Program-made: the position numbers and the translations under genes
Shown here: one piece after another, positions 1-64,000 of the stretch
How positions within the stretch are numbered: the first letter of the stretch is position 1
Layout of the letters: each line of letters starts with the position of its first letter
The notes under the pieces: model-generated
The model's input: the letters and a program-made list of their open reading frames with translations, nothing else
Told to the model about the DNA's origin: nothing
Databases searched by the model: none
Virus record (IMG/VR): IMGVR_UViG_3300020182_000008
Coordinates: 40,628-104,627 of that record
Strand: one strand, 5' to 3'
DNA length: 64,000 nt
Source: a virus

Positions 1-6
1 CATATT

Positions 7-438
7 ATGATTTATTGGCTTACAGGCCAGCCCGGTGCTGGTAAAACCGTTTTAGCAAAAATGTTACATAGTAACAGACTTTTAGATTTCCATATCGATG
101 GGGACGATTTAAGAGAATTAACTAATAACAAAAACTATGGTATAGAAGGTAGAGTACAAAATGTAGCTACAGCTCAAAAAATAGCTCATTATCTCCACAA
201 TCAAGGAAGAAATGTAGTTGTATCATTAGTTTCACCTTATATAGACCAAAGAGAAGAATTTAAACAAATGCTTGGAGATAAACTAGTAGAGATTTACGTT
301 CATACAAGCGAGGAAAGAGGTAGAGAACAATACCATGTGAAAGGGTATCAACCACCGTTAAATAATTTTATAGACGTTGATACTACACATGATGAACCTG
401 AAGAATCATATAGAAAAATAATATCAAATGGCAGATAA
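7..438 (+). CDS. cysC: Adenylylsulfate (APS) kinase
   Basis: P-loop GQPGAGKT, DGDDLR, VSLVSPY...RE and EIYV motifs typical of APS kinase. Confidence 0.9.
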   Translation: MIYWLTGQPGAGKTVLAKMLHSNRLLDFHIDGDDLRELTNNKNYGIEGRVQNVATAQKIAHYLHNQGRNVVVSLVSPYIDQREEFKQMLGDKLVEIYVHTSEERGREQYHVKGYQPPLNNFIDVDTTHDEPEESYRKIISNGR

Positions 439-784
439 GTATAGTTTATTTATAGGACGTTGGCAACCATGGCATGATGGTCATAAGTGGTTAATCGATC
501 AACGTTTAAAAGAAGGTAAAAAAGTTTGTATAGCAGTTAGAGATGTAGAACCAAGCAAGGATCAACCTTGGACAGCGGATGAAATTATACAAAACATAAA
601 AGAACACCTTTACTTTGAGGTAACAGAAGATAAAGTTATTATCATCAAAATCCCAGATATCGAATCTGTAAATTACGGACGAGGAGTAGGATATGAGATT
701 ATAGAACACGTTCCACCTGAAGATATAAAACAGGTATCTGCTACAAAGATTAGAGAACAAATGAGACAAGATGGTAAATTATAA
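428..784 (+). CDS. Minimal HIGH-superfamily nucleotidyltransferase (cytidylyltransferase/NadM-like; possible mini ATP sulfurylase)
   Basis: FIGRWQPWHDGH (HxGH), YGRGVG and C-terminal VSATKIR; overlaps the cysC stop. Confidence 0.8.
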   Translation: MADKYSLFIGRWQPWHDGHKWLIDQRLKEGKKVCIAVRDVEPSKDQPWTADEIIQNIKEHLYFEVTEDKVIIIKIPDIESVNYGRGVGYEIIEHVPPEDIKQVSATKIREQMRQDGKL

Positions 785-1286
785 AGTAATAGATAATTTT
801 TTACGAGATGATATATTTCAAGAATTAAAATATACTTTATTTGGAAATAGAATTTCTTGGAGTTTTAAAAATTATCTAGCTTATCCTGGAGATAATCTAG
901 GTGGAGTAAGTTTTGCTCAATATCTTTATGATCAAAATAAAATTACTCAACCTCAATATTTTTCAATTGTAGAACCTTTAATACAAAGGGCACAAATTAA
1001 CAATTTATATAGAGCTTTAGTTAATTTAGTTCCAAAACAACCAAATAATATCCCTTCAGGAATACATACGGATCATAGTTTCCCTCATAAAGTTTTATTA
1101 TATTATGTTAATACAAATAATGGATATACTATTTTAGACCCAGAAGGAGAAAATATTAAAATACAATGTATAAAAAATAGAGCATTAATATTTAATGGAC
1201 AAATCCCTCACCAAGGAGTATTACAATCAGATACTCCTGTTAGATTAAATGTTAACTTAACTTTTGAAAAACATGGTAAGTTATAA
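771..1286 (+). CDS. 2OG-Fe(II) oxygenase
   Basis: HTD motif, LLYYVNTNNGYT, NRALIF, distal H (PHQG) and R (VRLNVN). Confidence 0.8.
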   Translation: MVNYKVIDNFLRDDIFQELKYTLFGNRISWSFKNYLAYPGDNLGGVSFAQYLYDQNKITQPQYFSIVEPLIQRAQINNLYRALVNLVPKQPNNIPSGIHTDHSFPHKVLLYYVNTNNGYTILDPEGENIKIQCIKNRALIFNGQIPHQGVLQSDTPVRLNVNLTFEKHGKL

Positions 1287-1479
1287 AAGACATATTGCTA
1301 AAACGGTTAGCTGGAGAATTATAGGTACTTTAGATACTATGTTATTATCATCTATTATTACAGATAGTTGGACAATTGGATTGACTATTGGTGGAATAGA
1401 AGTAATAACAAAAACAGTTTTATATTTTTTACATGAGAGGGCTTGGTATAAATTTAGTAAATTTGGTTTAGATAAATGA
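1273..1479 (+). CDS. DUF2061 family small membrane protein
   Basis: RHIAKTVSWRIIGTLDT...YFLHERAW signature; ATG at 1273 preferred over TTG at 1264. Confidence 0.85.
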   Translation: MVSYKRHIAKTVSWRIIGTLDTMLLSSIITDSWTIGLTIGGIEVITKTVLYFLHERAWYKFSKFGLDK

Positions 1480-2030
1480 GAATACTAATTATCGCTTTAC
1501 CTAGAACGGGCTCTTCTAATCTTTTAAAAGGAATTGCTGAAGGAAATTCTCTTAATGAATCTGAGGTTTATTATGAACCCTTTCATTTAAGTAAAAAAAA
1601 ACAAGATTTAATTTATACTAAAAATACTTTAGTAAAAACCCTAATTGAACAAACTACAAATGAATTTTTATTACAATATAAAGAAAAATTTGATAAAGTA
1701 ATATTGTTAAGTAGAAAAAATCTTTTTAAAGCCACTGAAAGTTTAGCTTATTCTTTCCAATCAGAGGATTTTCATAAACCTTATAAATTTTCTTCTAAAG
1801 GTATAGATAAAAAATGGATAAAATATTCTAAGGATTATATTAAAAAAGCTTATATCCAATTATTGAACTTTAGCTCTTTAACTAAAATTCCAATAACCTA
1901 CTATGAAGATTTATACTCAGGAAACAAAGAATTTGTAAAAAACTTTTTAAAAGTATATAATATACAAGTCCAAAATTTTGATGTTATGTATGAGTGTTTA
2001 AACCCCAAAAACAAATATAGAAAAAATTAA
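1476..2030 (+). CDS. Sulfotransferase-like protein (Stf0/NodH-like)
   Basis: PSB-loop-like LPRTGSS, YEPF, VILLSR, TYYEDL; paralog of 2850-3461. Confidence 0.6.
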   Translation: MRILIIALPRTGSSNLLKGIAEGNSLNESEVYYEPFHLSKKKQDLIYTKNTLVKTLIEQTTNEFLLQYKEKFDKVILLSRKNLFKATESLAYSFQSEDFHKPYKFSSKGIDKKWIKYSKDYIKKAYIQLLNFSSLTKIPITYYEDLYSGNKEFVKNFLKVYNIQVQNFDVMYECLNPKNKYRKN

Positions 2031-2031
2031 T

Positions 2032-2850
2032 ATGAAGCATTTAATATTAGGCTCTAGTGGGCAAATTGGAGGGCATCTAGTAAAATATTTAAAAGATAAA
2101 GGAGAAACAGTTTATGAATTTGATATTATTCGTGATCCATATGAAGACTTAAGAATAGAAGATAATTTATTATTAGAAAAATATATAACTAAGTGTGATA
2201 TAGTTCATTTTTTAGCATTTGATGTAGGAGGAGCCAAATACTTAGAAAAACATCAAGACACCTCCCAGTTCATTTTAAATAATATGGGTATAATGTACAA
2301 TACTTTTAAGGTTATTTGGCAACATAATAAGCCCGTTATATTTGCTTCTTCACAAATGGCAGAAATGGGGTATTCAACATATGGAGTACTAAAGTCTTTA
2401 GGAGAAAAAGTAACTAGGGGTATAAATGGGTTAGTAGTTAAATTTTGGAATGTTTATGGATATGAAACCGATCCTGAAAAATCGCATGTTATAACTGATT
2501 TTATTAAAATGGCTAAACATGAAGGTGTTATAAAAATGAGAACTGATGGAAATGAATCAAGACAATTTTTATATGCGGATGATGCTTGTGAAGCTTTATT
2601 ACACCTTTCAAAAAGCTACTTTAAATTACCTAAAGATAAAAATTACTGTATAACTAGTTTTGAATGGACTACTATAAATGAAATAGCTGATTTTTTAGAT
2701 GTTGTATCTAGTTGTGAAGTAATTAGGGGAACTAATAAAGATAATACTCAACAAAATGCTATGAATGAACCTGATTCTTTTATTAAAAAATATTGGCAAC
2801 CTAAAATAAATTTAAAAGAAGGTATAATGAAATTATACGAAATGTACTAA
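2032..2850 (+). CDS. NAD-dependent epimerase/dehydratase
   Basis: GSSGQIG Rossmann motif, FASS, YGVLK (YxxxK), NVYG, RQFLYADD. Confidence 0.9.
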   Translation: MKHLILGSSGQIGGHLVKYLKDKGETVYEFDIIRDPYEDLRIEDNLLLEKYITKCDIVHFLAFDVGGAKYLEKHQDTSQFILNNMGIMYNTFKVIWQHNKPVIFASSQMAEMGYSTYGVLKSLGEKVTRGINGLVVKFWNVYGYETDPEKSHVITDFIKMAKHEGVIKMRTDGNESRQFLYADDACEALLHLSKSYFKLPKDKNYCITSFEWTTINEIADFLDVVSSCEVIRGTNKDNTQQNAMNEPDSFIKKYWQPKINLKEGIMKLYEMY

Positions 2851-3461
2851 TGAAAATATTAATTTTAAGTAGTGGTAGAGCTGGATCTACATCTTTATAT
2901 AAAGGTTTAAAAAATAGCATAAATGCTTCTAAAGGATATTTTGAAGTATTTGCCCCCTCGTATCCTACCTATATACCTGATAGTGGTTCTTTAAAAAAAC
3001 ATATAAAAAAACTTAATAAAACCCATTCTAATAGAGTTGTAATAGAAAAAAATTTAGTCTTCCAACCCACCCCTTTATTCCCAGACAATTCTATTAAATT
3101 TTATTGTGAGTATCTAAATAACTTTAATAAGGTAATTTTACTAGTAAGAGAAGATGTTAATGAAATAGGTAAAAGTTTTGCTTATGCTCGATTAAATGAA
3201 ACATGGCATAAAAAATATACTTTAAATAACAAATTACCTCTAGACTTAGTTAATGACCAAATAAATTTGGCTAAACAATATAATAATATTATATTCCAAA
3301 TAGCAGAACAAACTAAAATACCTATAACTTATTATAAAAACTTATTTTCAGGTAATCAAAATTATATTAATGATTTTTTAAAAGTATATGATATCAAGGT
3401 TGATAATATAGATATTTTGTATAAAGCTTTAAATCCTAGTAACCGATATAGACAATTATGA
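2850..3461 (+). CDS. Sulfotransferase-like protein (paralog of 1476-2030)
   Basis: SGRAGSTSL loop, FEVF, VILLVR, IPITYY; C-terminus similar to 1476-2030. Confidence 0.6.
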   Translation: MKILILSSGRAGSTSLYKGLKNSINASKGYFEVFAPSYPTYIPDSGSLKKHIKKLNKTHSNRVVIEKNLVFQPTPLFPDNSIKFYCEYLNNFNKVILLVREDVNEIGKSFAYARLNETWHKKYTLNNKLPLDLVNDQINLAKQYNNIIFQIAEQTKIPITYYKNLFSGNQNYINDFLKVYDIKVDNIDILYKALNPSNRYRQL

Positions 3462-4147
3462 AACAAGGTATTGTAATACAAGGACCAACTGAATATTATA
3501 AAGAATTAGCTGATTATTATTCTAAATTTGAAAATGTAGTTTGGGCTACATGGAATGACGAATCAATAACTCGTTTAGATTATATAAGAGATAAAGGTAT
3601 AGAGGTTATATTATTAGAAAAACCCATAATACCTGGTTATATGAATGTTAACATGCAGTTAGCATCTTCATATGCTGGGGTAAATCGTTTGTTTGAATTA
3701 GGAATAGATGAAGCATTAAAAGTAAGAAGTGATACTATAGTAACTAATTTAGATAAACTGTTGCCTCGTTTACAAGGTAAAAAATTAGCATTTATGGCTA
3801 CTTGTAAAGTAGGAGTTAGAAAAGATATAGCTTATGATTTAGTTTATTATCACGATAGCCATGACTACCCAGCTGATAACGTTGTTTATGGTAAAATAGA
3901 TGATTTACAAGATATGTTCAATTTCCAAATTGAAGATATGCTACCCATACCACCTGAAGCACTTATTACTTGGAATTATATGATAACCCAAGGTATAACT
4001 TTTCATTTAAGTTATGAGAATATGGTTCATGAGGGTATTAGTTTCTTTTTACAAGAATGTTTAGATGAAAACGTTGAGGTAAATTGGTTGAAACGTGGAG
4101 TTAATTTAGTAGATTGGTATAAAGATAAAACAGTATATGACTGGTAA
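3458..4147 (+). CDS. WavE-like LPS/glycan synthesis protein
   Basis: N-terminal IVIQGP, NVNMQ, ALKVRSD, D-x-VVYG; glycan cluster context. Confidence 0.5.
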   Translation: MKQGIVIQGPTEYYKELADYYSKFENVVWATWNDESITRLDYIRDKGIEVILLEKPIIPGYMNVNMQLASSYAGVNRLFELGIDEALKVRSDTIVTNLDKLLPRLQGKKLAFMATCKVGVRKDIAYDLVYYHDSHDYPADNVVYGKIDDLQDMFNFQIEDMLPIPPEALITWNYMITQGITFHLSYENMVHEGISFFLQECLDENVEVNWLKRGVNLVDWYKDKTVYDW

Positions 4148-4850
4148 AATCAAAGTTGCTTTATGTCTATCAGGAGAACCTCGAAATGATATTTATGCTT
4201 TTCCTTACATATATAAACATTTTATATCTAATCCCTTATTAGAAACTGATGTATATATACATTCTTGGAAGGATTTTGAATCTTTAGATTTATATAAACC
4301 TAAAAAATGTTTAATTGAGTATGATGGGGAAGAAATAATTGACAAGTATATATCAAAACTTCCTAACCTAGATAATGTAAGTCTCCCGGATAAACTTCCT
4401 TTAGTTAGTATTCCTATGTACTATTCTATATATAAATGTTTTAATTTAATTAAAGATCCCTATGACATTTATATAAGAATAAGATTTGATTTTTACCCCC
4501 AATTATCTTTAAATTATACTCCTATTATTAAAGATATATTAAATAAAGAGTATGATATTTTTATTCCTAAGGGAGAAATAGAAAATAAATACTGGAGTAG
4601 TATAGGTTTAGAAAAAGGGTATAATGATAGATTTGCCATATGTAATTATAAAAGTTTTAAAACTTATTCTAGTACTTTTTTAACTATACCTGATGTAATT
4701 AAACAACATAATTATCTCTCAGTTCATCATTTATTATATCATTCATTAAATTTAAAAAACTTAAAAATAAAATATCACCCTTTTTATAGTCAGATAATTA
4801 GAAAGGGAAATTTAAAAATAGATAACTATGGTTCAACTCATTATATTTGA
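4137..4850 (+). CDS. Putative glycosyltransferase-like protein
   Basis: VALCLSGEPR, DVYIHSW, YDIYIRIRFD, NDRFAI motifs typical of viral glycan-cluster proteins. Confidence 0.5.
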   Translation: MTGKIKVALCLSGEPRNDIYAFPYIYKHFISNPLLETDVYIHSWKDFESLDLYKPKKCLIEYDGEEIIDKYISKLPNLDNVSLPDKLPLVSIPMYYSIYKCFNLIKDPYDIYIRIRFDFYPQLSLNYTPIIKDILNKEYDIFIPKGEIENKYWSSIGLEKGYNDRFAICNYKSFKTYSSTFLTIPDVIKQHNYLSVHHLLYHSLNLKNLKIKYHPFYSQIIRKGNLKIDNYGSTHYI

Positions 4851-6186
4851 TTTAGATGGAGTTTTAGTTGAAGCTAAAAACATCCATTATAAGGCCCTTA
4901 ATCAGGCCTTAGGTGACTATGCTATTAGTTGGAATGAACATCTATCAACTTATGATGGGTTAAAAACATCTCAAAAGCTAGATATGTTAACTACAGAAAA
5001 AGGTTTACCTGTAGAAGATCATAAGCGTATTTGGAATGATAAACAAAAATTTACATTAGAGGCACTATCTAATTTAGAAATTGATCCTAATTTATTAAGT
5101 ACTATATCTCACTTATCAAGTGAAGGATATAAAATAGCTTGCTGTTCTAACTCAATTCGTAAAACTGTATTAACAGTACTAGCTAAATTGGGGCTAATCG
5201 AGTTTATGGATTTAATTATATCAAATGAAGATGTAACAAATTCAAAACCCCATCCAGAAATGTACTGGCAAGCTATATCTAAAATGGGATGTTTACCTGA
5301 AGAAACACTTATAGTAGAAGATTCTCCATATGGTTTACTTGCAGCAGCAAGAAGTAAGTCGTATATTCTACGTGTTAAAAATCCACAAGAAGTAACTTAT
5401 AAAAACATTACAAATAAAATAAACGAAATACAAATGGGAAATAAACAAACTATACCAGCATGGCGAGATGAAAATTTAAATGTAATTATCCCAATGGCTG
5501 GAGCAGGTTCTAGATTTAAGGCAGCGGGATATACATTTCCAAAACCTATTATTGATGTAATGGGCAAACCTATGATTCAATTAGTAGTAGAGAGTTTAAA
5601 TGTTAAAGCTAATTTTATATATATTGTTCAAAAAGAACATCGTGAAAAGTATAATTTAGATGCTTTACTAGGGCTAATTACTCCCAATTGTAAAATAGTT
5701 GAGGTAAATGGTTTAACTGAAGGAGCTGCTTGTACTTTGTTACTAGCTAAAGAGCATATTAATAATGGAAATCCTATTTTGATATCAAATTCGGATCAAT
5801 ATATTGAATGGGATTCAAATGAATTTTTCTATAAAATGAATGAATCAGATGCTGATGGGGGTATTGTTACTTTTAAAGCAACCCATCCAAAATGGTCATT
5901 TGCCAAATTAGATAAATTAAATAATATTACTGAGGTAGCAGAAAAAAAACCTATATCAGATAATGCTACTGCTGGTTTTTACTATTGGAAAAAAGGATCT
6001 GATTTTGTAGATTATGCTGAACAAATGATTGAAAAAAATATTAGAGTAAATAATGAATTTTATACTTGTCCTGTTTATAATGAAGCAATTCAAGATAAAA
6101 AAATTATTAAAAACTTTAAAATAGAAAAAATGTGGGGGCTTGGCACTCCAGAAGATCTCAGTTATTATATAGAGCACCATAAATGA
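4828..6186 (+). CDS. HAD phosphatase fused to sugar-phosphate nucleotidyltransferase
   Basis: N-terminal FDLDGVL, KPHP, EDS; C-terminal IPMAGAGSRF...PKP, NSDQ, EK, WGLGTPEDL. Confidence 0.9.
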   Translation: MVQLIIFDLDGVLVEAKNIHYKALNQALGDYAISWNEHLSTYDGLKTSQKLDMLTTEKGLPVEDHKRIWNDKQKFTLEALSNLEIDPNLLSTISHLSSEGYKIACCSNSIRKTVLTVLAKLGLIEFMDLIISNEDVTNSKPHPEMYWQAISKMGCLPEETLIVEDSPYGLLAAARSKSYILRVKNPQEVTYKNITNKINEIQMGNKQTIPAWRDENLNVIIPMAGAGSRFKAAGYTFPKPIIDVMGKPMIQLVVESLNVKANFIYIVQKEHREKYNLDALLGLITPNCKIVEVNGLTEGAACTLLLAKEHINNGNPILISNSDQYIEWDSNEFFYKMNESDADGGIVTFKATHPKWSFAKLDKLNNITEVAEKKPISDNATAGFYYWKKGSDFVDYAEQMIEKNIRVNNEFYTCPVYNEAIQDKKIIKNFKIEKMWGLGTPEDLSYYIEHHK

Positions 6187-6623
6187 TTCTAATATCACAT
6201 AGAGGTAATTTAAAAGGAAAGCACCCCGATGAAAACCACCCAGATTATATTTGGAAGGCAATTCAAGCTGGGTATGATGTTGAGATTGATGTTTGGTTTG
6301 TAGATGGTAAATTTAAACTAGGACATGATGAACCCTTATATGATTTTTCATTTGATTTATTTGATAGTTATTATAATAGACTTTGGATACATTGTAAAAA
6401 TATAGAAGCAATGGTTGCTTTAAATGAATTTCCAAATGAAAACTTAATAAATTATTTTTGGCATCAAGAAGATGATATTACATTGACATCAAAAGGATAT
6501 ATTTGGGCATACCCTGGCAAACAACCCATTAAAAATAGTATAGCAGTAATGCCCGAATTAAATAAAGATGATTTAACCAAAGCTATAGGTATTTGTAGCG
6601 ATTATATAGAAGATTATAAATGA
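6183..6623 (+). CDS. Glycerophosphodiester phosphodiesterase-like protein
   Basis: ISHRGN, EN, VEIDVW, GHD, HCKN, ICSDY. Confidence 0.75.
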   Translation: MILISHRGNLKGKHPDENHPDYIWKAIQAGYDVEIDVWFVDGKFKLGHDEPLYDFSFDLFDSYYNRLWIHCKNIEAMVALNEFPNENLINYFWHQEDDITLTSKGYIWAYPGKQPIKNSIAVMPELNKDDLTKAIGICSDYIEDYK

Positions 6624-7495
6624 AATTAAGTGCAGTAGTAGTAACACGAAATGATAATTACGGAGGTAATCTAAATGATAGAGCAACTTATTGCCTGAAC
6701 TCACTAATAGATACATTTGACGAAGTAATACTTGTTGATTGGAACTCACCTAATAATAAACCCCAACTTTGGGATATTCAAGATAGAATAGATTTTAAAG
6801 GCAATCTAAAACATATAGTAATCACCCCAGAGGTAGCCTCTATATTAACTAATAACGATCCACACGCTCAGGTATGTTGTGAAACACTAGCTCGTAATAT
6901 TGGTATTAGACGAGCTACAGGTGATTATATTGTATCAACTAATATTGATGTAATTGCTCCACGCAGAGATCAGTTAGAACAAACGATTAAAAACGAGCTA
7001 AACGATAATACATTTTATACTATATCTCGTAGATATACTGATTGGGAACAAATTGAGAAATTCCATGGTGGTGAACGTAAATTTAATGAGTGGAGAAAAC
7101 TACGTGATCACCTAATAGAAAATAGTGAAGAACGAACTACAGGTGAATCTGTAGTTGAAGGTGATAACTATAGTATTATAAATTGTTGTGGTGATTTTCA
7201 AATTGCACATAGGGATATTTGGAATGAGATAAGAGGATTTGAAGAAGAACTTATTTATGTTTTATATAGTGATACAAACGTTCAAAAGAAAGCTATTAAA
7301 CATGGCTTTGAACTTAAAGCAATTTACTCCCCAGCTCTATTCCATATATTTCATGGTAAAGGTGGAGGTGGATTTTTAGACGGCATTAACAGAAAAGTAA
7401 ACGATATGTACCGAGCAGTTACTGCTCAGGAAAAAACCGAAAATGCCGACACATGGGGATTTGAACCCATTGAAATGGAGTATGAATTACTCTAA
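6620..7495 (+). CDS. Glycosyltransferase (GT2-like)
   Basis: VTRNDNY, EVILVDW, ARNIGIRRATGDYIVSTNID, GFEE, HIFH. Confidence 0.8.
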   Translation: MKLSAVVVTRNDNYGGNLNDRATYCLNSLIDTFDEVILVDWNSPNNKPQLWDIQDRIDFKGNLKHIVITPEVASILTNNDPHAQVCCETLARNIGIRRATGDYIVSTNIDVIAPRRDQLEQTIKNELNDNTFYTISRRYTDWEQIEKFHGGERKFNEWRKLRDHLIENSEERTTGESVVEGDNYSIINCCGDFQIAHRDIWNEIRGFEEELIYVLYSDTNVQKKAIKHGFELKAIYSPALFHIFHGKGGGGFLDGINRKVNDMYRAVTAQEKTENADTWGFEPIEMEYELL

Positions 7496-7503
7496 TATTT
7501 ATA
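7495..7503 (+). promoter_or_regulatory. Putative late promoter ATATTTATA
   Basis: Motif recurring shortly upstream of probable virion-gene starts. Confidence 0.55.
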
Positions 7504-7516
7504 ATAAAATACTCTA

Positions 7517-7948
7517 ATGGATAAATTACAACTTGCAGATATCTTAGAAGGTGATTACTCAAAAGATATTAATGTTACTAATGATACAGCTATGTATGAC
7601 CCTCTAAATGAAGATGGTGAAAATCAAGAAGGTGTATTAAAATATAATACTACTATTGATGGTAGAAAGTATAAAGTTAGTTTTGATGTAAATAAAAACC
7701 CTACTAAAAAAGGTATTAAAGTTAAATTTTTTCCATTAAATGACCAAGGTGTTGAAATCACCCAACCCACAGAAGAGCAACTCGCACAACTACAAAATGA
7801 TGTTGCTACACGTTTAGCCCCCAAATTTAATGAGTTTAAACTTGAATTCGATGAAGACGAAGATGCACCTGAGAAAAATGTAGCTGCATTTCAAGTACCA
7901 TTATCTTCGTTTGTATCGTTTGTTGCAAACGTAGTATTCAAAAAATAA
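7517..7948 (+). CDS. Hypothetical protein (possible internal head protein)
   Basis: ORF after the late motif; N-terminal MDKLQLADILE. Confidence 0.7.
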   Translation: MDKLQLADILEGDYSKDINVTNDTAMYDPLNEDGENQEGVLKYNTTIDGRKYKVSFDVNKNPTKKGIKVKFFPLNDQGVEITQPTEEQLAQLQNDVATRLAPKFNEFKLEFDEDEDAPEKNVAAFQVPLSSFVSFVANVVFKK

Positions 7949-8304
7949 TGGCTAAAAGAAAGTTATTAAACTTAAGGGTTGTAGGTAATTCCGATAAACT
8001 ACTTAATCAATTTATTGATAAAAATAAAGCATATATCTTTAGAGAAACATATGCTGGGATAAAACACGCTATTAGACAAAACAAATCCATAGCTGAGATT
8101 TGTAATGTAAATACTAATAGTGCTACAGCTGTTTTACCTAAAGAAGGATGGGAAAACGCCCTTAGCTCTTCACTTGGTTACTTTGAATCAGTTGATGAAT
8201 TTGAAATGTGTAGAGATATAAACACCACACTTAAAATGTTACGTAATGTCAAAAGATCCACTTCACTCTCTAAAACAATCTCTGGATCAGCTGTTACAAG
8301 CTGA
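7948..8304 (+). CDS. Hypothetical protein with UVR-like helical tail
   Basis: Coupled ORF; YFESVDEFEMCRDI. Confidence 0.65.
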   Translation: MAKRKLLNLRVVGNSDKLLNQFIDKNKAYIFRETYAGIKHAIRQNKSIAEICNVNTNSATAVLPKEGWENALSSSLGYFESVDEFEMCRDINTTLKMLRNVKRSTSLSKTISGSAVTS

Positions 8305-8659
8305 TACTTCGATTAAGAGAAAAAACAAAAAATCCTACGATCAAAAACGAGATTTGTTTATCAACGTGATAAATCAATTCGAGGCTGCTATTACTAAATC
8401 TTATTTATTAGAAAAGGACCATAAGATTGATATGTCTAAGTATGAGGAAGGTTTTTATCAGATAATAGATTCACTTGTATTACTGGCGTTTGGTAAAGAA
8501 ATATACGAATTATTATCATTCTACTTCTATGAACGTTACAACCCAGATGGGAGTGAAAACGGGTTAATTATAGAAGAAACAGGTGAAGAGGTGTTTGTAA
8601 AGGATGCTATGGAATTATGGGATTTAATTGTTAGAGTTCAACCTGAAATATTCAAATAA
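8246..8659 (+). CDS. Hypothetical protein
   Basis: 137-aa ORF; overlaps the previous ORF by 59 nt. Confidence 0.7.
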   Translation: MSKDPLHSLKQSLDQLLQADTSIKRKNKKSYDQKRDLFINVINQFEAAITKSYLLEKDHKIDMSKYEEGFYQIIDSLVLLAFGKEIYELLSFYFYERYNPDGSENGLIIEETGEEVFVKDAMELWDLIVRVQPEIFK

Positions 8660-9282
8660 TGGGTAGAAAGCAAATAGTAATAACTAAAGAACAGCTATTA
8701 AACGCTATGAAAATGACTAAGTCAAACATGGCTTGTGCTCGTTATTTAGGTATTAGCTATATGCATTATAGTCGTTATGCTAAAAGTTATATTGACGAGG
8801 AAACAGGTAAAACACTATTTGACTTACATAAAAATCAGGCCGGTAAAGGTATTAGAAAGTTTTTAGGTGGTAAAGACCCTGATTTAAAAGCTATAATGGA
8901 TGGTGAGTTATATATTAAATCATATAACTTAAATCGTTATAAAGATAGATTAATACAAGAAGGTTATATAGAAGAATGTTGTAGTAGCTGTGGTTTTAAC
9001 GAACAACGAGTTCAAGATTACAAAACTCCACTCTTAATACATTTTAAAGACAAAAATAAAGAAAATTGGCGTATAGAAAACATAGAACTACTATGTTATA
9101 ACTGTTATTTCCTATACATTGGTGATGTTTTCAATGAAAAGCAAATAAAAAACATTGAAGAAGACGCACCAGTTAAAAAAGATGATACTGTAAATTGGGA
9201 AATGGATGAGAATATGCTTGAACATTTCAAAGACATTGGTTTAGTAGAAGACGACGAAGAAGATTATGTAGCTCGTCTGTGA
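8659..9282 (+). CDS. HTH plus HNH-type zinc-binding endonuclease-like protein
   Basis: N-terminal HTH-like ACARYLGIS; CSSCG...HFKD...ENIELLCYNC. Confidence 0.7.
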   Translation: MGRKQIVITKEQLLNAMKMTKSNMACARYLGISYMHYSRYAKSYIDEETGKTLFDLHKNQAGKGIRKFLGGKDPDLKAIMDGELYIKSYNLNRYKDRLIQEGYIEECCSSCGFNEQRVQDYKTPLLIHFKDKNKENWRIENIELLCYNCYFLYIGDVFNEKQIKNIEEDAPVKKDDTVNWEMDENMLEHFKDIGLVEDDEEDYVARL

Positions 9283-9288
9283 TTCCAA

Positions 9289-9319
9289 TTCTCGCTTATA
9301 TTTATCCCCGAAGCGAGAA
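9289..9319 (+). promoter_or_regulatory. Late-promoter motif within the loop of a 9-bp hairpin
   Basis: TTCTCGCTT-ATATTTATCCCCG-AAGCGAGAA directly before the ATG at 9322. Confidence 0.5.
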
Positions 9320-9321
9320 AT

Positions 9322-9798
9322 ATGTTAAAATTAACTGTTACATTAGTGTTAATGTTGTTATCGTCCTTTGCGTTTGGGCAGGAGACTATACAAATCGGAG
9401 AGGTTAACAACAAAATTCAGCTAGGTCCTTTTGCGGGTAGTAGGGACCTAGCTTTTGGTGTTCAATCTATTCTTGAAGAAGCAATACAAGATAAAGGATA
9501 CAACTTATCCTATAATGCTGAAACTCAAATCCAAGTAGATTTATTATATTTTGATGTACAGAAAACCAATGTACAAATAGCTATTTACAGTAAAAATGTA
9601 GATGAATATCAAATTATTGCCCGTGCCTCATTACTTAAAAATGGTAAAAAGAAAAAACAGGTAGTAGCTAAAGGTACTGCTAAAGAAATATCCACATCAA
9701 CTCTCATTATAGATGAAGGTGGTCAGTTCTCTCAAACAAATGTTTCGACAGCTTTAAAGAAGGTTTGTATTGAATTAATTGATAAACTTAAACTATAA
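9322..9798 (+). CDS. Exported protein, CsgG/TolB-N-like fold (putative)
   Basis: Sec signal (AFG/Q); C-terminal FSQTNVSTALKK resembles FNQSSIGTATKK of 13655-14371. Confidence 0.5.
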   Translation: MLKLTVTLVLMLLSSFAFGQETIQIGEVNNKIQLGPFAGSRDLAFGVQSILEEAIQDKGYNLSYNAETQIQVDLLYFDVQKTNVQIAIYSKNVDEYQIIARASLLKNGKKKKQVVAKGTAKEISTSTLIIDEGGQFSQTNVSTALKKVCIELIDKLKL

Positions 9799-11544
9799 AT
9801 GAAAAAATTATTATTATTACTATTATTACCTTTACTATCATTTGGACAAAATGTTCAGCTTGGATTAGAAATGTTTCAAAATGATACTAATGAAGTAGTA
9901 GATGCAAACAATCCTATTGAAGAAGGATTACTACTAGGAGTAGGCCTACATATGTTTGCTGTAGGTTCTGATGACTTTACTTTACTAGCAGACAGTAGAT
10001 ACCTATTTGTAGATATCCAGTATAATAGTCAAATCTTATCACTTATTGATGATGCATATGATTTTCCATCTTTAGATCTTACAACAACTGGAGGTACTAT
10101 AGAAGAAAGGTATACATTTTCAAATACAAGTATTAGCCAAAGAACAAATGACCTAAAATTAGGTTATAATAGATGGCAAGCAGGAGATGATGTTTATTCT
10201 GAATATAATGCTAAATGGAGTGTAGTAAGAATAGCAATACAGCTAAGTGATGCAGGTTTTGATGCTTTTATGGATGAATCTACTATACGTACTGAGGAAC
10301 CTTTATTTGTTCAAGCATTCCAAGTTAAAACAGGTACAGTTTCTATTACAGAACAAGATATGTTTATAAATTTTGCAACAATAGATAATGTAGATGATAC
10401 CCAAGTAACTTCACTATATACTACTGCTGCATCATATCCACATCCTGTTATTGAATCTGTATCTTACAATGCTAAACTTCATTTTGATCTACCAGAGGCA
10501 ATAGATCCTACAAACTTTCAAGTAACAGTATATGAAGAAGGTGCAATAGATAGTCGTTTACCTGTAACCTTAGACGCAGCTGGAGATGCACTAATATCAG
10601 ATGTTGAGTTAGGTAAAACATATTATGCATCTAATTTAGATCCAATAGATAGAACATACCTACCAGACGTTCATACGGTAACAGATGCTTATAGATCGTT
10701 TAAGTATTTAAATGACGTAGGAATAAATGGTACAGATGTAACCTATAACAACTTCGGATTATTCTCAGCGGATGCTAACTTAAATGGTGAATTTACTTCA
10801 TATGATGTTTACGGTTTATTTGCCTATGTTTTAGGAATAGAAGTACAGGAAAATGGTGGTCAATCTGATGCACCCGGTGATACATTTTGTTTACCTTTCT
10901 TAGATGACAACGGAGTATGGTATCACGGATGTACAGCTACAGTATTATATGAAAACTACACTATAGAGAAATTAGGAGCTGAACTTGATATAAAAAACAC
11001 AGGTGAAAGTACAGGACAATATTGGAATAGTAGTTTTACTCCAACAGAAGATAATCTTAATTTTGATTTTGCTTTCTGGCATCATGTTGATTTAGACCAA
11101 TCACATAGTTCACAGTTCCCCGCTACATTAACTGCTAAAGCATCAAAGGCAGGTTTAAGCTTAAGTAATAAAGCAGTAGGTACTACCACTTTAGATATGG
11201 TCAGCAAAATAGAAAATGGTTTAGTTAAGGTTGAATTAACACATAGTGGAGAAGATATAGTAGGCCTACAAGCTAGAGTAAAATATGATACTTCTAAGTT
11301 AGTACTTAAAAATATAATATATGACACAGGCAATACTTTAACAAACTTTGGTAAACCATTTGATGGAGAGTTACTATTTGGAACTTTATCAAAAGACGGT
11401 TTAGATAATGTTAAAAAAGGTAAAGCATTTACAATAGAATTTACCCCTATAGGAATAGTAAACAACACTACAGGTTTATTCTATTTCGAAAACACAGATG
11501 CTGTTAAGCAAAACGGCGATAAAATGAACTTAAAAATACAATAA
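9799..11544 (+). CDS. Exported protein with dockerin-like EF-hand and C-terminal cohesin-like domain
   Basis: Signal peptide; ADANLNGEFTSYD loop; IVGLQARVKYDTSKL...LLFG cohesin-like pattern. Confidence 0.6.
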   Translation: MKKLLLLLLLPLLSFGQNVQLGLEMFQNDTNEVVDANNPIEEGLLLGVGLHMFAVGSDDFTLLADSRYLFVDIQYNSQILSLIDDAYDFPSLDLTTTGGTIEERYTFSNTSISQRTNDLKLGYNRWQAGDDVYSEYNAKWSVVRIAIQLSDAGFDAFMDESTIRTEEPLFVQAFQVKTGTVSITEQDMFINFATIDNVDDTQVTSLYTTAASYPHPVIESVSYNAKLHFDLPEAIDPTNFQVTVYEEGAIDSRLPVTLDAAGDALISDVELGKTYYASNLDPIDRTYLPDVHTVTDAYRSFKYLNDVGINGTDVTYNNFGLFSADANLNGEFTSYDVYGLFAYVLGIEVQENGGQSDAPGDTFCLPFLDDNGVWYHGCTATVLYENYTIEKLGAELDIKNTGESTGQYWNSSFTPTEDNLNFDFAFWHHVDLDQSHSSQFPATLTAKASKAGLSLSNKAVGTTTLDMVSKIENGLVKVELTHSGEDIVGLQARVKYDTSKLVLKNIIYDTGNTLTNFGKPFDGELLFGTLSKDGLDNVKKGKAFTIEFTPIGIVNNTTGLFYFENTDAVKQNGDKMNLKIQ

Positions 11545-11545
11545 A

Positions 11546-11926
11546 ATGAGCTTAAAATTCCAAAAAATATATTACACAATTCTATTTCTACTATTTCTAG
11601 CCTGCACTCCAGACTACGAATTTGAAATGGTGCCCTATGATTTTGTTCCTAAAGCTTTAGTAATTAAAAAAGATGTAGGTATAAAGTTAGATAATAATTT
11701 TGCTACAACATCAGCAAAAATGAATGTAAAACTTAATAGTACAGGAAACTACTATATAAAAGTATTAGATATAACTGGAAAAGTAGTCGCTAAAGAATTA
11801 GTAAATGGAAAAATTGGCGATAACATTTTTACAGTATACACGTCAACTCTACCTAAAAGTTCCTACAGGATAGAATTGTACTTAGAAGATGATAAAGTAG
11901 GAACTACATCAATAAATTTACTATGA
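11546..11926 (+). CDS. Lipoprotein with T9SS C-terminal-domain-like Ig fold
   Basis: Lipobox FLAC; YYIKVLDITGKVV...TSTLPKSSYRIEL. Confidence 0.6.
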   Translation: MSLKFQKIYYTILFLLFLACTPDYEFEMVPYDFVPKALVIKKDVGIKLDNNFATTSAKMNVKLNSTGNYYIKVLDITGKVVAKELVNGKIGDNIFTVYTSTLPKSSYRIELYLEDDKVGTTSINLL

Positions 11927-12405
11927 AAAAAATATTCGCAGTATTAGGTATAATAGGTTTTATAGCGTGTACTAATCCTTCTATGGAAAGAGGTTTAGAA
12001 TCTCTAAATGCTTCTTTAGCTGAACTAGAATCAGCTATGAGCGAAATAGATGTAAATCAAATATTAACTGATATTTCTACTATGCAAAGTCAAATTGAAG
12101 AAGCAGAAGATGATGTTCAAGTTTACCAAGAACAAGTAACAGAATGGGAATCTCAAATTCAAACTATACTTACAGATTTAGAATCAGTTACAGCTTTAAT
12201 AGAAAGCTCTGCAACTAGTGATCAACTACAAGATATTTTAGCTGACTTAGAACACAATCAATCATTAATTGATATGTTAGTAGCTGTAGCAGACTATGAT
12301 TACGACGGAGTATTAAATGCTTTAGATAAATGTCCAGACACTCCTCTTGCAGAGATTAATAAAGTAGATGTAGATGGTTGTTCTCCATCACAATTAGAAG
12401 ATTAA
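11923..12405 (+). CDS. Coiled-coil lipoprotein with TSP3-type Ca-binding repeat
   Basis: Lipobox FIAC; heptad region; DYDYDGVLNALDKCPDTP...VDVDGC. Confidence 0.7.
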   Translation: MKKIFAVLGIIGFIACTNPSMERGLESLNASLAELESAMSEIDVNQILTDISTMQSQIEEAEDDVQVYQEQVTEWESQIQTILTDLESVTALIESSATSDQLQDILADLEHNQSLIDMLVAVADYDYDGVLNALDKCPDTPLAEINKVDVDGCSPSQLED

Positions 12406-12406
12406 G

Positions 12407-12700
12407 ATGAAAGAATTTTTTGACGAATTTAAGAAACAAATTATTGCAGGTGTAGGTATAGTTATAACCGCAATAAGTGGAATTGTGATTACACAATTCA
12501 AAGAAATAGTAGGTATAGTAGATGAAGAAGAATCTGCTCCAACAGAGCAAGTTATTCAACAACCACAACAACCTAGTATTACTATCAATATTCCACAGCA
12601 AGAAGTAAAACGAGACACTGTGGTAAAAGTTGTGAAAGTTCAACCTAAACCAAAAAAGACCGAAACCGAAAAACGTAAGGATGAAGGTCTCGATTGGTAA
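12407..12700 (+). CDS. Single-pass membrane protein with P/Q-rich tail
   Basis: TM IIAGVGIVITAISGIVI; QQPQQP. Confidence 0.65.
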   Translation: MKEFFDEFKKQIIAGVGIVITAISGIVITQFKEIVGIVDEEESAPTEQVIQQPQQPSITINIPQQEVKRDTVVKVVKVQPKPKKTETEKRKDEGLDW

Positions 12701-12716
12701 TTAAAAAAATTAGATT

Positions 12717-12944
12717 ATGGCTTTCAAAGACATTTTTAAAGACGAAAACGACATCAACGAAAAATCAGTAGTTGGTTTCGCATCATTTGTAATCATGGTG
12801 TTATTTGCAATTGCAGATTTAACAACAGGTTACTTTGGAAAAGATTTAGTTATTAACGAGTTTGTTTACAATTCCTTTGTTATAGTAACTCTAGGAGCAT
12901 TTGGAATTGGTGAAGCAGGCAAAATATTTGGTAAAAAAGAATAA
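12717..12944 (+). CDS. Putative holin
   Basis: 75 aa, two TM segments, basic C-terminus, directly upstream of the amidase. Confidence 0.6.
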   Translation: MAFKDIFKDENDINEKSVVGFASFVIMVLFAIADLTTGYFGKDLVINEFVYNSFVIVTLGAFGIGEAGKIFGKKE

Positions 12945-12946
12945 TT

Positions 12947-13438
12947 ATGGCTATAGTACCTAAAGGAATAATCGTCCACTCAATGGCTGAGTATTTAAAG
13001 CTAGATGATGGACCAATGTATGCACACGACTTTCTAAAATCAATTAAATTGTCAGTACACGGTTTTATTAAACCAGATGGTACTTACGAAAAAATGGTTG
13101 AGACACCTGGTAAAGCATTCCACGCTGGTAAATCAGTGTTTGGTGAATTATCAGGTTTAAACTCACATTTTTTAGGCTTTGAATTATTAGTTCCAGGTAC
13201 ACATGACTTTGGAACATTTAGTAAAGCAATAGAAACTCCAGGAACATACACTGAAGAACAATTTAAACAATCAGTTGATGTATGTAAATGGTGGATGAAA
13301 GAATATAATATACCTGCTAATGCTGTAGTACGTCATTCAGATGTATCTGGAGACGATGTACGAGGCAAAGGTAAAGGTAAAACAGACCCTGGCTCAGCAT
13401 TTGATTGGGACAGATTTAAACAAGAATTAGTTACATAA
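12947..13438 (+). CDS. N-acetylmuramoyl-L-alanine amidase (endolysin, Amidase_2)
   Basis: IIVHS, SVHGFI, AFHAG, GFE, VVRHSDV, KTDPG.AFDW. Confidence 0.9.
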   Translation: MAIVPKGIIVHSMAEYLKLDDGPMYAHDFLKSIKLSVHGFIKPDGTYEKMVETPGKAFHAGKSVFGELSGLNSHFLGFELLVPGTHDFGTFSKAIETPGTYTEEQFKQSVDVCKWWMKEYNIPANAVVRHSDVSGDDVRGKGKGKTDPGSAFDWDRFKQELVT

Positions 13439-13467
13439 AATTTAACTTAAAAAACCAGTGAAGCGGA

Positions 13468-13662
13468 ATGAAAGAATTTATTACAAACTATAAAACACTC
13501 ATGAGTGAGTGTGAAACACCCTTAGACTATATTATAGCAGTCTGGGCAAACGTATTATTAGCTATATCCTTTTCAGGATTAGGTATGGTAGCATATGAGC
13601 TAATTACTAATCCACAACAATTTAACAACGTAACTTGGGGCATTTTCGATACCCTTGGTTAA
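13468..13662 (+). CDS. Small membrane protein
   Basis: 64 aa with one hydrophobic segment. Confidence 0.55.
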   Translation: MKEFITNYKTLMSECETPLDYIIAVWANVLLAISFSGLGMVAYELITNPQQFNNVTWGIFDTLG

Positions 13663-14371
13663 AAAATTATTTGTACTTGCATTATTAGCTTGTACAAGTA
13701 CTTTCGGACAAGTTGTTGGTAAAACAGTTACTGAGGATTACCAAGCGGAATTTGAGAAACGAGCCTCAATCTACTCAATTCCCGATTACATGGGTGAACC
13801 AGTACCTGTTGCTATACTCAGCATAGGTGTTAATGAAGAAATATTAGCTCAATATCCTGAATTAGGAGACTATCGTGTTGGATTAGGGTTATCTAACATT
13901 ACAGTTGCCTTTATGGATGAAACATTCAGATTTGAATTCGTTGAAACAAAAGACGAAATTAAAAATCGAATGGTAACCCAATATAAAGCGTCTGCTAAAG
14001 GACTACTTACCGAAAAATATGAATTAAAAGGTAATATAGTAGGAGCTAGATATTTTGGATACATAGAAGTATATGATTTCTCTATTTCAGAAGATGAAAC
14101 AATTAATCTTAAAGACGGTGTAACAAATAAACTAGTTACACGTTTAGGTATGCAAGTGCGTCTAGTAGATGCCCAATCAGGAATTTACATGACTGGTTCT
14201 GGGTTAGGTAAATCTACTACTACTAGAGAACTTACTATACTAAACGATGAGAATTTAGAAGAGGTAGCATTTAATCAATCATCAATTGGTACTGCTACTA
14301 AAAAAGCATTAGAAACAGCTGTAGCTAAGATAGTGCGTCGAATGATTCAAAAGAAGATATTTGACCACTAA
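13655..14371 (+). CDS. CsgG/HfaB-like envelope channel-family protein
   Basis: TTG start with signal or lipobox (LLAC); VAILS, RFEFVE, GARYFGYIEVYDFS, VRLVDAQSG, ALETAVAKIV. Confidence 0.65.
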   Translation: MVKKLFVLALLACTSTFGQVVGKTVTEDYQAEFEKRASIYSIPDYMGEPVPVAILSIGVNEEILAQYPELGDYRVGLGLSNITVAFMDETFRFEFVETKDEIKNRMVTQYKASAKGLLTEKYELKGNIVGARYFGYIEVYDFSISEDETINLKDGVTNKLVTRLGMQVRLVDAQSGIYMTGSGLGKSTTTRELTILNDENLEEVAFNQSSIGTATKKALETAVAKIVRRMIQKKIFDH

Positions 14372-16020
14372 TGAAAAAACTACTAACCTTAATATTATTA
14401 TTAGGTTGTAGCACATTATTCTCCCAGAACCTTATCCAAACTTATATGGATAGGTGTACTGGGGCTGTAACTGTGTTTACTGTACCTATGAACGGACAGA
14501 CTACTGTAGCATTCTATAACAAGTCTAAAACATTTACCTCAGCTCAATTTCAAAATGGTGAATTGCAATCTTGGTTAGAGCAAACGTATTTATGGTGGGC
14601 TACACTTAACCCTTGTTCAACGGCCCAAACGAATGTTACTACAACACAGCAACAGACACAGCAAACAACTCAACAAGCAACTCAAGCAGCCGAAAACGCA
14701 GCTAAGGCAACTCAATCGTTACCTGTCGTAGAGGCACCCCCTACTCCAATTGCACCCGTTGCTCCAACACCCACAGCCAATGCACCATCTACTGATACAA
14801 ACGTTGCCCCTACTACGAGTACACCTGAAGCTAGTACTGCAGTCGTGGACACTTCGAGTACAGATACTAGTGCACCAACTACAGATTCTGGATCACAAGC
14901 TAATACTAATGAATCTCCGACTACGGGAGACACCAATAGTGGAACTGAGACTAGCTCTGGAGAAACTGGGACGAATGAAAGTACAACGGAACAGACTTCA
15001 ACAGAGACTAGCGAATCACAAACTGAAACTCAAGAAACAGAACCTTCAACAAACGATTCAGAGGGAGGAGAAAATGAGACTACTACAGAAGAATCTACGG
15101 ATGAGACATCTGGCGAAAGCGAAGAAAATACAGAAACAGAAGAATCAGAAGTAGAAGAAACCACTGAAGAGGAATCAACAGAGGAAACTACTGAAGAAGA
15201 AAGTACAGAGGAAGAATCTACAGAAGAGGAATCATCTGAGGAGGAAGAATCATCTGAAGAAGAAAGTGAGGAGGAATCAAGTGATGAAGAGGAAGAATCA
15301 TCTGATAGTGAAGAACAAGATAATAAGAAAAAGAAAAAAAAGAAACAAACATTAGGTCCTCCTATCATAACATCAAATGTTGCTTCAATGCAAGGTTTAG
15401 ATGGTACCTATAGTTATTCTACTATGTTCGGTGTTTCACGTTCATCACTTATGGGCGATAAAACATACGGCTTAAATGCTATGGTTTATACTAACCTACA
15501 GCAATTTATGCTTACAGCTAGTTACACTAAAATCCACATCAATAAAGAAGGTAGAGTATCAAGGGTATATTCAGCATCAGCTGGTGCTGCTAAAATGTTT
15601 ACTACACTAATGGCTAATATGAACCACAGTGTAGTATTTCTAGGTAAAAAAGGCTCAGCATCAGGTATAGCTTTAGGTACTTCTATCACATCACTTGAAT
15701 TAAACGTAGTTAAAGGTTTAATATACTACGATGAAAATATATTATCACAATCAATTACAGGTTTTTATACAAAACCAATCCCAGTAAATAAGTTAACTAT
15801 TTCCCCCATGCTAGCAGTGTCTGCTCCCTTCGCTTCACTCGAAATGTATTCTAATCGAACTACATGGTCCACAGATGTAATGGTAATAGGGGGAAGTAGT
15901 TTTACTTATTCTTTAACTAAAAGATTTGGAATTAATTTGGGTGCTAACGCTATCTATAGTACATTACCTAACTTCCCTATTATAATGAGTTACACTATAG
16001 GTTCTCGTTTTTCTTTTTAA
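14371..16020 (+). CDS. Exported protein with long S/T/E-rich stalk and predicted C-terminal beta-barrel
   Basis: Signal peptide; Q/T-, P/T- and E/S-rich linkers; alternating beta-strand pattern ending YTIGSRFSF. Confidence 0.65.
   Translation: MKKLLTLILLLGCSTLFSQNLIQTYMDRCTGAVTVFTVPMNGQTTVAFYNKSKTFTSAQFQNGELQSWLEQTYLWWATLNPCSTAQTNVTTTQQQTQQTTQQATQAAENAAKATQSLPVVEAPPTPIAPVAPTPTANAPSTDTNVAPTTSTPEASTAVVDTSSTDTSAPTTDSGSQANTNESPTTGDTNSGTETSSGETGTNESTTEQTSTETSESQTETQETEPSTNDSEGGENETTTEESTDETSGESEENTETEESEVEETTEEESTEETTEEESTEEESTEEESSEEEESSEEESEEESSDEEEESSDSEEQDNKKKKKKKQTLGPPIITSNVASMQGLDGTYSYSTMFGVSRSSLMGDKTYGLNAMVYTNLQQFMLTASYTKIHINKEGRVSRVYSASAGAAKMFTTLMANMNHSVVFLGKKGSASGIALGTSITSLELNVVKGLIYYDENILSQSITGFYTKPIPVNKLTISPMLAVSAPFASLEMYSNRTTWSTDVMVIGGSSFTYSLTKRFGINLGANAIYSTLPNFPIIMSYTIGSRFSF
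15060..15345 (+). repeat. Acidic low-complexity tract (EEST/EESS units) followed by poly-Lys
   Basis: Degenerate gaagaa/gaggaatca repeats encoding EESTEE...EESSEE then KKKKKKK. Confidence 0.8.
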
Positions 16021-16037
16021 AGTAATGCACATCCAGC

Positions 16038-16068
16038 TTGGCTACCCGGGAAGCCGTTCGTATATTTA
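16038..16068 (+). promoter_or_regulatory. Early promoter TTGG-N17-CGTATATTTA
   Basis: Bacteroidota-like -33/-7 layout; fixed spacing shared by 11 sites. Confidence 0.8.
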
Positions 16069-16104
16069 CAGGGTAAATAAGTAATTAATTAAAACACAAA
16101 GGTT

Positions 16105-16908
16105 ATGTTAAATTATCAAAGCGAAAATTTTAAAAGTTTAGAAGAATTAAGAGAAACTGCTCCATCAATTTTTACTAAAAAGGGTAGTGACAATACTTCA
16201 GATAAGTATTCTCATATTCCAACTGATACAGTAATTAAAGATTTAGAGTTATTAGGATGGAATGTAGTAGATGCTAAAGAAGTTAAAGCAAGAAAGCAAG
16301 TAGGTTATCAAAAACACTTAGTTGTATTCCGTAATCCTGATGTGGTAATCAACGGAAAAGACGGTGATACAGTGTATCCTCAAATATTATTAACCAACTC
16401 ACATGATGGTAAGAATTCATTCAGTTTTCAAGCTGGTTTGTTTAGAATGATTTGTGAAAATGGATTAGTAATTGCTACTAAGCAGTTTGAAGCAATGAAA
16501 ATTCGCCATATGGGTTATGATTTTGAAACGTTGCAAGGTGTAATTAAAAATATGATTTCAAATCTTGATTTAACAGTTGAATCAATGAACAAAATGAAAG
16601 AAACTGAATTAACTGAAGAACAAACATTAGATTTTGCTAAGCAGTTACTTGAAACTAGAGTTGCTGGTTCTAAAAATAAATTTGGTGATGAAGCAATTTC
16701 TGATATTTTAACTCCACAACGTAAAGAAGATAAAGGAAATGGTTTATGGGAAGTATTTAATCGTGTTCAAGAGAATATAGTTGAAGGTAATTTCCAGTAT
16801 TTAACTCCAAGTGGCAAGCTTAGACAAGCAAGACCAATCAAGAATTTTAGACAAGATATGAATATCAATGCTAGAATGTATGAGCAAGCTTTAACGTTTG
16901 CGGCATAA
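16105..16908 (+). CDS. DUF932/DUF945 family protein
   Basis: APSIF, SDKYSHIPT, LLTNSHDG..SF.FQAGLFRMICENGL, LWEVFNRVQE. Confidence 0.9.
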   Translation: MLNYQSENFKSLEELRETAPSIFTKKGSDNTSDKYSHIPTDTVIKDLELLGWNVVDAKEVKARKQVGYQKHLVVFRNPDVVINGKDGDTVYPQILLTNSHDGKNSFSFQAGLFRMICENGLVIATKQFEAMKIRHMGYDFETLQGVIKNMISNLDLTVESMNKMKETELTEEQTLDFAKQLLETRVAGSKNKFGDEAISDILTPQRKEDKGNGLWEVFNRVQENIVEGNFQYLTPSGKLRQARPIKNFRQDMNINARMYEQALTFAA

Positions 16909-16914
16909 ATAATT

Positions 16915-16934
16915 TGCCCCCCGAAAGGGGGGCA
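16915..16934 (+). terminator. Intrinsic terminator-like hairpin
   Basis: TGCCCCCC-GAAA-GGGGGGCA just after the DUF932 stop; weak U-tail. Confidence 0.75.
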
Positions 16935-16948
16935 TTATATTTAGTTAA

Positions 16949-17557
16949 ATGAAAATAGCTTGTGATTGTTCTTACTGTTTAGAACATACATTTATTTGGG
17001 AAATAAATAGTATGGTGTGGGTTGAAATCCCAAAAAATGGCAGTCACAATTTAAAACATTTTAGATTTAAAAATAAATTAAATTTAATTAACTCTAATCA
17101 AATTAATAATTACAAAAGAGGATTTTTAATACTAAGAGATCCAATTGAAAGATTTAGATCTTTGTTATCTTTTTATTTTATTAATAATGTAGTACCTGTT
17201 ATTACAGATAAAATATATCCAAATATTAACCCCCCACGATATTTAGGAGGTTCTTGGTTATATAATTTAAAAACTAATCATAAAAATATTTGTGATATTG
17301 TTTTAGATAATTTTAAATTTATTTCTAAAATAGAAGATGCCCATCATTTTAGTTCTCAAAAAAGTTTTATACCAAATGAATTTTATAATTTAAATTTTAC
17401 AGTTTATAATTTAAAAGAAATGAATCTATTTTTTGGTATGGAAAAAAAAGTAAATACTACTAATACTTCTTCTATTTATATTAGTAAATCTAATGAACAA
17501 AAAATTAAGGATTTATATAGTGATGATGTTGAATTATATGAAAAATACTTAATATGA
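16949..17557 (+). CDS. Sulfotransferase family (Sulfotransfer_2-like)
   Basis: EIPKNGS, LRDPIERFRS, HFSSQ. Confidence 0.7.
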   Translation: MKIACDCSYCLEHTFIWEINSMVWVEIPKNGSHNLKHFRFKNKLNLINSNQINNYKRGFLILRDPIERFRSLLSFYFINNVVPVITDKIYPNINPPRYLGGSWLYNLKTNHKNICDIVLDNFKFISKIEDAHHFSSQKSFIPNEFYNLNFTVYNLKEMNLFFGMEKKVNTTNTSSIYISKSNEQKIKDLYSDDVELYEKYLI

Positions 17558-17841
17558 TTGAAGTGGTACAAGTCATAGACACCCAGCATGAAAATAGGAT
17601 AGGTAAAATATATCAATCTATTTTTTCTAAAGCATCTAAATATCATAATAAAAATTATGAAGCTAAATATAAAGAAATAATTTTTAAAGATATAATATTT
17701 CATGAAAATCACGATTTTATAAAAAAATATGAAGTAAATGTTTTGCCAACTACTTTATTCTTTAAAGATAATGAATTAGTTTTTAAAAAAGAAGGTATAA
17801 TGGCTACAAATCATATATTACATATTCTAGAAGAAATTTAA
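17554..17841 (+). CDS. Thioredoxin-fold protein lacking cysteines
   Basis: YEVNVLPTTLFFKDNELVFKKEG; no CxxC. Confidence 0.55.
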   Translation: MIEVVQVIDTQHENRIGKIYQSIFSKASKYHNKNYEAKYKEIIFKDIIFHENHDFIKKYEVNVLPTTLFFKDNELVFKKEGIMATNHILHILEEI

Positions 17842-17849
17842 TATTTATA
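17841..17849 (+). promoter_or_regulatory. Putative late promoter ATATTTATA
   Basis: Motif upstream of 17868. Confidence 0.55.
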
Positions 17850-17867
17850 ACATATAAAACAATCCAA

Positions 17868-18359
17868 ATGATAAAACTAGTTAATTTAATGGAATCTATG
17901 AGCCGAGGTGGTACTATAAAAGATTCATTTTATAATATTGCCAATACTGCAGATGAAGTTGATGGCGAAAACTTAGGTATAGATACTTATCCTATTCAAG
18001 TTAAACGTTTAGGTCCTTCTGCTGATGGTAAATCAAATGAAGAAATTAAAGTTACATTTGGACTAGGAGATAAAGATTATTTTAGTATCTATGATTATAA
18101 ATTTGGAGAAGATCCTACTAGTGAAGAAAATTATCAAGAAGAATATGATTTTAGTTTAGGTCTTCCTACAGGTAATACTGATACAGCTAAACGTTATGCT
18201 ATGAAATTAGGATTTAAAGTTGAAGGTATGCCTAAGTCAAACGCTGAAATGGGTGATGATGAATTAGAGGATTATTATCTTAACTTAGATAGTTTAGATG
18301 AAAGCAAAGAAGTAGATGGAGGCGTAGAATTCTTTAAACGAATTGCATTTAAAAAGTAA
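17868..18359 (+). CDS. Acidic hypothetical protein (possible internal head protein)
   Basis: MIKLVNLME N-terminus; follows the late motif. Confidence 0.7.
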   Translation: MIKLVNLMESMSRGGTIKDSFYNIANTADEVDGENLGIDTYPIQVKRLGPSADGKSNEEIKVTFGLGDKDYFSIYDYKFGEDPTSEENYQEEYDFSLGLPTGNTDTAKRYAMKLGFKVEGMPKSNAEMGDDELEDYYLNLDSLDESKEVDGGVEFFKRIAFKK

Positions 18360-18368
18360 ATTATACTG

Positions 18369-18959
18369 ATGCTTACGGAAAATCAGGTTATACAATTAAG
18401 GACATCACTTAATAATAAAGGGTATTGTCAAGTAAATAACATAATTCATCCTCAGTTAGTAAAGTATCTTCAAGTAAGTTCTCAAATATTAGAGCGTGAT
18501 GCTCTAATGGAAACTAATGATGAAAAAGAAGTAGTAAAGACTAATGCCCAAAATTCTATTTCACAATATGCTCCTTCAATTGGTGAAAGTTTACTTATTT
18601 ATTTAACCCCAATTTATTCCCAAATTGCAGGTAAAAATTTGTTTCCTACTTATTCTTATTATAGGAAGTATTCCAAAACTAATCTACTAGAACAACACTC
18701 AGATAGACCTTCTTGTCAATATTCGGTTACAATACAAATAGATAGTAGTATAGATAAATCTTGGCCTATTTGGATTCAAAGTAAAGATGGTAAAGATATA
18801 AAATGTAATTCTAAAAAAGGGGATGCAGTATTTTATAAAGGTGAAGAAGTATTACATTGGAGAGAAGAATTAGAATATGAATATAGTTCACATTTATTTT
18901 TACATTGGGTAGATAAAGATAATCCTGATTATAAAGAATTTTGGTGGGATGGGCGGTAA
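18369..18959 (+). CDS. 2OG-Fe(II) oxygenase
   Basis: HSDRPSCQYSVTIQI, GDAVFYKG, HWRE, FLHWV. Confidence 0.85.
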   Translation: MLTENQVIQLRTSLNNKGYCQVNNIIHPQLVKYLQVSSQILERDALMETNDEKEVVKTNAQNSISQYAPSIGESLLIYLTPIYSQIAGKNLFPTYSYYRKYSKTNLLEQHSDRPSCQYSVTIQIDSSIDKSWPIWIQSKDGKDIKCNSKKGDAVFYKGEEVLHWREELEYEYSSHLFLHWVDKDNPDYKEFWWDGR

Positions 18960-18963
18960 ATAT

Positions 18964-18994
18964 TTGTTTCTCTCAAATAGGTTTCGTATATTTA
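18964..18994 (+). promoter_or_regulatory. Early promoter TTGT-N17-CGTATATTTA
   Basis: Same spacing as the other sites. Confidence 0.75.
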
Positions 18995-19012
18995 TGGATA
19001 AGTTAAAAGGTT

Positions 19013-19462
19013 ATGGCATTGTTACAATTTACAAATTTGAATAAACATGGAAATAAACGTTCACGTATTATTCATAAACCAACTACACAAATAGGGGTTA
19101 ATCCCGAAGGTTTTGGTAGTTATATCCACGTTAATGTTTTTAAATACGAGTATACACATCCTGTAATGGCACCAACATTATTAAAAAAGGATGGTAAAAC
19201 ATATTTAATGCCCGAGTGGAGAGAAGTTCATCCTGAAACAACATTAAATGATATTATTTGGAAAAAACCAAAAATAAAAAAACAGGATAAATTTGAAAAG
19301 AAAACATGGAAATTCGAATCATCAAGTAGCGATTCAGTTTACATGGTAATACAGGTTGATTCTGCTACCTTGAAGTGTAATTGTCCTGGATTTTTTAGAG
19401 CAAAAGATAGAAATCTAGGATGTAAGCACGTTCAAAAAGTCAGAGCAAGTCTAACGAAATAA
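19013..19462 (+). CDS. SWIM zinc-finger protein
   Basis: CNCPGF...GCKH. Confidence 0.75.
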   Translation: MALLQFTNLNKHGNKRSRIIHKPTTQIGVNPEGFGSYIHVNVFKYEYTHPVMAPTLLKKDGKTYLMPEWREVHPETTLNDIIWKKPKIKKQDKFEKKTWKFESSSSDSVYMVIQVDSATLKCNCPGFFRAKDRNLGCKHVQKVRASLTK

Positions 19463-19468
19463 TTTTTA

Positions 19469-20062
19469 ATGAGGAAACCTATTTTAATGGTTATACTTAC
19501 TTCAGGAATGATGATAGCTTCAGCAATGGTAGAAGCACAATCAATATTTTACATTCCTAGAGAAGTATCGATTAAGGTAACACCCGCTAAGATTAGTGTA
19601 GTAAAACCTAAACTAGAGGTAAAGAATGAAATACCTACAGTTAAGAACCATAGCACTTTTTTAACTGCTATTGGTTTTAGAGAATCATCTGGTAATTACA
19701 AAGCAGTAAATCGCTTTGGCTATTTAGGTAAATACCAGTTTGGTAGAAAAACTCTAAACGCAATTGGGTTTAATAATGTCTCTAATAGAGAATTTTTAGC
19801 AAGTCCAAAACTCCAAGAACAAGCAATGTTAATTTTGTTAAAAAAGAATAAACATACGCTTCGTAAAGAAATTAAAAAATATAGTGGAAAAGTAGTACAC
19901 GGTGTGTATATTACTGAAAGTGGATTATTAGCTGCTGCTCATTTAGGTGGAGCAGGTAATGTTCGAAAATTTTTTCGTAAGGGATATAATTTTGCTGACG
20001 GTAATGGAACTAAAATAACATCGTATATGAAACAATTTGCTAATTATAAATTAAATATTTAA
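19469..20062 (+). CDS. Lysozyme-like/lytic transglycosylase with N-terminal signal or anchor
   Basis: RESSGNYKAVNRFGYLGKYQF, AAAHLGGAG. Confidence 0.75.
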   Translation: MRKPILMVILTSGMMIASAMVEAQSIFYIPREVSIKVTPAKISVVKPKLEVKNEIPTVKNHSTFLTAIGFRESSGNYKAVNRFGYLGKYQFGRKTLNAIGFNNVSNREFLASPKLQEQAMLILLKKNKHTLRKEIKKYSGKVVHGVYITESGLLAAAHLGGAGNVRKFFRKGYNFADGNGTKITSYMKQFANYKLNI

Positions 20063-20067
20063 ATGTT

Positions 20068-20403
20068 ATGAAAGTTGGTAGTTTTGTCTCTTGCATTGAT
20101 GATAAATTCAGTGCTGAGCAATTAAGTAAATTACAATCCATCCCTAAAGAAGGTGATTATTATACTATACGTGATATAGTGGAATACCCAGAATACAATA
20201 GAGTTGGGGTACGATTAGAAGAAATATCAAACCCATTAATCGAAATGAATGGGGGTATGAATGAACCCACTTTTAATATAATGCGTTTTGCTGAATTAGA
20301 TATTCCACCTCCAATTGAAGAAGAGTTAAATGAAATTCTAGATTTAGAATTAGAACCTGTAGAAATAGAAGATGACGGATTACTTAGAAAAATTTATAAT
20401 TAA
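20068..20403 (+). CDS. Hypothetical protein (SH3-like)
   Basis: MKVGSFVSCID...YTIRDI...VRLEEI. Confidence 0.7.
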   Translation: MKVGSFVSCIDDKFSAEQLSKLQSIPKEGDYYTIRDIVEYPEYNRVGVRLEEISNPLIEMNGGMNEPTFNIMRFAELDIPPPIEEELNEILDLELEPVEIEDDGLLRKIYN

Positions 20404-20590
20404 ACAAATTGAACATTATATTCCTGATGGTGTAGATGAATTATCCCATATACATTCTAGAGCATTTATGTTTGAAATAATTACTACACTTATTGAAGAA
20501 AAAAAAGTACCGCCAAAGTTGGCAGTTATTAAATATTTATCGATGAATTATAAAGAGATAATTTATAGCAAATTATCAGTATTAAATTAA
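20372..20590 (+). CDS. Hypothetical protein
   Basis: 72-aa ORF filling the gap. Confidence 0.55.
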   Translation: MTDYLEKFIIKQIEHYIPDGVDELSHIHSRAFMFEIITTLIEEKKVPPKLAVIKYLSMNYKEIIYSKLSVLN

Positions 20591-20599
20591 ATTAAATTT

Positions 20600-20908
20600 A
20601 TGAAAACTATTTTAGTTATTATTTTAGTACTTGCAGTTATAGCTGGAGGTATATGGGTTGCAACCAAGTATTTTGGATTATTCAGCGACGCAGACAAGGA
20701 TGGAATTCCTGATGAAGTAGAAGAAACAGTAGAAGATGCTAAAGCAGCTGTTAAGAAAACTACTAAAGAAGTTAAGCGTAGAGCTAAACGTGTCAAAGAA
20801 GAAATTCAAGACATTGGTGGTGCAGCTAAAGAACTTGCTAACCAAGTAGGTGATGTAGGTAAAGCTGTTAAAGGTAAACCAAGAACTGGTCGTAAGCCTA
20901 AGAAATAA
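20600..20908 (+). CDS. Membrane-anchored helical protein
   Basis: N-terminal TM, DADKDGIPD, amphipathic K/E/A-rich helix. Confidence 0.7.
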   Translation: MKTILVIILVLAVIAGGIWVATKYFGLFSDADKDGIPDEVEETVEDAKAAVKKTTKEVKRRAKRVKEEIQDIGGAAKELANQVGDVGKAVKGKPRTGRKPKK

Positions 20909-20909
20909 A

Positions 20910-21518
20910 TTGAAAAATTTATTATCGATTTTACTAACGCTAACTTATTTAAGTTGTACAGCGCAAGATGATTTTGTTAAACCTAATTTAAGGGATTTAG
21001 TTGAAGTTGAAACCTCAATCTTTAAAGTTTGGTATAGCGAGACTAAAGAACAACCTGTAAAATTAGTTTACAAATCATCCAATCGTCCCAAGAATGTAGA
21101 TAGGGGTTCTATGAACTTTTATACTGAAGATGATTACCATACTTCAGATAATAAAGATTATTATAGAAACGTATGGGATAAAGGGCATTTAGCCCCTGCT
21201 GCTACATTTAGTGATTCTAAAGAAAACTTAAAACAAACATTTAGCTACTTAAACTGTGCTTTACAAAATCAGTACCTAAATAGAGGTCAATGGAGATTAT
21301 TAGAAGAAGCAGAACGTAATTGGGATGATTTTGAAGAACTAGAAGTTACTATTGATATAGAATTTAGTGATTCAATTTTACCAACGGGCGCTACTATACC
21401 TTCTAAGTTTATTAAACATATTTATCTTACAAAAAACAACGTTTGGGAATGTTACGAATTTGAAAACGAACGCCCTGAATATGATTATTTAGAGTACAAA
21501 GTAGAACATATACATTAG
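20910..21518 (+). CDS. DNA/RNA non-specific endonuclease, lipoprotein
   Basis: Lipobox YLSC; DKGHLAP, YLNCALQ...LNRGQW..LE. Confidence 0.9.
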   Translation: MKNLLSILLTLTYLSCTAQDDFVKPNLRDLVEVETSIFKVWYSETKEQPVKLVYKSSNRPKNVDRGSMNFYTEDDYHTSDNKDYYRNVWDKGHLAPAATFSDSKENLKQTFSYLNCALQNQYLNRGQWRLLEEAERNWDDFEELEVTIDIEFSDSILPTGATIPSKFIKHIYLTKNNVWECYEFENERPEYDYLEYKVEHIH

Positions 21519-21534
21519 TTATAAAAAATGGGTT

Positions 21535-22419
21535 ATGGAAGAAAAATATTTAATTTGGCACGTCCAAGGTGGGATAGGTAAGAATGTTGCCTCTACATCT
21601 TTAATTCCAGATCTAAAAAAACAATACCCAGGAAGGAAACTTATAATGGTAGTTTCCTGGCCGGAAGTATTTTTAAATCATCCCTATATAGATAAAGTTT
21701 ATTCATTAGGTAACCATCCTTATTTTTACGAAAAATATATTGAAAATAAAGATGTTATTATTTTTAAACATGAACCTTATGATCAAACAGGTCATATAAC
21801 TAAGAAAAAACACCTAATTGAAAATTGGTGTGATCTATTAGGAATTGAACATAAAGAACAAATTCCTTATTTTTCTATTAACTATGCTCAAAATAAATTA
21901 CAATTACAATGGGTAAGAGAAAAACCTGTTTTATTATTACAAACTACAGGAGGTCCCTTTTTATCTTCTGAAGGCCCCCCTAAACCTTATGTATGGACTA
22001 GAGATTTACCAATAGAAATAGCCCAAACTATAGTAAACAAATATAGCCAAGATTACCATATTATACAAGTTACAAAAGATGGTGGGTATGGGTTACAGGG
22101 TGTAGAAAGATTAGATAAGCAGTTAAGTAATATAGAACTATTTTCTTTAGTAGCAGCCTCTCAAAAACGTATATTAATTGATTCTTCACTACAACATGCT
22201 GCTGCAGCATTTAGAATGCCTTCAACAGTATTTTGGGTAGGAACTTCACCTAAAGTATTTGGTTATAAGATGCATACTAATATAACAGCTAAATTACCTG
22301 AAAAAGCCAATCAACTTATAAATTCATATATGTTTGATTTTAATTTTGATAATAATACTCATGAATGTCCCTATATGTCAATAAATGAAATGTTTGATAT
22401 AGAAAATTTGGATATTTAG
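21535..22419 (+). CDS. GT9-like (heptosyltransferase-like) glycosyltransferase
   Basis: GGIGKNV, FLNHPYID, IDSSLQHAAAAFRMPSTVFW. Confidence 0.75.
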   Translation: MEEKYLIWHVQGGIGKNVASTSLIPDLKKQYPGRKLIMVVSWPEVFLNHPYIDKVYSLGNHPYFYEKYIENKDVIIFKHEPYDQTGHITKKKHLIENWCDLLGIEHKEQIPYFSINYAQNKLQLQWVREKPVLLLQTTGGPFLSSEGPPKPYVWTRDLPIEIAQTIVNKYSQDYHIIQVTKDGGYGLQGVERLDKQLSNIELFSLVAASQKRILIDSSLQHAAAAFRMPSTVFWVGTSPKVFGYKMHTNITAKLPEKANQLINSYMFDFNFDNNTHECPYMSINEMFDIENLDI

Positions 22420-22438
22420 AATTAAAATCGTATATTAA
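22408..22438 (+). promoter_or_regulatory. Early promoter TTGG-N17-CGTATATTAA
   Basis: Same spacing as the other sites. Confidence 0.7.
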
Positions 22439-22465
22439 ATATATTAATCAATAAAGTTATAAACA

Positions 22466-22672
22466 ATGAGTTATTTTTCAGTATTAGTTGAGTTGGAAGG
22501 AGAACCAAAACGAAATGGTGCCCCAACCAAAATCCGTGAAATGTATTTAGTAGATGCTATGTCATGTACAGAAGCAGAAGCAAAAACCGTAAGTAAGTTA
22601 CGTGAGGAGGGAACTATTCAAGACTTCCGTGTTACCAAAACCACAGAAACAAAATATTTAGCTGTTATCTAA
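22466..22672 (+). CDS. DUF4494-like protein
   Basis: REMYLVDAMSCTEAEAK, like the Bacteroidota DUF4494 YLVDALSFTEAE motif. Confidence 0.75.
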   Translation: MSYFSVLVELEGEPKRNGAPTKIREMYLVDAMSCTEAEAKTVSKLREEGTIQDFRVTKTTETKYLAVI

Positions 22673-22821
22673 TGAGTTATTTTGATGTTAAGCAAAAACA
22701 CTACACTGAAATACTTCGTTTAATTGATGAAGTAGTCTCTTCGGGTGGTAGCGTACAAGAAGTACGTAATAAATTAACTAACTTAATAACAGAAATAGAC
22801 GAAATAAAAGCACAAATATGA
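22672..22821 (+). CDS. Microprotein (49 aa), not in ORF track
   Basis: MSYFDVKQKHYTEILRLIDEVVSSGGSVQEVRNKLTNLITEIDEIKAQI; TAATG overlap with the upstream gene. Confidence 0.65.
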   Translation: MSYFDVKQKHYTEILRLIDEVVSSGGSVQEVRNKLTNLITEIDEIKAQI

Positions 22822-22952
22822 GCAAAATATCATCCAAACAACGTTATTTACAATTGAAGGATTGGTTACCTACATTTGTAAAGTCAACACCAAAAACAAA
22901 CCAACCAAAAAAAGAATCACGTATAAATTATTATAAACAAAAAGGAAATTAA
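22818..22952 (+). CDS. Basic microprotein (44 aa), not in ORF track
   Basis: MSKISSKQRYLQLKDWLPTFVKSTPKTNQPKKESRINYYKQKGN; ATGA overlap. Confidence 0.65.
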   Translation: MSKISSKQRYLQLKDWLPTFVKSTPKTNQPKKESRINYYKQKGN

Positions 22953-22953
22953 A

Positions 22954-23709
22954 ATGAATAATGAAATTAATTGGGATGATTCAGTATCAACAAATGATAT
23001 CCCTAACTTTAATTGGGAAGAACCCGTAGAATCCACAGAATCAACAAATGATATCCCTAACTTTAATTGGAAAGAACCTACTACAGATCTCTCAGAAAAT
23101 CCCCAAAACAATTATCCTCAACCTGAACCAGTAGAAGATTCTGTAGTTACTAATGAGTTCAATACTGAAGATAGTATTATTGAGATAGAAGATTTAAATA
23201 ATAATCAACTTGAAAGAAATTTTAATTATTTAGGAAATATTCCTTCTTTAACAGTAAATACTAAATTATGGAAGGTTAATACTGATAATGATGAAATTTT
23301 ATCTAAAGATATAAATTTAAATGAATTAACTTCTATAGATAATGAATGCAAGTTTCAATTAAATTTACAACCAGAAACATCTTTATCAAATTTACTTCTT
23401 TCTATAAGTAAAACAGGGTTAAAACATGGGTTAAAACTTAGTAGTGCATTTTTGTATAGAGTAAAACCTAATGAATCTACACTTAATATATTTAAAGGTA
23501 ATCCACGTTCACACTTTATTTATTTTCTTCAAGCTGATTATAATAGTGGAGAAGTATTACTAGATCTATCTGCCATAAATGGCCCTACAACTAAAATCCT
23601 AGATTCAACCCCTGGATTACTTGTTATATTTGATGGATGGGTTCCATATAGAATATCTAAAAACCAAAACCAAAAAGATTTAATAGCAGTTGCAGGTACT
23701 TTTGTTTAA
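22954..23709 (+). CDS. Degenerate 2OG-Fe(II) oxygenase-like protein with N-terminal repeats
   Basis: FIYFLQ..SGE.LL, PGLLVIFDGWVPY, IAVAG follow the DSBH pattern, but the His ligands are missing. Confidence 0.55.
   Translation: MNNEINWDDSVSTNDIPNFNWEEPVESTESTNDIPNFNWKEPTTDLSENPQNNYPQPEPVEDSVVTNEFNTEDSIIEIEDLNNNQLERNFNYLGNIPSLTVNTKLWKVNTDNDEILSKDINLNELTSIDNECKFQLNLQPETSLSNLLLSISKTGLKHGLKLSSAFLYRVKPNESTLNIFKGNPRSHFIYFLQADYNSGEVLLDLSAINGPTTKILDSTPGLLVIFDGWVPYRISKNQNQKDLIAVAGTFV
22987..23070 (+). repeat. 30-bp exact direct repeat (STNDIPNFNW x2)
   Basis: TCAACAAATGATATCCCTAACTTTAATTGG at 22987-23016 and 23041-23070. Confidence 0.95.
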
Positions 23710-24056
23710 TGGATTATAGATTATTAACATTAGGTTTTATTTACTTCGTTGTAGGTCAAATTTTAATTTGGTTCCAATCACATTTACAATTTATATCTAG
23801 TTGGAGTAAAGATAACCCTTTATTAGTTGCAGTACCAGGTGTTTTAGTATCATATGTTTCAATTTTAGCAACTAAACATCTAGCAGAAGCATTTGATGGT
23901 TTAGTTTGGCCTAGTAGGCTAATCGGTTTTGGAATAGGGATAATATTATTTAGTTTATTAACTTGGATATTATTAGGTGAAAAAATTGAGATGAAAAGTG
24001 CTATTTGTGTAGTATTAGCATTTTGTATTTTATTAATTCAATTATTTTGGAAGTAA
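23709..24056 (+). CDS. Small DMT/SMR-like membrane protein
   Basis: 115 aa, four hydrophobic segments, LLGEKI motif before the last helix. Confidence 0.65.
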   Translation: MDYRLLTLGFIYFVVGQILIWFQSHLQFISSWSKDNPLLVAVPGVLVSYVSILATKHLAEAFDGLVWPSRLIGFGIGIILFSLLTWILLGEKIEMKSAICVVLAFCILLIQLFWK

Positions 24057-24583
24057 TCCCTTTATTTGCTATTAATACTTTTAAATTTAGATTAAATACC
24101 AGTTATTTTGCTAGATTAATTGATGGTTTATATAAATTAAAGCAAAATGATAAAGAAGGGCGTGAAGTAAGTAATCAAGGTGGTTGGCAATCTAATGATA
24201 TAACAAATAGTGAATTATTTAACTCATTATTACCTTTTTTAAATAAAAAAATATCCAAATTTTTTAAAGAAGAATATAAAGTAGAAGAAGTATGGGCAAA
24301 TATTTCACCTAAATATTCTTATAATTCAATTCATACCCATTCTTTTATAGGAATGGGAAACTTTCCATATAACCAACTCTCGGGAGTAATGTATTTGCAA
24401 TGTACTAAGGATAGTGGAGATTTAAATTTATATAACCCTCATTTTGTTGGTAGTGTATTTAATTATTCTCCTAAAGTAGGAGATGTGATATTGTTTCCTA
24501 GTACACTCCCTCATTCTGTAGGGAGAAATAATACTGATGTGGATAGAATTTCTATAGCTTTTAATTCAAATAGAATTGAATAA
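24047..24583 (+). CDS. 2OG-Fe(II) oxygenase (TIGR02466-like)
   Basis: TTG start (MEVIPLF); GGWQS, WANI, HTH, SGVMY, GDVILFPSTLPHSV, RISIAFN. Confidence 0.85.
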   Translation: MEVIPLFAINTFKFRLNTSYFARLIDGLYKLKQNDKEGREVSNQGGWQSNDITNSELFNSLLPFLNKKISKFFKEEYKVEEVWANISPKYSYNSIHTHSFIGMGNFPYNQLSGVMYLQCTKDSGDLNLYNPHFVGSVFNYSPKVGDVILFPSTLPHSVGRNNTDVDRISIAFNSNRIE

Positions 24584-25225
24584 ATGAATATACATTTAAT
24601 AGCTCCTAAAGATAAAAATAAATGGAACCCAATATGGCATCATTGTTATAAAATTTTTAATTCATCTCCATACACAATAAAATTATGGCACGATGAAGAA
24701 ATTGATAAAGAACTAAACAATGATGACCCAGATTTTTTTAATATATTAAATAAATGTCCTAACATATATAAATGGGATTATTTTCGTTATCTATTATTAG
24801 AGAAATATGGGGGAGCTTACTTTGATATGGATATAGAAGTCAAAAGAGACTTTTTTTCACTATTAGATTCTAATAAAATATATTTAGCAGGGGGATATTG
24901 TTCAAGTGGAGTAGAACCCTCAATCATGATTGCAAACCGAAACCAATTTACTTCTACCTTTTTTTATTCATTAAAATTATTTATTCAAGATAGAGTAATG
25001 AAGGAAGATGTATATCCCAATACTTGGGTAAATGTAGTTTGGAAAACTGGTCCTTGGGCTTTATCTTTTTATTTAAACCATTGGATAATGAATAATACCG
25101 ATAAAAATATTGACATTTTACCATACGATTTATTTTCAAAACAAGAACACAGTTTATCTTATAGTGTACATCATTTTACTAATGAATGGCATGAAGGTGA
25201 ATCAATTAAATCACCTAGTATATAA
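24584..25225 (+). CDS. DXD glycosyltransferase (GT32/OCH1-like)
   Basis: DYFRYLLLEKYGGAYFDMD, TGPWAL, HHFTNEW. Confidence 0.85.
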   Translation: MNIHLIAPKDKNKWNPIWHHCYKIFNSSPYTIKLWHDEEIDKELNNDDPDFFNILNKCPNIYKWDYFRYLLLEKYGGAYFDMDIEVKRDFFSLLDSNKIYLAGGYCSSGVEPSIMIANRNQFTSTFFYSLKLFIQDRVMKEDVYPNTWVNVVWKTGPWALSFYLNHWIMNNTDKNIDILPYDLFSKQEHSLSYSVHHFTNEWHEGESIKSPSI

Positions 25226-25869
25226 TGCTTAACAATTCAAATACAGATTTGGGATACCATGAATTATTACCTAATTTTGGATATTTTATAGATACAGTAC
25301 CAAAAAAATTATTAGATGAGTTAAAAGAACATGTTAATTTAATTCAAAATAATTTTTCTATAGGTAATAAAGCTAATGGTTCCTTAGCAGGTGAAATACA
25401 AAAAGAATATTTTATATCCCCAAAGTTAAAGAATATAAAATATATCCATGAATTAGTTAATAAATTTGAACAAGCTAGTAACTATATTACTTCACAGAAA
25501 AATTCAAATTCGATTTCTTTATCATTGGATGAGTTGTGGATAAATTATCAATCAAAACATGAATATAATCCAATACATAGACATGGCGGTTTACTTTCAT
25601 TTGTTATTTGGTATCAAATACCCTATTTAATTATAGAAGAAAAAGAACAATATAGTTCTAAACCTAATAAATCTACTTCAACTCATGGTGATTTTCATTT
25701 TGCATTTCCTAAAAACAGATATGAAGTAGAATCAATCCCACTTTACATAGATAAACAAAAAGAAGGTACTATAGCAATATTTCCTGCAAATTTATATCAT
25801 ACAGTACATCCCTTTTATAGTTCGGATGATTATAGAATAACAATAGCAGGTAATATTATAGGTAAATAA
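25225..25869 (+). CDS. 2OG-Fe(II) oxygenase
   Basis: LWINYQ, NPIHRH, SFVIW, IFPANLYHTVHPF, RITIAGN. Confidence 0.85.
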   Translation: MLNNSNTDLGYHELLPNFGYFIDTVPKKLLDELKEHVNLIQNNFSIGNKANGSLAGEIQKEYFISPKLKNIKYIHELVNKFEQASNYITSQKNSNSISLSLDELWINYQSKHEYNPIHRHGGLLSFVIWYQIPYLIIEEKEQYSSKPNKSTSTHGDFHFAFPKNRYEVESIPLYIDKQKEGTIAIFPANLYHTVHPFYSSDDYRITIAGNIIGK

Positions 25870-25878
25870 AATAATAAT

Positions 25879-26040
25879 ATGGTTTTAGAAATAGGTAACA
25901 AACAAGGTCATGTAGTAATAGATGATAACACAGGTAAAATAATGACTGTACTAGTTAAAAACATAGTTGAGGGTAAACACGATTTTTTAACAACAACAAG
26001 TTATAAGAGAGAAGGGGATAAACATTATAATATAAGGTAA
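25879..26040 (+). CDS. Microprotein (53 aa), not in ORF track
   Basis: MVLEIGNKQGHVVIDDNTGKIMTVLVKNIVEGKHDFLTTTSYKREGDKHYNIR. Confidence 0.55.
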   Translation: MVLEIGNKQGHVVIDDNTGKIMTVLVKNIVEGKHDFLTTTSYKREGDKHYNIR

Positions 26041-26045
26041 GCATC

Positions 26046-26174
26046 ATGAGCAGTAAGTATTTCGGGAATAAACACGATAATAAAACGCAAGGGCAAAAGG
26101 GTAAACCAATGGCCCCAAACAAAAATAAAAGCGCTAAACAAACGCAAATAAAAAAATCGGGTAGGGGAAAATAA
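26046..26174 (+). CDS. Basic microprotein (42 aa)
   Basis: MSSKYFGNKHDNKTQGQKGKPMAPNKNKSAKQTQIKKSGRGK. Confidence 0.6.
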   Translation: MSSKYFGNKHDNKTQGQKGKPMAPNKNKSAKQTQIKKSGRGK

Positions 26175-26207
26175 TTAATAAAAAAGCATACAATAAATCC
26201 AGCGACG

Positions 26208-26315
26208 GTGAACATAACGAATAAGACTCAGACTCGAAAGTTTCTTGATGGATGTGTCCATTCCAAATACGTATATACAATCCTAAACCATACCAACCAT
26301 AAACACGTTAGATGA
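26208..26315 (+). CDS. Possible microprotein (35 aa, GTG start)
   Basis: MNITNKTQTRKFLDGCVHSKYVYTILNHTNHKHVR; ATGA overlap with the next ORF. Confidence 0.35.
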   Translation: MNITNKTQTRKFLDGCVHSKYVYTILNHTNHKHVR

Positions 26316-26455
26316 AAGCACTACAACGTAACACCCGAGTTAAATGGCATAATCCAACAGGCGAGTTGGTCAACATAATATGCCATAAATTAAATGTATA
26401 CAAACGTTATAAACGACGATATCCTAAAAGTCGATATGATATAGGAGGCATATAA
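26312..26455 (+). CDS. Basic microprotein (47 aa)
   Basis: MKALQRNTRVKWHNPTGELVNIICHKLNVYKRYKRRYPKSRYDIGGI. Confidence 0.5.
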   Translation: MKALQRNTRVKWHNPTGELVNIICHKLNVYKRYKRRYPKSRYDIGGI

Positions 26456-26456
26456 A

Positions 26457-26975
26457 ATGAATTATTATTATTTACAAGCACCAACGGTTATAGGAGAGTT
26501 ACAATTAGGAGCCTCGGGGGAGTTGAGGGAGAAATGGGCTAAGGAGGCTTATAATTTAAACCATTCTTCATATCAAACAAGTTTATATAGTCAAATGTCT
26601 AGTTATCACGTTTGGAAGGAAACAAAGACATACAATAAACTCATCAATAATATCCAAATTAAAATAAACCAAGAATACGGCAAAGGGCTATTAAAACAAT
26701 ACAAATATCAGATCGATGAAGCATGGACCGCCGTATATAAGGAAGGTGAATACGCGGAACCACACCACCATAATGAATATAAAATAGCGTTTTGTTATTA
26801 CATTAAGGTAGGTCAAAGTACCTCACCATTAGTGTTTGATCATTTAGGATTTAATATAGTACCTAAGGATGATATGTTAGTGATATTTGATGCTAATTTG
26901 GTTCATAGTGTGCCGCCTCATAAGGGGGAAGATCGTATAATGATGGCTGGGAATTGCTCGTTAACTACAATATAA
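26457..26975 (+). CDS. 2OG-Fe(II) oxygenase
   Basis: AWTAVY, PHHH, FCYY, LVIFDANLVHSVPPH, RIMMAGN. Confidence 0.85.
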   Translation: MNYYYLQAPTVIGELQLGASGELREKWAKEAYNLNHSSYQTSLYSQMSSYHVWKETKTYNKLINNIQIKINQEYGKGLLKQYKYQIDEAWTAVYKEGEYAEPHHHNEYKIAFCYYIKVGQSTSPLVFDHLGFNIVPKDDMLVIFDANLVHSVPPHKGEDRIMMAGNCSLTTI

Positions 26976-27099
26976 ACACGCTGGTGTTCATGATGTAAAT
27001 GCGATTTAATGCGCTCACTATCCTCAACCACCATACCCCGTTATTTAATAATTTAAATGCGTTAAACGCGTTACCTATATAGCTATGGGTTACACCTGC

Positions 27100-27250
27100 C
27101 GGTGGGTTATACACAAGGGCACGTACAACCCAATATAGTGTATTACAAGTCGGTATGCCACACCTATTGGTATTAAATACCGGTGTGTACACTTGCATGT
27201 TGATGCAACCAAATTTCTCTATGAACAAAAGTATATACGCTTGTTCACAA
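27100..27250. other. Non-coding tract dense in inverted repeats
   Basis: Dyads at 27103-27132, 27169-27181, 27185-27192, 27193-27208 and 27222-27247. Confidence 0.6.
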
Positions 27251-27267
27251 ATTAATGCGCGTTTTAT

Positions 27268-27298
27268 TTGGAAAAGCAAATAATTCAGCGTATATTTA
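27268..27298 (+). promoter_or_regulatory. Early promoter TTGG-N17-CGTATATTTA
   Basis: Exact consensus and spacing. Confidence 0.8.
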
Positions 27299-27321
27299 CG
27301 TGTTAATTTAAAAGCGAAAAT

Positions 27322-27453
27322 ATGAACACATTAAAATCAATTACCAAAAATTACAAACCATTTTATTATTTCAACACTGAATCAAGATTGAATTTACTTG
27401 ATAAGTCTAAATTTATTAAAATTAATGATAAAACTTATTACAAAATTAAATAA
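27322..27453 (+). CDS. Microprotein (43 aa)
   Basis: MNTLKSITKNYKPFYYFNTESRLNLLDKSKFIKINDKTYYKIK, directly after a promoter. Confidence 0.6.
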   Translation: MNTLKSITKNYKPFYYFNTESRLNLLDKSKFIKINDKTYYKIK

Positions 27454-27470
27454 AAAAAATTAAATAACGT

Positions 27471-27501
27471 TTGGCTACGCAAGTAGCCATTCGTATATTT
27501 A
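27471..27501 (+). promoter_or_regulatory. Early promoter with dyad GGCTAC-N4-GTAGCC in its spacer
   Basis: TTGGCTACGCAAGTAGCCATTCGTATATTTA. Confidence 0.8.
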
Positions 27502-27524
27502 CGGTGAAATTAAAATTAAAGGTT

Positions 27525-27779
27525 ATGACATATTCAGAGTTAAAAGCGTTAGGATTAGATTTAGCACAATTAAAACAACTGAAGCGTAATGCTCAAATGT
27601 TAATTGAAGATGCTGTGTATGAGGAGGCACGTCAGTTTCGTATTGGATCTAAAGTAAAAATTAACCATCGTAAGGCTCCAGGTACATGGACGATATCTAA
27701 GATAAACCGTAAAACGGTTATCGTGGAGCAAGATGGTAGACGTGTAAAATCATCAATGGGATTGTTGGTTGCCGCATAA
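27525..27779 (+). CDS. Hypothetical protein with C-terminal KOW/SH3-like domain
   Basis: True start is the ATG at 27525 after AAAGGTT; FRIGSKVKINH...WTISKINRKTVIV. Confidence 0.75.
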   Translation: MTYSELKALGLDLAQLKQLKRNAQMLIEDAVYEEARQFRIGSKVKINHRKAPGTWTISKINRKTVIVEQDGRRVKSSMGLLVAA

Positions 27780-27795
27780 TCAATTCGTACATTAA
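27765..27795 (+). promoter_or_regulatory. Early promoter TTGG-N17-CGTACATTAA
   Basis: Same spacing, variant -7 element. Confidence 0.65.
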
Positions 27796-27812
27796 CGTAT
27801 AAATAAAGCATC

Positions 27813-28001
27813 ATGAGCGCACTAGACGACTTTGAAATAGAACCAGGTGAGGGAATACCATTGGGGTTCAAATTGGAGGTAACGCACCCCCGAGCAGGTT
27901 GTCTAGTGGGAGCTCAATATTGGGAGGCCGATGGCCAAGATGATTACAACACGTTTAAAATACATTTCCTATGGATAGCCCTTCGTTGGGATTGGGAGTA
28001 G
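27813..28001 (+). CDS. Hypothetical protein
   Basis: 62-aa ORF after a promoter. Confidence 0.65.
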   Translation: MSALDDFEIEPGEGIPLGFKLEVTHPRAGCLVGAQYWEADGQDDYNTFKIHFLWIALRWDWE

Positions 28002-28051
28002 CATATTTCCGCTTCACACTTAATTGTTCTACTACCCGCAACCACAACTTA

Positions 28052-28086
28052 CCCGCTCACTAGCTTGGGCGGGGGTTATCCTTTTT
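28052..28086 (+). terminator. Possible terminator hairpin overlapping the next promoter
   Basis: CCCGCTCA-CTAGCT-TGGGCGGG followed by a T5 run. Confidence 0.45.
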
Positions 28087-28095
28087 GTATATTTA
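28065..28095 (+). promoter_or_regulatory. Early promoter TTGG-N17-TGTATATTTA
   Basis: Same spacing. Confidence 0.7.
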
Positions 28096-28113
28096 ATGTC
28101 ATAAAATTATAAT

Positions 28114-28344
28114 ATGGCAACATTAAACGAAATATACGACGAACTGGACAGAATATTGGGCGATGTACAAGAATACATCGAAGACAGCGACAATGGCAAT
28201 CTATCCAGCGATTTAACCGGCAACGTGGAAAATCCATTGGAATCCATACTAGTCGCGCTAGATAACATAATTGACGACAAGACCGACGGAATATACGATC
28301 TTGACGGAGAAAGTGATTTTTTGGAAGAAGATGAGGATTTTTGA
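28114..28344 (+). CDS. Highly acidic small protein (possible DNA mimic)
   Basis: 76 aa, very D/E-rich, helical. Confidence 0.7.
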   Translation: MATLNEIYDELDRILGDVQEYIEDSDNGNLSSDLTGNVENPLESILVALDNIIDDKTDGIYDLDGESDFLEEDEDF

Positions 28345-28349
28345 AAGAT

Positions 28350-28430
28350 CGGGCCGATAGCGGGCCGATAGCGGATCATTAGCGGGATGCTCCCACGTTA
28401 GCCGCGGTCCATCGATGGTGCGGGGCCGGG
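28350..28430. repeat. GC-rich island with 11-bp tandem repeat CGGGCCGATAG and palindromes
   Basis: Exact copies at 28350-28360 and 28361-28371, degenerate CGGATCATTAG at 28372-28382; CCATCGATGG at 28409-28418. Confidence 0.85.
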
Positions 28431-28499
28431 TAAAGGAGTGTTGATGGATTAAGAGATCTATAACAGATCTACACATCGATTAATATATACGAATATACT

Positions 28500-28616
28500 A
28501 TGATAAACAGTGGCCGAGAATGGGATTTTATTGAGGATGCATGGACATGCACATGCGGAGCATTAAACGCAGCTTATTTAGAAAAATGTGGAAATTGTGA
28601 AAAAGAAAAAAATTAG
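28500..28616 (+). CDS. RanBP2-like zinc-finger microprotein (38 aa)
   Basis: WTCTCGALNAAYLEKCGNC. Confidence 0.7.
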   Translation: MINSGREWDFIEDAWTCTCGALNAAYLEKCGNCEKEKN

Positions 28617-28746
28617 TTTAGAACAAGTAGAATTAGAGAGAGATCTATGGAACGCCGCGCTCCGTACCCCTCCTCCCTATACCCCTAAGACTAAATATAC
28701 TCGTAAGGGTAAAACCCGTTTTAATCCTTTTCGACGTGAGGACTGA
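28597..28746 (+). CDS. Basic microprotein (49 aa, GTG start)
   Basis: MKKKKISLEQVELERDLWNAALRTPPPYTPKTKYTRKGKTRFNPFRRED. Confidence 0.55.
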   Translation: MKKKKISLEQVELERDLWNAALRTPPPYTPKTKYTRKGKTRFNPFRRED

Positions 28747-28784
28747 AATCTTAATCTTCTTTTTTAAAAAAAATTTTTATATCG

Positions 28785-29336
28785 ATGAATTTTATTAGAC
28801 ATAATCCGTTTTTTCATGAGTATGATTTTCCTGTTAGTAAAGTGCTAGAAAAATATGGGGATGAATTAATTGAGCTTTATAAAACAACACCACGCCCTAA
28901 AGATACTCATAATATTTTATTAGAAAACCAAAAAATTTATAATTACCTCTCTCCTAATTTTTATAAACTTATTCAGTATTGGTATAATGTTCCTTTTCCT
29001 AAAGAATTTGTGAATATAGCATTATATGTTCAAGATAAAATTAACTATAAAAGTGTATTCCATTCCCATATCGATAAAGGAATTACACAGACTGCTTTAA
29101 CTGCTACTTTTTATCTCCATGATTTAAAAGATGATGAGGGTGGTGAAATTGAAATAGCTATCCCTTCAGACCCACCTATTAAAATCAAAACTCAAAAAGA
29201 TAAAATATACCTTTTCCCTAATTGGTTATTACATAGACCTCTTCCTCAAACCTCAAATAATATAAGAATATGTTTTAATTGGGGATATATAACAGACAAA
29301 AAATTTATACATAGAACTTCGGGAGACGCTTGGTAA
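28785..29336 (+). CDS. 2OG-Fe(II) oxygenase
   Basis: HSH, ATFYL, GGEIE, LFPNWLLHRP, RICFNW. Confidence 0.85.
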   Translation: MNFIRHNPFFHEYDFPVSKVLEKYGDELIELYKTTPRPKDTHNILLENQKIYNYLSPNFYKLIQYWYNVPFPKEFVNIALYVQDKINYKSVFHSHIDKGITQTALTATFYLHDLKDDEGGEIEIAIPSDPPIKIKTQKDKIYLFPNWLLHRPLPQTSNNIRICFNWGYITDKKFIHRTSGDAW

Positions 29337-29360
29337 TCTAAATTTTTGTTCGTATATTTA
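29330..29360 (+). promoter_or_regulatory. Early promoter TTGG-N17-CGTATATTTA
   Basis: Exact consensus. Confidence 0.8.
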
Positions 29361-29383
29361 CCCGAATTTAAAAGGTTATATAT

Positions 29384-29923
29384 ATGAAAACAGGTGAATG
29401 GATATTATTCCTATTATTATGCTTATTAGTCGCAATATCATGCGATACACCCCAATTTGAAGAAGAATTATACTATGAACACGAGCGTGTTGAGGCTAGA
29501 GCCTTCGCTACTACTAATGGTTCCCAGGACTATATACAAACAATTTACTTAGATACTCTTGAATCATTTACCTACACAAAAATCTATGCCGAATCAACCG
29601 ATATGGCCGAACATCAGAAATACAATGGTGAGGCTAATATACGAGCTACTTTCTCTACTGATAAACATTGGTATTATAGCGACGGTATTTTTCATGATTA
29701 TCCTGTTTATTATGTTTATCCTACTAGCGTTAGGTTTGTGGAACCTGCAAGTAATCACCAATACGAACCATCCGAATTGGCTCTCTTTACTCAACAAATG
29801 GTTGGACCAATACCTAGATCGGCAATTATAAACCGCGAGCAAGTTAAAATTTATATGGATGTATCATATGATGGAGAATATCACGTTAAAGATTCGTTAT
29901 TAATTGAATTACGCCCAAGATAG
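29384..29923 (+). CDS. Putative lipoprotein
   Basis: Lipobox AISC followed by acidic DTPQFEEE. Confidence 0.7.
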   Translation: MKTGEWILFLLLCLLVAISCDTPQFEEELYYEHERVEARAFATTNGSQDYIQTIYLDTLESFTYTKIYAESTDMAEHQKYNGEANIRATFSTDKHWYYSDGIFHDYPVYYVYPTSVRFVEPASNHQYEPSELALFTQQMVGPIPRSAIINREQVKIYMDVSYDGEYHVKDSLLIELRPR

Positions 29924-30000
29924 TATATACGTATTGTTGAATATACTCATAGTAAGTTAGCTTTTTCGCTGAGGAGTCTACTGAGTCAAATTTAAAAGTT

Positions 30001-30489
30001 ATGTTAAAAAGAATAAATAAACAAGAAGCTGAAAAATATATTTCGATTAAAGAAGATTATACCGGTGGTGGTTTAGAGAATGCTGCTTTTTTTACCTTAA
30101 CCCCCTCTACTAATAAAAAATATCCCTCTAGTGAGGGTTGGGAGGATGTTACTTATTATACCCCACGTAAGAAAAATATGTTTGTTGAAAGGGGAGAGGG
30201 AGACCAATGGGTTTATATTTTATCTAACCCTACTACCCCTAATCTACTTAAAATAGGGTATACTAAATTAGATCCTGATACTCGAGCAGCGCAAATTTCT
30301 CGTGCTACGGGTGTCGCATTACCATACAAAGTAGAGTGGGCTTTTAAGTGTTTTAACGGTGAGCAATTAGAAGGTGAGGTACACCGTTATTTAAATGAGT
30401 ATCGCGTTAATAATAACCGAGAATTTTTTGAAATAGAATTAACTGAAGCTAAGAAAGCTGTAATGAAATTAGGAGAAAATTATGTTTAA
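30001..30489 (+). CDS. GIY-YIG/T5orf172-family protein
   Basis: WVYILSNP...LKIGYT...RA...TGV..PY...LE..VH..L...REFF. Confidence 0.85.
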   Translation: MLKRINKQEAEKYISIKEDYTGGGLENAAFFTLTPSTNKKYPSSEGWEDVTYYTPRKKNMFVERGEGDQWVYILSNPTTPNLLKIGYTKLDPDTRAAQISRATGVALPYKVEWAFKCFNGEQLEGEVHRYLNEYRVNNNREFFEIELTEAKKAVMKLGENYV

Positions 30490-30754
30490 TTTAGAAGATA
30501 CACTTAACGAATTAGAAAAAGACTTTAAAGAAGTTAACAAGATGAAATTTGGTCTTTTAGCTGCTTCTTTAGAACCATTTGATTTCTTATATCAGGATGT
30601 AAATGGTAAAAAGGCATATGAAACTCTAGAGGAAAATCAAAGAAAAGAAATACTTTCCTCTTTAAAAGGAGATTTGTTACCTTTATTTGAAGAAAACAAA
30701 TATAAAGAAGGAATAGAAAAGGTAAAGTCTTTAATAAAGGATTTGGAGAAGTAA
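30482..30754 (+). CDS. Hypothetical protein
   Basis: 90-aa helical ORF. Confidence 0.65.
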   Translation: MFNLEDTLNELEKDFKEVNKMKFGLLAASLEPFDFLYQDVNGKKAYETLEENQRKEILSSLKGDLLPLFEENKYKEGIEKVKSLIKDLEK

Positions 30755-30800
30755 AAAATGTCCATTACCTTGGGGGTACGGTTGATTTTAAAAAATAAAA

Positions 30801-31133
30801 ATGGTAGAAGAGAAAATAGGAAAAAAAGGGGAGGGGGAAATAACGGTTTATTCACTTCCATATTGTGATTATTGTAATTTGTTAAAGGGCACCCTTGACA
30901 AATTAGAAATCCCCTATACAGATATAGATGTTGATACAAATGTTTTAATGGGTGATTGGTTAGAAAATAACCTTAAAACCGAATCCTATCCTATTATATA
31001 CTTCAGAAAATCCCCAGGAGAATATATTTATATACTATCCGAAACAAACTTGGAATCCCTAAATAGCGTTCGTATATTTAACACAATCGAGGAAGCTATA
31101 GAAATCCTTGCACAATATTATTATGAGATATAA
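30801..31133 (+). CDS. Glutaredoxin-like protein
   Basis: VYSLPYCDYC, IPYTDIDV, ESYPII. Confidence 0.85.
   Translation: MVEEKIGKKGEGEITVYSLPYCDYCNLLKGTLDKLEIPYTDIDVDTNVLMGDWLENNLKTESYPIIYFRKSPGEYIYILSETNLESLNSVRIFNTIEEAIEILAQYYYEI
31050..31080 (+). promoter_or_regulatory. Early promoter inside the glutaredoxin 3' end
   Basis: TTGG-N17-CGTATATTTA exact. Confidence 0.75.
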
Positions 31134-31296
31134 AGAATTAATAGAACGACAATTAACACAAGTTGCTAACCAGCTTAATGTTTTAAAGCATCACTCACAA
31201 CGTGGTGAACACGTTCAAGTAAATCAAACGATTGACAATATAAAAGAAATTTTAGAGCAGTCACAAACTTATTTAAACAACGAAACACAACAATAA
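31123..31296 (+). CDS. Small coiled-coil protein
   Basis: ATG at 31123 downstream of the promoter. Confidence 0.65.
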   Translation: MRYKELIERQLTQVANQLNVLKHHSQRGEHVQVNQTIDNIKEILEQSQTYLNNETQQ

Positions 31297-32051
31297 TGGT
31301 TTTAACAGCGGAGCAAATTAAGGATAACTATGAGGTACTCCTTAAGGGTATTGATAAATACGTTACTGGGGATCGTAAACAGCAGTTTCTAGACTTTTAT
31401 AATAGTTTAGACGAACGTATTGCCCTGCTCCCAGCCTCTCACAAGAAGGCGTATCACAATTGTTTTCCCGGGGGTTATGTTGAACACGTTATACGTGTAA
31501 TTACTGCCGCATTTAAAATAAGTGCTATATGGCAGGAAATGGGAACAAGAGATACGTATACTGAAGAAGAGCTATTTGTCTCCGCTTTAAACCATGATTT
31601 AGGTAAAATTGGATCTCTAGAACACACTTCTGTTTTCCCATCTCAGGATGAATGGAGAAAGAAAAATCTAGGTGAAATGTATACCTTTAATACTGCAAAC
31701 GAATACATGACGGTCCCAGACCGCTCTTTATTCTTATTACAACAAGCAGGAATCCAACTTACAACTAACGAGTGGATTGCTATAAAAACACACGATGGTT
31801 TATACGATCAGGCAAATGAATCTTACCTTAAAGGGTTTATGCCCGAGACTAAACCTCGTACTTCACTTCCCTTTATTTTACACCAGGCTGACCTTATGGC
31901 AGCGCGAATTGAGTTTGAACGCGAATGGTTGGATAAATTTGGCAAATCCCAACCTAAGGAAAAAACTACAAAACAGGATCGAGTTAATACTAACTTAGAT
32001 AAAATAGGTTCTAAAGATAACAATTTAATGGATTTAGTAAAGAATCTCTAA
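31296..32051 (+). CDS. HD-domain phosphohydrolase
   Basis: YHNCFPGGYVEH, NHDLGK, THDG, LHQAD. Confidence 0.85.
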   Translation: MVLTAEQIKDNYEVLLKGIDKYVTGDRKQQFLDFYNSLDERIALLPASHKKAYHNCFPGGYVEHVIRVITAAFKISAIWQEMGTRDTYTEEELFVSALNHDLGKIGSLEHTSVFPSQDEWRKKNLGEMYTFNTANEYMTVPDRSLFLLQQAGIQLTTNEWIAIKTHDGLYDQANESYLKGFMPETKPRTSLPFILHQADLMAARIEFEREWLDKFGKSQPKEKTTKQDRVNTNLDKIGSKDNNLMDLVKNL

Positions 32052-32336
32052 ATGACTACAACCACTATTATTTTAATCAATGTTGGTATCCTCACTTTCG
32101 GGGTCATTTCCTATATTATTTGGAATTTGATGCGTAAAAATGAGAAACTAGAAGATGCTGTCAATAAACGAGACGAGTATATAGATGCTATGTCTTTAAT
32201 AATGACCGAATCTAATCGTAAAATTAAGGAAATTGATTCAAAACAAATATTCGAATCAGACGATGAAATAGGGTGGTTTTTTAAGGGCATAAAGGAGATT
32301 CAAGAACTTATAAACGAGTACAACACCCAAAGATAA
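32052..32336 (+). CDS. Membrane-anchored coiled-coil protein
   Basis: N-terminal TM followed by heptads. Confidence 0.7.
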   Translation: MTTTTIILINVGILTFGVISYIIWNLMRKNEKLEDAVNKRDEYIDAMSLIMTESNRKIKEIDSKQIFESDDEIGWFFKGIKEIQELINEYNTQR

Positions 32337-33146
32337 ATGGATCTCCCAATAGACGAGAGCCTTCAGGGCAACATTCTAACCCCTCCAAAACGAGACGAGG
32401 GGCCTATGTATACCAAAAAAGGTACATTACGCCAAAGACGACCAAAAACAAAAAATCAATATTTTACAGCTGATACTGAGGAAGCAATCATCGAGTATTT
32501 AAATACTACTGATGAACGTTTGCGTAATAAAATATATAACGAACGTATATGGTATGGCTTCCATAAGCTAACAGAAAACATCATTCATACATTCAAATTT
32601 TACTATACAGAGGTAGAAACTATAGGAGAATTACAACATGAAGTAACAGCTTTCCTTTTAGAGAAACTTCACTTATATAAACAAGATAAAGGTAAAGCCT
32701 TTTCTTATTTCGGTACTATCGCCAAACGTTATTTAATTCTATATAATAATAATAATTATAAAAAACTAAAACAACGAGCCGAAGTAGATGCTATAGATAA
32801 CGATCAGTCAATTACAATTGATATCATTAATAACCATTCAGATTTAGATAAATCTAAAGACGAGGCAACCGAGTTTATAGAATATCTTTTAAAATACATG
32901 GATTTATATTTGTTTGATCATTTTCCAAAGGAAGAAGATGCTCGGACAGCCGATGCTATTATGGAATTATTCCGTAAAAGAGAAAATATAGAATTATTTA
33001 ATAAAAAAGCTATATATATTTATATACGCGAAATGACAGATCAATCTACTCCTCAAATTACTAAAGTAATTAAGAAAATGAGAAAAGTATATAAAAAGTT
33101 GATGACCCAATACATTGAAACGGGAGCTGTTAGTATGAGGTTCTAA
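32337..33146 (+). CDS. Phage sigma-factor-like protein (putative late sigma)
   Basis: Region-2-like LQHEVTAFLLEKLHLY...KAFSYFGTIAKRY; lies directly before the structural module. Confidence 0.65.
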   Translation: MDLPIDESLQGNILTPPKRDEGPMYTKKGTLRQRRPKTKNQYFTADTEEAIIEYLNTTDERLRNKIYNERIWYGFHKLTENIIHTFKFYYTEVETIGELQHEVTAFLLEKLHLYKQDKGKAFSYFGTIAKRYLILYNNNNYKKLKQRAEVDAIDNDQSITIDIINNHSDLDKSKDEATEFIEYLLKYMDLYLFDHFPKEEDARTADAIMELFRKRENIELFNKKAIYIYIREMTDQSTPQITKVIKKMRKVYKKLMTQYIETGAVSMRF

Positions 33147-33161
33147 ATCTCTAGTATATCT

Positions 33162-33170
33162 ATATTTATA
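33162..33170 (+). promoter_or_regulatory. Putative late promoter ATATTTATA
   Basis: Precedes the tail/baseplate operon. Confidence 0.6.
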
Positions 33171-33185
33171 TCCAAAGCACCGCTT

Positions 33186-33545
33186 ATGGATTTTTCGCAA
33201 GTAAATTTATTTGGAAAGAAAAGTTTCTCTGATTTATTAAAAGAGATACATACTAATCAAAAGGATAAAGAAGTTCAATTACGTTCGTTAATTGAAGGAC
33301 TAAAACCATTAATCACCGATCCAGGTGAGGCAACAATGATTGTTCCATTAATTAAGGAATATATGGAATTAGCCATCAAAAACGATGATGCCCTAATTAA
33401 AATGGCAGGTATCGTTCAACGTGCTATGAATAGTAAGATGGCTGATACAGACGAGATACTTTCAGATGAAGACAAAGAGATGTTATTTAGCTCTCTCCAA
33501 GAATTAGATAAAAAAGTAGAAGAAATAAAGGTAGAGGATGAGTAA
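33186..33545 (+). CDS. Hypothetical protein
   Basis: 119-aa helical ORF. Confidence 0.75.
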   Translation: MDFSQVNLFGKKSFSDLLKEIHTNQKDKEVQLRSLIEGLKPLITDPGEATMIVPLIKEYMELAIKNDDALIKMAGIVQRAMNSKMADTDEILSDEDKEMLFSSLQELDKKVEEIKVEDE

Positions 33546-34539
33546 AAATTTTCCTACTTTAGGGAACTCCGCTATTGCATCAAAAACACCCTCACTATCT
33601 AAAACGGATAGTAACAAATTATTTTTTGCTAGGGTAATTGATGTTAATATCGAACCATCTAGTGATGGTCAATCTATCTTTCAAACATCTGGAGGATGGT
33701 CGGCTATTGGGTGTATCAAATTTGAAACACTTAACCGCTCATCCAATCAACCCGGAAATATTTTTCCACAAGGTAATATAGCTATACCTTTAGATAACAA
33801 CATTAAAAAAATCCCTGCTTTAAACGAGATTGTTCTTATACATCCTGGTCCTTCACCTAAAGAACTTCAAGCAGGAGACAACGATACAGTTCAATATTTT
33901 TATTCTACAACTACAGTTTGGAATAGAAGTCATTTGAATATGCTCCCTTCACCTAACAGTTCAGCTACACAAACTAAAAATAATATAGATGTGCAAGCTG
34001 TAAGTTTAGGTATAGAAAATACAGAAGAACAAGTAGTAGTAGAACCATCCCCAGGTAAAACCTTTATAGAAAAATCTACAATACGTAATTTATATCCTGT
34101 AGAAGGTGATGTTTTAATAGAAGGACGTTTTGGGAATTCACTTCGTTTTTCTTCTACAGCTAAAGTATCGGGAAGTGATACTCAAAGCCCATGGAGTGAA
34201 GAAGGTTCAGATGGCAAACCAATTACTATATTAAGAAATGGACAAGGTTCAGAAGATGCATTTAATAATTGGTTTCCTATATATGAGGATATACAAGCTG
34301 ATAATTCATCAATTTACCTTACCTCAGGACAAACCATACCTGTTGCACTAGCTTCAACAAATTTTGCGTCTTTTGGTGTAGATGCTACACCTATTGCTAA
34401 TACTACGAAGTTAATTCAAGAAGTACAAGTAAATGGTCCAACAGTATCACCTAAAGAAGCAGATTCTACAGGTAGTGTTTCGGATATTATCAACCAAGAA
34501 CCAGATTTATCAACAGAAAATACAGGATCAAATGGCTGA
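33538..34539 (+). CDS. Baseplate spike/hub N-terminal protein (gp5 OB-fold-like)
   Basis: FARVIDV, P.LNEIVLI, EGDVLIEGRFGNSLRF, DNSSIYLTS. Confidence 0.6.
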   Translation: MSKNFPTLGNSAIASKTPSLSKTDSNKLFFARVIDVNIEPSSDGQSIFQTSGGWSAIGCIKFETLNRSSNQPGNIFPQGNIAIPLDNNIKKIPALNEIVLIHPGPSPKELQAGDNDTVQYFYSTTTVWNRSHLNMLPSPNSSATQTKNNIDVQAVSLGIENTEEQVVVEPSPGKTFIEKSTIRNLYPVEGDVLIEGRFGNSLRFSSTAKVSGSDTQSPWSEEGSDGKPITILRNGQGSEDAFNNWFPIYEDIQADNSSIYLTSGQTIPVALASTNFASFGVDATPIANTTKLIQEVQVNGPTVSPKEADSTGSVSDIINQEPDLSTENTGSNG

Positions 34540-34969
34540 AGAAAAGAAAAAAAAATACCAACCCGAATTTCCGTATAGAGGTAACCAAATTATTATAGAT
34601 TCTGATAGAGTTTTACTTAATTCTAAGGAAGATTCAACATTTATTGTAGGAAAAAAAGCAGTGGGCATATCTTCTGGTGGAACTATTAACTTAGATAGCG
34701 ATGATAAATGTATAATTAATTCACCTGAAATAAGATTAGGCTTAGATGCATCACATCCTTTAGTATATGGTGATGAATTAGCAAATCTATTAAATCAATT
34801 TTGTGTTATAATGACCGAAACTGTAGTTCCTGATATGAAGGATGCTGTTGATAGTAATGGAACAAAAGTAACTGGGGTAGCTACAGCAGCTATAGGAATG
34901 GAAAAAGCAATTAAAGGTTTAAATGATGGTTTATCAAAAATATTATCAACCACAAACTTTACTAGATAA
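34532..34969 (+). CDS. Baseplate spike C-terminal beta-helix-like protein
   Basis: True start is the ATG at 34532 (ATGGCTGA overlap); NQIIIDSDRVLLNS, INSPEIRLG, PLVYGDEL. Confidence 0.6.
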   Translation: MAEEKKKKYQPEFPYRGNQIIIDSDRVLLNSKEDSTFIVGKKAVGISSGGTINLDSDDKCIINSPEIRLGLDASHPLVYGDELANLLNQFCVIMTETVVPDMKDAVDSNGTKVTGVATAAIGMEKAIKGLNDGLSKILSTTNFTR

Positions 34970-37900
34970 TGCCTAACGGATTAAAAAAAGCTGTTAATAA
35001 TACCGATAATTCTTCTACTAAGTTTTTAGAAGGGATTAAACGTCAAACTTTAAACATTATCTATGGTAAAGGCAAAACAGCCTCTACATTTGTTAACTTT
35101 TCAGATTCAGCTGAAAGACAACAATTTATAAAGGGGATAAAAAATATAAGAGAAAACCCCGCTCTAGTCCCTATAACTGAAACCATTAAAGTATTTAACA
35201 CTTACGATATATGTAATCCACTTCAATTTATAGCTACCCAAGCTTTCCCTCCTGGAAGTGATGTAGCTAATGGTATTAATAAGTTTGAAGGACAGGTAGG
35301 TAAATTATTAAATATTTTTAAACAGTTTCAATTTGTTCAAGGAAATCAAACAGCAGAGGGGGTTTACGGTTATCCTGATCCTTTAAAAGAAGAAAACCCC
35401 TTAATTACTTTTAATCCTGGAAAAATTACTTTAGTGGTTCCTAGAGAACAACCTGGAGGAGAGGTAAATGCACCTGTCCATAAAGGATCTCAAGTAGTTC
35501 TTAAACAAACTGAAGATCCAAAAATAGGATCTAAAATGATAGGAAATATAGATAAATCTTTCCCAGTTACAGGTGAAGAATTAGGTTTGTTTTCTGATGA
35601 AATTATTGGAGTTGGATATATAATAGAAGTAACAAGTATTTCCCCATCAGATCCTCCTTATGCTACAGATAAAAATGGAAATACTTTAAAAGATGAAGAT
35701 GGTGATCCTATTTTAAGAGGATTTGAATTGTTTACTATGGATTTTGAAGCTGATCCTTCTACAACTGATGTACGAGAATTAGCTACTGAATTAAATGGTT
35801 TACTTACTACTATACGAGAATTAGGTATTGAAGGAATAAAAAACGATTTAGCTCAACTCCCAGATACTATACCTTTTGTAGCTAAATTAAAAGCTCCATT
35901 TGAAAAATTTGTTAAAATATTAGAAGGAGACCCAGAAAATAATCAAGAAGGTGTGTTAGCACCTATAAATGACGCAGCTACAGATGTAGGAGGATTGCAA
36001 GCAACTTTAGAAGGAGGTCTTAATGCTCAACAAGTATTAGAAAGAGTAAGAATTGTAAGAGATATTCAATCTAAAATTTTACCTTTTACAAATGTAACTT
36101 CTTTTGTAGAAGAAAAATTTAAAAAACAAATTGGAGATGTAAATAAACTTTTAAAAGATTTTATTCCATTTGATGCACCTTTAGGACCTAATGGAAAACC
36201 AAAATTTAGTTTAAGATTAGTTGTTCAAACATTAGTAGATTTTGCTACATATATAGAAGGTGCTATCACGTTTATTTTAGCTTTACTTCGTACTGTAAAC
36301 ATGATGATTAAAATTATTACTATAGTACTTAAAGTATTAAAAGTAGTAATTAAAGTAATCAAAGCTGTTATTAAAGCATTACCTGCTGCATTTATACCTG
36401 TTGGGGCAATACAACTAGTAACAGAAAAGTTAGCATATGTTGATGATGCTATTCAAACTGCTATTGATTTCTTAGATAAATTGTCTAAAAATATAGATCT
36501 TGTAATTAGTAGTTTAACTTTAATTAAAAAGTTCCTAACCGTCTTTATTAAAGAATTAGCTAAATTTGCTGAAAAACTAGATAGTTGTGAAACATTCCCA
36601 AATGAAGATAGAGATCTTATAGAAAAAGCTTTAAGAGGTTCATATACAGCTCTTAACAACCTAATTTCAGTAACCCCTAAAGGTAAGGGTCCGGGGGGTC
36701 AATCGGGGGCTGTAACTAATATAATTAATTCTACAGATGATGATGTAACAGTTATAACATTAGAAGATGGTTCATTAATGGTATTACCTGGTTCAGTTTA
36801 TGGATTTGATAAAGATGGTAATATAATATTTAATGGTAAATTAGTTTCTTTAGCAACCGGAGTTGTATTTGATGATGCTAGGGGTCAAGATTTAAGAGAT
36901 TTGTTTGCTGAAGGTAATCAATTAAGATATTATACATACAATAAATTTACAGCTGCTAACCAAGGTTTATTAGAGGCAGCTGAAAAAGCATTTTTTGATT
37001 TACAAAAACAAGTAGATCCTGAAGATCGATTTGGTAATTTTGTTGAAACATACTTAGGTTATGTTTTAAAAATTCAAGAAGAAAGACCTATAGATAAAAA
37101 CGATAATAAATTAACTAGAAGAAGAGGTGTAGCTTTAGATTCAAATGAACGTATTGTAGCTGGAACCGAATTAACCTTCTCTACTAATTTATCTACTATA
37201 ATTCAGGAATTAAAATTTAAATTAAAACGTGACGTTGAGGCCGGTATTATAGGTGTTAATACCTCAGATAAAGATCCAAACGAAATAGATGATGATTCCG
37301 CAGTTGAAATAGCTAAAACAACTGGTGCTAACCCAATAGCTATATCTAATATTAAAGCTGAACAAGCTAATAGAGCAGCTGCTTTACCCGAATTAGAAGA
37401 TAATCCTGATCCAACACCAATAGAAGGAAGAGTTGGAAATTCTTCTTATAGTTCTTTAGAAGACAATACTGCTGCTTCTTCAAAACCTAACCCTTCAGTC
37501 AAACAAAGGCCCCTTGATACACAAAAATTAGTTAGAGAACCTTTAAATGAATTTATTCAATCAAATCCTTCCTTAGCTAAAATATCAAATACATATTCTG
37601 TATTAAGTGGAGCATCTTCAAATCAATTATCCCAAATTTTAAGCCAACCTGGAGTAGAAGAGTTATCTGAAGATGAACTTATAGCAAATTTAAAAGAATC
37701 TATTTTAAGTGAAATGGATCCTAACCCTGATAAAATAAAAGAGGTTCAAAACAAAACAGATCAGTGGTATAATGGGTTAAAAGAAAAAGCTAAAGCCGAT
37801 TACGATAGAATGGTAGCTAGAACACCAGGTATAGCTAGAAAAATATTACCTTCATTTGAGAAATACTTTAATAAAATAGAAAAACAAGAACTTCCAAAAT

Positions 37901-38046
37901 GGATTAAATTACTTTTAAGACAAAAGTATACCGAAACAGAAGTAGAATATGGTATTTCTAATGACGATATTAGAGAAGAATACCGAATTAAAATAGATGG
38001 TACTAAAGTTAAAGTAAAACGTAAACGAGGTAAAGAAAAAGAGTAA
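34969..38046 (+). CDS. Large putative virion protein with central amphipathic helices
   Basis: 1025 aa in the baseplate operon; IKIITIVLKVLKVVIKVIKAVIKALP. Confidence 0.65.
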   Translation: MPNGLKKAVNNTDNSSTKFLEGIKRQTLNIIYGKGKTASTFVNFSDSAERQQFIKGIKNIRENPALVPITETIKVFNTYDICNPLQFIATQAFPPGSDVANGINKFEGQVGKLLNIFKQFQFVQGNQTAEGVYGYPDPLKEENPLITFNPGKITLVVPREQPGGEVNAPVHKGSQVVLKQTEDPKIGSKMIGNIDKSFPVTGEELGLFSDEIIGVGYIIEVTSISPSDPPYATDKNGNTLKDEDGDPILRGFELFTMDFEADPSTTDVRELATELNGLLTTIRELGIEGIKNDLAQLPDTIPFVAKLKAPFEKFVKILEGDPENNQEGVLAPINDAATDVGGLQATLEGGLNAQQVLERVRIVRDIQSKILPFTNVTSFVEEKFKKQIGDVNKLLKDFIPFDAPLGPNGKPKFSLRLVVQTLVDFATYIEGAITFILALLRTVNMMIKIITIVLKVLKVVIKVIKAVIKALPAAFIPVGAIQLVTEKLAYVDDAIQTAIDFLDKLSKNIDLVISSLTLIKKFLTVFIKELAKFAEKLDSCETFPNEDRDLIEKALRGSYTALNNLISVTPKGKGPGGQSGAVTNIINSTDDDVTVITLEDGSLMVLPGSVYGFDKDGNIIFNGKLVSLATGVVFDDARGQDLRDLFAEGNQLRYYTYNKFTAANQGLLEAAEKAFFDLQKQVDPEDRFGNFVETYLGYVLKIQEERPIDKNDNKLTRRRGVALDSNERIVAGTELTFSTNLSTIIQELKFKLKRDVEAGIIGVNTSDKDPNEIDDDSAVEIAKTTGANPIAISNIKAEQANRAAALPELEDNPDPTPIEGRVGNSSYSSLEDNTAASSKPNPSVKQRPLDTQKLVREPLNEFIQSNPSLAKISNTYSVLSGASSNQLSQILSQPGVEELSEDELIANLKESILSEMDPNPDKIKEVQNKTDQWYNGLKEKAKADYDRMVARTPGIARKILPSFEKYFNKIEKQELPKWIKLLLRQKYTETEVEYGISNDDIREEYRIKIDGTKVKVKRKRGKEKE

Positions 38047-38048
38047 TA

Positions 38049-38062
38049 TATAAATATTTATA
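38049..38062 (+). promoter_or_regulatory. Late promoter motif within the 14-bp palindrome TATAAATATTTATA
   Basis: Directly before the ATG at 38066. Confidence 0.6.
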
Positions 38063-38065
38063 ATC

Positions 38066-38530
38066 ATGAAAATAGAAGCTTTTAGAAAAATTATTCGAGA
38101 AGAAGTAAGAGATGTAATTAAGGAAGAACTTTCTTTAATTATGAGTACTCCTGTTACTGAAACAAAAGTAGTTCAGAAGCCAGTTGTAGAACAAAAAACA
38201 CAAAGACCTTCATTATCTGAATTAACTGAAGAACCACAACCACAACAACCAACCCAACCTTTATTTGAAGGAGCAGGTGCTATAGCTAGTATCCTAAATC
38301 AAACACATGCTGAAGGTGGGTGGAGAAATATTAATGGTGGTGGATATAGTGCACAAGACGCTGTTGGTTTTCAAGGTGGGATGCCTGGAGGTGAAACTAA
38401 AGTAGTAAAATCTGTAGATGAAATGATGGCATCACAACCCAAAACTTCAGATATAAATCAAATATCCATTGATGCCGTACCAGATTTTTCGGGGCTAATG
38501 GGTAAAATGAAAGAACAAGGTAAAATATAG
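38066..38530 (+). CDS. Hypothetical virion protein
   Basis: MKIEAFRKIIREEVRDVIKEE N-terminus. Confidence 0.7.
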   Translation: MKIEAFRKIIREEVRDVIKEELSLIMSTPVTETKVVQKPVVEQKTQRPSLSELTEEPQPQQPTQPLFEGAGAIASILNQTHAEGGWRNINGGGYSAQDAVGFQGGMPGGETKVVKSVDEMMASQPKTSDINQISIDAVPDFSGLMGKMKEQGKI

Positions 38531-38988
38531 TGGCTTACATATTTAAAAATATTGATGTTTTAGATCTTAACCCTTCAACGGGAGTAGGAATATCTGTACC
38601 CTTTAATGGTCCTACAGGTGTTAATACAACCTACACAACTCAAGACGCTATAAAATCAAACCTTTTAAATTTTATTTTAACAGGAAAAAGAGAAAGAGTA
38701 ATGAATCCTGGTTTTGGAGCCGGGTTATTAGGTTTAGCTCCTTCTTTAGAAGATCCAATTGGAGAACCTGGGGTTTTATTTAATCAAATAACAGAAGAAA
38801 GAATAGACGAGATTGAAAATCTTATTTATGGTGGTGTTGATCTATATTTTCCTACTGTTCAAATAGAAAGTTTAAATGTAGAATTAGAACCTGATTCTAA
38901 AACTATTACTATATATTTAAAATATACTGTAGTCAATACAAATATTGAAGACGAATTACAAATAAACCTCAACAATGGCGGAGTCTAA
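38530..38988 (+). CDS. Baseplate wedge subunit, T4 gp25-like
   Basis: IKSNLLNFILTGKRERVMNPGFG. Confidence 0.85.
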   Translation: MAYIFKNIDVLDLNPSTGVGISVPFNGPTGVNTTYTTQDAIKSNLLNFILTGKRERVMNPGFGAGLLGLAPSLEDPIGEPGVLFNQITEERIDEIENLIYGGVDLYFPTVQIESLNVELEPDSKTITIYLKYTVVNTNIEDELQINLNNGGV

Positions 38989-40846
38989 ACAAATACAATA
39001 TTTAAATAAAGATTTCGACGGATTCAAGCAAAAATTACTTGAATTCGCTCAAGTTTATTACCCTGAAACTTACAATGACTTTTCAGAGACATCCGCTGGT
39101 TTGATGTTAATTGAAATGGCCTCATATGTAGGTGATGTTTTAGCATATTATGGTGATAATCAAATTCAAGAAAACTTTTTGGAGTATGCTAAACAAAGAA
39201 ACAACTTACTTTCTTTAGCTTATAACCACGGTTATTTCCCTCAAGTAACAAATGCTTCTACAGTTGATGTAGATATATACCAAACATTACCTGCTACTAC
39301 AGCCGGAGGTTCAGTCCAACCAGACTGGAACTATGCAATGATATTATCTGAAGGTGCACAGTTACAATCTTCTAACAATACAAGTGTTTTCTTTTATATA
39401 GAAAATAAAGTAGATTTTACAATATCTGGAAGTGCAGATCCAACTGAGGTATCTGTTTATTCTATTGATGGTGCTAACCAACCTAATTTTTATCTATTAA
39501 AGAAAAAAGCTAAAGCAACAGCAGGTACACTTAAAACAAAAACATTTACATTTACAACTCCACAAAGATTCTCTACTGTAGAAATCGAAGATACTAATGT
39601 AATTGAAATTGTAAAAACAACAGATAGTGATGGGAATAGATGGTATGAAGTGCCATACTTAGCCCAAGAAACCATTTTTGATCCTGTTACTAACACAGCA
39701 GCAAACGATCCACAACTATATCAATATAATGGAACTACACCTTATCTTTTAAAAATTAAAAAAGCACCTCGTAGATTTACAAAACGTTTTAAATCAAACA
39801 ATAAACTTGAAATACAATTTGGACCAGGTGTTTCTTCAAACCCAGATGAAATCATTACCCCAAATTCAGATAATATAGGATTAGGATTACCTTATGGCAC
39901 GGATAAATTAACCACAGCCTGGGATCCAGCTAACTTCTTATATACTAAAACTTATGGCATTGCACCTTCAAATACTACTTTAACTGTAGAATATCTTGTA
40001 GGAGGAGGAGCTACCTCAAACGTTACAGCTCAATCATTAACAATTTTATCTTCTGGTACAGTAACGTTCTTTGGTTCAAGCTTAGATTCTACACTACAAT
40101 CTACAGTTAGAAATTCTTTAGCGTTTACAAACACTAAACCTGCTATTGGAGGTGGAGATGGAGATACAAATGAAGATATTAGACGTAAAGCAATAGCTCA
40201 ATACCCTACCCAGTTACGTACTGTAACTAAAGACGACTATGCTATTAGAAGTTTATCTTTACCTTCTAAATTTGGTAAAGTAACTAAAGTATATGTTTCA
40301 CAAGAGAATGGTAGAAGAGATAGATCACAAGAGGAAAGATATGATACAAATGCTTTAGCAATGTATATTTTATCAAGTAATTCTCAAGGTAATCTTGTAG
40401 TAGCTGATCCTGCTTTAAAGGAAAACTTAAAAACATTCTTAAACGAATATAGAATGTTAACAGATGCTCTTAGAATAAAAGATGCATTTGTAATTAATAT
40501 TGGAGTTGAATTTGATATTATAATTCAACCTAACTATAATAATAGATTAATTATTAATAACTGTATAGATGCCCTTAAAACTTATTTTGATATTGATAAG
40601 TGGCAAATCAACCAACCTATCTTATTAAATAACGTTCGTAACGTAATTGATAATGTAGAGGGTGTTCAAACAGTTAAAAAACTACAAATTGTAAATAAAG
40701 TAGGAGAATCTTTAGGTTATTCAAAATATGCTTACGATATAAAAGGATCAACCATAAACGAGATTTTATACCCATCTTTAGACCCTTCAATATTTGAATT
40801 AAGATACCCAGACACTGATATTAAAGGACGAATAGTAACAAACTAA
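38975..40846 (+). CDS. Baseplate wedge subunit, T4 gp6-like
   Basis: YLNKDFDGFK, NDFSE, LIEMASYVGDVLAYY, GGGDGDTNEDIR, RTVTKDDY. Confidence 0.9.
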   Translation: MAESKQIQYLNKDFDGFKQKLLEFAQVYYPETYNDFSETSAGLMLIEMASYVGDVLAYYGDNQIQENFLEYAKQRNNLLSLAYNHGYFPQVTNASTVDVDIYQTLPATTAGGSVQPDWNYAMILSEGAQLQSSNNTSVFFYIENKVDFTISGSADPTEVSVYSIDGANQPNFYLLKKKAKATAGTLKTKTFTFTTPQRFSTVEIEDTNVIEIVKTTDSDGNRWYEVPYLAQETIFDPVTNTAANDPQLYQYNGTTPYLLKIKKAPRRFTKRFKSNNKLEIQFGPGVSSNPDEIITPNSDNIGLGLPYGTDKLTTAWDPANFLYTKTYGIAPSNTTLTVEYLVGGGATSNVTAQSLTILSSGTVTFFGSSLDSTLQSTVRNSLAFTNTKPAIGGGDGDTNEDIRRKAIAQYPTQLRTVTKDDYAIRSLSLPSKFGKVTKVYVSQENGRRDRSQEERYDTNALAMYILSSNSQGNLVVADPALKENLKTFLNEYRMLTDALRIKDAFVINIGVEFDIIIQPNYNNRLIINNCIDALKTYFDIDKWQINQPILLNNVRNVIDNVEGVQTVKKLQIVNKVGESLGYSKYAYDIKGSTINEILYPSLDPSIFELRYPDTDIKGRIVTN

Positions 40847-40850
40847 TAAC

Positions 40851-41912
40851 ATGGCAGTATACAAAATATTTCCCGAAAAAGATGCTTTTATCCAATCTAA
40901 ATTTCCTGCTCAAAATACAGGTTTAGATGAGATTTTAGATATTTCAAATTATAATGGAATTAATGTTCAGTCATCTGCTCAAGGTGACTTGCCTGCTGTT
41001 ACACGTGCGTTAGTTCAATTCAAAACAACGGATATAAACAATGTAGTTAACAATACAATAGGCGACGCGGCATTCCAAACAAACTTGAAATTATACATGG
41101 CATACGCTGAAAACGCGCCATTAAACTATACCCTAGAAGCATATCCTATATCTGGAGCTTGGGATATGGGAACTGGTAGAGTAAGTGATGTTCCACAAAC
41201 TACAAATGGTGTTTCATGGGGTTGGAGAAGCGAATCTGGTTCAAATGCTTGGACTACAGACGGAGGAGACTGGTATACAGATCAATCAGGTTCATCTCAA
41301 GATTTTGTTTACACAAGTGATAAAGACATTTTAATGGATGTTACTGACATGGTTAAACTATGGAATAGTAGCTCAATTGATAATCACGGCTTCATAGTTA
41401 AACACAGTGCGAGTATCGAATTTTCATCTTCATACGTTGAAACCGCTTATTTTTCCGTAGATACACACACAATATACCCACCTACACTAGAATTTAAGTG
41501 GGACGATTCAACTTATTCAACTACATTACCTCCCGTAACTGGTAGTGATTTCATTTTGTCTTTTACAAATTTAAAACAAGAATTTGAAGACAGTGGAATA
41601 TATAACTTTAAACTAAGAGCAAGAGATACTTATCCTGCTAGGTCATTCCAAACTAGTTCTGTATATTTAGATGCTAAAGTACTTCCTACATCCTCTTATT
41701 GGGGTCTAAAAGATTCAAAAACAGGAGAAATGGTAGTAGATTTCGATACTTCATATACAAAAATTAGCTCCAACAATGACGGAAACTATTTTACAGTTTA
41801 CATGGATGGGTTAGAACCAGAAAGGTACTATCAACTAATGGTTAAAACTGTAGTTGGAAGTGAAACAATGATAATTGAAGATAAAGGAAACTATTTTAAA
41901 GTAGTTAGATAA
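40851..41912 (+). CDS. Baseplate/tail protein (DNRLRE/CBM96-like domain)
   Basis: EKDAFI, NTGLDEILDI, RALVQF, WDMGTG, NHGFIVK, YPPTLEFKWDD. Confidence 0.6.
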   Translation: MAVYKIFPEKDAFIQSKFPAQNTGLDEILDISNYNGINVQSSAQGDLPAVTRALVQFKTTDINNVVNNTIGDAAFQTNLKLYMAYAENAPLNYTLEAYPISGAWDMGTGRVSDVPQTTNGVSWGWRSESGSNAWTTDGGDWYTDQSGSSQDFVYTSDKDILMDVTDMVKLWNSSSIDNHGFIVKHSASIEFSSSYVETAYFSVDTHTIYPPTLEFKWDDSTYSTTLPPVTGSDFILSFTNLKQEFEDSGIYNFKLRARDTYPARSFQTSSVYLDAKVLPTSSYWGLKDSKTGEMVVDFDTSYTKISSNNDGNYFTVYMDGLEPERYYQLMVKTVVGSETMIIEDKGNYFKVVR

Positions 41913-42259
41913 TGGCTAAACAAGAGGTAAAACTTAATAAACAGGTATTTGGAAAAATATCTTATCCTAACGTTGTAGATACTGAATTTAGACAACTAGT
42001 TCAACCAGAACAAGCTGTAGAAATAGAAGCACCTATGACTGTAGCAGAATTCTTTGCTGAATATGATCGTTTATTTTATGAAATACCTCAAAGAGGTAGC
42101 TTTGGTTCTCATGAAGAAATAGTAAATCGAAGCGCTGGATATATAGGTGTAGTTGGTCAATCAGAAGAAATTCAAGCATTGCTTGATGAAATCAATGATT
42201 TAAGAACTCAACTAATAACAGCACAACAAGAAATTGTAAACTTGAGTACTACAATATAG
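41912..42259 (+). CDS. Hypothetical structural protein with C-terminal coiled coil
   Basis: Located in the baseplate operon. Confidence 0.7.
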   Translation: MAKQEVKLNKQVFGKISYPNVVDTEFRQLVQPEQAVEIEAPMTVAEFFAEYDRLFYEIPQRGSFGSHEEIVNRSAGYIGVVGQSEEIQALLDEINDLRTQLITAQQEIVNLSTTI

Positions 42260-42260
42260 T

Positions 42261-45200
42261 ATGGAAAAAACTAGCGTTGTATATAACCCTCTAGATCCTT
42301 ACATAGCGCAGGACTACACCACACAAGATGTTAACTTATTAAATGAGTTTTCAATTAATCGTGAATTTGGTGCTGAACAAGATACGGTAGAATATCAAGT
42401 ATATTCTACTACAAATCAATTACTGGCTGTAAATTATAGTTTTAAAAATTATACAGTCCAAACTACAAAAGATAATTCTAGTGTATTTGATACATTATAT
42501 TTAGACCCTACCCAAGATGTAAAAGATGCTGGTTTTGATATAGGAAAATATAATACTGTATATTATTTTTACAGACCTATATTTTTAAGTAATTCAAGCA
42601 CTAGATACTACATTAAAGAAATTTCTTCGGATAGAACTGAAGTTAAAATTTCTACAAACGATTTATCTTACAATGCTGTAAGTACTTCATACTTAAATTA
42701 TCTTACATCTAAAAACTCTAAAAGTTTCTATTCTGATTTTATTCTTAATTTTGGAAATAATAGAACATTAATTGGAGTTAATAGTTTACTAGATACAGAT
42801 AATACAGCTGAACCAGGAATATTCATTAAATTATATGAACCTCTCCCAGCTGATTATAATGTAAAAGATACTTTATGGGTTGTAGAACAGGTATCCGACC
42901 CTTATGCTTTCAATGTTAATATTGAATTTGAAGATGAAACTGAAGAGCAAGTTGAATATTTAAGAGGCCCAAATACAGATATTGAGTTGAACAAATCAAC
43001 CAATATGCCTACTACGTACTTTAACTTAAACGAAGTATTAGATACCTCTTTAACTTCTTCATACCAACAAGTAAAATCAATTTTAGAAGAAAAAAGTGTC
43101 GATATTAATATTGATCATACTGACTACACAAACTTTGTTCACTTTTCTTCTGCATATGAAAGGTTAGCTAACTTTAAATACAAGCTAACCCAAATACAAA
43201 ATTATCAAAGTGATTTAAACCAATTAAATTCACTTGATGCTTTAACAGATCAATCTGCTATTTCGGCTTCAAAAGCAACTATCCAAGAAAATATAGATAC
43301 CCTAATTGAACAATTTGACAATTATGAATACTATCTATACTTTGAATCTGGAAGTAAAGCTTGGCCTAAGTCAAATACAACCCTACCATATGATAATTAC
43401 GCTGTAACCTCAGATTCATCTTCAGTATGGTATGGTTCAACTGACGAAGATAGCGCTTACTATGGTGGTCAAATATTATCTGCTTCATTATATGATGATG
43501 ATAACAGAAATTATATTTGGAATACTTTACCTGCATATATAAAAGAAGATCCACAAAATCAAAACTTAGAGTTACTTGTAGCAATGTTAGGTCAACATTT
43601 CGATTATGTTTGGACTTATACTAAAGCAATTGGGGATCTAAAAGAAGCAGATAACAGACCTGACTATGGTATTTCAAAAGATCTTGTAGCAGATACACTT
43701 CGTTCTTTAGGTATTAAACTATATACCTCAAATAAAACAAACGAAAACTTATTCTCTGCTCTAACAGGACTTTCACCATCAGGTTCACTTGTACCAGATA
43801 CTGGTTCATATAGAATAGAAAACTACGTTTCAGCTTCAAATGAACCTATTACATATGATAATGTAAATAAAGAGATATATAAACGTATTTACCACAATTT
43901 ACCTTATCTATTAAAAACTCGTGGTTCATATAGAGGTTTAAGAGCACTTTTAAACTGTTTTGGTATTGAAGATACCATTTTAAGAATACACGAATATGGA
44001 GGTATAGAGAAAAACGTACCTCAAACAACTCAATATTACGAAAATCACGTTTATGCTTTAGCTACAAACACATCTAGTGTAGTAGAAGTTCCTTGGTTAC
44101 CTGCTATAATGCCTATGGTAGGGGAATTTTGGGAAGAAATGGACGTTGATTGGAACAACATTGAAGGTTGGTGGAATGGAGTATTAGCTGAAGATCAAGT
44201 ACCAGATACAATCGAATTTAGATTTAAAACAAATGGTATACCTTCAGCATCTCACCATACTCAATCCCTTTTTCAGGTAAATAATAGCGATTCATCTTCT
44301 CAATTTGGTATTCAACTTTTATACCCCTCTGAATCGATTGCTACCTCAAATGGTGTTTATGACCATTATGGTGAATTAAGATTTATTTTATCTGGCTCAC
44401 AAGGATATGCTTCTACAGATGCTATTTTCTTACCTTTCTTTACAGGTAGTTTCTTTAACTTAAAGTTAGATAGACAACCATCTAAAATGAACCTACAAGA
44501 TACAGGTTCAGATGCGTTTTATGAACTTATAGTAAAACAAGGCAAATATGATGGACATAGTGGATTTATAGAGCAACAAGGCTCAGCTAGTTTATTTATC
44601 TCAGGTTCAACTTCTTCTTCATATAATGAAGGATGGTCAAATTATACATTTAGCTCGGGTAACCAACAACTATATGGTTTCTTAGGTGGAGCAAGCAGTA
44701 GTAACGTTATAGCACCTGATGGTGTTATATTTGATGGTGAATACCAAGAATTTAGATATTGGATTACAAATCTATCTCAATCGGTATTTGACCAACACGT
44801 ACTTAACCCAACCTCATATGCTGGTAATGATATTACAGCCTCATACTATGATTTAGTTTATCGTTTACCTTTAGGAAATTACGATAGAATTTCGGGTTCA
44901 AGAAGAGTATCTGTCCACCCCATGGTTACAGGTTCTTCTGCTCCAACATCTTCTTTCTTAGGAACAGGTTCTTCAACTGTAAATTACGGTATAATAACAA
45001 ACCTTACAGCTAATAGTTTTGTATCTGAAAGTAAAATAGATTTAATTCAAGGTCCTGATATGGGTGCCTTTACTCTAAACGAAGATAAAATTAGAGTAAC
45101 AAACAACGAAATTATATCTGGTTCAACACTCTCAGCTTATGTTTCTGTACAACAAAATATCTTAAGTAGTTCAAATATAGATTTTACAGCAGATTTAGAT

Positions 45201-47621
45201 ATAGCCCAAATTGCTGTTTCACCTCAAGATAGTATAGATAGAGATATTGAAAATCAAATGGGATGGTTTGATATTGACACTTATATAGGTGATCCAACTA
45301 ACTCAAGTTCATTAACTTACCCTGGTTTAGAAGAAATTAAAAAATTCTATTTCCAAAAATATTATAAAAAGACAAGTGTTTTAGAATCGGTTAAATTATT
45401 ATCATATTTTGATAGTTCTTTATTTAAAATGTTAAAGGATTTTGTTCCTGCTAAAACACAACTTAATACTGGTTTAGTAATCAAACCTACTATTCTAGAA
45501 AGAACTAAACAACAACGCTTTGAACCTACTTTTGTCCAATATGATTATAGTGGATCTTTAGTAGTACCTAGTATTACTGGTTCAAACCCAATGAGTCAAA
45601 ATTTAAATACTACATTTACTGAAGCAATTCGTATCCCATCTAGCTCAGCGGATACAATTACAGCTTCATATGTGCTATATACACATACAGATAATAGAGA
45701 ACCATTTACAGGTGAATATAGTGGTAGTGAATTTACAGTTTACTCTCAACCTACTACTAATATTGTAACCGAGTTAAGTTTATTTAGAGTAGAAGCAGAT
45801 AATGATACTTATGTTTCTTATTCTGCTATACCTTTTAACCCTACATTTAATAATATATCTGAAGCAAGAAAATCAGTTCAATATATGGACTTAGATTACT
45901 CTTCGAATATAATTACACCTGTTAATATTGGGTTTATTACAAGTAGATCATTTGGTGAAATAACAGAAGCTGCTACTTCATTTTTAGATGCTCCTATTCA
46001 AGATAGTAATTATACTTTAAGACGTAATATAAATCCACGTTATTTAGGTAGTAAAACTACTTCTAAATTATATAATACTTATACTTTAGGAGATAATTCA
46101 TATGGACAAACAGCAGCCATAGATTTAAATTCACTTAAATTTGCTTACTTTTCAGAAGTAGTAGAAACAGGTTCTTTCTTCCCAGATAGATCAAACGTAT
46201 ATATTAAGTATTTAATTGATGGTAGATCAAATGTTACAGAATTAACTCGTAAAAATGAAACTATATTTGAAGTACAAAATATATTCAATGCTAAAAAACA
46301 AGCTAACATTTCATTAGATAATAACCAGGAATTTTCAGATCAAAAATATCTTGATGGTTTAAAACCTGTATATGCTGGTGGATATCGTTATTTACCTACA
46401 CTACAAAACCCAACTGGTAGTTCTACTTTATATTATAACTTTATCTCAGGATCTATCTCTAATATAACAAAAGAAGATTTAAGAGAAATACCTACTAGTT
46501 TAGGAGGAGACTTTATTAAAATAGGAAACTTTAATTTAGGTACAATTGAAATAACAAGTGGTAGTAATGTAGTTAATGTAGGAGGATATCCTTCTATAAC
46601 ATTAACTCGAAATACTCCTATAAACCAATCTTCAATTTGGTGGGATAATGATTTATTAATTAATGTTGAAGGTCAAGTTGAACTTGAAATTAATATACCT
46701 AAAAATGTTTCTGCTTCGTTTAATGATATAACTTGGAATCCATTTAATGGTTCACAACCTATACTATCTTCTTCAACTGATTTAGGTGAATTTACTTTAC
46801 TTAAAGCAACTTATCACGTAACTAACTCTGTTATTTTACCTAAAAATACAAACGAGATAGCAGCCATATTAGATGATTCACCTTCTGCTATGGGCGGTAG
46901 GTTTGAAACTAGTTTTGGAGATCCACAAATTGTAAGTGCTTCAATTAGTATAGGACAAGAATCAGCTAACCACTCAGAACCAAAATATACTTACTATTTC
47001 CCTTCTGATCCTGTAGTTTCTTTAACTTCAAGTATTACAGATGGAGGGGATGCATCTAATGGAAACGCTTTCTTTGTAAGAAATAATACAGGTTCATTCA
47101 ACATATTAACAGCATCTGTTTCAATGTCATATTGGTATGAAAATATAATCCAAACCTCTTCAGTTTATATTAGTGGTTCAGATTCATACGGTATAATAGA
47201 TGAAGCATTCTCAATTCAAGAAGGAGACCTATTTAGATTTGTAGATGTAAACGCAGGTGAACCCGGAACAGGAAGTGGGGTATTCCCTAAAGAATTTGAA
47301 CGTCAAGTAAAACGTGTAAACGTTATACTAAGAGACGAGGTAACAAATACAAACCGTTTAGCAATTGAATTTGACAAAGACATCCCAGCTAGAGCCTGTG
47401 AAGACTTTCCAGGAGCAACTTTACCTGAAGATGCTAGACAAATTAAACGATTTGTTATATTAAAAAAAGTACAAGATGAGACAAACATAGTACTTGACTT
47501 TGCTAAGCAACCTGGTAGAACCTCTTCAGGAATTGTCTTACCAGCTGATATACCAAAAGCTTTACAAGAAAAAGCAGGTAACATTGTAAAAGAACTTAAA
47601 TCACAGAATTTAATATCATAA
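42261..47621 (+). CDS. Large baseplate/tail structural protein (gp7-like, LamG-like domain)
   Basis: LLVAMLGQHFD, NLPYLLKTRGS.RGLRALL.CFGI, IEFRFKT, FDGEYQEFRYW. Confidence 0.75.
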   Translation: MEKTSVVYNPLDPYIAQDYTTQDVNLLNEFSINREFGAEQDTVEYQVYSTTNQLLAVNYSFKNYTVQTTKDNSSVFDTLYLDPTQDVKDAGFDIGKYNTVYYFYRPIFLSNSSTRYYIKEISSDRTEVKISTNDLSYNAVSTSYLNYLTSKNSKSFYSDFILNFGNNRTLIGVNSLLDTDNTAEPGIFIKLYEPLPADYNVKDTLWVVEQVSDPYAFNVNIEFEDETEEQVEYLRGPNTDIELNKSTNMPTTYFNLNEVLDTSLTSSYQQVKSILEEKSVDINIDHTDYTNFVHFSSAYERLANFKYKLTQIQNYQSDLNQLNSLDALTDQSAISASKATIQENIDTLIEQFDNYEYYLYFESGSKAWPKSNTTLPYDNYAVTSDSSSVWYGSTDEDSAYYGGQILSASLYDDDNRNYIWNTLPAYIKEDPQNQNLELLVAMLGQHFDYVWTYTKAIGDLKEADNRPDYGISKDLVADTLRSLGIKLYTSNKTNENLFSALTGLSPSGSLVPDTGSYRIENYVSASNEPITYDNVNKEIYKRIYHNLPYLLKTRGSYRGLRALLNCFGIEDTILRIHEYGGIEKNVPQTTQYYENHVYALATNTSSVVEVPWLPAIMPMVGEFWEEMDVDWNNIEGWWNGVLAEDQVPDTIEFRFKTNGIPSASHHTQSLFQVNNSDSSSQFGIQLLYPSESIATSNGVYDHYGELRFILSGSQGYASTDAIFLPFFTGSFFNLKLDRQPSKMNLQDTGSDAFYELIVKQGKYDGHSGFIEQQGSASLFISGSTSSSYNEGWSNYTFSSGNQQLYGFLGGASSSNVIAPDGVIFDGEYQEFRYWITNLSQSVFDQHVLNPTSYAGNDITASYYDLVYRLPLGNYDRISGSRRVSVHPMVTGSSAPTSSFLGTGSSTVNYGIITNLTANSFVSESKIDLIQGPDMGAFTLNEDKIRVTNNEIISGSTLSAYVSVQQNILSSSNIDFTADLDIAQIAVSPQDSIDRDIENQMGWFDIDTYIGDPTNSSSLTYPGLEEIKKFYFQKYYKKTSVLESVKLLSYFDSSLFKMLKDFVPAKTQLNTGLVIKPTILERTKQQRFEPTFVQYDYSGSLVVPSITGSNPMSQNLNTTFTEAIRIPSSSADTITASYVLYTHTDNREPFTGEYSGSEFTVYSQPTTNIVTELSLFRVEADNDTYVSYSAIPFNPTFNNISEARKSVQYMDLDYSSNIITPVNIGFITSRSFGEITEAATSFLDAPIQDSNYTLRRNINPRYLGSKTTSKLYNTYTLGDNSYGQTAAIDLNSLKFAYFSEVVETGSFFPDRSNVYIKYLIDGRSNVTELTRKNETIFEVQNIFNAKKQANISLDNNQEFSDQKYLDGLKPVYAGGYRYLPTLQNPTGSSTLYYNFISGSISNITKEDLREIPTSLGGDFIKIGNFNLGTIEITSGSNVVNVGGYPSITLTRNTPINQSSIWWDNDLLINVEGQVELEINIPKNVSASFNDITWNPFNGSQPILSSSTDLGEFTLLKATYHVTNSVILPKNTNEIAAILDDSPSAMGGRFETSFGDPQIVSASISIGQESANHSEPKYTYYFPSDPVVSLTSSITDGGDASNGNAFFVRNNTGSFNILTASVSMSYWYENIIQTSSVYISGSDSYGIIDEAFSIQEGDLFRFVDVNAGEPGTGSGVFPKEFERQVKRVNVILRDEVTNTNRLAIEFDKDIPARACEDFPGATLPEDARQIKRFVILKKVQDETNIVLDFAKQPGRTSSGIVLPADIPKALQEKAGNIVKELKSQNLIS

Positions 47622-47637
47622 AAACTTAAAAAACACT

Positions 47638-47646
47638 ATATTTATA
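47638..47646 (+). promoter_or_regulatory. Putative late promoter ATATTTATA
   Basis: Intergenic, upstream of 47664. Confidence 0.6.
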
Positions 47647-47663
47647 TACAACAAGACTAAACC

Positions 47664-48323
47664 ATGGGATATTTAAATAATAACACAGTTACTGTTGATG
47701 CCATCCTCACTAAAAAAGGGCGCGAGTTGTTAGCTCGAAACGATGGCTCATTTAGAATTACACAATTCTCTTTAGCAGATGACGAAATCGATTATACTTT
47801 GTATAATCCAAATCACCCATCTGGTTCTGCATTTTACGGAGAGGCAATTGAAAATATGCCTATTCTAGAAGCATTCCCAGATGAAACACAAACAATGAAA
47901 TATAAGTTGTTAACTTTACCTAGAGGTACAGCTAAATTACCTGTACTTGAACTAGGATATACAACTATTACATTAAAACAAGGTTCTTCATTGTCAATTA
48001 CACCTCAAACACTAAACTATTTAGGTACAGATTCAACATTTGAAGCTAGTGGATATACAGCTACAATTGGAGATTCAAGAACACTTTCAAACTTTGAAGG
48101 AGTAGGTGTAAACACTGCTACAGCAGCTAACTTAAATACAACAACTACTGTAGGTACAAACGTATCTAGAACAGTAATTGGAACAACAATTAATTTAACT
48201 GCAACTACAGTTAATACATTGTTTGGAACATCAAATACATTGAACACTATCTTAACAGTAACAGGTAGAGATTCAGGAGCAAGATTAACAATCCCACTTA
48301 ACATAACAAAAGTAACATCGTAA
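47664..48323 (+). CDS. Conserved tail/baseplate structural protein
   Basis: MGYLNNNTVTVDAILTKKGRELLA...ITQFSLADDEIDY. Confidence 0.7.
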   Translation: MGYLNNNTVTVDAILTKKGRELLARNDGSFRITQFSLADDEIDYTLYNPNHPSGSAFYGEAIENMPILEAFPDETQTMKYKLLTLPRGTAKLPVLELGYTTITLKQGSSLSITPQTLNYLGTDSTFEASGYTATIGDSRTLSNFEGVGVNTATAANLNTTTTVGTNVSRTVIGTTINLTATTVNTLFGTSNTLNTILTVTGRDSGARLTIPLNITKVTS

Positions 48324-48327
48324 TATT

Positions 48328-49374
48328 ATGAGCTTTGTAAGTTTAAACGCTAGTGATTTTGTAGTAAGTGCGGATTCTATCACTTCTACTCTGTGGACAG
48401 GTCAAACACCTACACTAAATCAATTTTTTACTTCATCCCAAACATCTTCATTTAACACTTATTTAGATGTCTACCAAACATCCTCTTTAAGATCAGATGC
48501 TGAAGTACAATTTTCAATTGCCTATGGTGAAGTAGCAGGTTCAGGATCTGCCCCTTATAACAATTTAGTAACTGGAAGTTCTCCTTCTAAAGTAACCTAT
48601 GGTCAATTTAGAACTTTAGTAAACGGAGACGAAAATACTAACTTTAGTTTTGGAACTGGAAATACAGATTCAAGAGACATTTATGTATTAAATGTTAATA
48701 GAGCAAGATATAAAGAAAAACTATTCCCTGGTACATTCAATCTTGTTTTATCTGGTTCAGATGGAACTGAAGTAACACGTTTACAGTTAACAGACAACTC
48801 TAAAGACGTAACTACATTAACATTTACAGATGCAGGACGTGTATTCGATATTGTAAGTGGATCAAATGGTTCAGCTACAACTGCTGTTCCAATCTCAGCC
48901 TCTACTACAACAGCAGGATACACACCTTCAGGATCATATGGAAAATATTTACCTGATGTTGGTTTAATTGTATTAAACCCTAGAGCACTTGCTCTATCAG
49001 GATCACAAGGAGGTTTAGGTATAACTGTAAATAATGATTTAACAGATGAAGCTCTTATAACTAACCACAGTCAATTATTTGAATCAATTAAACTAGCCCA
49101 AACATTCTCACTTAACTCAGAAGAAACTATAACATCTGATTATATTTTTGTAAGAGTAAGAAATACCGATTTTAACTACTCTACTAACCCATCTATGATT
49201 AGTGGTAGTGGAGAGTTCGTATATTCAAGTTTGATCAATAATCCCCAAACCTTTATAACAACTGTAGGTTTGTATAATGATGCTAACGAATTATTATCTG
49301 TAGCTAAATTATCGAAGCCATTAGTTAAAGATTTTACAAAAGAAGCTCTAGTAAGAGTAAAATTAGATTTTTAA
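48328..49374 (+). CDS. Tail/baseplate structural protein
   Basis: C-terminal ITTVGLYNDANELLSVAKLSKPL, a tail-fibre-collar-like motif. Confidence 0.7.
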   Translation: MSFVSLNASDFVVSADSITSTLWTGQTPTLNQFFTSSQTSSFNTYLDVYQTSSLRSDAEVQFSIAYGEVAGSGSAPYNNLVTGSSPSKVTYGQFRTLVNGDENTNFSFGTGNTDSRDIYVLNVNRARYKEKLFPGTFNLVLSGSDGTEVTRLQLTDNSKDVTTLTFTDAGRVFDIVSGSNGSATTAVPISASTTTAGYTPSGSYGKYLPDVGLIVLNPRALALSGSQGGLGITVNNDLTDEALITNHSQLFESIKLAQTFSLNSEETITSDYIFVRVRNTDFNYSTNPSMISGSGEFVYSSLINNPQTFITTVGLYNDANELLSVAKLSKPLVKDFTKEALVRVKLDF

Positions 49375-49377
49375 TGA

Positions 49378-52300
49378 ATGAGTTTTGCATACAAAAAACT
49401 AAACCCTGCTGAAATAAAATCAGTACCATACGTTGCTAATAAGCAGTATGAGTACGATTCATCTTCATATGCAGATAATAACATTCAAACTTATATAGGG
49501 GAATATATTCCTATCACTACAGATCAACCCTTTGATGCTGTAAATGATAACTTAACTACTGATGGAAATTATAGACGTTTGATTTATGAATCAATTCGTC
49601 ACTTATACTACCAAAATTACGTTACAAAATCCTCTCAAGATCAAGATATTGACTCTGATGATTTAATTTATCCCGATAACGTAAATTATTTTTGGCATTC
49701 ATCTTCATACGATAATTATATTCAAAATACTATGGCTTCGGGTACATTCCCGAACTTTAGAGAATTTCCTTATTTTGAAACAGTAGAATATGATTTTGAT
49801 GCTACTTCATCCCAATATGGTGATGCACTTTACTTTATAGAAAATGCTGCTAAAATTAGAGTAATTTCTATCCCAAAAGACAAATATGGTGAAGGAATTA
49901 AACCAAATACATTTGTCATTTCAGGATCTAACTTTTATATGGCAGATGATGGTCAAGGAAACATCTATGACTATATTAAAGTAATAGCTCGCTATGGTGA
50001 ACGTTTCTATTCAGCTGCTCCTGGCTATTATTCAGGTGAAGGATTAGCTACACCTGTAGGAAATGTATTTTACAATCATGGTTTAGCTGTAATTACAAAT
50101 GTAGATTACCTTTGCTTTATAGAAGGTAACCCCGTAGCTCGTAATGATTATATTACTCTTCTTAATACCCAAGAAGAAAAAATATTAAATATTATAGAGA
50201 GAGACTTTGATGATTGTGTATCTCTAGATTCAGGATCGGTATCTACTTCTCCTATTGAAGGATATTCATTCCCTGATTATAGTATAAGTGGAAGTGGAGA
50301 TATAGTAATTACCCCTAATTTAAATAGTATTATACCTGGGGGATATCGTTTACAATATACAGTAGACAATACTTTAGGGTTAACAAGCAACACAGCTTCA
50401 CTTTATTTAAATATCACATCTGAACCTTTAACCTCATCAGTTAATTCAGTAACTCAAACATGTTGGCAAGGAGATATATCATCTTCAGTAACATTTTCAA
50501 TAGATAAAGGCATTCCACCTTATAGCTGGTCTATAGATGGGATAAATTATACACCTACAAACGATTTATTTCAACCAATATTAAGTGCTTCATTAACCCC
50601 AACCCGTTCTTTAGTATTAAGTATTAAAGATAATGCAGGTGAAATTGTAACTCAATCAATTAATACTGCCTTTATTCCTATAGATAGCCATATATTCCAA
50701 AATGATGTATCTAATTGTAGTACAAATGATGGTAGTATAATTGTAAGTGCAAGTGGGGCAGAAGGAGTAATATCAGCTTCCTTAACAGCATCCTTTTCTA
50801 ACTCCTTAGAAACACCTTGTGAACTTACAGGACTAGAAGTAGGAACTTATACGGTATATCTTCAAGATTCTAATTTATGTACTAGTTCTTCTATAATAGA
50901 AGTAACTAAAACAACCCCAGTTACAGCAAGTTATACAATTACACACATAGATTGTTTTGGAACAGCAAGTGGTAAAATTATCTTAGATGAATTAGATGAA
51001 AATGATGAACCTCAAGATTATTTTTTAACGGGAGGAACAGAACCTCTAACATGGAGTTGGTCAGGTCCCGATGGGTTTTCAACTTCATCACAAAATGTAA
51101 TTAATGCTACAAGTGGGTCTTATATATTAAATATATTTGATGCTGATGGATGTAATTATTCATTTAATTATGAAATTACTTCTTCAACCCAAATTACGTA
51201 TACCGCTAGTTTAAATTATAACTCCCCAGAATCTTCATCTATAGATATAACTAATATAACAGGGGGTACTGAATTATATTCATATATTGTTACTACTGAT
51301 CTCTCTATATACAGTGGATCACTTACTACTCCTGGTATTACAATTGGCCTCCCAGCAGATAATTTAAATTCAGGTTCTGCTAGTATAGAATTATATGATA
51401 ATCAATTAAATTGTTATGCTTATACTACTAGTTTAGAAATTTATAGCAGAGCATGGGAAACAAGTGAATCTTTTTGTGAAGATGGTACAGGTAGTGTATC
51501 ACAACGTAACCTTAATTTCTATACAAATGAACCAACAGGTGCAGAATGGGTAACAGTAAAAATACATTCTGGAAGTGAAACACCTGTTGAATTAGCCACC
51601 TCTGGTAGCGCTACAGGAAGTTATTCTTGGAATGGAAATGATACAATTTATATAGATATATTTACGGGTTCTAATGATGATTTTTATTTAAGAAGAGAAT
51701 TTAGTGGATCAAGTGATACGGGTACACCTGCTACTATAACAGGTAGTGAAATAACAAATTCAGTATTATTAACGGGTAATGCTAATATGGTACATTTTGA
51801 GGAAAACTTAGATGTATCCTTAACATTTGGACCGGATTATGGAATATCTTCTTTGCATTTAACTGCTTCTAAAATTAATACTGAAGAATTAACTACAGAT
51901 ATAAACTTTAAATTTGATCGTCAAATTCCATTATCCAAAATTAGAGATAATTTTACAGCTAGTGCTGCTACCTTAATTACAACTGGTAGTGATGGAAGTG
52001 GATCTAACTTTATAGCACGTGATAATGAATTTATAGATACAAAATATGGAGATACAGGTAGCTTTATAGGACCAAATAAAAAACTATTCAGAGATAGTTA
52101 CGCTTTTGGAAATATTATAAACACAATCTCTGGCTCAAGCGTAGAGTATACTAGTGGATCTATATTTAGTGGATCAATTTCAGCAAGTATATTTGGTGGA
52201 GATAATGGGCATTATTTTACCCAACGCACAGATAAAATTTGGTTAATGACAGCTGATGTAGATAATATTGAATATTTAGAAGTATTCTCATACACAGATG

Positions 52301-52629
52301 CTGATGAATACGAAAATGACCCTATAGGAACTAGAACAAATACTAAATATACTCACAGAGAATATAAAATATTTGCAGGTTCTCAACGAATGGAACATGA
52401 TCTTATGTATATTATGATATTACATGAAGATGAGTATGCTGAAATGCCTTTACCCGCTGGATTGGGTGGTGGAGAAATATTTAATAGAAAACTTCAAAAC
52501 TTAAAAGACGTTAACCGAGTTTACTATTTATTTATGTCTCCGATTGGATCATCTGCCTCACAAGCAGAATTAGATTCTAGAGCAATAGCAGTTGGACAAT
52601 ACTTTATAGATAACGTAATTTATGGCTAA
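49378..52629 (+). CDS. Tail fibre/receptor-binding protein with SprB-type repeats
   Basis: N-terminus resembles 48328-49374; HIDCFGTASGKI, GGTEPLTWSWSGPDGF, GSYILNIFDADGC. Confidence 0.7.
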   Translation: MSFAYKKLNPAEIKSVPYVANKQYEYDSSSYADNNIQTYIGEYIPITTDQPFDAVNDNLTTDGNYRRLIYESIRHLYYQNYVTKSSQDQDIDSDDLIYPDNVNYFWHSSSYDNYIQNTMASGTFPNFREFPYFETVEYDFDATSSQYGDALYFIENAAKIRVISIPKDKYGEGIKPNTFVISGSNFYMADDGQGNIYDYIKVIARYGERFYSAAPGYYSGEGLATPVGNVFYNHGLAVITNVDYLCFIEGNPVARNDYITLLNTQEEKILNIIERDFDDCVSLDSGSVSTSPIEGYSFPDYSISGSGDIVITPNLNSIIPGGYRLQYTVDNTLGLTSNTASLYLNITSEPLTSSVNSVTQTCWQGDISSSVTFSIDKGIPPYSWSIDGINYTPTNDLFQPILSASLTPTRSLVLSIKDNAGEIVTQSINTAFIPIDSHIFQNDVSNCSTNDGSIIVSASGAEGVISASLTASFSNSLETPCELTGLEVGTYTVYLQDSNLCTSSSIIEVTKTTPVTASYTITHIDCFGTASGKIILDELDENDEPQDYFLTGGTEPLTWSWSGPDGFSTSSQNVINATSGSYILNIFDADGCNYSFNYEITSSTQITYTASLNYNSPESSSIDITNITGGTELYSYIVTTDLSIYSGSLTTPGITIGLPADNLNSGSASIELYDNQLNCYAYTTSLEIYSRAWETSESFCEDGTGSVSQRNLNFYTNEPTGAEWVTVKIHSGSETPVELATSGSATGSYSWNGNDTIYIDIFTGSNDDFYLRREFSGSSDTGTPATITGSEITNSVLLTGNANMVHFEENLDVSLTFGPDYGISSLHLTASKINTEELTTDINFKFDRQIPLSKIRDNFTASAATLITTGSDGSGSNFIARDNEFIDTKYGDTGSFIGPNKKLFRDSYAFGNIINTISGSSVEYTSGSIFSGSISASIFGGDNGHYFTQRTDKIWLMTADVDNIEYLEVFSYTDADEYENDPIGTRTNTKYTHREYKIFAGSQRMEHDLMYIMILHEDEYAEMPLPAGLGGGEIFNRKLQNLKDVNRVYYLFMSPIGSSASQAELDSRAIAVGQYFIDNVIYG

Positions 52630-54352
52630 TACAGGTTACCAAATATCACCCACAGTAAGACAATACTTTACTTCTGGACCAAATTCAGGTAGTGTAGTAA
52701 CGGCTTCTTTTGATGTTGATTTAACTGTAGCCCCTTTTAGCGCTTCGTTAAACAACGAAGATTATTTTTATAGAGCATATGATCCTATCGATTGTGAACC
52801 TGGATTTGAAGACTGTCAAGTACCACTTTTAACTAGTTTAAATACTGGTTCTCGTAGAGGGAGATTTGCTATAAATTATTTAACAGCCTCTAGTTATTTA
52901 GGATCAAATGACCCCTTAGCTATAACTGCTTCTGTATCAAATGACCCTAACTTTGGAACATCAGAAATATTTTCTTCTTCTATAGGAGATCTCATACCAG
53001 TTACAACTTCTTTTGTAAGTGGTACAGTATATTTTAAAGCATTTGCTTCATGTAGTGGTCCCGACCAGTCCCCAGATTCATCTCCTTTATCATTTACATA
53101 TGATTTACTACCTCCTCCTTTATCAGTAGGTAGTGTAAATGTTATATTTAAAAATAACCTTTCCTCTCCTATGGAGGTACAAATTCGTAGCACTAGAGGA
53201 AATGCAGACTATAAAATAGCAGCTGGAAATTCTGTAACTTATGATTATAGTACATCCCCTGATCCGGGTGCCTGGACATCTACAGGTCGTTCAGAAGATT
53301 TAACAGTTACGATAAAAGGAGGATCTAGAAGTGCTTATGGAAATTTTATCCAAAGAACTACTTCAGGTATAGAAAAAGAAACTTATACTACAGGAGGAGG
53401 ATATGATGCCCCTACCGCTAATTCAGATAATAGTTCAACTTTTACACCTGATAAAGGAGTAACATTTAATATAAGACAATTAGTTTTACCTGCTAATGGT
53501 ACTACTACAACTACTACTTTTACTTTATTAACAAATACCCCACCTCCACCCCCACCAACACCTGAACCTGAACCAGACCCAGGACCTGGACCCGCCCCAG
53601 CTTCTACACCTTATGTTGCAACTCAATTTGGTTCTGTACCTTATTCTACACAAGACACCGTTTGTGCTAATACAGGTGTAAATTATAGAGAAAAAACTTA
53701 TTTTAAAAAAAACGGATATCTTTATAATTCTAGAGCGGATGCCTTGGATAATACAAGGGCAGTATTTCCTTCTTCTGTAAACTATATACTTACAAGTCTA
53801 ACTGTTTATTTAATTGTTAATAAAGATGGATATATTCAAAATAGAGGAGGATGTATACTACCTTCTATTTCAATATACACTGTTAGAGGATCATTCCCTG
53901 ATCAAGAATCTGCTTGTAAAAGAAGCAAAACAAATGCTGGTTCAAATACTTTTTCATATAAAGATAATAAGCTACAAGGTTCAAGTCTTTCAGGTAGATA
54001 CCCCCTAGGTGGAACTGGTAGAGGAGGACGCAATGTTATTTTAAGTGCTGGAAGAATTATAGGATATGAAACTTGTGGAACAGAACTTAGTAATGTTTCT
54101 TATGGATCTACTGGATGGAGCAACTCAACTTACCCACTACTCACCCCAGAAAATATTAACCCTAGATCCTTAAATAGAATTTGTGGAAATTCCTTAGCTA
54201 CTTATAAACTAGGACCCTCAGGAACTATATATTATGCTACAAGTCCTTATGTTCCATTAGGAGGAAGCACAGGCCGATGGTTCAAAACAACCTCAGGTAC
54301 GTTTGTAAGAATACAAAGTGGTACTATAATTGATACAGCATCCCCTTGTTAA
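52622..54352 (+). CDS. Putative tail fibre protein with proline-rich hinge
   Basis: PPPPPPTPEPEPDPGPGPAPA hinge, followed by about three Cys-containing repeats. Confidence 0.6.
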   Translation: MANTGYQISPTVRQYFTSGPNSGSVVTASFDVDLTVAPFSASLNNEDYFYRAYDPIDCEPGFEDCQVPLLTSLNTGSRRGRFAINYLTASSYLGSNDPLAITASVSNDPNFGTSEIFSSSIGDLIPVTTSFVSGTVYFKAFASCSGPDQSPDSSPLSFTYDLLPPPLSVGSVNVIFKNNLSSPMEVQIRSTRGNADYKIAAGNSVTYDYSTSPDPGAWTSTGRSEDLTVTIKGGSRSAYGNFIQRTTSGIEKETYTTGGGYDAPTANSDNSSTFTPDKGVTFNIRQLVLPANGTTTTTTFTLLTNTPPPPPPTPEPEPDPGPGPAPASTPYVATQFGSVPYSTQDTVCANTGVNYREKTYFKKNGYLYNSRADALDNTRAVFPSSVNYILTSLTVYLIVNKDGYIQNRGGCILPSISIYTVRGSFPDQESACKRSKTNAGSNTFSYKDNKLQGSSLSGRYPLGGTGRGGRNVILSAGRIIGYETCGTELSNVSYGSTGWSNSTYPLLTPENINPRSLNRICGNSLATYKLGPSGTIYYATSPYVPLGGSTGRWFKTTSGTFVRIQSGTIIDTASPC

Positions 54353-54362
54353 AAAATAAATT

Positions 54363-54662
54363 ATGGCTATAACAGTAGGACCAAATAAAATATTATTTAA
54401 AAATAACTATACAGTTTACGAAAACGAGATTGTATGTACTGTTGATGCTGGTGAATTTAACATGAGCCAAAATCCTACTATCGCTACTGATAGTTCGGGT
54501 TTATTAAGAGATTTTGCTACTGGTTCAGATTTTATGCCTTATGCTACAACTATAGGGCTTTACAATGATAATAATGAATTATTAATGGTTGGTAAATTTG
54601 GCCAATCAATTCCTATCTCAAATGAGGTAGATACAACGTTCGTAATTAGATACGATCAATAA
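54363..54662 (+). CDS. Tail structural protein (C-terminal collar-like module)
   Basis: YATTIGLYNDNNELLMVGKFGQSIP, paralogous to the C-terminus of 48328-49374. Confidence 0.7.
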   Translation: MAITVGPNKILFKNNYTVYENEIVCTVDAGEFNMSQNPTIATDSSGLLRDFATGSDFMPYATTIGLYNDNNELLMVGKFGQSIPISNEVDTTFVIRYDQ

Positions 54663-54671
54663 AAACACAAT

Positions 54672-55142
54672 ATGTGGTTATATAAAGGAGAGGTTATAGG
54701 GAGCATTGAACAAATGCCCAAAGATACATTTGGCTTCATTTACGAAGTTACGTACATTCCAACAAACGAAAAATATCTAGGTAAAAAAGTATTATACTTT
54801 GAACGTAATAAACGTTTAGGTAAAAAAGCCTTAGAGACGTTACGTGAAGAAAGGAAAACTAAAGGTTTAAGAGGTAAAACACCTTTAAAACAAAAAATAG
54901 TAACTGAATCTGATTGGTTAACATATTATGGTTCACACAATAGAATTAAACAATTAGTTAAAGAAGGTAAAGACGATCAATTTTCTAAAAAAATATTAGA
55001 ATTTGCATTTGATAAAAAACATCTTACGTATCTTGAAACAAAACACCAATTCAGTAATTCCGTTCTAGAGAATACTGAATATATTAATGATAACATTTTA
55101 GGTAAATTTTTCAGAAAAGACTTGGTCAACCCAAACACTTAA
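54672..55142 (+). CDS. GIY-YIG (Seg-like) endonuclease-family protein
   Basis: GFIYEVT...KYLGKK, YYGS, FSKKILEF, LTYLE. Confidence 0.7.
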   Translation: MWLYKGEVIGSIEQMPKDTFGFIYEVTYIPTNEKYLGKKVLYFERNKRLGKKALETLREERKTKGLRGKTPLKQKIVTESDWLTYYGSHNRIKQLVKEGKDDQFSKKILEFAFDKKHLTYLETKHQFSNSVLENTEYINDNILGKFFRKDLVNPNT

Positions 55143-55152
55143 CGTACATTCA
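55122..55152 (+). promoter_or_regulatory. Early promoter TTGG-N17-CGTACATTCA
   Basis: Same spacing; would drive the primase operon. Confidence 0.65.
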
Positions 55153-55168
55153 CGTCTAAAGATAGGTT

Positions 55169-55360
55169 ATGGCTAGGAAAAAAGTTAAAATTGGAGATAA
55201 AGTAAAATACGATTTTATCATATCTAAAGGTATAGGTGAACTAATAAATATAAGAACCGAAACATATGGAACTGTATCTAACACTTGGTATTCAGTAAAA
55301 GGTGAAGATGGAACTATATATCCTTGTCGAAAAGAAGCAGTAACATTATTTAATGATTAA
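55169..55360 (+). CDS. Small SH3/KOW-like protein
   Basis: KVKIGDKVKY...GELI...WYSVK. Confidence 0.65.
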   Translation: MARKKVKIGDKVKYDFIISKGIGELINIRTETYGTVSNTWYSVKGEDGTIYPCRKEAVTLFND

Positions 55361-56282
55361 TCAAATATTACTTGGATTAGTCCAATCCGTTTTAGGTAGA
55401 AGCAATCCTACAGCTAGAGGTAACCACTCCTTTAATTGTCCTTTTTGTAATCACAAAACACCTAAACTAGAGGTTAACTTAATCCCAAATAAGAAAAACG
55501 AAAATTTTTGGCATTGTTGGGTTTGTGATGCAAAAGGTAAAACGTTATTTAGTTTATTTAAACGTTTAAAAGTATCAACTGAAAAACGTACTCAATTAAG
55601 TGAAATATTAGGTACAACAGACAAATACGATACTATAGTAGCTAGTAGTAATGTAGAATTACCTAAAGAATATAAACCATTATATAACCTAACCAAATCA
55701 GATATACATGCCCGGCATGCTTTAGCTTACCTTAAAAAACGAGGTTTAACAATGGTTGATATTTTAAAGTATCAAATTGGGTATTGTGAAAATGGGCGTT
55801 ATGCAAATAAAATTATTATACCTACATATAGTGCTGAAGGTACATTAGAATATTTTGTAGCTCGTTCATTTGAAAGAGAACCATCTAGAAAATATGATGC
55901 ACCATCTTCAGATAAAAATCTTATAGGGTTTGAAAATATGATAAATTGGAATGTACCTATTGTATTATGTGAGGGTGCATTTGATGCTATCGCTATAAAA
56001 CGAAATGCTATACCATTATTTGGTAAAAACATTTCAAGAAAACTGATGCAAAAATTAGTTACATCAGATGTTAAAAAAGTTTACCTAGCTTTAGACAGTG
56101 ACGCTATAAAGGCAACTTATAAAATAGCAGATCAGTTATTAAAAGCGGGTAAAAAATTATTTGTAATAGAGTTAGACGATAAAGACCCTGCCGACATGGG
56201 TTTTGCTTTATTTACAAATAAAATACAGGAAGCACAAGAATTTACATTTTCTTCACTCCTTAATTTAAAATTATCTATATGA
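55353..56282 (+). CDS. DNA primase (CHC2 zinc finger plus TOPRIM)
   Basis: CPFCNH...HCWVC, YLKKRG, LCEGAFDA, LALDSD, DPAD. Confidence 0.9.
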   Translation: MINQILLGLVQSVLGRSNPTARGNHSFNCPFCNHKTPKLEVNLIPNKKNENFWHCWVCDAKGKTLFSLFKRLKVSTEKRTQLSEILGTTDKYDTIVASSNVELPKEYKPLYNLTKSDIHARHALAYLKKRGLTMVDILKYQIGYCENGRYANKIIIPTYSAEGTLEYFVARSFEREPSRKYDAPSSDKNLIGFENMINWNVPIVLCEGAFDAIAIKRNAIPLFGKNISRKLMQKLVTSDVKKVYLALDSDAIKATYKIADQLLKAGKKLFVIELDDKDPADMGFALFTNKIQEAQEFTFSSLLNLKLSI

Positions 56283-57046
56283 TATTACGTAAAGCGAATT
56301 TTCCTAAACAGGAATACAATCGAACATTTACGCAGATTACAACAAACGATTCTCGTTTTTATGAGGATGGGGAAAAAACATACCCCTCTGTAACTTATGT
56401 TTTATCTTACTATCCTAAAGGAAGACACTTTGAGGAATGGCTTAAAAAAGTAGGCCACTCAGCTGATTATATAGCTAAAAAATCTGCAGATGAAGGTACA
56501 ATAGTACATAACTTAGCAGAGGCATATCTATTAGGTAAAGAAATTAAACTAATGGATGAAGGTGGAAATCCTAAATATGATCTTAAAGTTTGGAAAATGT
56601 TCTTAGCATTTGTAGATTTCTGGGAAACTAGTGGAGCTGAACTATTAGAGACAGAAGTATTCTTATACTCAGATACACTTAAGGTTGCTGGAACGTGCGA
56701 TCTTGTGTGCAAAATCAACGGAGAACTATGGGTAATCGACTTGAAAACATCTAATCACCTACAGACGACGTATGACCTACAGACCGCGGTTTATACGCGC
56801 TGTTTTGAAGAATGTTACGATCAAAAAGTAGATAGAGTAGGTGTGCTTTGGTTAAAATCCAAATCAAGAGGACCAGATAAAACAGGTAAAAGACTTAAAG
56901 GTAAAAAATGGGAAGTATATGAATCACCACGTACTGTAGATGAAAATTTAGAAATATATTCCCATGTACGTGCTTTATTCGATTTAGAAAACCCTAATCT
57001 CAAACCTATCTCAGAAAAATGGCCAACAACTATTAAGAAAAAATGA
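56279..57046 (+). CDS. PD-(D/E)XK exonuclease
   Basis: YPSVT, GTIVH, E, AGTCD, IDLKTS, Q...Y. Confidence 0.9.
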   Translation: MILRKANFPKQEYNRTFTQITTNDSRFYEDGEKTYPSVTYVLSYYPKGRHFEEWLKKVGHSADYIAKKSADEGTIVHNLAEAYLLGKEIKLMDEGGNPKYDLKVWKMFLAFVDFWETSGAELLETEVFLYSDTLKVAGTCDLVCKINGELWVIDLKTSNHLQTTYDLQTAVYTRCFEECYDQKVDRVGVLWLKSKSRGPDKTGKRLKGKKWEVYESPRTVDENLEIYSHVRALFDLENPNLKPISEKWPTTIKKK

Positions 57047-57729
57047 ATTTAATCCCTGCTACTATACTAGATAATTTTTTAGAAAATCCTAATGAAATTA
57101 AAGATTGGGCCTTATCTTTAGATTATTCTAAATTAGGTGAAAATGGTAGATATCCTGGAAAAAGAACTAAATTACTTGAAAATATTAACCCTCCTTTCCA
57201 TAAATACATAACAAAAAAAATTATTTCTATTTTTGCAGATTCTAATAATGTTATAGGGGAATCTAGTAGTTCATTTCAATTAATTCCAAATTTTGAAGGT
57301 AACGGGTGGATACATCAAGACACAGATTCTCAAATTACAGCTATAATTTATTTAAGTAAAGAAAATACAATAAACTGTGGAACTTCCTTATATGAAATAA
57401 ATTCATCTAATATTTTTAATCTTACCCCTGAAAGAAAAGCTTATAGTCAATATAGAAAAATCCATCATTCTACTGGTAAATTACCTCTTAATATTTTAGA
57501 ACAAAAAACTATATTTGAAAATAATAACTTTAATAAAATTTTAGATGTTAAAGATAAATTTAATAGGATTTTTTGTTTCTCTAGCAGTCAATACCACTCA
57601 GCAAATTTTTTTTCACCTAATAATGGAGAAGACAGACTAACTTATATTTCTTTTTTATATAATCTTCGTACATTAGATGGAAGTCCCTTTTTCCCCGTAA
57701 TGCGTACACAAAATATTTCATTTCAATAA
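57043..57729 (+). CDS. 2OG-Fe(II) oxygenase-like protein
   Basis: DNFLENP, YPGKRT, WIHQD, IIYL, GTSLY, FNR, YHSA, RLT. Confidence 0.8.
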   Translation: MNLIPATILDNFLENPNEIKDWALSLDYSKLGENGRYPGKRTKLLENINPPFHKYITKKIISIFADSNNVIGESSSSFQLIPNFEGNGWIHQDTDSQITAIIYLSKENTINCGTSLYEINSSNIFNLTPERKAYSQYRKIHHSTGKLPLNILEQKTIFENNNFNKILDVKDKFNRIFCFSSSQYHSANFFSPNNGEDRLTYISFLYNLRTLDGSPFFPVMRTQNISFQ

Positions 57730-57738
57730 TAAATTTAT

Positions 57739-57771
57739 TAGGCTCCCTCACCTCTTTTTCGTATATTTATA
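57739..57771 (+). promoter_or_regulatory. Early-type promoter (TAGG-N17-CGTATATTTA) that also contains ATATTTATA
   Basis: Composite early/late match. Confidence 0.6.
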
Positions 57772-57789
57772 TGTTGACAATGTAACCCT

Positions 57790-58590
57790 ATGTATAAATT
57801 ACGAGATATAATCTTAGAACAATCCGTTAATCCTAAGGCACTTATACTCGCTGGCTCCCCTGGTGCTGGCAAATCGTCTTTTATAGAAGGAGTTAAAAAT
57901 GCTCTTATCTTAAATGTAGACGATTACTACATGCGCAATTTAAAGGATATGGGAGTGTCTTTAGATTTAAAAAACGCAGATGCTGAAGAAAGAAGCAAAG
58001 CAGCCTCAGCAATGGCAGCAGCAAATAAAGAATTTCGCCCTTATATGCGAGATATCATCTTAGGTAAAAAGAATTTTATACTAGATGGTACAGCTGCTTC
58101 TTCTAGACCAACTTTAAAGTTAAAAGAAGAACTAGAAAATCTAGGTTACGATATACTAATGGTATATGTGTTTGCTTCACTAGAGAAAGCATTAGATAGA
58201 AACGAGACACGCTTTCAGCGCTCACAAGGTGAAGATAGAAGTTTATCACCTGCTATTGTATTACGTACCTGGAACAATATAACTCAAAACTACGAGTTGT
58301 ATCAAAAAGAATTTGGAGACAATTTCGTTTCTGTTGTAAACGATAAAGCGTTAGAAAAAGGTGAACCTATGAGCTCACTAGAATCTCTAGTAGACAAATA
58401 CATCACACCATACGCTCCAAAAGATACAAAACCAAAAACAGATAAAGAGAAAGCTCGCTCTGAAAAATCAAAATCAGAATTAGCACAACAAATCAACGAC
58501 TTTGTAGAATCAGATAAAGTAGAAGATATCAAATCAAATTCCGTATCTAAAGACGAGGCAAAGTCTCGTGTAAATTCATTTTTCTCATGA
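57790..58590 (+). CDS. Zeta-toxin-like P-loop kinase
   Basis: AGSPGAGKS, LNVDD, FILDGT, VYV.ASLEKALDRN..R. Confidence 0.8.
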   Translation: MYKLRDIILEQSVNPKALILAGSPGAGKSSFIEGVKNALILNVDDYYMRNLKDMGVSLDLKNADAEERSKAASAMAAANKEFRPYMRDIILGKKNFILDGTAASSRPTLKLKEELENLGYDILMVYVFASLEKALDRNETRFQRSQGEDRSLSPAIVLRTWNNITQNYELYQKEFGDNFVSVVNDKALEKGEPMSSLESLVDKYITPYAPKDTKPKTDKEKARSEKSKSELAQQINDFVESDKVEDIKSNSVSKDEAKSRVNSFFS

Positions 58591-59666
58591 ACCCAGAAAA
58601 AATAGGTAGTCAAATAGCGAAATCTATCCTATTAGAGGAAGTTGTAGAGAAAGTTGCTCTATATCCTGGTGCATTCAAACCACCTCATAAAGGACACGTT
58701 GCTACTGCTTTAAGAGCAAAAGAAGGAGACATAGATCGTGTTATTGTCTTTATGTCTACAAAAGAAAGAGATGGTGTTTCTGTAGAAGAAGCTCAACAAG
58801 TTTGGGATTTATATAAACAAAATAACCCAGAATTAGAGAATGTAGAGATTGTTCAAACACCCACCCCAGTAAAAGACGTTTACGATTATGCTAAAGACAA
58901 CCCAGCTAATTTAGTTAGAGCTGTATTTGGTAAAGGGGAAGAAGATAGATTCAAATCACTATTAGATAAAGAAAAATATCCCCACGTAGAGGTATTCGAT
59001 GCTGGAATGGAAGGAACATATTCAGCAACTGAATTGCGTAAAGCAATACGAGATAATGATTTAGAAACTGTAAATGATTTTATACCTGATGGTCTTAATG
59101 TAGATGATTTTATGTCTATATTTCAGTTAAATGAAGCTATATCCGAATCAATAGTAGGTGATAAAATAGTATGCGATAACTGTGGATGGGAATGGGAAAT
59201 AGCAGATGGTGGAGACGATTTGTATATATGTCACAAATGTGGACACGATAATACACCACGTAAAGATTATCTAAAAGAAGCTAGATATAAAAAATTCCTA
59301 AACGAAGGTTGGGACAATTCAAAAGGCAAAGTAATAGGAGATTTTGTAAATTATGTTAGCGAATATCTTTCTATAAATAAACCTAAAATTAAACTAATCA
59401 ACTCACCAGACTATACTCAAGAATATCACAGTTTTGGTGGTTATCTACCTTCAGAAGAAAAAATAATGGTTGTTGTTCACAATCGTAACATGGCTGATAT
59501 ATTAAGAACCGTAGCACACGAGATGGTTCACCATATGCAAAATCTAGACGATAGATTAACACCCAAATCAGGTGAAGACGGATCACCAGATGAAAATGAA
59601 GCTAATTCGTTAGCGGCGGTTATAATGAGAAAATTTGGACGTGAAAATCCACACATATATGAATAG
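58587..59666 (+). CDS. Fusion: HIGH nucleotidyltransferase, zinc ribbon and HExxH metallopeptidase-like domain
   Basis: YPGAFKPPHKGH, YSATELR; CDNC...CHKC; RTVAHEMVHHMQ, E.EAN. Confidence 0.8.
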   Translation: MNPEKIGSQIAKSILLEEVVEKVALYPGAFKPPHKGHVATALRAKEGDIDRVIVFMSTKERDGVSVEEAQQVWDLYKQNNPELENVEIVQTPTPVKDVYDYAKDNPANLVRAVFGKGEEDRFKSLLDKEKYPHVEVFDAGMEGTYSATELRKAIRDNDLETVNDFIPDGLNVDDFMSIFQLNEAISESIVGDKIVCDNCGWEWEIADGGDDLYICHKCGHDNTPRKDYLKEARYKKFLNEGWDNSKGKVIGDFVNYVSEYLSINKPKIKLINSPDYTQEYHSFGGYLPSEEKIMVVVHNRNMADILRTVAHEMVHHMQNLDDRLTPKSGEDGSPDENEANSLAAVIMRKFGRENPHIYE

Positions 59667-60210
59667 AATAAAGGGTAGTTTAATGGATTTATTGCAAGAA
59701 GATCTTGCTAAAGCATACGATGTTTTTGTCGATATGGATGGGGTGTTAACAGACTTTGAAAGACGTTTTGAACAATTCGCTGGTGTAACCCCAGACGAAT
59801 ACACTTCTCAAAAGACAATCCAATTTGGTAAAGAAAAAGCAGATGAACAATTTTGGAATCTAATAGATAAAGAAATTGGAGTACGTTTTTGGGCTGGAAT
59901 GCCATGGATGCCTGAAGGAGAAAACCTATACAAACATATCAAAAAATATAAACCCACCATTTTAACATCTCCCTCCAGAGACGAATCATCTCGCATAGGA
60001 AAAGGTGTATGGGTTAAAAGAAACATGTCTGGTGTACCAGTAAAATTTGGGTACAAAGCATCTGGTAAAGCAAAATATGCTGGACCAAACAAAATATTAA
60101 TAGACGATAGAGAAGATAATATAGCAGCTTGGAAAGCAGCAGGAGGAATTGGTATATTATTTAAATCAACAGAACAAGTTAAAAACGAGTTATCTAAATT
60201 AGGGTTATGA
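59659..60210 (+). CDS. 5'(3')-deoxyribonucleotidase (HAD, NT5C-like)
   Basis: FVDMDGVLTDF, FWAGMPW, ILTSP, GK..WV, ILIDD. Confidence 0.9.
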   Translation: MNRIKGSLMDLLQEDLAKAYDVFVDMDGVLTDFERRFEQFAGVTPDEYTSQKTIQFGKEKADEQFWNLIDKEIGVRFWAGMPWMPEGENLYKHIKKYKPTILTSPSRDESSRIGKGVWVKRNMSGVPVKFGYKASGKAKYAGPNKILIDDREDNIAAWKAAGGIGILFKSTEQVKNELSKLGL

Positions 60211-60782
60211 GCGAATCACGCTTAAATAAAGAATTCTCTGAACGCGACATCCAGAGAATGCGCAATATAGTTTCTGGAAATACAGCTGAACGCACTAGAG
60301 TTCAAGCAGGTTACCAAAAACAATCAGTAGAACATGGCGAGGGCGATGTATGGGAAGAATCAGGTAAAACCTGGACTATAAAAAACGGTATTAAACAAAC
60401 CGTCACCAAACATGACAAACTAAGGGAAATGGTTAACATGCCCTTAAAATGTCCTAAATGTGAAAATGCAATGAAATCTACCAAATTGAATCAAAAGATG
60501 TGGTCTATACACGGCAAATGTTTCGATTGCGTAGTTGAATATGAAGCACATTTAAAAGCTACAGGAGGGTATGAAGAGTATGCTAAAAAATTAATGAACG
60601 CTAATAAAAATTCATTTGTTACTGACTACGAGCAAGCCGTAGAGGCATATATAAATGATAAAGGAGACACATTTATGTCTGAGGCTGGAGATTTAGAAAA
60701 TTGGTCAAAAGCTAAAATAAATCCCGAAACAATTAAAATTTTAAAGGAAAACATCAAACAGCTAAAAGAACTAGAGCTGTAA
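60207..60782 (+). CDS. Hypothetical zinc-binding protein
   Basis: CPKC...CFDC. Confidence 0.75.
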   Translation: MSESRLNKEFSERDIQRMRNIVSGNTAERTRVQAGYQKQSVEHGEGDVWEESGKTWTIKNGIKQTVTKHDKLREMVNMPLKCPKCENAMKSTKLNQKMWSIHGKCFDCVVEYEAHLKATGGYEEYAKKLMNANKNSFVTDYEQAVEAYINDKGDTFMSEAGDLENWSKAKINPETIKILKENIKQLKELEL

Positions 60783-60791
60783 TATCCTTAT

Positions 60792-60799
60792 ATATTTAT
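60792..60799 (+). promoter_or_regulatory. Putative late promoter ATATTTAT
   Basis: Intergenic, before 60820. Confidence 0.55.
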
Positions 60800-60819
60800 T
60801 ATAGAATAATTCTACAAAC

Positions 60820-61437
60820 ATGAAAAAACAAGAACTACGTAAACTTATTAAAGAAAATATTACAGATTGGCTATCTGAGCGTAATCTTCCCGAAACTGAG
60901 GAAACACAACAAGCTCCTGTAAAAGAAAAAGTAGCTAAAATCGAAGATCAAATTGCTGAATTCTACTACGTTACAAAACCTACTAAAGAATCTTCTGTTG
61001 AAGAACTAGTAAAAAGTGGAGACGTATTTGAATTTGCTATGAGTGGTCTAACTCGTGAAGACATTTCAGGTATCTACAAATCTGAAAGCAGAGCAAAATC
61101 AGCTGCAAATAAAGTAATTAAAGAAAGAGACATTAAGCTTAAAGAAACCTATAAAAAAGGTCAAGACAAACTTAAGCAAATGGAAGCTTCAATTGACGAA
61201 ATTAAAGGTCAAATCGAAGGTAAAATGTCTGAAGCAACTTCTAACCCAGATATGCGTGAAGCACTTACATCTGAATCTAATGGTTTAATGGAAAAATTAT
61301 CCATGCTAGAAATGCAAATGGATAAACTACGTGAGGCATTAGAAAAAGAAGGTTTACGTTTCGAGAAAAAATCATCTAAAAAGTCTAAAAAAGAAGACGA
61401 AAAAGAAGACAAAAAAGACGAAAAGGAAGATAAGTAA
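60820..61437 (+). CDS. Coiled-coil putative head/scaffold-associated protein
   Basis: MKKQELRKLIKE N-terminus, heptads, charged tail. Confidence 0.7.
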   Translation: MKKQELRKLIKENITDWLSERNLPETEETQQAPVKEKVAKIEDQIAEFYYVTKPTKESSVEELVKSGDVFEFAMSGLTREDISGIYKSESRAKSAANKVIKERDIKLKETYKKGQDKLKQMEASIDEIKGQIEGKMSEATSNPDMREALTSESNGLMEKLSMLEMQMDKLREALEKEGLRFEKKSSKKSKKEDEKEDKKDEKEDK

Positions 61438-61440
61438 TCT

Positions 61441-62403
61441 ATGGACAAGCTAAAACTCAGATACTTAATCCGAGAGGCTATAGAAAACGTTGTTGGAGTT
61501 TCAGCAAAATTCTCTATAGGGGATAAAGTAACTACGGTAGATGGAGACACTGCTACTGTTACAATGGCAGAACATCCGTTCTACACTGTAGAGTTAGAGG
61601 AGACTGGAACAACTAAATCGTTTAACTTTAAAGATTTAGCTCCATTCCAAGAAAAAGAAATATCTAAAACATCAGAAGGCATTATGCTCCAAGAAGGCGC
61701 GATTGCCTCTCCTGGTTTAATGTTCCATCAACAACACAAAAAACCACTATCAGAGTGTATTTTTAGAATAGGTTCAGAAGCATACGTAGACTTCTATGCC
61801 GAAGCAAGAGAATTATTCAACGAAGGCGTTCTAAAAGTAAACGAACTTGATAGAGATTTAATTCGCAACACTGACATAGGCGAATATGGAATATTTGAAG
61901 GCAAAAAAATTGCTTTAGATATTCCTTTTATTAATGAAAGAGAAGATGCCTTAGGTATTTACGATGATGGTAGAGGAAATTCCGCTGCAATTGGATGGAC
62001 ACCTGATGGGTATCTAGCTACAGTAGATGGTGAATACGATTTTCAAATCGGACCTGCTAAAACAGTAGAAGAGCTAATTAAGATGTTAGCTGATGAAGGT
62101 TTTACAAATAAAATATTTGAAGCCGAATTTAAAGGTAAAGACGTTCCACTAAACAAACCAAAACGTGGTGGTTCAAAAGCATACTATGTTTACGTTAAAG
62201 ACGGGGACAAAGTTAAAAAAGTATCATTCGGGTCTGGTGGCCTAAGAGCAAAAATTAACAACCCAGAAGCACGTAGAGCTTTTGCGGCACGACACAATTG
62301 CGACAAAAAGAAAGATAGAACAAAAGCAGGTTATTGGTCATGCAATTTACCACGTTACGCGAAGGCCCTAGGATTAGGTGCTAACAAAAACACATTTTGG
62401 TAG
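61441..62403 (+). CDS. Multidomain putative internal head protein
   Basis: LRYLIREAIE; SH3-like segment; basic C-terminal RRAFAARHNC...AGYWSC domain. Confidence 0.7.
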   Translation: MDKLKLRYLIREAIENVVGVSAKFSIGDKVTTVDGDTATVTMAEHPFYTVELEETGTTKSFNFKDLAPFQEKEISKTSEGIMLQEGAIASPGLMFHQQHKKPLSECIFRIGSEAYVDFYAEARELFNEGVLKVNELDRDLIRNTDIGEYGIFEGKKIALDIPFINEREDALGIYDDGRGNSAAIGWTPDGYLATVDGEYDFQIGPAKTVEELIKMLADEGFTNKIFEAEFKGKDVPLNKPKRGGSKAYYVYVKDGDKVKKVSFGSGGLRAKINNPEARRAFAARHNCDKKKDRTKAGYWSCNLPRYAKALGLGANKNTFW

Positions 62404-62404
62404 A

Positions 62405-62860
62405 ATGGAAAATTTTAATTTAAAAAAATATTTAGCTGAAGGTCGCTTACTAAAAGAAATTGACGGAGATTTTGGTGTTAATTTAAATACACCTGAAAAT
62501 GCAGTTAAATTTAAAGATCTCCTATCCCAAATGGGTATACCAGCTGAAGTTGATGGTATTTTTGTACAATTTGATGGTAGTATTGATGATATGCGAAAAG
62601 TAAGTGTTTTAGCCGATAAATTTTTAGGCGCATCACAAGATTCTTCACCATTTAAAGATGAAAGACCAAGTGACACTATAACACTAGCTGTAGATAAAGC
62701 ATATTATGATGACGATAAAGGTGAGTTTACTCTAACACCTACAGATGTTATAGTAACAGCTGATAACTTTGAAGATATTATATTTGACGAAGTAGGAGAT
62801 GAAGAGGTAGATTTTACAAGTTATGTTCGCACATATCCTAAAATCTTTAAAAGAGTTTAA
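62405..62860 (+). CDS. Acidic putative internal head protein
   Basis: True start MENFNLKKYLAEGRLLKE at 62405. Confidence 0.7.
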   Translation: MENFNLKKYLAEGRLLKEIDGDFGVNLNTPENAVKFKDLLSQMGIPAEVDGIFVQFDGSIDDMRKVSVLADKFLGASQDSSPFKDERPSDTITLAVDKAYYDDDKGEFTLTPTDVIVTADNFEDIIFDEVGDEEVDFTSYVRTYPKIFKRV

Positions 62861-62861
62861 A

Positions 62862-63122
62862 ATGGCAACTTACACCGACTACGAATATAAAGGATACCAC
62901 GTTAGACATTTTTCACACGATACAGAAAGTGCTGATCTAGTATGGCATCGTGATAGAAAAGATAGAGACATTACTCCAATAGGAAAAACAGATTGGCAAA
63001 TACAATTTGACAACGAGTTGCCTAGGCCAATAGATGATTGTATCTTTATACCAGAAGGTAAATGGCACAGAGTAATTAAAGGTAGTGGGTGCCTAAAAAT
63101 ATTAATAAACGAATATGCTTGA
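62862..63122 (+). CDS. Cupin-like protein
   Basis: WHRD, IFIPEGKWHRVIKG; start at ATG 62862. Confidence 0.7.
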   Translation: MATYTDYEYKGYHVRHFSHDTESADLVWHRDRKDRDITPIGKTDWQIQFDNELPRPIDDCIFIPEGKWHRVIKGSGCLKILINEYA

Positions 63123-63249
63123 GTTAATCATTATATTTAGTTTTTCAGTAGCCGCAGTAGGTTACTTAGTTGTATCTACAAGAAATAAAATAAAACAGCC
63201 AGGATGCTGTGGACAAAATTGTAATTGCCATGAAAATAAGTCAAGTTAA
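63115..63249 (+). CDS. Cys-rich membrane microprotein (FeoB-associated Cys-rich membrane protein-like)
   Basis: MLELIIIFSFSVAAVGYLVVSTRNKIKQPGCCGQNCNCHENKSS. Confidence 0.55.
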   Translation: MLELIIIFSFSVAAVGYLVVSTRNKIKQPGCCGQNCNCHENKSS

Positions 63250-64000
63250 AGAAGTACTTAATTCAATATTTGAAGAGGACGAAAGTCTAAAATACGCTTT
63301 AGCTACTAACCTAGCTAAATATGGTCGTCCTCAATCTAAAAAATCAGATCAACCTTCTAAACTAACTAAAGGTTTAGAGAAGGGTAGAGAAAAATACGTT
63401 AAAGATTTAAAGAAATCTATGTCTGAATTAGATGATAGTGGTTTAAGCAAAGGATATCTTGAAGCTAGAAAACTTATTGATAATTTAAGAGCAACTACAT
63501 TCAGAAAACTAAATGACGACGAATTAGAAGAGTTTAGAAAAACAATTGCGGATGCGTTTGATTTTGATTTAAAAGAAGGTTTAAGTGAAGATAAGGCAGA
63601 TGCTACGAGATGGTTTAGTAATCTAAAATATTTCTATCAAAAAGCATTTAGAGAGTTAAAAGGTGAAGATAGAGAAACGTACAAACAGTTAGCTAAAGAT
63701 TTCTTTTCTAAATTAGAAATAGACGATAAAGTACGTCCTGTAGGCTTAGACGAAGACGAAGGCACATTAAATAAAATAGCAGATATGCTATCTCGTAAAT
63801 TTGACGATTTACGTTTTGATGTAAACACAATGGCTGATCGTATTGATGTTCGTGGCTCACAACAAGATTTAATGAATTTTGGAACTGAATTATCGGGTAA
63901 AAAAATATTCGACTATGAAGTGTTCCATACAGATGATGACGATAGAGGAGAAATAGTTCGCATTGTTAAATCAGATTCTATATCTAGAGGTGGTGTAAAC
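63230..64000 (+). CDS. Hypothetical protein, truncated at window end
   Basis: Open frame MKISQVKEVLNSIFEED... to position 64000; missed by the ORF track. Confidence 0.8.
   Translation, partial: MKISQVKEVLNSIFEEDESLKYALATNLAKYGRPQSKKSDQPSKLTKGLEKGREKYVKDLKKSMSELDDSGLSKGYLEARKLIDNLRATTFRKLNDDELEEFRKTIADAFDFDLKEGLSEDKADATRWFSNLKYFYQKAFRELKGEDRETYKQLAKDFFSKLEIDDKVRPVGLDEDEGTLNKIADMLSRKFDDLRFDVNTMADRIDVRGSQQDLMNFGTELSGKKIFDYEVFHTDDDDRGEIVRIVKSDSISRGGVN

Follow-up and report, generated by a model that had tools for sequence, protein, structure and literature searches.

The 64,000-nucleotide window analysed here, part of an uncultivated virus genome from IMG/VR, opens with 12 complete plus-strand genes (positions 7-7495) that overlap or abut one another, with junctions that overlap by up to 23 bases or leave a gap of 1 base at most. 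The original prediction counted thirteen genes in this stretch; the thirteenth may be the last codons (1-10, plus strand) of a 304-aa ORF at G000:39723-40637 in genome coordinates, which matches no Pfam or NCBIfam family. The end of this ORF indicates that the cluster runs on upstream, beyond the window. The tight coupling described originally was confirmed, but the operon is not self-contained. The tightly packed gene train begins approximately 14.5 kb before the window does, at about G000:26150, and the stretch studied is the last (3') third of a sugar island of approximately 22 kb and 30 genes (G000:26150-48122). The upstream train encodes GT4, GT2 and GT10-like (fucosyltransferase) proteins, 2OG oxygenases, GDP-mannose 4,6-dehydratase (8e-119), an SDR reductase and further SDRs, a DegT aminotransferase, methyltransferases, and TPP E1 alpha/beta-like proteins. 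The island ends with a GT2 gene at 6620-7495, followed by three small ORFs without matches and by a lysis/envelope module that begins at 9322. Multi-TM proteins are absent from the island, and none of its proteins has more than one hydrophobic segment. A profile search of the whole genome for Bac_transf gave no match.

The phage origin of this DNA is confirmed by the 166-kb T4-like genome with its Gp23 capsid gene. Among cultured phages, one of Flavobacterium has the closest major capsid protein (57% identity), so a host among Bacteroidota/Flavobacteria is plausible for this marine T4-like phage.

The complete genes begin with a putative sulfate-activation module. The first gene (7-438, plus strand) encodes a 143-aa APS-kinase-like protein with a short lid, which matches Pfam APS_kinase (PF01583; 6.6e-18; 65.6 bits, cut-off 21.1) over model positions 4-146 of 152. 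The best NCBIfam models are those of adenylyl-sulfate kinase, with 54-67 bits against cut-offs of 127-244, none of which is reached. The protein contains the P-loop GQPGAGKT and the motifs IDGDDLR and LVSPY, whereas its lid is cut down to ERGREQYH in comparison with RDxKGLY...FTGI of canonical CysC. The kinase gene is translationally coupled to the genes of a nucleotidyltransferase (NT; 428-784, plus strand) and of a small predicted membrane protein, DUF2061 (1264-1479, plus strand; PF09834, 4.2e-22; 78.8 bits, cut-off 23.1). All three proteins had been named in the original prediction, and profile matches uphold each assignment, that of NT being NMNAT-like. The short-lid form of the kinase also adjoins the NT gene in cellular genomes, kinases 41-59% identical to that of the phage adjoin it in many cellular loci, and DUF2061 is fused to NT in four relatives (P0204, P0213, P0273, P0275). 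Within the module, a gene that the first reading left unnamed (771-1286, plus strand) encodes a 2OG-Fe(II)-oxygenase-like protein. It matches phrog_274 (3.2e-39), whose label 'endonuclease V' is probably a mislabel; the protein carries an H-x-D...H motif (IHTDHS...PHQG) and matches the FlmC-family 2OG-Fe(II) oxygenase model of NCBIfam (E 0.0024), while the Pfam search gave no match. A search of the phage genome found no cysH (PAPS_reduct), cysD or sat genes.

The NT is a 118-aa, NMNAT-derived protein of the HIGH superfamily, with the HxxH motif, the HIGH nucleotidyltransferase fold and a cytidylyltransferase-like/NMNAT-like profile match. It scores 43.8 and 37.6 bits against the NMNAT models TIGR01527 and NF002243 (cut-offs 127 and 181, unmet). 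The alignment with NMNATs is restricted to residues 6-80 and an ISxTxxR tail, and the C-terminal, NMN-binding part of approximately 50 residues is missing. The catalytic domain of ATP sulfurylase (Sat, PF01747) has no match anywhere in the phage genome, including NT. Among the 120 longer NT relatives listed, from 151 found, most have an APS_kinase domain before or after the NT part, and several are fused to DUF2061; in many relatives the partner of NT is a fully canonical CysC domain with all APS-binding motifs kept. Of 80 cellular loci, at least 50 have the APS kinase gene next to NT. Recurrent neighbors include SDRs (29 loci), UDP-glucose dehydrogenase (20), Sulfotransfer_5 (19), DegT (16), Wzi (11) and Wza (10); other neighbors are sulfotransferases, MetK/AhcY and, in Nitrospiraceae, CysH. 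Modules of NT and APS kinase are thus located in capsule/EPS and sulfotransferase loci of many bacteria.

The genomic distribution of NT is complementary to that of known sulfurylases. An APS kinase was found in all 30 NT-bearing genomes, Sat and CysD in two each, and a canonical sulfurylase is present beside NT in four of the 30. In a sample of 201 Marinimicrobia genomes, Sat or CysD occurs in none of the seven genomes that have both NT and APS kinase versus 108 of 124 that have APS kinase without NT; the seven constitute one clade, and a Fisher p-value on these counts overstates independence. In viruses, NT and DUF2061 genes lie within 8 kb of sulfotransferase genes of the type described below in 14-17 of 57 contigs, and a fusion of the kinase with NT is also found in siphophages of Xylella, Xanthomonas and Stenotrophomonas. 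The neighborhood of the fusion in Salvo, the only one read among these siphophages, has no annotated sulfotransferase. Because relatives of NT are mostly fused or adjacent to APS kinases, and are found almost exclusively where an APS kinase is present and Sat and CysD are absent, NT is probably a miniature ATP sulfurylase, a very small one that may be hitherto undescribed.

The two mini sulfotransferases, ST_a (184 aa; 1476-2030, plus strand) and ST_b (203 aa; 2850-3461, plus strand), are sulfotransferase-fold proteins with PAPS-binding motifs and are 34% identical to each other. The original prediction of two sulfotransferases hinged on a PAPS-binding fold in these ORFs. This fold was found, and motifs, fold and family profile agree, although neither protein has a Pfam, NCBIfam or PHROG match and both miss every curated family threshold; none of the GenBank phage records matches ST_a. 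In ST_a, which scores 3.5e-53 with the family profile, the R-x-G-S-S and R...S motifs are kept. Within the 5'-phosphosulfate loop, 10 close relatives all share R10, G12 and S13, and 71 diverse ones show no change at R10 or G12. In the 3'-phosphate motif, S109 never varies, and the conservation of R100 is 90% or higher. The Walker-A lysine is absent from both proteins. The top PDB match of the family profile is NodH (9vki), with both PAPS motifs aligned; weak matches to Sulfotransfer_3, _4 and _1 were obtained for 22, 12 and 10 of the 71 relatives, respectively (best 4.8e-6). The best matches in a structural search are the sulfotransferases Stf0 (top), CurM/OLS and TPST, which share the alpha/beta sulfotransferase fold, and P-loop kinases follow just 1-2 Z units below them. 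In other viral contigs, mini-ST genes have 2OG oxygenases as their most frequent neighbors (49 of 57 loci); genes without known function are also common there, in contrast to sugar genes, and none of the sugar genes of the window travels with ST in these contigs.

The remaining genes of the stretch are mostly candidates for glycan synthesis. Between the two ST genes, with overlapping reading frames, lies the gene of an SDR nucleotide-sugar epimerase/reductase (2032-2850, plus strand; Pfam Epimerase, 1.3e-21; phrog_540 nucleotide-sugar epimerase, 1.6e-37). A fusion of a HAD_2 hydrolase/mutase-like domain with a sugar-phosphate nucleotidylyltransferase (4828-6186, plus strand; HAD_2, 1.6e-29; NTP_transferase, 2.5e-11) has about 68% DNA identity to genes annotated as HAD hydrolase and glucose-1-phosphate thymidylyltransferase in T4-like cyanophages, and a 48% identical fusion is encoded 7 kb from the kinase and NT genes in a Marinimicrobia genome (L087). 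The 291-aa GT2-family glycosyltransferase (6620-7495, plus strand) matches Glycos_transf_2 (PF00535, 1.3e-5) marginally and over a partial domain (25.7 bits, cut-off 23.3). Profile searches thus bear out the epimerase, the fusion and GT2. Two further assignments are weak. The 229-aa protein (3458-4147, plus strand) is possibly WavE-like. This weak lead comes from a language model: an Atlas feature search gave 0.98 against viral clusters, in one of which 15% of members carry WavE (PF07507), and searches of Pfam (including WavE), NCBIfam and PHROG gave no match. The GDPD-like protein (6183-6623, plus strand) is truncated, with 146 aa compared with about 250 for GDPD. Its N-terminal residues 2-52 alone align by phmmer with glycerophosphodiester phosphodiesterase (PDB 7e0v; E 2.6e-3; HRG...E-D...HDE), whereas the complete TIM-barrel domain is absent and no Pfam match was found at E 0.01; the orthologue in cyanophage DSL-LC03 carries the GDPD annotation. 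The phospho-substitution originally suggested for the glycan depends on this truncated, weakly matching ORF. The 237-aa protein at 4137-4850 (plus strand), also unnamed before, matches phrog_13607 (unknown function) and is DUF7796-like: DUF7796 is found on 17-35% of members of its nearest Atlas clusters. Its structure resembles viral proteins (TM 0.75-0.81), including 508-aa fusions with Sulfotransfer_2, and its structural matches include a 'capsular polysaccharide biosynthesis' cluster. It is probably a glycan-modifying enzyme.

Since a PAPS supply adjoins two sulfotransferases in an island of sugar-nucleotide and glycosyltransferase genes, the best reading of the locus, and in our opinion a rather probable one, is that the phage supplies its own PAPS for the sulfation of a glycan that it also makes. 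The sulfated glycan of the original prediction is retained in this form, with its acceptor deduced from gene context. In this pathway, NT would adenylylate sulfate (ATP + sulfate -> APS + PPi), and the translationally coupled short kinase would phosphorylate APS to PAPS, with the assistance of the DUF2061 membrane protein. The two paralogous cytoplasmic sulfotransferases of approximately 200 aa would then move sulfate from PAPS to hydroxyls of a sugar or oligosaccharide. The acceptor sugar could be made by the neighboring SDR, HAD-nucleotidylyltransferase, GT2 and WavE/DUF7796-like proteins together with the upstream GDP-fucose, GT10, GT4 and amino-sugar enzymes. We infer these catalytic activities, the glycan acceptor and its final location from the gene content. 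The sulfate could end up either on the virion or on host envelope glycans (LPS/capsule) assembled by the host machinery, where it might serve the receptor masking originally suggested; the virion, e.g. its fibres, would fit the soluble nature of all the enzymes and the GT9-domain enzyme encoded among the tail genes. If this is true, the phage makes its own activated sulfate and attaches it to a self-built sugar chain; to our knowledge, no phage product of this kind has yet been demonstrated.

The sulfotransferases might instead act on a non-glycan acceptor, the neighboring sugar genes being a separate pathway. Potential acceptors are phage or host proteins (at tyrosine, or at residues hydroxylated by the many 2OG-Fe(II) oxygenases of the phage), a lipid/acyl intermediate, or a small metabolite. 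Protein tyrosine sulfotransferases are indeed among the structural neighbors of the STs, as are the acyl-ACP sulfotransferases CurM and OLS; a 2OG oxygenase gene sits within the PAPS module, as such genes sit near most mini-STs of other viruses, where the sugar genes of the window are lacking. However, the SDR gene is inserted between the two STs in overlapping frames, the top profile match (NodH) is a carbohydrate sulfotransferase and the top fold match (Stf0) a trehalose sulfotransferase, and cellular modules of NT and APS kinase are found in capsule/EPS loci. We consider a non-glycan acceptor unlikely, though not far-fetched. The product of the kinase and NT could also be NAD or another adenylylated, 3'-phosphorylated nucleotide rather than PAPS, and the STs could be users of other nucleotides or divergent P-loop kinases. 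The nearest characterised relatives of NT are indeed NMN adenylyltransferases, the short kinase stays below NCBIfam cut-offs, P-loop kinases are structurally close to the ST model, and the siphophage fusions include that of Salvo, near which a sulfotransferase annotation is lacking. This possibility is quite doubtful given the loss of the C-terminal part of NMNAT from NT, its many fusions with canonical CysC domains, its CysH, sulfotransferase and MetK/AhcY neighbors, and the combination in the STs of a missing Walker-A lysine with the sulfotransferase R...S motif.

Viromic surveys count cysC and cysH among auxiliary metabolic genes of phages, and NT adjoins CysH in some cellular loci. The kinase could on these grounds boost both assimilatory sulfate reduction and cysteine supply of the host during infection, unrelated to the glycan genes. 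We find such a role highly improbable in a phage genome that lacks PAPS/APS reductase, Sat and CysD, and in which the kinase is coupled translationally to genes running straight into two STs; moreover, the PAPS module accompanies mini-STs in other viral contigs. DNA glycosylation is common in T4-like phages, an example being the glucosylated hmC of T4, and the island could likewise serve to hypermodify the DNA of this phage with sugars and perhaps with sulfate. This is scarcely credible, as no gene of the thymidylate-synthase/dCMP- or dUMP-hydroxymethylase family was found in the genome, and GT2, GT4, GT10, the GDP-fucose pathway and WavE-/DUF7796-like genes typify the synthesis of glycans rather than of DNA.

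The preferred sulfated-glycan pathway resembles several known systems in part. In bifunctional PAPS synthases and in Sat-CysC/CysN-CysC pairs (human PAPSS1, 1x6v; Aquifex, 2gks), the kinase partner has approximately 390 aa versus 118 aa of the phage NT, which is NMNAT-like, unmatched by PF01747 and accompanied by DUF2061, and the lid of the phage kinase is truncated. The phage STs are no more than 14-17% identical to Stf0 (Mycobacterium trehalose 2-sulfotransferase, 1tex) and TPST1/2, from which they also differ in being shorter by 40-90 residues and in belonging to none of the Pfam sulfotransferase families. Some viruses glycosylate their own particles, as in chlorovirus and mimivirus glycans and glycosylated mycobacteriophage virions. 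The likeness lies in genes for soluble cytoplasmic sugar-nucleotide enzymes and glycosyltransferases without lipid-carrier or export genes; we know of no sulfation in these systems. Seroconversion modules of the Gtr type or with O-acetylases contain membrane-embedded flippase/transferase genes, in contrast to this island without multi-TM proteins in a genome without Bac_transf. The marine T4-like cyanophages S-CAM9, S-PRM1, B3 and DSL-LC03 share the genome type and marine setting of this phage, and their sugar-nucleotide clusters contain the HAD hydrolase/NTP-transferase/GDPD-like trio at about 67-73% DNA identity; unlike here, the matching stretches have no annotated sulfotransferase or APS kinase. 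In rhizobial Nod-factor sulfation, NodP/NodQ likewise constitute a dedicated PAPS supply beside a carbohydrate sulfotransferase, NodH, apart from housekeeping sulfate assimilation, and NodH heads the PDB matches of the mini-ST profile. That system is bacterial whereas ours is viral, NodPQ is of the canonical CysDN type, and NodH, a member of a curated family, is approximately 250 aa long. Mesorhizobium nod loci with nodH, nodP and nodQ also contain a DUF2061 gene (bioRxiv 10.1101/2022.04.26.489235).

In the simple reading of the island, a sulfate module made of an APS kinase, a 118-aa nucleotidyltransferase (NT) and a DUF2061 protein would provide the sulfate donor PAPS to two miniature sulfotransferases, ST_a and ST_b. 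The functions of all genes discussed here were assigned from sequence analysis and models. Positions 7–7495 of the window contain 12 plus-strand ORFs, all overlapping or abutting: neighbouring ORFs share up to 23 bases or are at most 1 base apart. The GC content of 27–31% is the same as in the remainder of the window. The APS-kinase-like gene (7–438) matches a near-complete Pfam model (6.6e-18) but falls short of every NCBIfam cut-off, and the lid of its product is shortened. The gene for NT, a HIGH nucleotidyltransferase (428–784) related, among characterised enzymes, only to archaeal/NadM NMN adenylyltransferases, is separated from the DUF2061 gene (1264–1479) by a 2OG-Fe(II)-oxygenase-like ORF (771–1286) left unnamed in the original prediction. 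The paralogous genes of ST_a (1476–2030) and ST_b (2850–3461), 34% identical, flank an SDR sugar epimerase/reductase (2032–2850). The following two ORFs had no profile matches: one (3458–4147) is possibly WavE-like, according to an ESM Atlas lead (WavE in 15% of one neighbouring cluster), and the other (4137–4850) is DUF7796-like, its ESM Atlas neighbours being labelled DUF7796 and 'capsular polysaccharide biosynthesis', with Sulfotransfer_2 fusions among them. The clear HAD_2 and NTP_transferase fusion (4828–6186) is ~67–73% identical in DNA to genes of T4-like cyanophages. For the GDPD-like ORF (6183–6623), similarity to glycerophosphodiesterases is confined to their first ~50 residues, and the ORF lacks the length for a complete barrel; the GT2 gene (6620–7495) narrowly passed the threshold. 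Beyond 7495 there are three small unnamed ORFs, an HNH-like ORF and then the lysis/envelope module; this gene content bears out the downstream limit originally drawn at that position. The 207-aa ORF at 8659–9282, placed after the island and before the lysis module, has a weak HNH_3 match (E 0.002, sub-threshold) and may be the relic of a homing endonuclease at the edge of the island.

Upstream, the overlapping train of plus-strand genes extends past window position 1, and positions 7–7495 are the closing part of a larger island, which begins at about position 26150 of the whole record, directly after the genes of a PD-(D/E)XK nuclease and of the clamp loader, and thus comprises ~22 kb and ~30 genes. 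The upstream train includes, in order, a 304-aa unknown protein, an RmlD-like SDR, split TPP-dependent E1 alpha- and beta-like proteins, a 4,6-dehydratase-like SDR, a SAM methyltransferase, a DegT aminotransferase, a small methyltransferase-like ORF, a GT10-like fucosyltransferase, a GDP-mannose 4,6-dehydratase (8e-119), an SDR reductase, an unknown protein, a GT2, two 2OG oxygenases and two GT4/GT1-like genes. The split TPP pair, located at 37745–38915 of the record (9746–10916 in the examined locus L003) and consisting of an E1 alpha-like (E1_dh 5e-17) and a beta-like protein (Transket_pyr 4e-8), is flanked by the 4,6-dehydratase-like and RmlD-like SDRs, with the DegT and methyltransferase genes nearby. 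Their grouping suggests a deoxy-amino sugar that carries a two-carbon branch or is unusual in some other way. Scans for the T4 late-promoter motif, sigma-70 promoters and terminators found no enrichment and were uninformative on timing or operon ends.

ST_a and ST_b match no family in Pfam, NCBIfam or PHROGs. R10-x-G12-S13 and R100...S109 are invariant across ten close relatives; among 71 diverse members of their family (mini-ST), R10, G12 and S109 are invariant, and E32, P33, K67 and R100 are conserved in at least 90%. Judged from these alignments, the conserved residues are the 5'-phosphosulfate loop and the 3'-phosphate motif of sulfotransferases, and the Walker-A lysine of kinases is missing. 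The AlphaFold model (pLDDT 89, pTM 0.89) has TPST2, TPST1 and Stf0 as its first Foldseek matches. Against PDB sequences, single-sequence and 10-sequence profiles found nothing meaningful; the LPS sulfotransferase NodH was reached by the 71-sequence profile only, as the best match and with both motifs aligned. Among the 71 members, 22 weakly match Sulfotransfer_3, 12 Sulfotransfer_4 and 10 Sulfotransfer_1. The original prediction had called both ORFs sulfotransferases, and a check for a PAPS-binding fold sustained it, with the phosphosulfate loop, the 3'-phosphate motif and fold matches all found. The mini-ST family is unnamed. An exhaustive profile search yielded 805 representatives at 50% identity, all of ~200 aa; the members looked up are carried by phage-size metagenomic contigs, and at least 57 IMG/VR contigs have the family. 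With ST_a as the query, tblastn gave no match in 50,697 GenBank phage records, and the only copies in this genome are ST_a and ST_b.

The step that precedes the kinase would be taken by NT, which we consider a probable producer of APS, and thereby a candidate miniature ATP sulfurylase, from its conservation, fusions and genomic distribution. The domain is strongly conserved (invariant G10, R11, H16, G18, H19, R38, D39, P47, P76, D77, I78, G84, R85, G88, Y89, S104 and R109). Most of the 120 longer relatives listed, out of 151 found, also have an APS_kinase domain; in many of these fusions the CysC domain is fully canonical, in either order, and several include DUF2061. NT was found in 172 species genomes, the carriers being Marinimicrobia, Marinoscillum, Flavobacteriales, Saprospiraceae, Nitrospiraceae, Dadabacteria/'Thermodesulfobacteriota', Omnitrophota and marine group III archaea. 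It is adjoined by an APS kinase in at least 50 of 80 loci, and its recurrent neighbours (SDR epimerases, UDP-glucose dehydrogenase, Sulfotransfer_5, DegT, Wzi and Wza) indicate capsule/EPS loci. In Nitrospiraceae CysH is directly upstream of NT, and in Bacteroidota single-cell genomes MetK/AhcY are downstream. The NT genomes searched have a pathway hole: APS kinase is present in all 30, Sat in two and CysD in two, and seven chromosome-level assemblies are among those with neither Sat nor CysD. APS kinase is encoded by 131 of 201 evenly sampled Marinimicrobia genomes; within these 131, Sat or CysD occurs in 0/7 with NT versus 108/124 without it (Fisher p = 2e-6, the seven forming one streamlined clade and hence not seven independent events). 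On 14–17 of the 57 viral contigs NT and DUF2061 are within 8 kb of mini-ST, and the APS kinase is also seen there unless the contig end cuts it off. The nod loci of Mesorhizobium have a DUF2061 gene alongside nodH, nodP and nodQ.

Counting against NT as an ATP sulfurylase, the Sat profile does not match it, a canonical sulfurylase co-occurs with it in four genomes, and siphophages of Xylella, Xanthomonas and Stenotrophomonas carry a kinase–NT fusion. In Xylella phage Salvo (NC_042345:15167-15913) this fusion is the annotated 'kinase' gp32, 43% identical to NT and located in a group of early genes, with a 'cysteine dioxygenase' and a MazG-like gene close by; Salvo is the only siphophage whose neighbourhood was read, and no sulfotransferase is annotated near its fusion.

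The 166,268-bp virus record is rated complete by CheckV. Its major capsid gene is of the T4 type (Pfam Gp23 1.6e-75), with Flavobacterium phage vB_FspM_immuto as the closest cultured relative (57% identity over the full protein length), followed by a Microcystis phage and then Rhodothermus phage RM378. A baseplate wedge gene lies inside the window, and weak, sub-threshold matches to DUF3244 and the T9SS C-terminal sorting domain Por_Secre_tail at 11546–11926 hint at a Bacteroidota host. The capsid and baseplate wedge genes confirm the predicted phage origin, and the capsid relatives and the T9SS match make a Flavobacteria host plausible. The closest APS kinase, NT and DUF2061 (59–71% identity) are found on a contig of a Flavobacteriaceae MAG (L071). 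We dropped this contig as host evidence, since with 33% GC and nearly all ORFs on the same strand it may be a binned phage.

What the pathway sulfates can be narrowed by gene content. The kinase is not an auxiliary gene of sulfate assimilation, because the phage genome lacks PAPS/APS reductase, Sat and CysD, and DNA glycosylation of the T4 kind was set aside as unsupported, since no thymidylate-synthase-family hydroxymethylase is encoded. The most likely acceptor of ST_a and ST_b is a carbohydrate, given the SDR gene between them and the nucleotide-sugar and glycosyltransferase genes on both sides. The main rival is a non-glycan acceptor, because mini-ST travels with 2OG oxygenases, not sugar genes, in other viral contigs, where these oxygenases are the commonest neighbour (49 of 57 loci); hydroxylation of some substrate by the oxygenase followed by its O-sulfation is conceivable. 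Sulfation would take place in the cytoplasm, since all island enzymes appear soluble and no carrier-lipid or export genes were recognised in the island; no island protein has more than one hydrophobic segment, and the phage genome encodes no Bac_transf phosphoglycosyltransferase. The sulfated product might then either join host envelope pathways or decorate phage proteins. A GT9 (heptosyltransferase-family) domain (5.8e-14) was found at 134079–134519 of the record in a 777-aa ORF, whose product is a candidate for transferring sugars made by the island to proteins.

Sugar islands, cysC and isolated sulfotransferase genes are each already known from phages. A complete donor-plus-transferase route within a glycan island, in a T4-like phage of a Flavobacterium-phage lineage, was not met with in any description, and the literature covered by the searches had nothing relevant on a non-canonical ATP sulfurylase, DUF2061 function or phage sulfated glycans. 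The cassette would work like a PAPS synthase combined with NodH-type sulfation, but in membership tests its proteins qualified neither as Sat or NMNAT nor for a curated sulfotransferase family; with NT, the island embeds a candidate new enzyme class. Earlier listings of phage genes include sulfotransferases, whose function in phages 'remains unclear' (2023 paper, PMC10580990), and the presence of two of them with their own donor-supply genes in a glycan island turns this open question into a concrete, assayable pathway. Should NT be an ATP sulfurylase, it would represent a third, very small class of this central sulfur-cycle enzyme and explain PAPS in many streamlined marine bacteria and archaea that have APS kinase without Sat or CysDN. 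Sulfated algal polysaccharides are broken down chiefly by Flavobacteria. If one of their phages made a sulfated glycan, carried either by its particle or by the infected cell, this would be a new surface chemistry in phage–host recognition. A far-reaching combination, which we regard as very improbable when taken jointly, is self-sufficient sulfation by a third, previously undescribed kind of ATP sulfurylase derived from NMNAT, a sulfated fucose glycan on fibres or capsid, and mimicry of algal glycans. The GDP-fucose pathway, the GT10-like fucosyltransferase and ST_a and ST_b would then build a sulfated fucose-containing coat on the phage's own fibres or capsid; the coat would mimic the sulfated algal polysaccharides foraged by marine Flavobacteria, and glycan-capture proteins of the host would thereby become the first receptor of the phage.

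Other genes have relatives near sulfate modules elsewhere. A 294-aa ORF at 21535–22419 of the window has a 31% identical homologue in L071 (10541–11416), directly after the APS kinase, NT and DUF2061 genes; it looked GT9-like by eye, and this assignment was rejected, as PF01075 gave no match and phmmer against PDB found nothing. In a Marinimicrobia single-cell genome (L087:135-2227), a HAD and NTP-transferase protein is 48% identical to that encoded at 4828–6186, and its gene lies ~7 kb from a cellular pair of APS kinase and NT; the HAD/NTP-transferase part of the island and the sulfate module may share one cellular source.

Follow-up and report, generated by a model that had tools for sequence, protein, structure and literature searches.

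The stretch of DNA analysed here (the window) comprises 64,000 nucleotides, bases 40628–104627 of a 166-kb virus record rated complete, and its start lies inside a tightly packed operon on the + strand. The first two genes in Table 1, which encode a CysC-like kinase and a small nucleotidyltransferase (NT), overlap by 11 nt; the open reading frame (ORF) of the NT in turn overlaps the ORF that begins at 771 by 14 nt, and the ORF upstream of the kinase ends at position 10. Given these overlaps, translation of the genes is probably tightly coupled. An initial annotation of this DNA had recognized an APS kinase overlapping a 118-aa NT with HxGH, YGRGVG and SATKIR motifs, and the ORFs, the Pfam matches and the motifs were all verified. 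It had also pointed to sulfotransferase-like genes at 1476, 2850 and 16949, which are borne out by structure and features for the first (a gene with no Pfam match), by paralogy for the second and by a weak Sulfotransfer_2 match, under the cut-off, for the third.

Table 1. Genes of the kinase–NT locus and a further sulfotransferase candidate; coordinates are positions in the window.
Feature	Coordinates	Strand	Evidence
APS kinase, cut-down, CysC-like, 143 aa	7–438	+	PF01583, E=8e-18; PDB APS kinases 5cb6 and PAPSS1; alignment with canonical CysC
HIGH-superfamily nucleotidyltransferase (NT), 118 aa, candidate minimal ATP sulfurylase	428–784	+	PF01467; AF2 model; fold matches to NMNAT, PPAT and Sat; linkage and genome statistics
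2OG-Fe(II)-oxygenase-like, 171 aa	771–1286	+	phrog_274, E=3e-39; weak FlmC-family match
DUF2061 small membrane protein, 71 aa	1264–1479	+	PF09834, E=4e-22
Sulfotransferase-like (Stf0/Sulfotransfer_3-like), 184 aa, presumed PAPS user	1476–2030	+	feature score 0.96; TM 0.70–0.74 to sulfotransferase clusters
NAD-dependent sugar epimerase/dehydratase	2032–2850	+	PF01370, E=1e-21
Second sulfotransferase-like protein, 203 aa	2850–3461	+	paralogue of 1476–2030 (BLASTP, 34% identity, E=5e-33)
Third, weaker sulfotransferase candidate (Sulfotransfer_2-like)	16949–17557	+	PF03567, E=0.0024, 18.5 bits, under the cut-off of 22

The 2OG-Fe(II)-oxygenase-like gene sits between the NT and DUF2061 genes in this phage and is missing at that position from loci L003 and L007 and from most of the viral loci compared below. 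The genes downstream encode a WavE-like protein, a HAD/NTP-transferase fusion and a GT2 protein. A further run of closely spaced ORFs occupies this strand about 14 kb upstream of the window; judged by their N-terminal sequences, several resemble sugar-nucleotide enzymes. Flanked by these two sets of genes, the kinase–NT pair is part of a cluster of glycan-modification genes that spans roughly 20 kb.

The kinase matches the Pfam APS_kinase profile (PF01583) with 65.3 bits against a cut-off of 21.1, over profile positions 4–146 of 152, and scores 61.6 bits with the NCBIfam equivalog model TIGR00455, under that model's cut-off of 138.7; judged by these profiles, it is a divergent, shortened member of the APS-kinase family. 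Its nearest solved relatives are all APS kinases, namely 5cb6 (E=2e-11), PAPSS1 and the Arabidopsis and Aquifex enzymes. When the phage kinase is aligned with homologues from phages (22 sequences) and with the kinase parts of naturally fused NT–kinase proteins, residues G7, G12, K13, D31, R36, R49 and P77 are invariant and N52 is at least 90% conserved. The kinase retains the P-loop GxxGxGK(S/T), the DGDxxR motif, the Arg and Asn of (D)RxxN (R49 and N52) and SP(Y/F). R36, R49 and N52 are equivalent to residues that contact APS in the PAPSS1 structures. Compared with the canonical domains of the fusions, the mobile lid (KGxYKKAR...GEIxxFTGxD) of the phage-type kinases is shorter by about 14 residues, in its '...GEIxxFTGxD' part. 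An ungapped HMMER pairing in which an equivalent of PAPSS1 F185 seemed to be retained in the lid was ruled out by the multiple alignment, which places the 14-residue deletion there. The phage kinase is, by this comparison, a trimmed derivative of a genuine APS kinase, because the kinase part of the bacterial NT–kinase fusions is a complete canonical CysC sequence; that the enzyme is active as an APS kinase with its shortened lid is assumed. A predicted complex of the kinase with the NT (alignments A4 and A1, respectively) had a score of 0.00, which argues neither for nor against an interaction.

The NT narrowly passes the cut-off of the CTP_transf_like profile PF01467 (23.2 bits against 21). 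Its motifs, as read from the sequence, are FIGRWQPWHDGH (residues 8–19), NYGRGVGY (82–89) and VSATKIR (103–109), corresponding to the conserved family blocks GRWQPxHxGH, NYGRxVGY and ISATxIR. Among 113 diverse members of the family, G10, R11, H16, G18, H19, R38, P47, G84, R85, V87, G88, Y89, S104, T106 and R109 are invariant or at least 90% conserved, and with conservation of this breadth the motifs are evidently not chance features. The family itself is large: a word-indexed protein search returned more than 8000 relatives, mostly of 116–118 aa and from marine metagenomes, and 1253 cluster representatives (50% identity) were recovered at E<=0.001.

The nearest named relatives of the NT are the NadM-type and archaeal NMN adenylyltransferases (NMNATs). 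The corresponding models, TIGR01527 and NF002243, give 37.6 bits against a cut-off of 181.2 and 43.8 bits against 127, respectively, and align with NT residues 6–80 only; a profile alignment with the MJ0541 NMNAT (1f9a) reaches E=4e-13 over the N-terminal 80 residues. This alignment then passes from residue 79 to 88 of the query while 1f9a passes from 76 to 110, and MJ0541 residues 77–109, which make up helix C, beta4 and alphaD of the five-stranded NMNAT core, are replaced by eight NT residues (SVNYGRxV) that include the invariant G84–R85. The deletion relative to the NMNAT core, of about 27–33 residues, is family-wide, and the spacing from HxGH to ISxT is 77–86 residues in the NT family compared with 107–115 in true NMNATs. 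In the Mj and Mth NMNAT structures (1f9a and 1ej2), the deleted segment carries the NMN contacts. Two conserved arginines, R38 in the loop after strand 2 and R85 in the loop after strand 3, are newly gained in the NT family.

An AlphaFold2 model of the NT (pLDDT 94.9) contains three regular strands by DSSP and a long ordered loop spanning residues 77–97. Its best structural match is the MJ0541 NMNAT (Z 10.7), followed by PPAT (10.6) and NadM (10.0); the ATP sulfurylase of T. thermophilus (1v47) matches less well than NMNAT and PPAT, with Z 8.2 over 115 residues, 1j70 gives Z 6.0 over 111 residues, and other Sat structures give about 6. The modelled fold is that of the HIGH-nucleotidyltransferase superfamily and leaves the substrate unnamed. 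The initial annotation had likened YGRGVG to the GRDHAGVG motif of Sat-type ATP sulfurylases, a comparison that is not supported: hhalign of the NT family with 24 Sat catalytic domains gave an insignificant probability (1.4%) and a mis-registered alignment. The NT has no match to PF01747 (Sat) at E<=0.1, and the QxRNPxHxxH and GRDHAG motifs of Sat are absent as such from it. The accompanying caveat, that the N-terminal motif is nearer to NadM-type NMNATs, was apt, and the structural comparison of Sat with NadM that had been proposed likewise ranks NMNAT and NadM ahead of 1v47. On the strength of its sequence relationships, the NT is by descent a derivative of NadM-type NMNATs and no member of the Sat family, and what it shares with Sat is the superfamily fold only, with no detectable sequence homology.

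The strongest result of the analysis is the linkage of the NT to the APS kinase. Among the best 150 of the 1253 NT cluster representatives, about 45 are fusions of the two domains, in both orders (kinase first in P0132, P0136 and P0159, for example, and NT first in P0138, P0151 and P0243), and four additional fusions were recognized by Pfam alone. PHROG 10255, annotated simply as 'kinase', is also a kinase–NT fusion and occurs in Xylella phage Salvo (gp32) and Stenotrophomonas phage DLP_6. Across 80 IMG/VR loci, the kinase lies upstream of the NT on the same strand in 78, the remaining two being cut at a contig end, and the two genes are directly adjacent in 64; the suggested survey of co-occurrence with cysC across phage genomes thus found the kinase upstream in every one of the 78 evaluable viral loci. 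Both domains are likewise present, fused or adjacent and in either order, at all 22 bacterial-genome loci. The carriers belong to the Acidobacteriota, Omnitrophota, Saccharibacteria, Scalindua, Pyrinomonadaceae, Chlamydiae and Planctomycetota, to the Nomura-, Morani-, Zambryskii- and Peregrini/Peribacteria, and to the Rhodospirillaceae and Flavobacteriaceae, and include a Pelagibacteraceae single-cell genome. By comparison, none of 58 loci of true NadM-type NMNAT genes, recovered through the shared GRxQPxHxGH pattern, has an APS kinase within 10 kb.

DUF2061 is a frequent third member of the kinase–NT module. It follows the NT in 38 of the 80 viral loci, mostly less than 300 bp away, and also in L003 and L007, and it is fused to the NT once (P0175). 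A general linkage of DUF2061 to cysDN/cysC in bacteria was considered and discarded, as only one of 35 matches in 121 genomes (in G044) lies beside an APS kinase; the linkage is confined to the kinase–NT module. Our guess is that DUF2061 acts as a membrane anchor, which would keep PAPS synthesis near lipid-linked glycan acceptors.

Several genes around the pair are concerned with sulfation. A Pfam-recognized sulfotransferase lies immediately upstream of the kinase in nine viral loci, and in cellular genomes Sulfotransfer_3 genes neighbour the pair at L017, L029 and L051, the last of which also has a TauE-family permease. The neighbours are sulfotransferase–glycosyltransferase fusions together with cysD and cysN in an Acidobacteriota locus (L006), a CysQ-like Inositol_P phosphatase and a Wzt exporter in Moraniibacteria (L020), and two sulfatases in a Planctomycetota locus (L022). 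CysH-like genes are found elsewhere in the carrier genomes G005 and G006, and Sulfotransfer_3 is present in 12 of 22 carrier genomes compared with 2 of 14 control (reference) genomes. No sulfotransferase is recognizable near many of the phage copies, whose neighbours are DNA methyltransferases or genes of DNA metabolism; DNA methyltransferases adjoin the NT pair in 34 of the 80 viral loci. Some loci are accompanied by carbamoyltransferase and 7-deazaguanine genes. A search of this phage, Salvo and DLP_6 with PF13469 gave no match; the profile is uninformative for these phages, since it also missed the sulfotransferase-like genes of this phage itself.

Most carriers of the pair have no canonical ATP sulfurylase. 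Among the 22 carrier genomes, Sat (PF01747) is found in one and CysD (TIGR02039) in five, so that 16 encode neither; two further carrier genomes have CysH-like PAPS_reduct genes only. Sat and CysD are lacking, for instance, from a Saccharibacteria MAG of 0.7 Mb, which has at least three sulfotransferase matches, and from a SAR11-family single-cell genome, which has three. Of 121 control genomes, drawn from the phylum of one carrier and unmatched to the carriers for phylum and completeness, 101 have an APS kinase, and Sat or CysD is present in all 101. Although completeness is unknown for the MAGs that make up most of the carrier set, the contrast (6 of 22 versus 101 of 101) is too large for incompleteness alone to be a likely explanation. 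The record of this phage, too, contains no Sat and no PAPS_reduct/CysD gene, and has three sulfotransferase-like genes.

The six carriers that do encode CysD or Sat combine it with an apparently intact NT. In the Acidobacteriota MAG, cysD and cysN adjoin an NT–CysC fusion, and the NT is therefore not everywhere the sole candidate for an ATP sulfurylase; among the six, it is only in this copy beside cysDN that R85 is replaced by His. In G017, the kinase–NT fusion lies 3 kb from a sulfotransferase and on a different contig from cysDNC. The pair could be a dedicated second sulfation module in such genomes, and the coexistence also leaves some room for an accessory role of the NT.

Taken together, we favour with moderate confidence, from comparative sequence data, a reading in which the overlapping genes encode the two polypeptides of a minimal PAPS synthase, with the NT making APS. 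The obligate linkage or fusion to the kinase, the sulfation context and the absence of Sat and CysD from most carriers argue for this reading, as do the fold of the NT, which belongs to the superfamily that includes Sat, and its departures from the NMNAT architecture (the deleted segment, R38 and R85). The 118-aa NT would then probably be a miniature ATP sulfurylase of a new class that feeds PAPS to the phage sulfotransferases. The initial annotation had proposed a stripped-down ATP sulfurylase supplying PAPS; that proposal survives as the best available explanation of the obligate linkage, the context and the missing Sat and CysD (seen against 101 of 101 controls), although its motif argument is not supported. 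By a narrow preference, we extend it to the family as a whole: NadM-type NMNATs that lost the NMN-binding segment may have given rise to ATP sulfurylases of a third class, miniature enzymes of about 115 aa. Paired with a trimmed APS kinase, such an enzyme would make up the smallest PAPS synthase known. It would be widespread in marine and freshwater phages, and many bacteria without Sat or CysDN (CPR bacteria, Omnitrophota, SAR11-type and others) would have no other enzyme for activating sulfate.

In enzymes of the HIGH family, an oxyanion is positioned for nucleophilic attack on the alpha-phosphate of a bound NTP, with pyrophosphate as the leaving group; in Sat, this oxyanion is sulfate. The mechanism that we propose is inferred in three respects, namely that sulfate is the substrate, what R38 and R85 do, and how the product is used. 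The NT would hold ATP through its HxGH and ISxTxxR motifs, of which R11, H16, H19, S104, T106 and R109 are kept. The part of NMNAT that holds the larger second substrate is deleted, and R38 and R85, which would lie near the active site, are candidate anion-holding residues that might line a pocket for a small dianion. Sulfate bound there would attack the alpha-phosphate (ATP + sulfate -> APS + PPi, the reaction of EC 2.7.7.4). The short APS kinase, co-translated with the NT or fused to it, would take up the APS at once and phosphorylate its 3'-OH to give PAPS. The ATP sulfurylase step has a very unfavourable equilibrium, and removal of APS by the kinase would pull it forward; immediate uptake would fit both that equilibrium and the obligate coupling of the two proteins. 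In this phage the PAPS would pass to the two or three sulfotransferase-like enzymes of the ~20-kb glycan-modification operon.

Other assignments of the pair have to be weighed against a PAPS synthase. The NT might adenylylate another small anion or a phosphoester, in which case the kinase would 3'-phosphorylate the product to an analogue of PAPS and the sulfotransferase-like enzymes would move a group other than sulfate. Precedent exists in Campylobacter, where Cj1415 makes 3'-phospho-CDP-amidate in the MeOPN pathway, and homologues of APS kinase can act on other nucleotide-activated groups. The substrate of the NT is proposed from context, the phage-type kinase has a shortened version of the lid that folds over APS, and the partners at some loci are carbamoyltransferase and 7-deazaguanine genes or DNA methyltransferases in place of sulfotransferases. 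We nevertheless consider this assignment unlikely, given that the kinase conserves R36, R49 and N52 (the APS contacts of PAPSS1), that the kinases of the fusions are canonical CysC, and that the neighbours include sulfate-specific proteins (CysQ, sulfatases and Pfam-recognized sulfotransferases, with CysH-like genes elsewhere in two carriers); the missing Sat and CysD also point to sulfate.

It is less likely still that the Sat or CysDN of the host supplies the APS and that the NT only assists the kinase, for example as an ATP- or APS-binding scaffold, as a regulator or as an enzyme that acts on PAP, PAPS or PPi. Some sulfate-activating enzymes contain sulfurylase-like or kinase-like domains without catalytic function, and PDB 3cr8, which we take to be an example with such a scaffold domain, is among the fold matches of the NT; CysD or Sat occurs beside an apparently intact NT in 6 of 22 genomes, once directly adjacent. 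The near-invariance of HxGH, R11 and ISxTxxR throughout the family would be unexpected for a pure scaffold, however, and APS has no other origin in 16 of the 22 carriers, while a source exists in all 101 controls with CysC. Finally, the NT could be an NMNAT and the kinase a nucleoside kinase, together providing NadR-like NAD+ salvage against NAD-depleting defences. NadM and archaeal NMNATs are the nearest relatives of the NT in both sequence and structure, homologues are named NMNAT in the source databases, and the closest full-length phage matches are kinase–NT fusions in phages with no visible sulfation context. True NadM–Nudix genes of other phages match the NT over its N-terminal part only. 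We regard NAD+ salvage as very improbable: the NMNAT models fall far short of their cut-offs and extend over no more than the N-terminal 80 residues, the 27–33-residue core segment (which carries NMN-binding elements) is gone family-wide, the partner kinase belongs to the APS-kinase family and not to the RNK type of NadR, true NMNAT loci carry no APS kinase (0 of 58), and NAMPT and NAPRTase genes were not found in this phage.

Phage-encoded APS kinases (cysC) are known auxiliary metabolic genes that are transcribed in nature, and phage cysC has been read as a lone booster of assimilatory sulfate reduction in the host, the NT partner going unmentioned (PMC10914622). Our literature searches found no paper on the NT partner, on the kinase–NT fusion or on a minimal ATP sulfurylase, and standard annotation labels such NTs 'NMN adenylyltransferase' or 'hypothetical'. 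If the module is, as we are inclined to believe, a PAPS synthase whose first enzyme belongs to an undescribed class, it would represent a third, so far unrecognized enzyme class for sulfate activation, and the phage 'cysC' genes listed as auxiliary metabolic genes would supply PAPS self-sufficiently instead of boosting a host pathway. It would also explain how bacteria with small genomes (Saccharibacteria, Peregrinibacteria and SAR11-type cells, among others), which have sulfotransferases or APS-handling genes and no Sat or CysDN, obtain activated sulfate. At about 260 residues over its two parts, the module would then be smaller than any PAPS-making system known so far, and could serve both enzymology and sulfation in vitro. 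For this phage, it would imply virus-directed sulfation of glycans on the host surface or on the virion during infection.

The proposed two-step logic, with physical or translational coupling and a homologous kinase, is that of the bifunctional PAPS synthases, namely the metazoan PAPSS1/2 (1x6v), Aquifex 2gks and the bacterial CysNC, and, like the Sat–APS kinase fusions, the NT–kinase fusions occur in both domain orders. The module differs from these enzymes in that its putative sulfurylase has about 115 aa where theirs has about 400, lacks the PUA-like N-domain and any PF01747 match, and belongs to the NMNAT branch of the HIGH superfamily; in this phage, moreover, the two activities would be encoded by separate overlapping genes. 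With Sat/MET3 (PF01747; 1v47 and 1j70), the NT shares the superfamily fold and, in our proposal, the chemistry, at about one-third of the size of the Sat catalytic core and flanking domains and with no sequence-level match. NadM-type NMNATs (TIGR01527 and NF002243; 1f9a, 1ej2 and 2qjt) have in common with it the GRxQPxHxGH and ISxTxxR motifs, the N-terminal 80 residues and the best structural match, whereas the NT lacks the segment equivalent to 1f9a 77–109, adds R38 and R85 and is always linked to a kinase, a linkage seen at none of the 58 NMNAT loci. The coupling or fusion of a small HIGH nucleotidyltransferase to a P-loop kinase of the same pathway has parallels in CoA synthase (PPAT with dephospho-CoA kinase) and in NadR (NMNAT with RNK), and PPAT (Z 10.6) is an equally good fold match for the NT; the kinase here, however, is of the APS-kinase family (PF01583), not CoaE or RNK, and the context is one of sulfation, not of CoA or NAD.

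The kinase-NT pair, in which an APS-kinase-family gene accompanies the 118-aa HIGH-superfamily nucleotidyltransferase (NT), also occurs as a single polypeptide in the cultured phages Salvo and DLP_6, where the neighbors of the fusions are early genes and genes of DNA metabolism (MazG, topoisomerase, ligase) and the fusions themselves have been labelled just 'kinase' or 'hypothetical'. Being cultured, these phages are handy experimental sources of the enzyme. Rare fusions join NT to an N-terminal class I SAM methyltransferase (representative P0270) or to DUF6717 (P0174), and another representative (P0233) is fused to a DHHA1 domain. A protein of ∼470 aa with a weak DHH-family match (E = 8.5e-4) is encoded 2.3–3.0 kb downstream of NT in 26 of the 80 viral loci (L113–L192). 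Because pAp phosphatases occur among DHH/DHHA1 enzymes, this neighbor may provide the PAP-removal step of a PAPS cycle.

Features at and around NT loci
Feature	Coordinates	Source or family
Kinase-NT fusion, gp32	L001:5578-6324	Xylella phage Salvo
Kinase-NT fusion, AAY80_227	L002:4593-5324	Stenotrophomonas phage DLP_6
∼470-aa weakly DHH-like protein (example)	L176:5870-7279	
N4/N6 DNA methyltransferase (example)	L171:1847-2698	PF01555
Kinase-NT-DUF2061 trio and carbamoyltransferase	L003:5630-11873	193-kb phage contig
Pyruvate-kinase-barrel-only protein	L051:1716-2720	Flavobacteriaceae MAG; PF00224
Pyruvate-kinase-barrel-only protein	L026:10942-11940	Pelagibacteraceae single-cell genome; PF00224
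NT-CysC fusion with cysN and cysD	L006:5117-8259	Acidobacteriota MAG
359-aa nucleotidyltransferase fusion, weak PPAT-like similarity	window 58587-59666	HIGH family
155-aa generic cytidylyl/adenylyltransferase	G000:C1:110370-110837 (= L193:371-838)	HIGH family

Among cellular loci, those of the Flavobacteriaceae and Pelagibacteraceae genomes each carry, directly after NT, a ∼335-aa protein consisting of the pyruvate-kinase barrel domain only (E about 1e-60); in the former, a sulfotransferase follows. The barrel protein is a possible partner that regenerates ATP or is coupled in another way. Both NTs have Met at the position of the conserved Arg38. The near-invariant Arg85 is replaced by His in the Acidobacteriota NT, the sole such copy among those examined. 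Divergent cysN and cysD genes adjoin the NT-CysC fusion at that locus.

The phage from which the window derives (G000) encodes two more HIGH-family nucleotidyltransferases, both of other subtypes than NT, and neither NAMPT nor NAPRTase was found in its genome. Upstream of the kinase, some 14 kb ahead of the start of the window, lies a run of co-oriented, tightly spaced ORFs. On visual inspection of their N-terminal sequences, several of these resemble sugar-nucleotide enzymes of the epimerase/dehydratase, aminotransferase, methyltransferase, and glycosyltransferase types.

On a 193-kb phage contig, a 545-aa carbamoyltransferase of the NodU/CmcH type comes after the trio of kinase, NT, and the small membrane protein DUF2061. 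Genes of the 7-deazaguanine pathway (QueC, PTPS, and radical-SAM) lie to either side, and no sulfotransferase is visible at this locus. An N4/N6 DNA methyltransferase is located 4–1400 bp downstream of NT in 34 of the 80 viral loci, all of a single lineage (NTs 59–63% identical), and this neighborhood is quite unlike the context of glycan sulfation.

Follow-up and report, generated by a model that had tools for sequence, protein, structure and literature searches.

What does a phage gain from a row of nucleotide-handling enzymes, most of which begin with a short helix ending in Glu? The genes lie at the end of a 64,000-nucleotide stretch (the window; positions 40,628 to 104,627 of IMG/VR record IMGVR_UViG_3300020182_000008), and their source is the 166-kb genome of a T4-like, Immutovirus-like marine phage with Flavobacteria as host. 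A preliminary description, made from the letters alone, took the helices for capsid-targeting propeptides and proposed that the enzymes are packaged and ejected with the DNA. For T4, the capsid-targeting sequence (CTS), its cleavage after L/I-x-E and the ejection of internal proteins have been described (PMC9026906), and IPI is an injected anti-restriction protein (PMC9026906, PMC3012670). The locus is best explained as a whole as an internal-cargo operon that works like T4's internal proteins, a reading to which we give a probability of about 0.62.

The genome holds a gp21/S77 protease together with T4-type portal, scaffold and gp23, as in a T4-type CTS internal-protein system. Terminase, portal and gp23 were confirmed in the same genome as the gp21-family protease, whose gene lies 14 kb beyond the window end (PF03420 match, E = 2e-32). 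In the scaffold, E stands at +2 after L/I/V/M in 32-58% of cases vs 10-18% after A/D/K/E/T, which suggests, from sequence, that the head protease accepts V/M beside L/I at P3.

Table 1. Features of the putative cargo locus and of outlying tagged genes (window coordinates)
Feature	Position	Strand	Remarks
Overlapping promoter motifs	57760..57770	+	late-type ATATTTAT (57763-57770) within host-sigma-like CGTATAT element
Kinase tag, capsid-targeting-like, 10 aa	57790..57819	+	ends I-L-E10; E10 invariant; pLDDT ~47
P-loop hydroxyl kinase, zeta/Pnk/PSTK group	57790..58590	+	266 aa
NTase polyprotein tag, 17 aa	58587..58637	+	L15-x-E17 invariant; helix 3-15 separate, low pLDDT
HIGH-superfamily nucleotidyltransferase domain	58638..59135	+	HKGH, S-A-T-x-x-R; residues 18-183, 18.8 kDa
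Zinc-ribbon cassette (CxxC...CxxC), optional	59148..59279	+	5 kDa; between I-S-E187 and L-K-E231
Internal tag-like double site	59268..59306	+	L-K-E231, L-N-E240; conserved in all close homologs
HExxH zincin-like (MPTase/M78-like) domain	59307..59666	+	~13.5 kDa; in 41/44 related loci
HAD-family NT5C-like 5'(3')-nucleotidase	59659..60210	+	DMDGV; 14-aa tag 59659-59700, ends L-Q-E14
Conserved zinc-finger protein, untagged	60207..60782	+	same operon; 0/41 homologs tagged; rank 98/198
Late-type promoter motif ATATTTAT	60792..60799	+	
Tagged charged coiled-coil protein	60820..61437	+	9 [IL]-x-E sites
Tagged multi-module protein	61441..62403	+	C-terminal phrog_7595 domain starts directly after I-F-E227
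Tagged acidic protein	62405..62860	+	tag type also on kinase homologs and unrelated ORFs
Small untagged protein, outside cargo set	62862..63122	+	rank 184/198
Variable-length protein, weak tag	63230..64000	+	extends to window position 64039
Tagged protein	7517..7948	+	after late-type promoter motif; immuto homolog tagged too
Weakly tagged acidic protein	17868..18359	+	after late-type promoter motif
Tagged protein	38066..38530	+	after late-type promoter motif

N-terminal Leaders

The seven motifs first quoted for the cluster stand at the N-termini of real ORFs (57790, 58587, 59659, 60820, 61441, 62405 and 63230), and two of its nine genes, 60207 and 62862, carry no tag. That [IL]-x-E is commoner here than in non-virion genes was also borne out: counted in its plain form within the first 22 aa, it occurs in 7/9 genes of the cluster, where internal windows predict 2.5, and in 20/76 metabolic/replication genes (Fisher p = 0.004 between the two gene sets). 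The bare tripeptide was nevertheless dropped as a packaging marker, because about 26% of ordinary genes have one, as do 65/70 exonuclease homologs, there inside the domain. A helical form, Phi-x-x-Phi-Phi-x-E, composed after the motifs had been seen, is found in 6/9 genes here vs 5/76 metabolic/replication genes (p = 7e-5), in 2/41 tail/baseplate genes and in 1/12 genes with an early-type promoter.

A seven-column tag profile was trained on a different genome, immuto, with training tags chosen by the same helical pattern. Among 198 N-termini it placed 60820, 57790, 38066 and 61441 at ranks 1, 3, 4 and 5, and 62405, 59659, 58587 and 7517 at ranks 8, 13, 14 and 15; the top 15 holds 6/7 tagged genes of the cluster. 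Of the tags claimed outside the cluster, the one at 17868 (rank 65/198) is weak, as is that at 63230 (rank 44/198) within it. The zinc-finger gene at 60207 serves as an internal negative control for tags.

The leaders are amphipathic, 10-17 aa long and end in [ILVM]-x-E; like a CTS, they lie outside the folded domain, end in L/I-x-E and are enriched over non-virion genes. Tag types swap between homologs while the Glu is kept, and kinase homologs have [IL]-x-E 2-5 aa ahead of the domain in 115/115 cases, with several unrelated tag types. Inside the enzymes such sites number 2 in the kinase (3.3 expected) and 1 in the nucleotidase (1.7 expected). The preliminary description overlooked that some tagged genes resemble core or scaffold proteins rather than effectors; the product of 60820 looks like one of these. 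The domain type of the 61441 protein that follows I-F-E227 recurs after an L-E-E in HTVC008M gp131.

The Nucleotidyltransferase Polyprotein and Its Neighbors

The NTase gene had been read as a HIGH nucleotidyltransferase fusion. Its HIGH domain is real, but the gene encodes a probably cleavable cassette chain, often including the nucleotidase, which is 317-1312 aa long in relatives and has [ILV]-x-E at the module joints. The HIGH domain is flanked by invariant E17 and E183, and in distant homologs it ends in [ILV]-x-E in 42/44 cases vs a 17.5% background. Indel joints among NTase homologs lie ≤5 aa from [IL]-x-E in 15/29 cases vs 6.5 expected (p ~0.0015). The zinc ribbon is missing from homologs of 319-321 aa and is elsewhere moved or accompanied by other cassettes; at six related loci the NTase is untagged. 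In its variable multidomain make-up and its effector domains of the MPTase/GNAT type, the chain resembles polyvalent proteins. The nucleotidase starts at the ATG at 59659, overlapping the preceding stop. NT5C is often fused into the NTase chain, with an [ILV]-x-E joint ahead of it in 20/22 fused relatives, and an NT5C match is missing in 15/41 NTase loci when 3.5-6 kb downstream is read.

The HIGH domain has the NMNAT/NaMNAT motifs, (H/T)xGH and S-x-T/S-x-x-R, on the HIGH fold. Its CTP_transf_like match (E = 6e-4) falls just under the cut-off, and its NCBIfam matches fall far under theirs, the best being CoaD (27 vs 103 bits). Over residues 20-186 its structure matches NadM/NadD (Z 13.2, 13.1, 12.9) and PPAT (12.7) in a tie, and the NTase is assignable to the NadM/NadD/PPAT group and no further. 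The nucleotidase belongs to the NT5C family by its PHROG 5'-3' deoxyribonucleotidase match (E = 3e-27) and its HAD motifs DMDGV and IDDR; its NT5C match (E = 3e-5) scores just below the Pfam cut-off (24.3 vs 24.8).

For the kinase, Pnk, PSTK and zeta tie. It matches Zeta_toxin PF06414 above the cut-off (E = 3.5e-14; 53.1 vs 22.3 bits), and zeta is preferred by both Foldseek and Pfam; among VIA structure matches, the Pnkp kinase is best (Z 15.2, rmsd 2.8, 162 aligned), with T4 Pnk at Z 13.3. Invariant residues are Walker A K28, D44, D99, T101 and R150, of which K28 and D44 align with zeta K46 and D67. With the zeta toxin/PezT UDP-GlcNAc kinases it shares the fold, Walker A, the catalytic Asp and the E/D-G-T motif; unlike them, at 15-17% identity, it lacks Arg120, the substrate-binding residue of zeta toxin proper (UDP-GlcNAc kinase), the aligned position being an invariant Ala (A103). 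No epsilon antitoxin partner was seen, and PADLOC returned P-loop matches only. PDB sequence search, NCBIfam, Foldseek and VIA were tried for assigning substrates and gave ties for both kinase and NTase. The kinase and HIGH genes occur together in 41/44 loci, nearly always adjacent, as they also are in HTVC008M. Where bacterial genomes gave close matches, these were metagenome-assembled contigs that keep the phage gene order; matches in isolates are distant.

Promoter Motifs

Motif roles here are inferred from position. The late-type ATATTTAT occurs 43 times on the + strand vs 6 on the - strand, and precedes portal, sheath, tube and other structural genes. It is conserved at the operon, yet overlapped there by the host-type element: 42/54 more distant relatives have the late motif 5' of the kinase, and only 6/54 the CGTAT overlap. 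The close clade also has the host-sigma-like promoter on the operon, so that early synthesis of the enzymes may occur in any case.

Virion Proteomes of Relatives

Published virion proteomes of Atu_ph07 and S-CREM2 were re-analysed. In Atu_ph07, whose particles were PEG-purified only, gp53 (87 kDa) is a tagged polyprotein with a kinase homolog between Glu joints (28% identical, E = 8e-15). It is abundant in virions, with 31 peptides and a peak in band 9 (PMC6102473 Table S5); the median of that band is 21.8 kDa and the predicted kinase piece 23.0 kDa, the peptides of band 9 not being itemised. Atu_ph07 differs in its other partner modules and in its NTase and NT5C homologs, both untagged and both absent from its virion proteome. 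Genome-wide, 27% of Atu_ph07 proteins with an early [IL]-x-E were detected in virions vs 12% without (p = 3e-5). Band shifts were more frequent with a tag (10/41 vs 7/74), at the borderline of significance (p = 0.05).

Among the enzymes in S-CREM2 virions, the cytidylyltransferase, the SAM hydrolase and the kinase each start with a T4-like tag; 10/25 detected non-tail proteins are tagged vs 18/146 undetected ones (p = 0.002). The helical pattern from the window does not transfer to Atu_ph07 (p = 0.13), whose tags are shorter. A better-fitting Atu_ph07 pattern (38% vs 13%, p = 3e-7) was picked post hoc and fails in S-CREM2, and we therefore rely on the plain-motif figures only.

Probable Fate and Possible Function of the Cargo

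Packaging and gp21-type processing, as first proposed, are well supported by the protease, the tag statistics, the conserved yet swappable tags, the joint motifs and the relatives' virion proteomes: the cargo is very probably packaged and cut by the head protease. The leader most likely docks each protein on the prohead core, where the protease would take off the leader and also cut the NTase chain at its joints. This would release a 19-kDa HIGH domain, a 5-kDa zinc ribbon and a 13.5-kDa HExxH domain, beside a 29-kDa kinase and a 19-kDa nucleotidase. These compact pieces would then leave the head with the DNA, as the internal proteins and Alt do in T4.

Packaged and cut proteins could instead be head-assembly core or filler, or enzymes acting inside the head, and never be ejected as working enzymes. 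T4 examples of core/filler proteins are gp67, gp68 and IPIII. In T4, core proteins are cleaved and for the most part eliminated (PMC9026906), and the 60820 protein, a charged coiled coil with nine sites, is scaffold-like; invariant catalytic motifs, enzyme domains bracketed rather than riddled by sites, and pieces of 5-29 kDa make this unlikely for the enzymes. That they are ordinary cytoplasmic enzymes with chance or vestigial leaders is very improbable: the bare motif in 26% of genes, the untagged, undetected Atu_ph07 homologs and the host-type promoter overlap would fit, but not the conservation in 115/115 homologs with swapped leader types, the motif at joints, or the agreement of tag and virion detection in two proteomes.

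Ejected cargo may serve metabolic takeover rather than anti-defence, as a NAD boost or as nucleotide salvage or clearance for replication. This is somewhat unlikely. In its favour, the same reading has been published for cyanophage virion NMNAT-like proteins (PMC9602691, PMC10665884), the fold ties with NadM/NadD, and the kinase beside the NTase recalls NadR. However, a few hundred injected molecules would hardly change bulk pools, for which early genes could provide; the hypervariability of the GNAT/zincin cassettes suggests conflict, and the kinase is nearer Pnk/zeta (Z 13-15) than nicotinamide riboside kinase (Z 10). The top VIA matches and weak PHROG polynucleotide-kinase matches of both genes also recall a split polynucleotide kinase-phosphatase, in which broken RNA or DNA ends left by anticodon nucleases or restriction would be repaired by the kinase and the HAD phosphatase together. 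Such a role is rather improbable, given a genome in which no Rnl2, RtcB or tRNA genes were found (the Rnl1 search matched none of its controls), the Foldseek and Pfam preference for zeta, and a kinase whose linkage is tighter with the HIGH NTase than with NT5C.

Under the internal-cargo reading, the trio may phosphorylate, adenylylate and dephosphorylate a nucleotide-type metabolite in the first minutes of infection. Candidates are an NMN/NAD-related compound and a signal used in defence, or a precursor of such a signal, and the effect would be weakened nucleotide-based immunity; we regard this tentatively, as somewhat unlikely. Strain-specific effectors sharing one address may be what the exchangeable cassettes (GNAT, zincin, basic modules) supply. 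The anti-defence, NAD or signalling role originally suggested found no direct support. The NTase assignment stops at its group, and no NARP partner gene was found: NadV (PF04095) is absent from the 100%-complete record, with positive controls matched in 8/14 cases, and PF13793, for a PRPP-synthetase-like Adps, is absent from the genome, though a diverged Adps may escape the profile.

Relation to Known Systems

T4 IPI-III and Alt likewise combine a 10-19 aa leader ending in L/I-x-E, a gp21-family protease and unrelated cargo with one address. In contrast, the leaders here are Leu/Ile-rich helices of several types, and the cargo is a conserved enzyme trio plus a multi-cassette chain with predicted internal cuts. 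HIGH-superfamily enzymes are known from virions of T4-like cyanophages (S-CREM2 ORF154, S-SCSM1 ORF91, S-CBWM1; PMC10665884, PMC9602691), in which kinases are likewise virion-associated; for these cytidylyltransferase/NMNAT proteins, host entry and an effect on NAD have been proposed. Those papers mention neither tags nor cleavage and leave room for contamination, and the S-CREM2 cytidylyltransferase is only distantly related to the HIGH domain here (E = 1.5e-4). Virion-carried NMNAT-like enzymes are already published, and the present cargo represents a variation on the T4 internal proteins. Variable chains of effector domains (zincin MPTase, GNAT) for which injection has been predicted are also known as polyvalent proteins (Iyer et al., 2017, PMC5512222; PMC7824862, PMC9503650), but packaging here would go by a leader, not a MuF or portal fusion, and protease sites stand at the joints. 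Our literature search, of incomplete coverage, found no description of protease-jointed cargo polyproteins in T4-like phages.

The gene order is matched in immuto 2-6A (Immutovirus; gp088/gp087), with primase, exonuclease, HIGH+HExxH polyprotein, tagged NT5C and Zn-finger, then a tagged cluster and terminase-portal-protease-capsid; pol-beta-like NTase domains replace the zeta-like kinase there. The T5 Dmp anti-Kongming nucleotidase indicates that a phage 5'-nucleotidase can be anti-defence (10.1101/2024.12.20.629578), and the NAD-reconstituting NARP1/NARP2 share the NMNAT-like fold. NARP1/2 and Dmp are, however, expressed after entry and not known as packaged, and no NadV/Adps partner was found here. 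Aquatic T4-superfamily phages might share a conserved, virion-delivered pathway of hydroxyl kinase, HIGH adenylyltransferase and HAD phosphatase, a pre-transcriptional counter-immunity distinct from NARP1/2, in which the trio, in a cleavable cassette polyprotein, would intercept or rebuild a nucleotide/NAD-type defence metabolite before phage expression; we consider this doubtful.

Annotating the fusions as one protein, or the enzymes as auxiliary metabolic genes, would misplace their site and time of action. The NMNAT-like enzymes and kinases that have turned up repeatedly, without explanation, in virion proteomes would be real cargo, not contamination. Packaging, cleavage and function are testable in the cultured relatives immuto, HTVC008M, Melnitz and Atu_ph07, partly from existing spectra, and the leaders may provide a sequence rule for predicting what T4-like phages inject.

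Genome and Relatives

The virus record, of which the window forms bases 40628-104627, has 166,268 bases, is rated 100% complete and carries 198 called ORFs, all on one strand; ARAGORN found no tRNA genes in the whole genome. Genes for a terminase, a T4-type portal, an S77 prohead protease (E=2e-32; G000 119004-119621) and a gp23-type capsid protein lie 8-18 kb beyond the window end. The gene order is that of Flavobacterium phage immuto 2-6A, running from primase and exonuclease through the HIGH polyprotein, NT5C, Zn-finger protein and small genes to terminase-portal-protease-scaffold-capsid. The phage is Immutovirus-like and, because of this resemblance, its predicted host is a member of the Bacteroidota. 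In immuto 2-6A, the place of the kinase is taken by two pol-beta-like nucleotidyltransferase domains (gp089 and gp088), identified from sequence by a G-S...D-x-D motif, one of which is fused ahead of the HIGH domain. The Zn-finger protein comes after the NTase/NT5C genes in 40 of 44 loci.

Features of the window (bare positions), the whole virus record (G000) and related loci (L-numbers; L001, immuto 2-6A; L051, S-CREM2; P0007, NTase homolog)
Feature	Position	N-terminal tag	ATATTTAT upstream
Tagged gene	7517	yes	yes
Tagged gene	17868	yes (weak profile match)	yes
Tagged gene	38066	yes	yes
Overlapping late-type and host-sigma-like motifs	57760-57770		
Kinase gene	57790	yes (Glu E10)	yes
NTase/HIGH polyprotein gene	58587	yes	
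HIGH domain	58587-59135 (leader included)		
NT5C-like nucleotidase gene	59659	yes	
Zn-finger gene	60207-60782	none	
Tagged gene	60820	yes	yes
Tagged gene	61441	yes	
Tagged gene	62405	yes	
Small gene	62862	none	
Tagged gene	63230	yes (weak profile match)	
Genes behind the same motif overlap	19013; G000 150349		
Scaffold gene	G000 119754-120917		
immuto gp089, gp088	L001:18260-21893		
immuto gp083 leader	L001:23714		
Second S-CREM2 virion cluster	L051, 3837-13331	yes	
GNAT cassette and Atu_ph07 gp63	P0007 250-315; L024:449-1537		
Leaderless HIGH genes	L086:3169, L092:4325, L121:2642, L125:3600, L137:6240, L155:5791	none	

N-Terminal Tags and Their Expression

The preliminary description proposed that seven proteins here start with a short helix ending in [I/L]-x-E, comparable to the T4 capsid targeting sequence, and all seven motifs are genuine N-termini. 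Plain [IL]-x-E falls within the first 22 residues in 7 of 9 genes here versus 20 of 76 metabolic and replication genes (p=0.004), so the motif is not equally common in non-virion genes. The bare tripeptide is nevertheless too frequent to serve alone as a marker; its helical form occurs in 6/9 genes here, 5/76 metabolic and replication genes and 2/41 tail genes. A profile built from immuto tags and run on all 198 N-termini placed 8 of the 10 genes named in that description within the top 15, and found no tag on the Zn-finger or small gene.

Comparison of homologs and of structure models indicates that the tags behave as modules. The tag Glu never changes (115/115) across homologs of the kinase as diverged as about 50% identity, while the leader type varies, and one such leader is that of the 62405 gene. 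AlphaFold models show each leader as a helix of low confidence that lies apart from the domain, and matches to cellular structures start at the leader's end. The scaffold of the phage shares this preference: in it, E stands two residues after L, I, V or M in 32-58% of cases versus 10-18% for other common residues, and protease and scaffold both rank in the top six proteins for enrichment of the motif. The immuto gp083 leader (…RRMQKLAGII) matches the C-terminal motif of the window phage's scaffold, which may represent another kind of core-binding address.

The motif ATATTTAT, which shows a strand bias, stands ahead of structural genes as well as five tagged genes, and lies upstream of the kinase in 42 of 54 distant relatives; we read it as a late promoter. 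At 57760 it shares bases with a motif that elsewhere stands ahead of small early-type genes, possibly giving dual early and late expression. The late-type and host-sigma-like motifs have a common TATTTAT core, and their overlap at this place is confined to the close clade.

Cassette Architecture of the NTase Gene

The NTase gene encodes a cassette polyprotein. Its homologs are 317 to 1312 aa long, and invariant E17 and E183 bracket the HIGH domain. Predicted cleavage of the 58587 product at E183, E231 and E240 would leave pieces of 19, 5 and 13.5 kDa. Large indels between homologs mark 29 distinct joints, of which 15 lie no more than 5 aa from [IL]-x-E, where 6.5 would be expected (p about 0.0015); the rest are mostly at T-N-E-type variants or just ahead of a conserved internal double site. 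At more distant loci, the HIGH domain closes with [ILV]-x-E in 42/44 and the HExxH module begins behind a motif of this kind. NT5C frequently forms the final module of the chain there, preceded by [ILV]-x-E in 20/22; as a separate gene, as in the window phage, it bears a leader of its own. GNAT and DUF6934 domains are among the inserted cassettes. One GNAT cassette, in an NTase homolog, shares 55% identity with Atu_ph07 gp63, a tagged 41-kDa virion protein that peaks in the 29-kDa band. In one subclade, the HIGH gene lacks a leader and opens straight with the first strand, its start lying at the stop of the kinase gene or overlapping it. The HIGH domain begins near residue 290 in many representatives; it carries HxGH in the window's clade versus TxGH in most distant relatives, which may mark a substrate shift.

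Predicted Enzymes

The kinase is assigned to zeta by Pfam and to PezT/zeta by its best Foldseek match, while in VIA structure comparisons Pnkp kinase ranks best (Z 15.2), followed by PSTK (14.4), zeta (13.8) and T4 Pnk (13.3). It retains the catalytic Lys and Asp, has Ala at the zeta Arg120 position, and is a predicted hydroxyl kinase. For the HIGH domain, NadM, NadD and PPAT are tied, with scores under every family cut-off; the NT5C-like HAD protein has intact motifs. Kinase and HIGH genes occur together in 41 of 44 loci, nearly always as neighbors, with an NT5C match in 26, and this co-occurrence points to a common pathway. Searches for a NadV, Adps-like, Rnl2 or RtcB partner gave none, so a canonical NARP or Pnkp system is unlikely.

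Virion Proteins of Relatives

Published virion tables for two relatives, Atu_ph07 and S-CREM2, were re-analyzed, and all 140 listed Atu_ph07 proteins were assigned to its genome by mass and order. The kinase homolog lies inside Atu_ph07 gp53, arranged as leader, domain, V-T-E, kinase, L-T-E and further modules, with predicted cuts after E8, E252, E458 and E582. This 87-kDa protein gave 31 virion peptides with peak abundance in band 9 (PMC6102473 Table S5), whose median mass of 21.8 kDa is near the 23.0 kDa predicted for the kinase piece; the position is consistent with cutting, though no proof of it, as the particles were PEG-purified and peptides per band are not listed. Genome-wide, Atu_ph07 proteins with an early [IL]-x-E were detected in virions in 27% of cases versus 12% without (p=3e-5). 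Its HIGH and NT5C homologs are leaderless and absent from the detected virion proteins.

S-CREM2 virions contain a cytidylyltransferase, a SAM hydrolase and a kinase (PMC10665884), each with a T4-like leader at its start, and tags occur in 10 of 25 non-tail virion proteins versus 18 of 146 undetected ones (p=0.002). Every protein of a second virion-detected cluster (ORFs 6, 12-15) also has such a leader, unmentioned in that paper's section on these proteins. In pelagiphage HTVC008M, the kinase adjoins a cytidyltransferase gene with a nucleotidase nearby, each with a leader-like start.

Probable Packaging, Proposed Ejection and Possible Function

The leader tag and protease-type joints are established at the level of sequence, and we put the probability that the tagged proteins are packaged and cut at about 0.85. 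Ejection of active enzymes, also proposed in the preliminary description, is somewhat favored. Its suggestion of counter-defense, here through nucleotide or NAD chemistry, seems rather unlikely; T4 IPI and T5 Dmp are precedents by analogy only. Head-packaged effectors are an established theme, and virion-carried NMNAT-like enzymes, with the proposal that they enter the host, are already published (PMC9602691, PMC10665884). To this, the present case adds a particular trio of conserved enzymes for which cultured relatives exist, tags that can be swapped, and protein evidence of an indirect kind that processing takes place.
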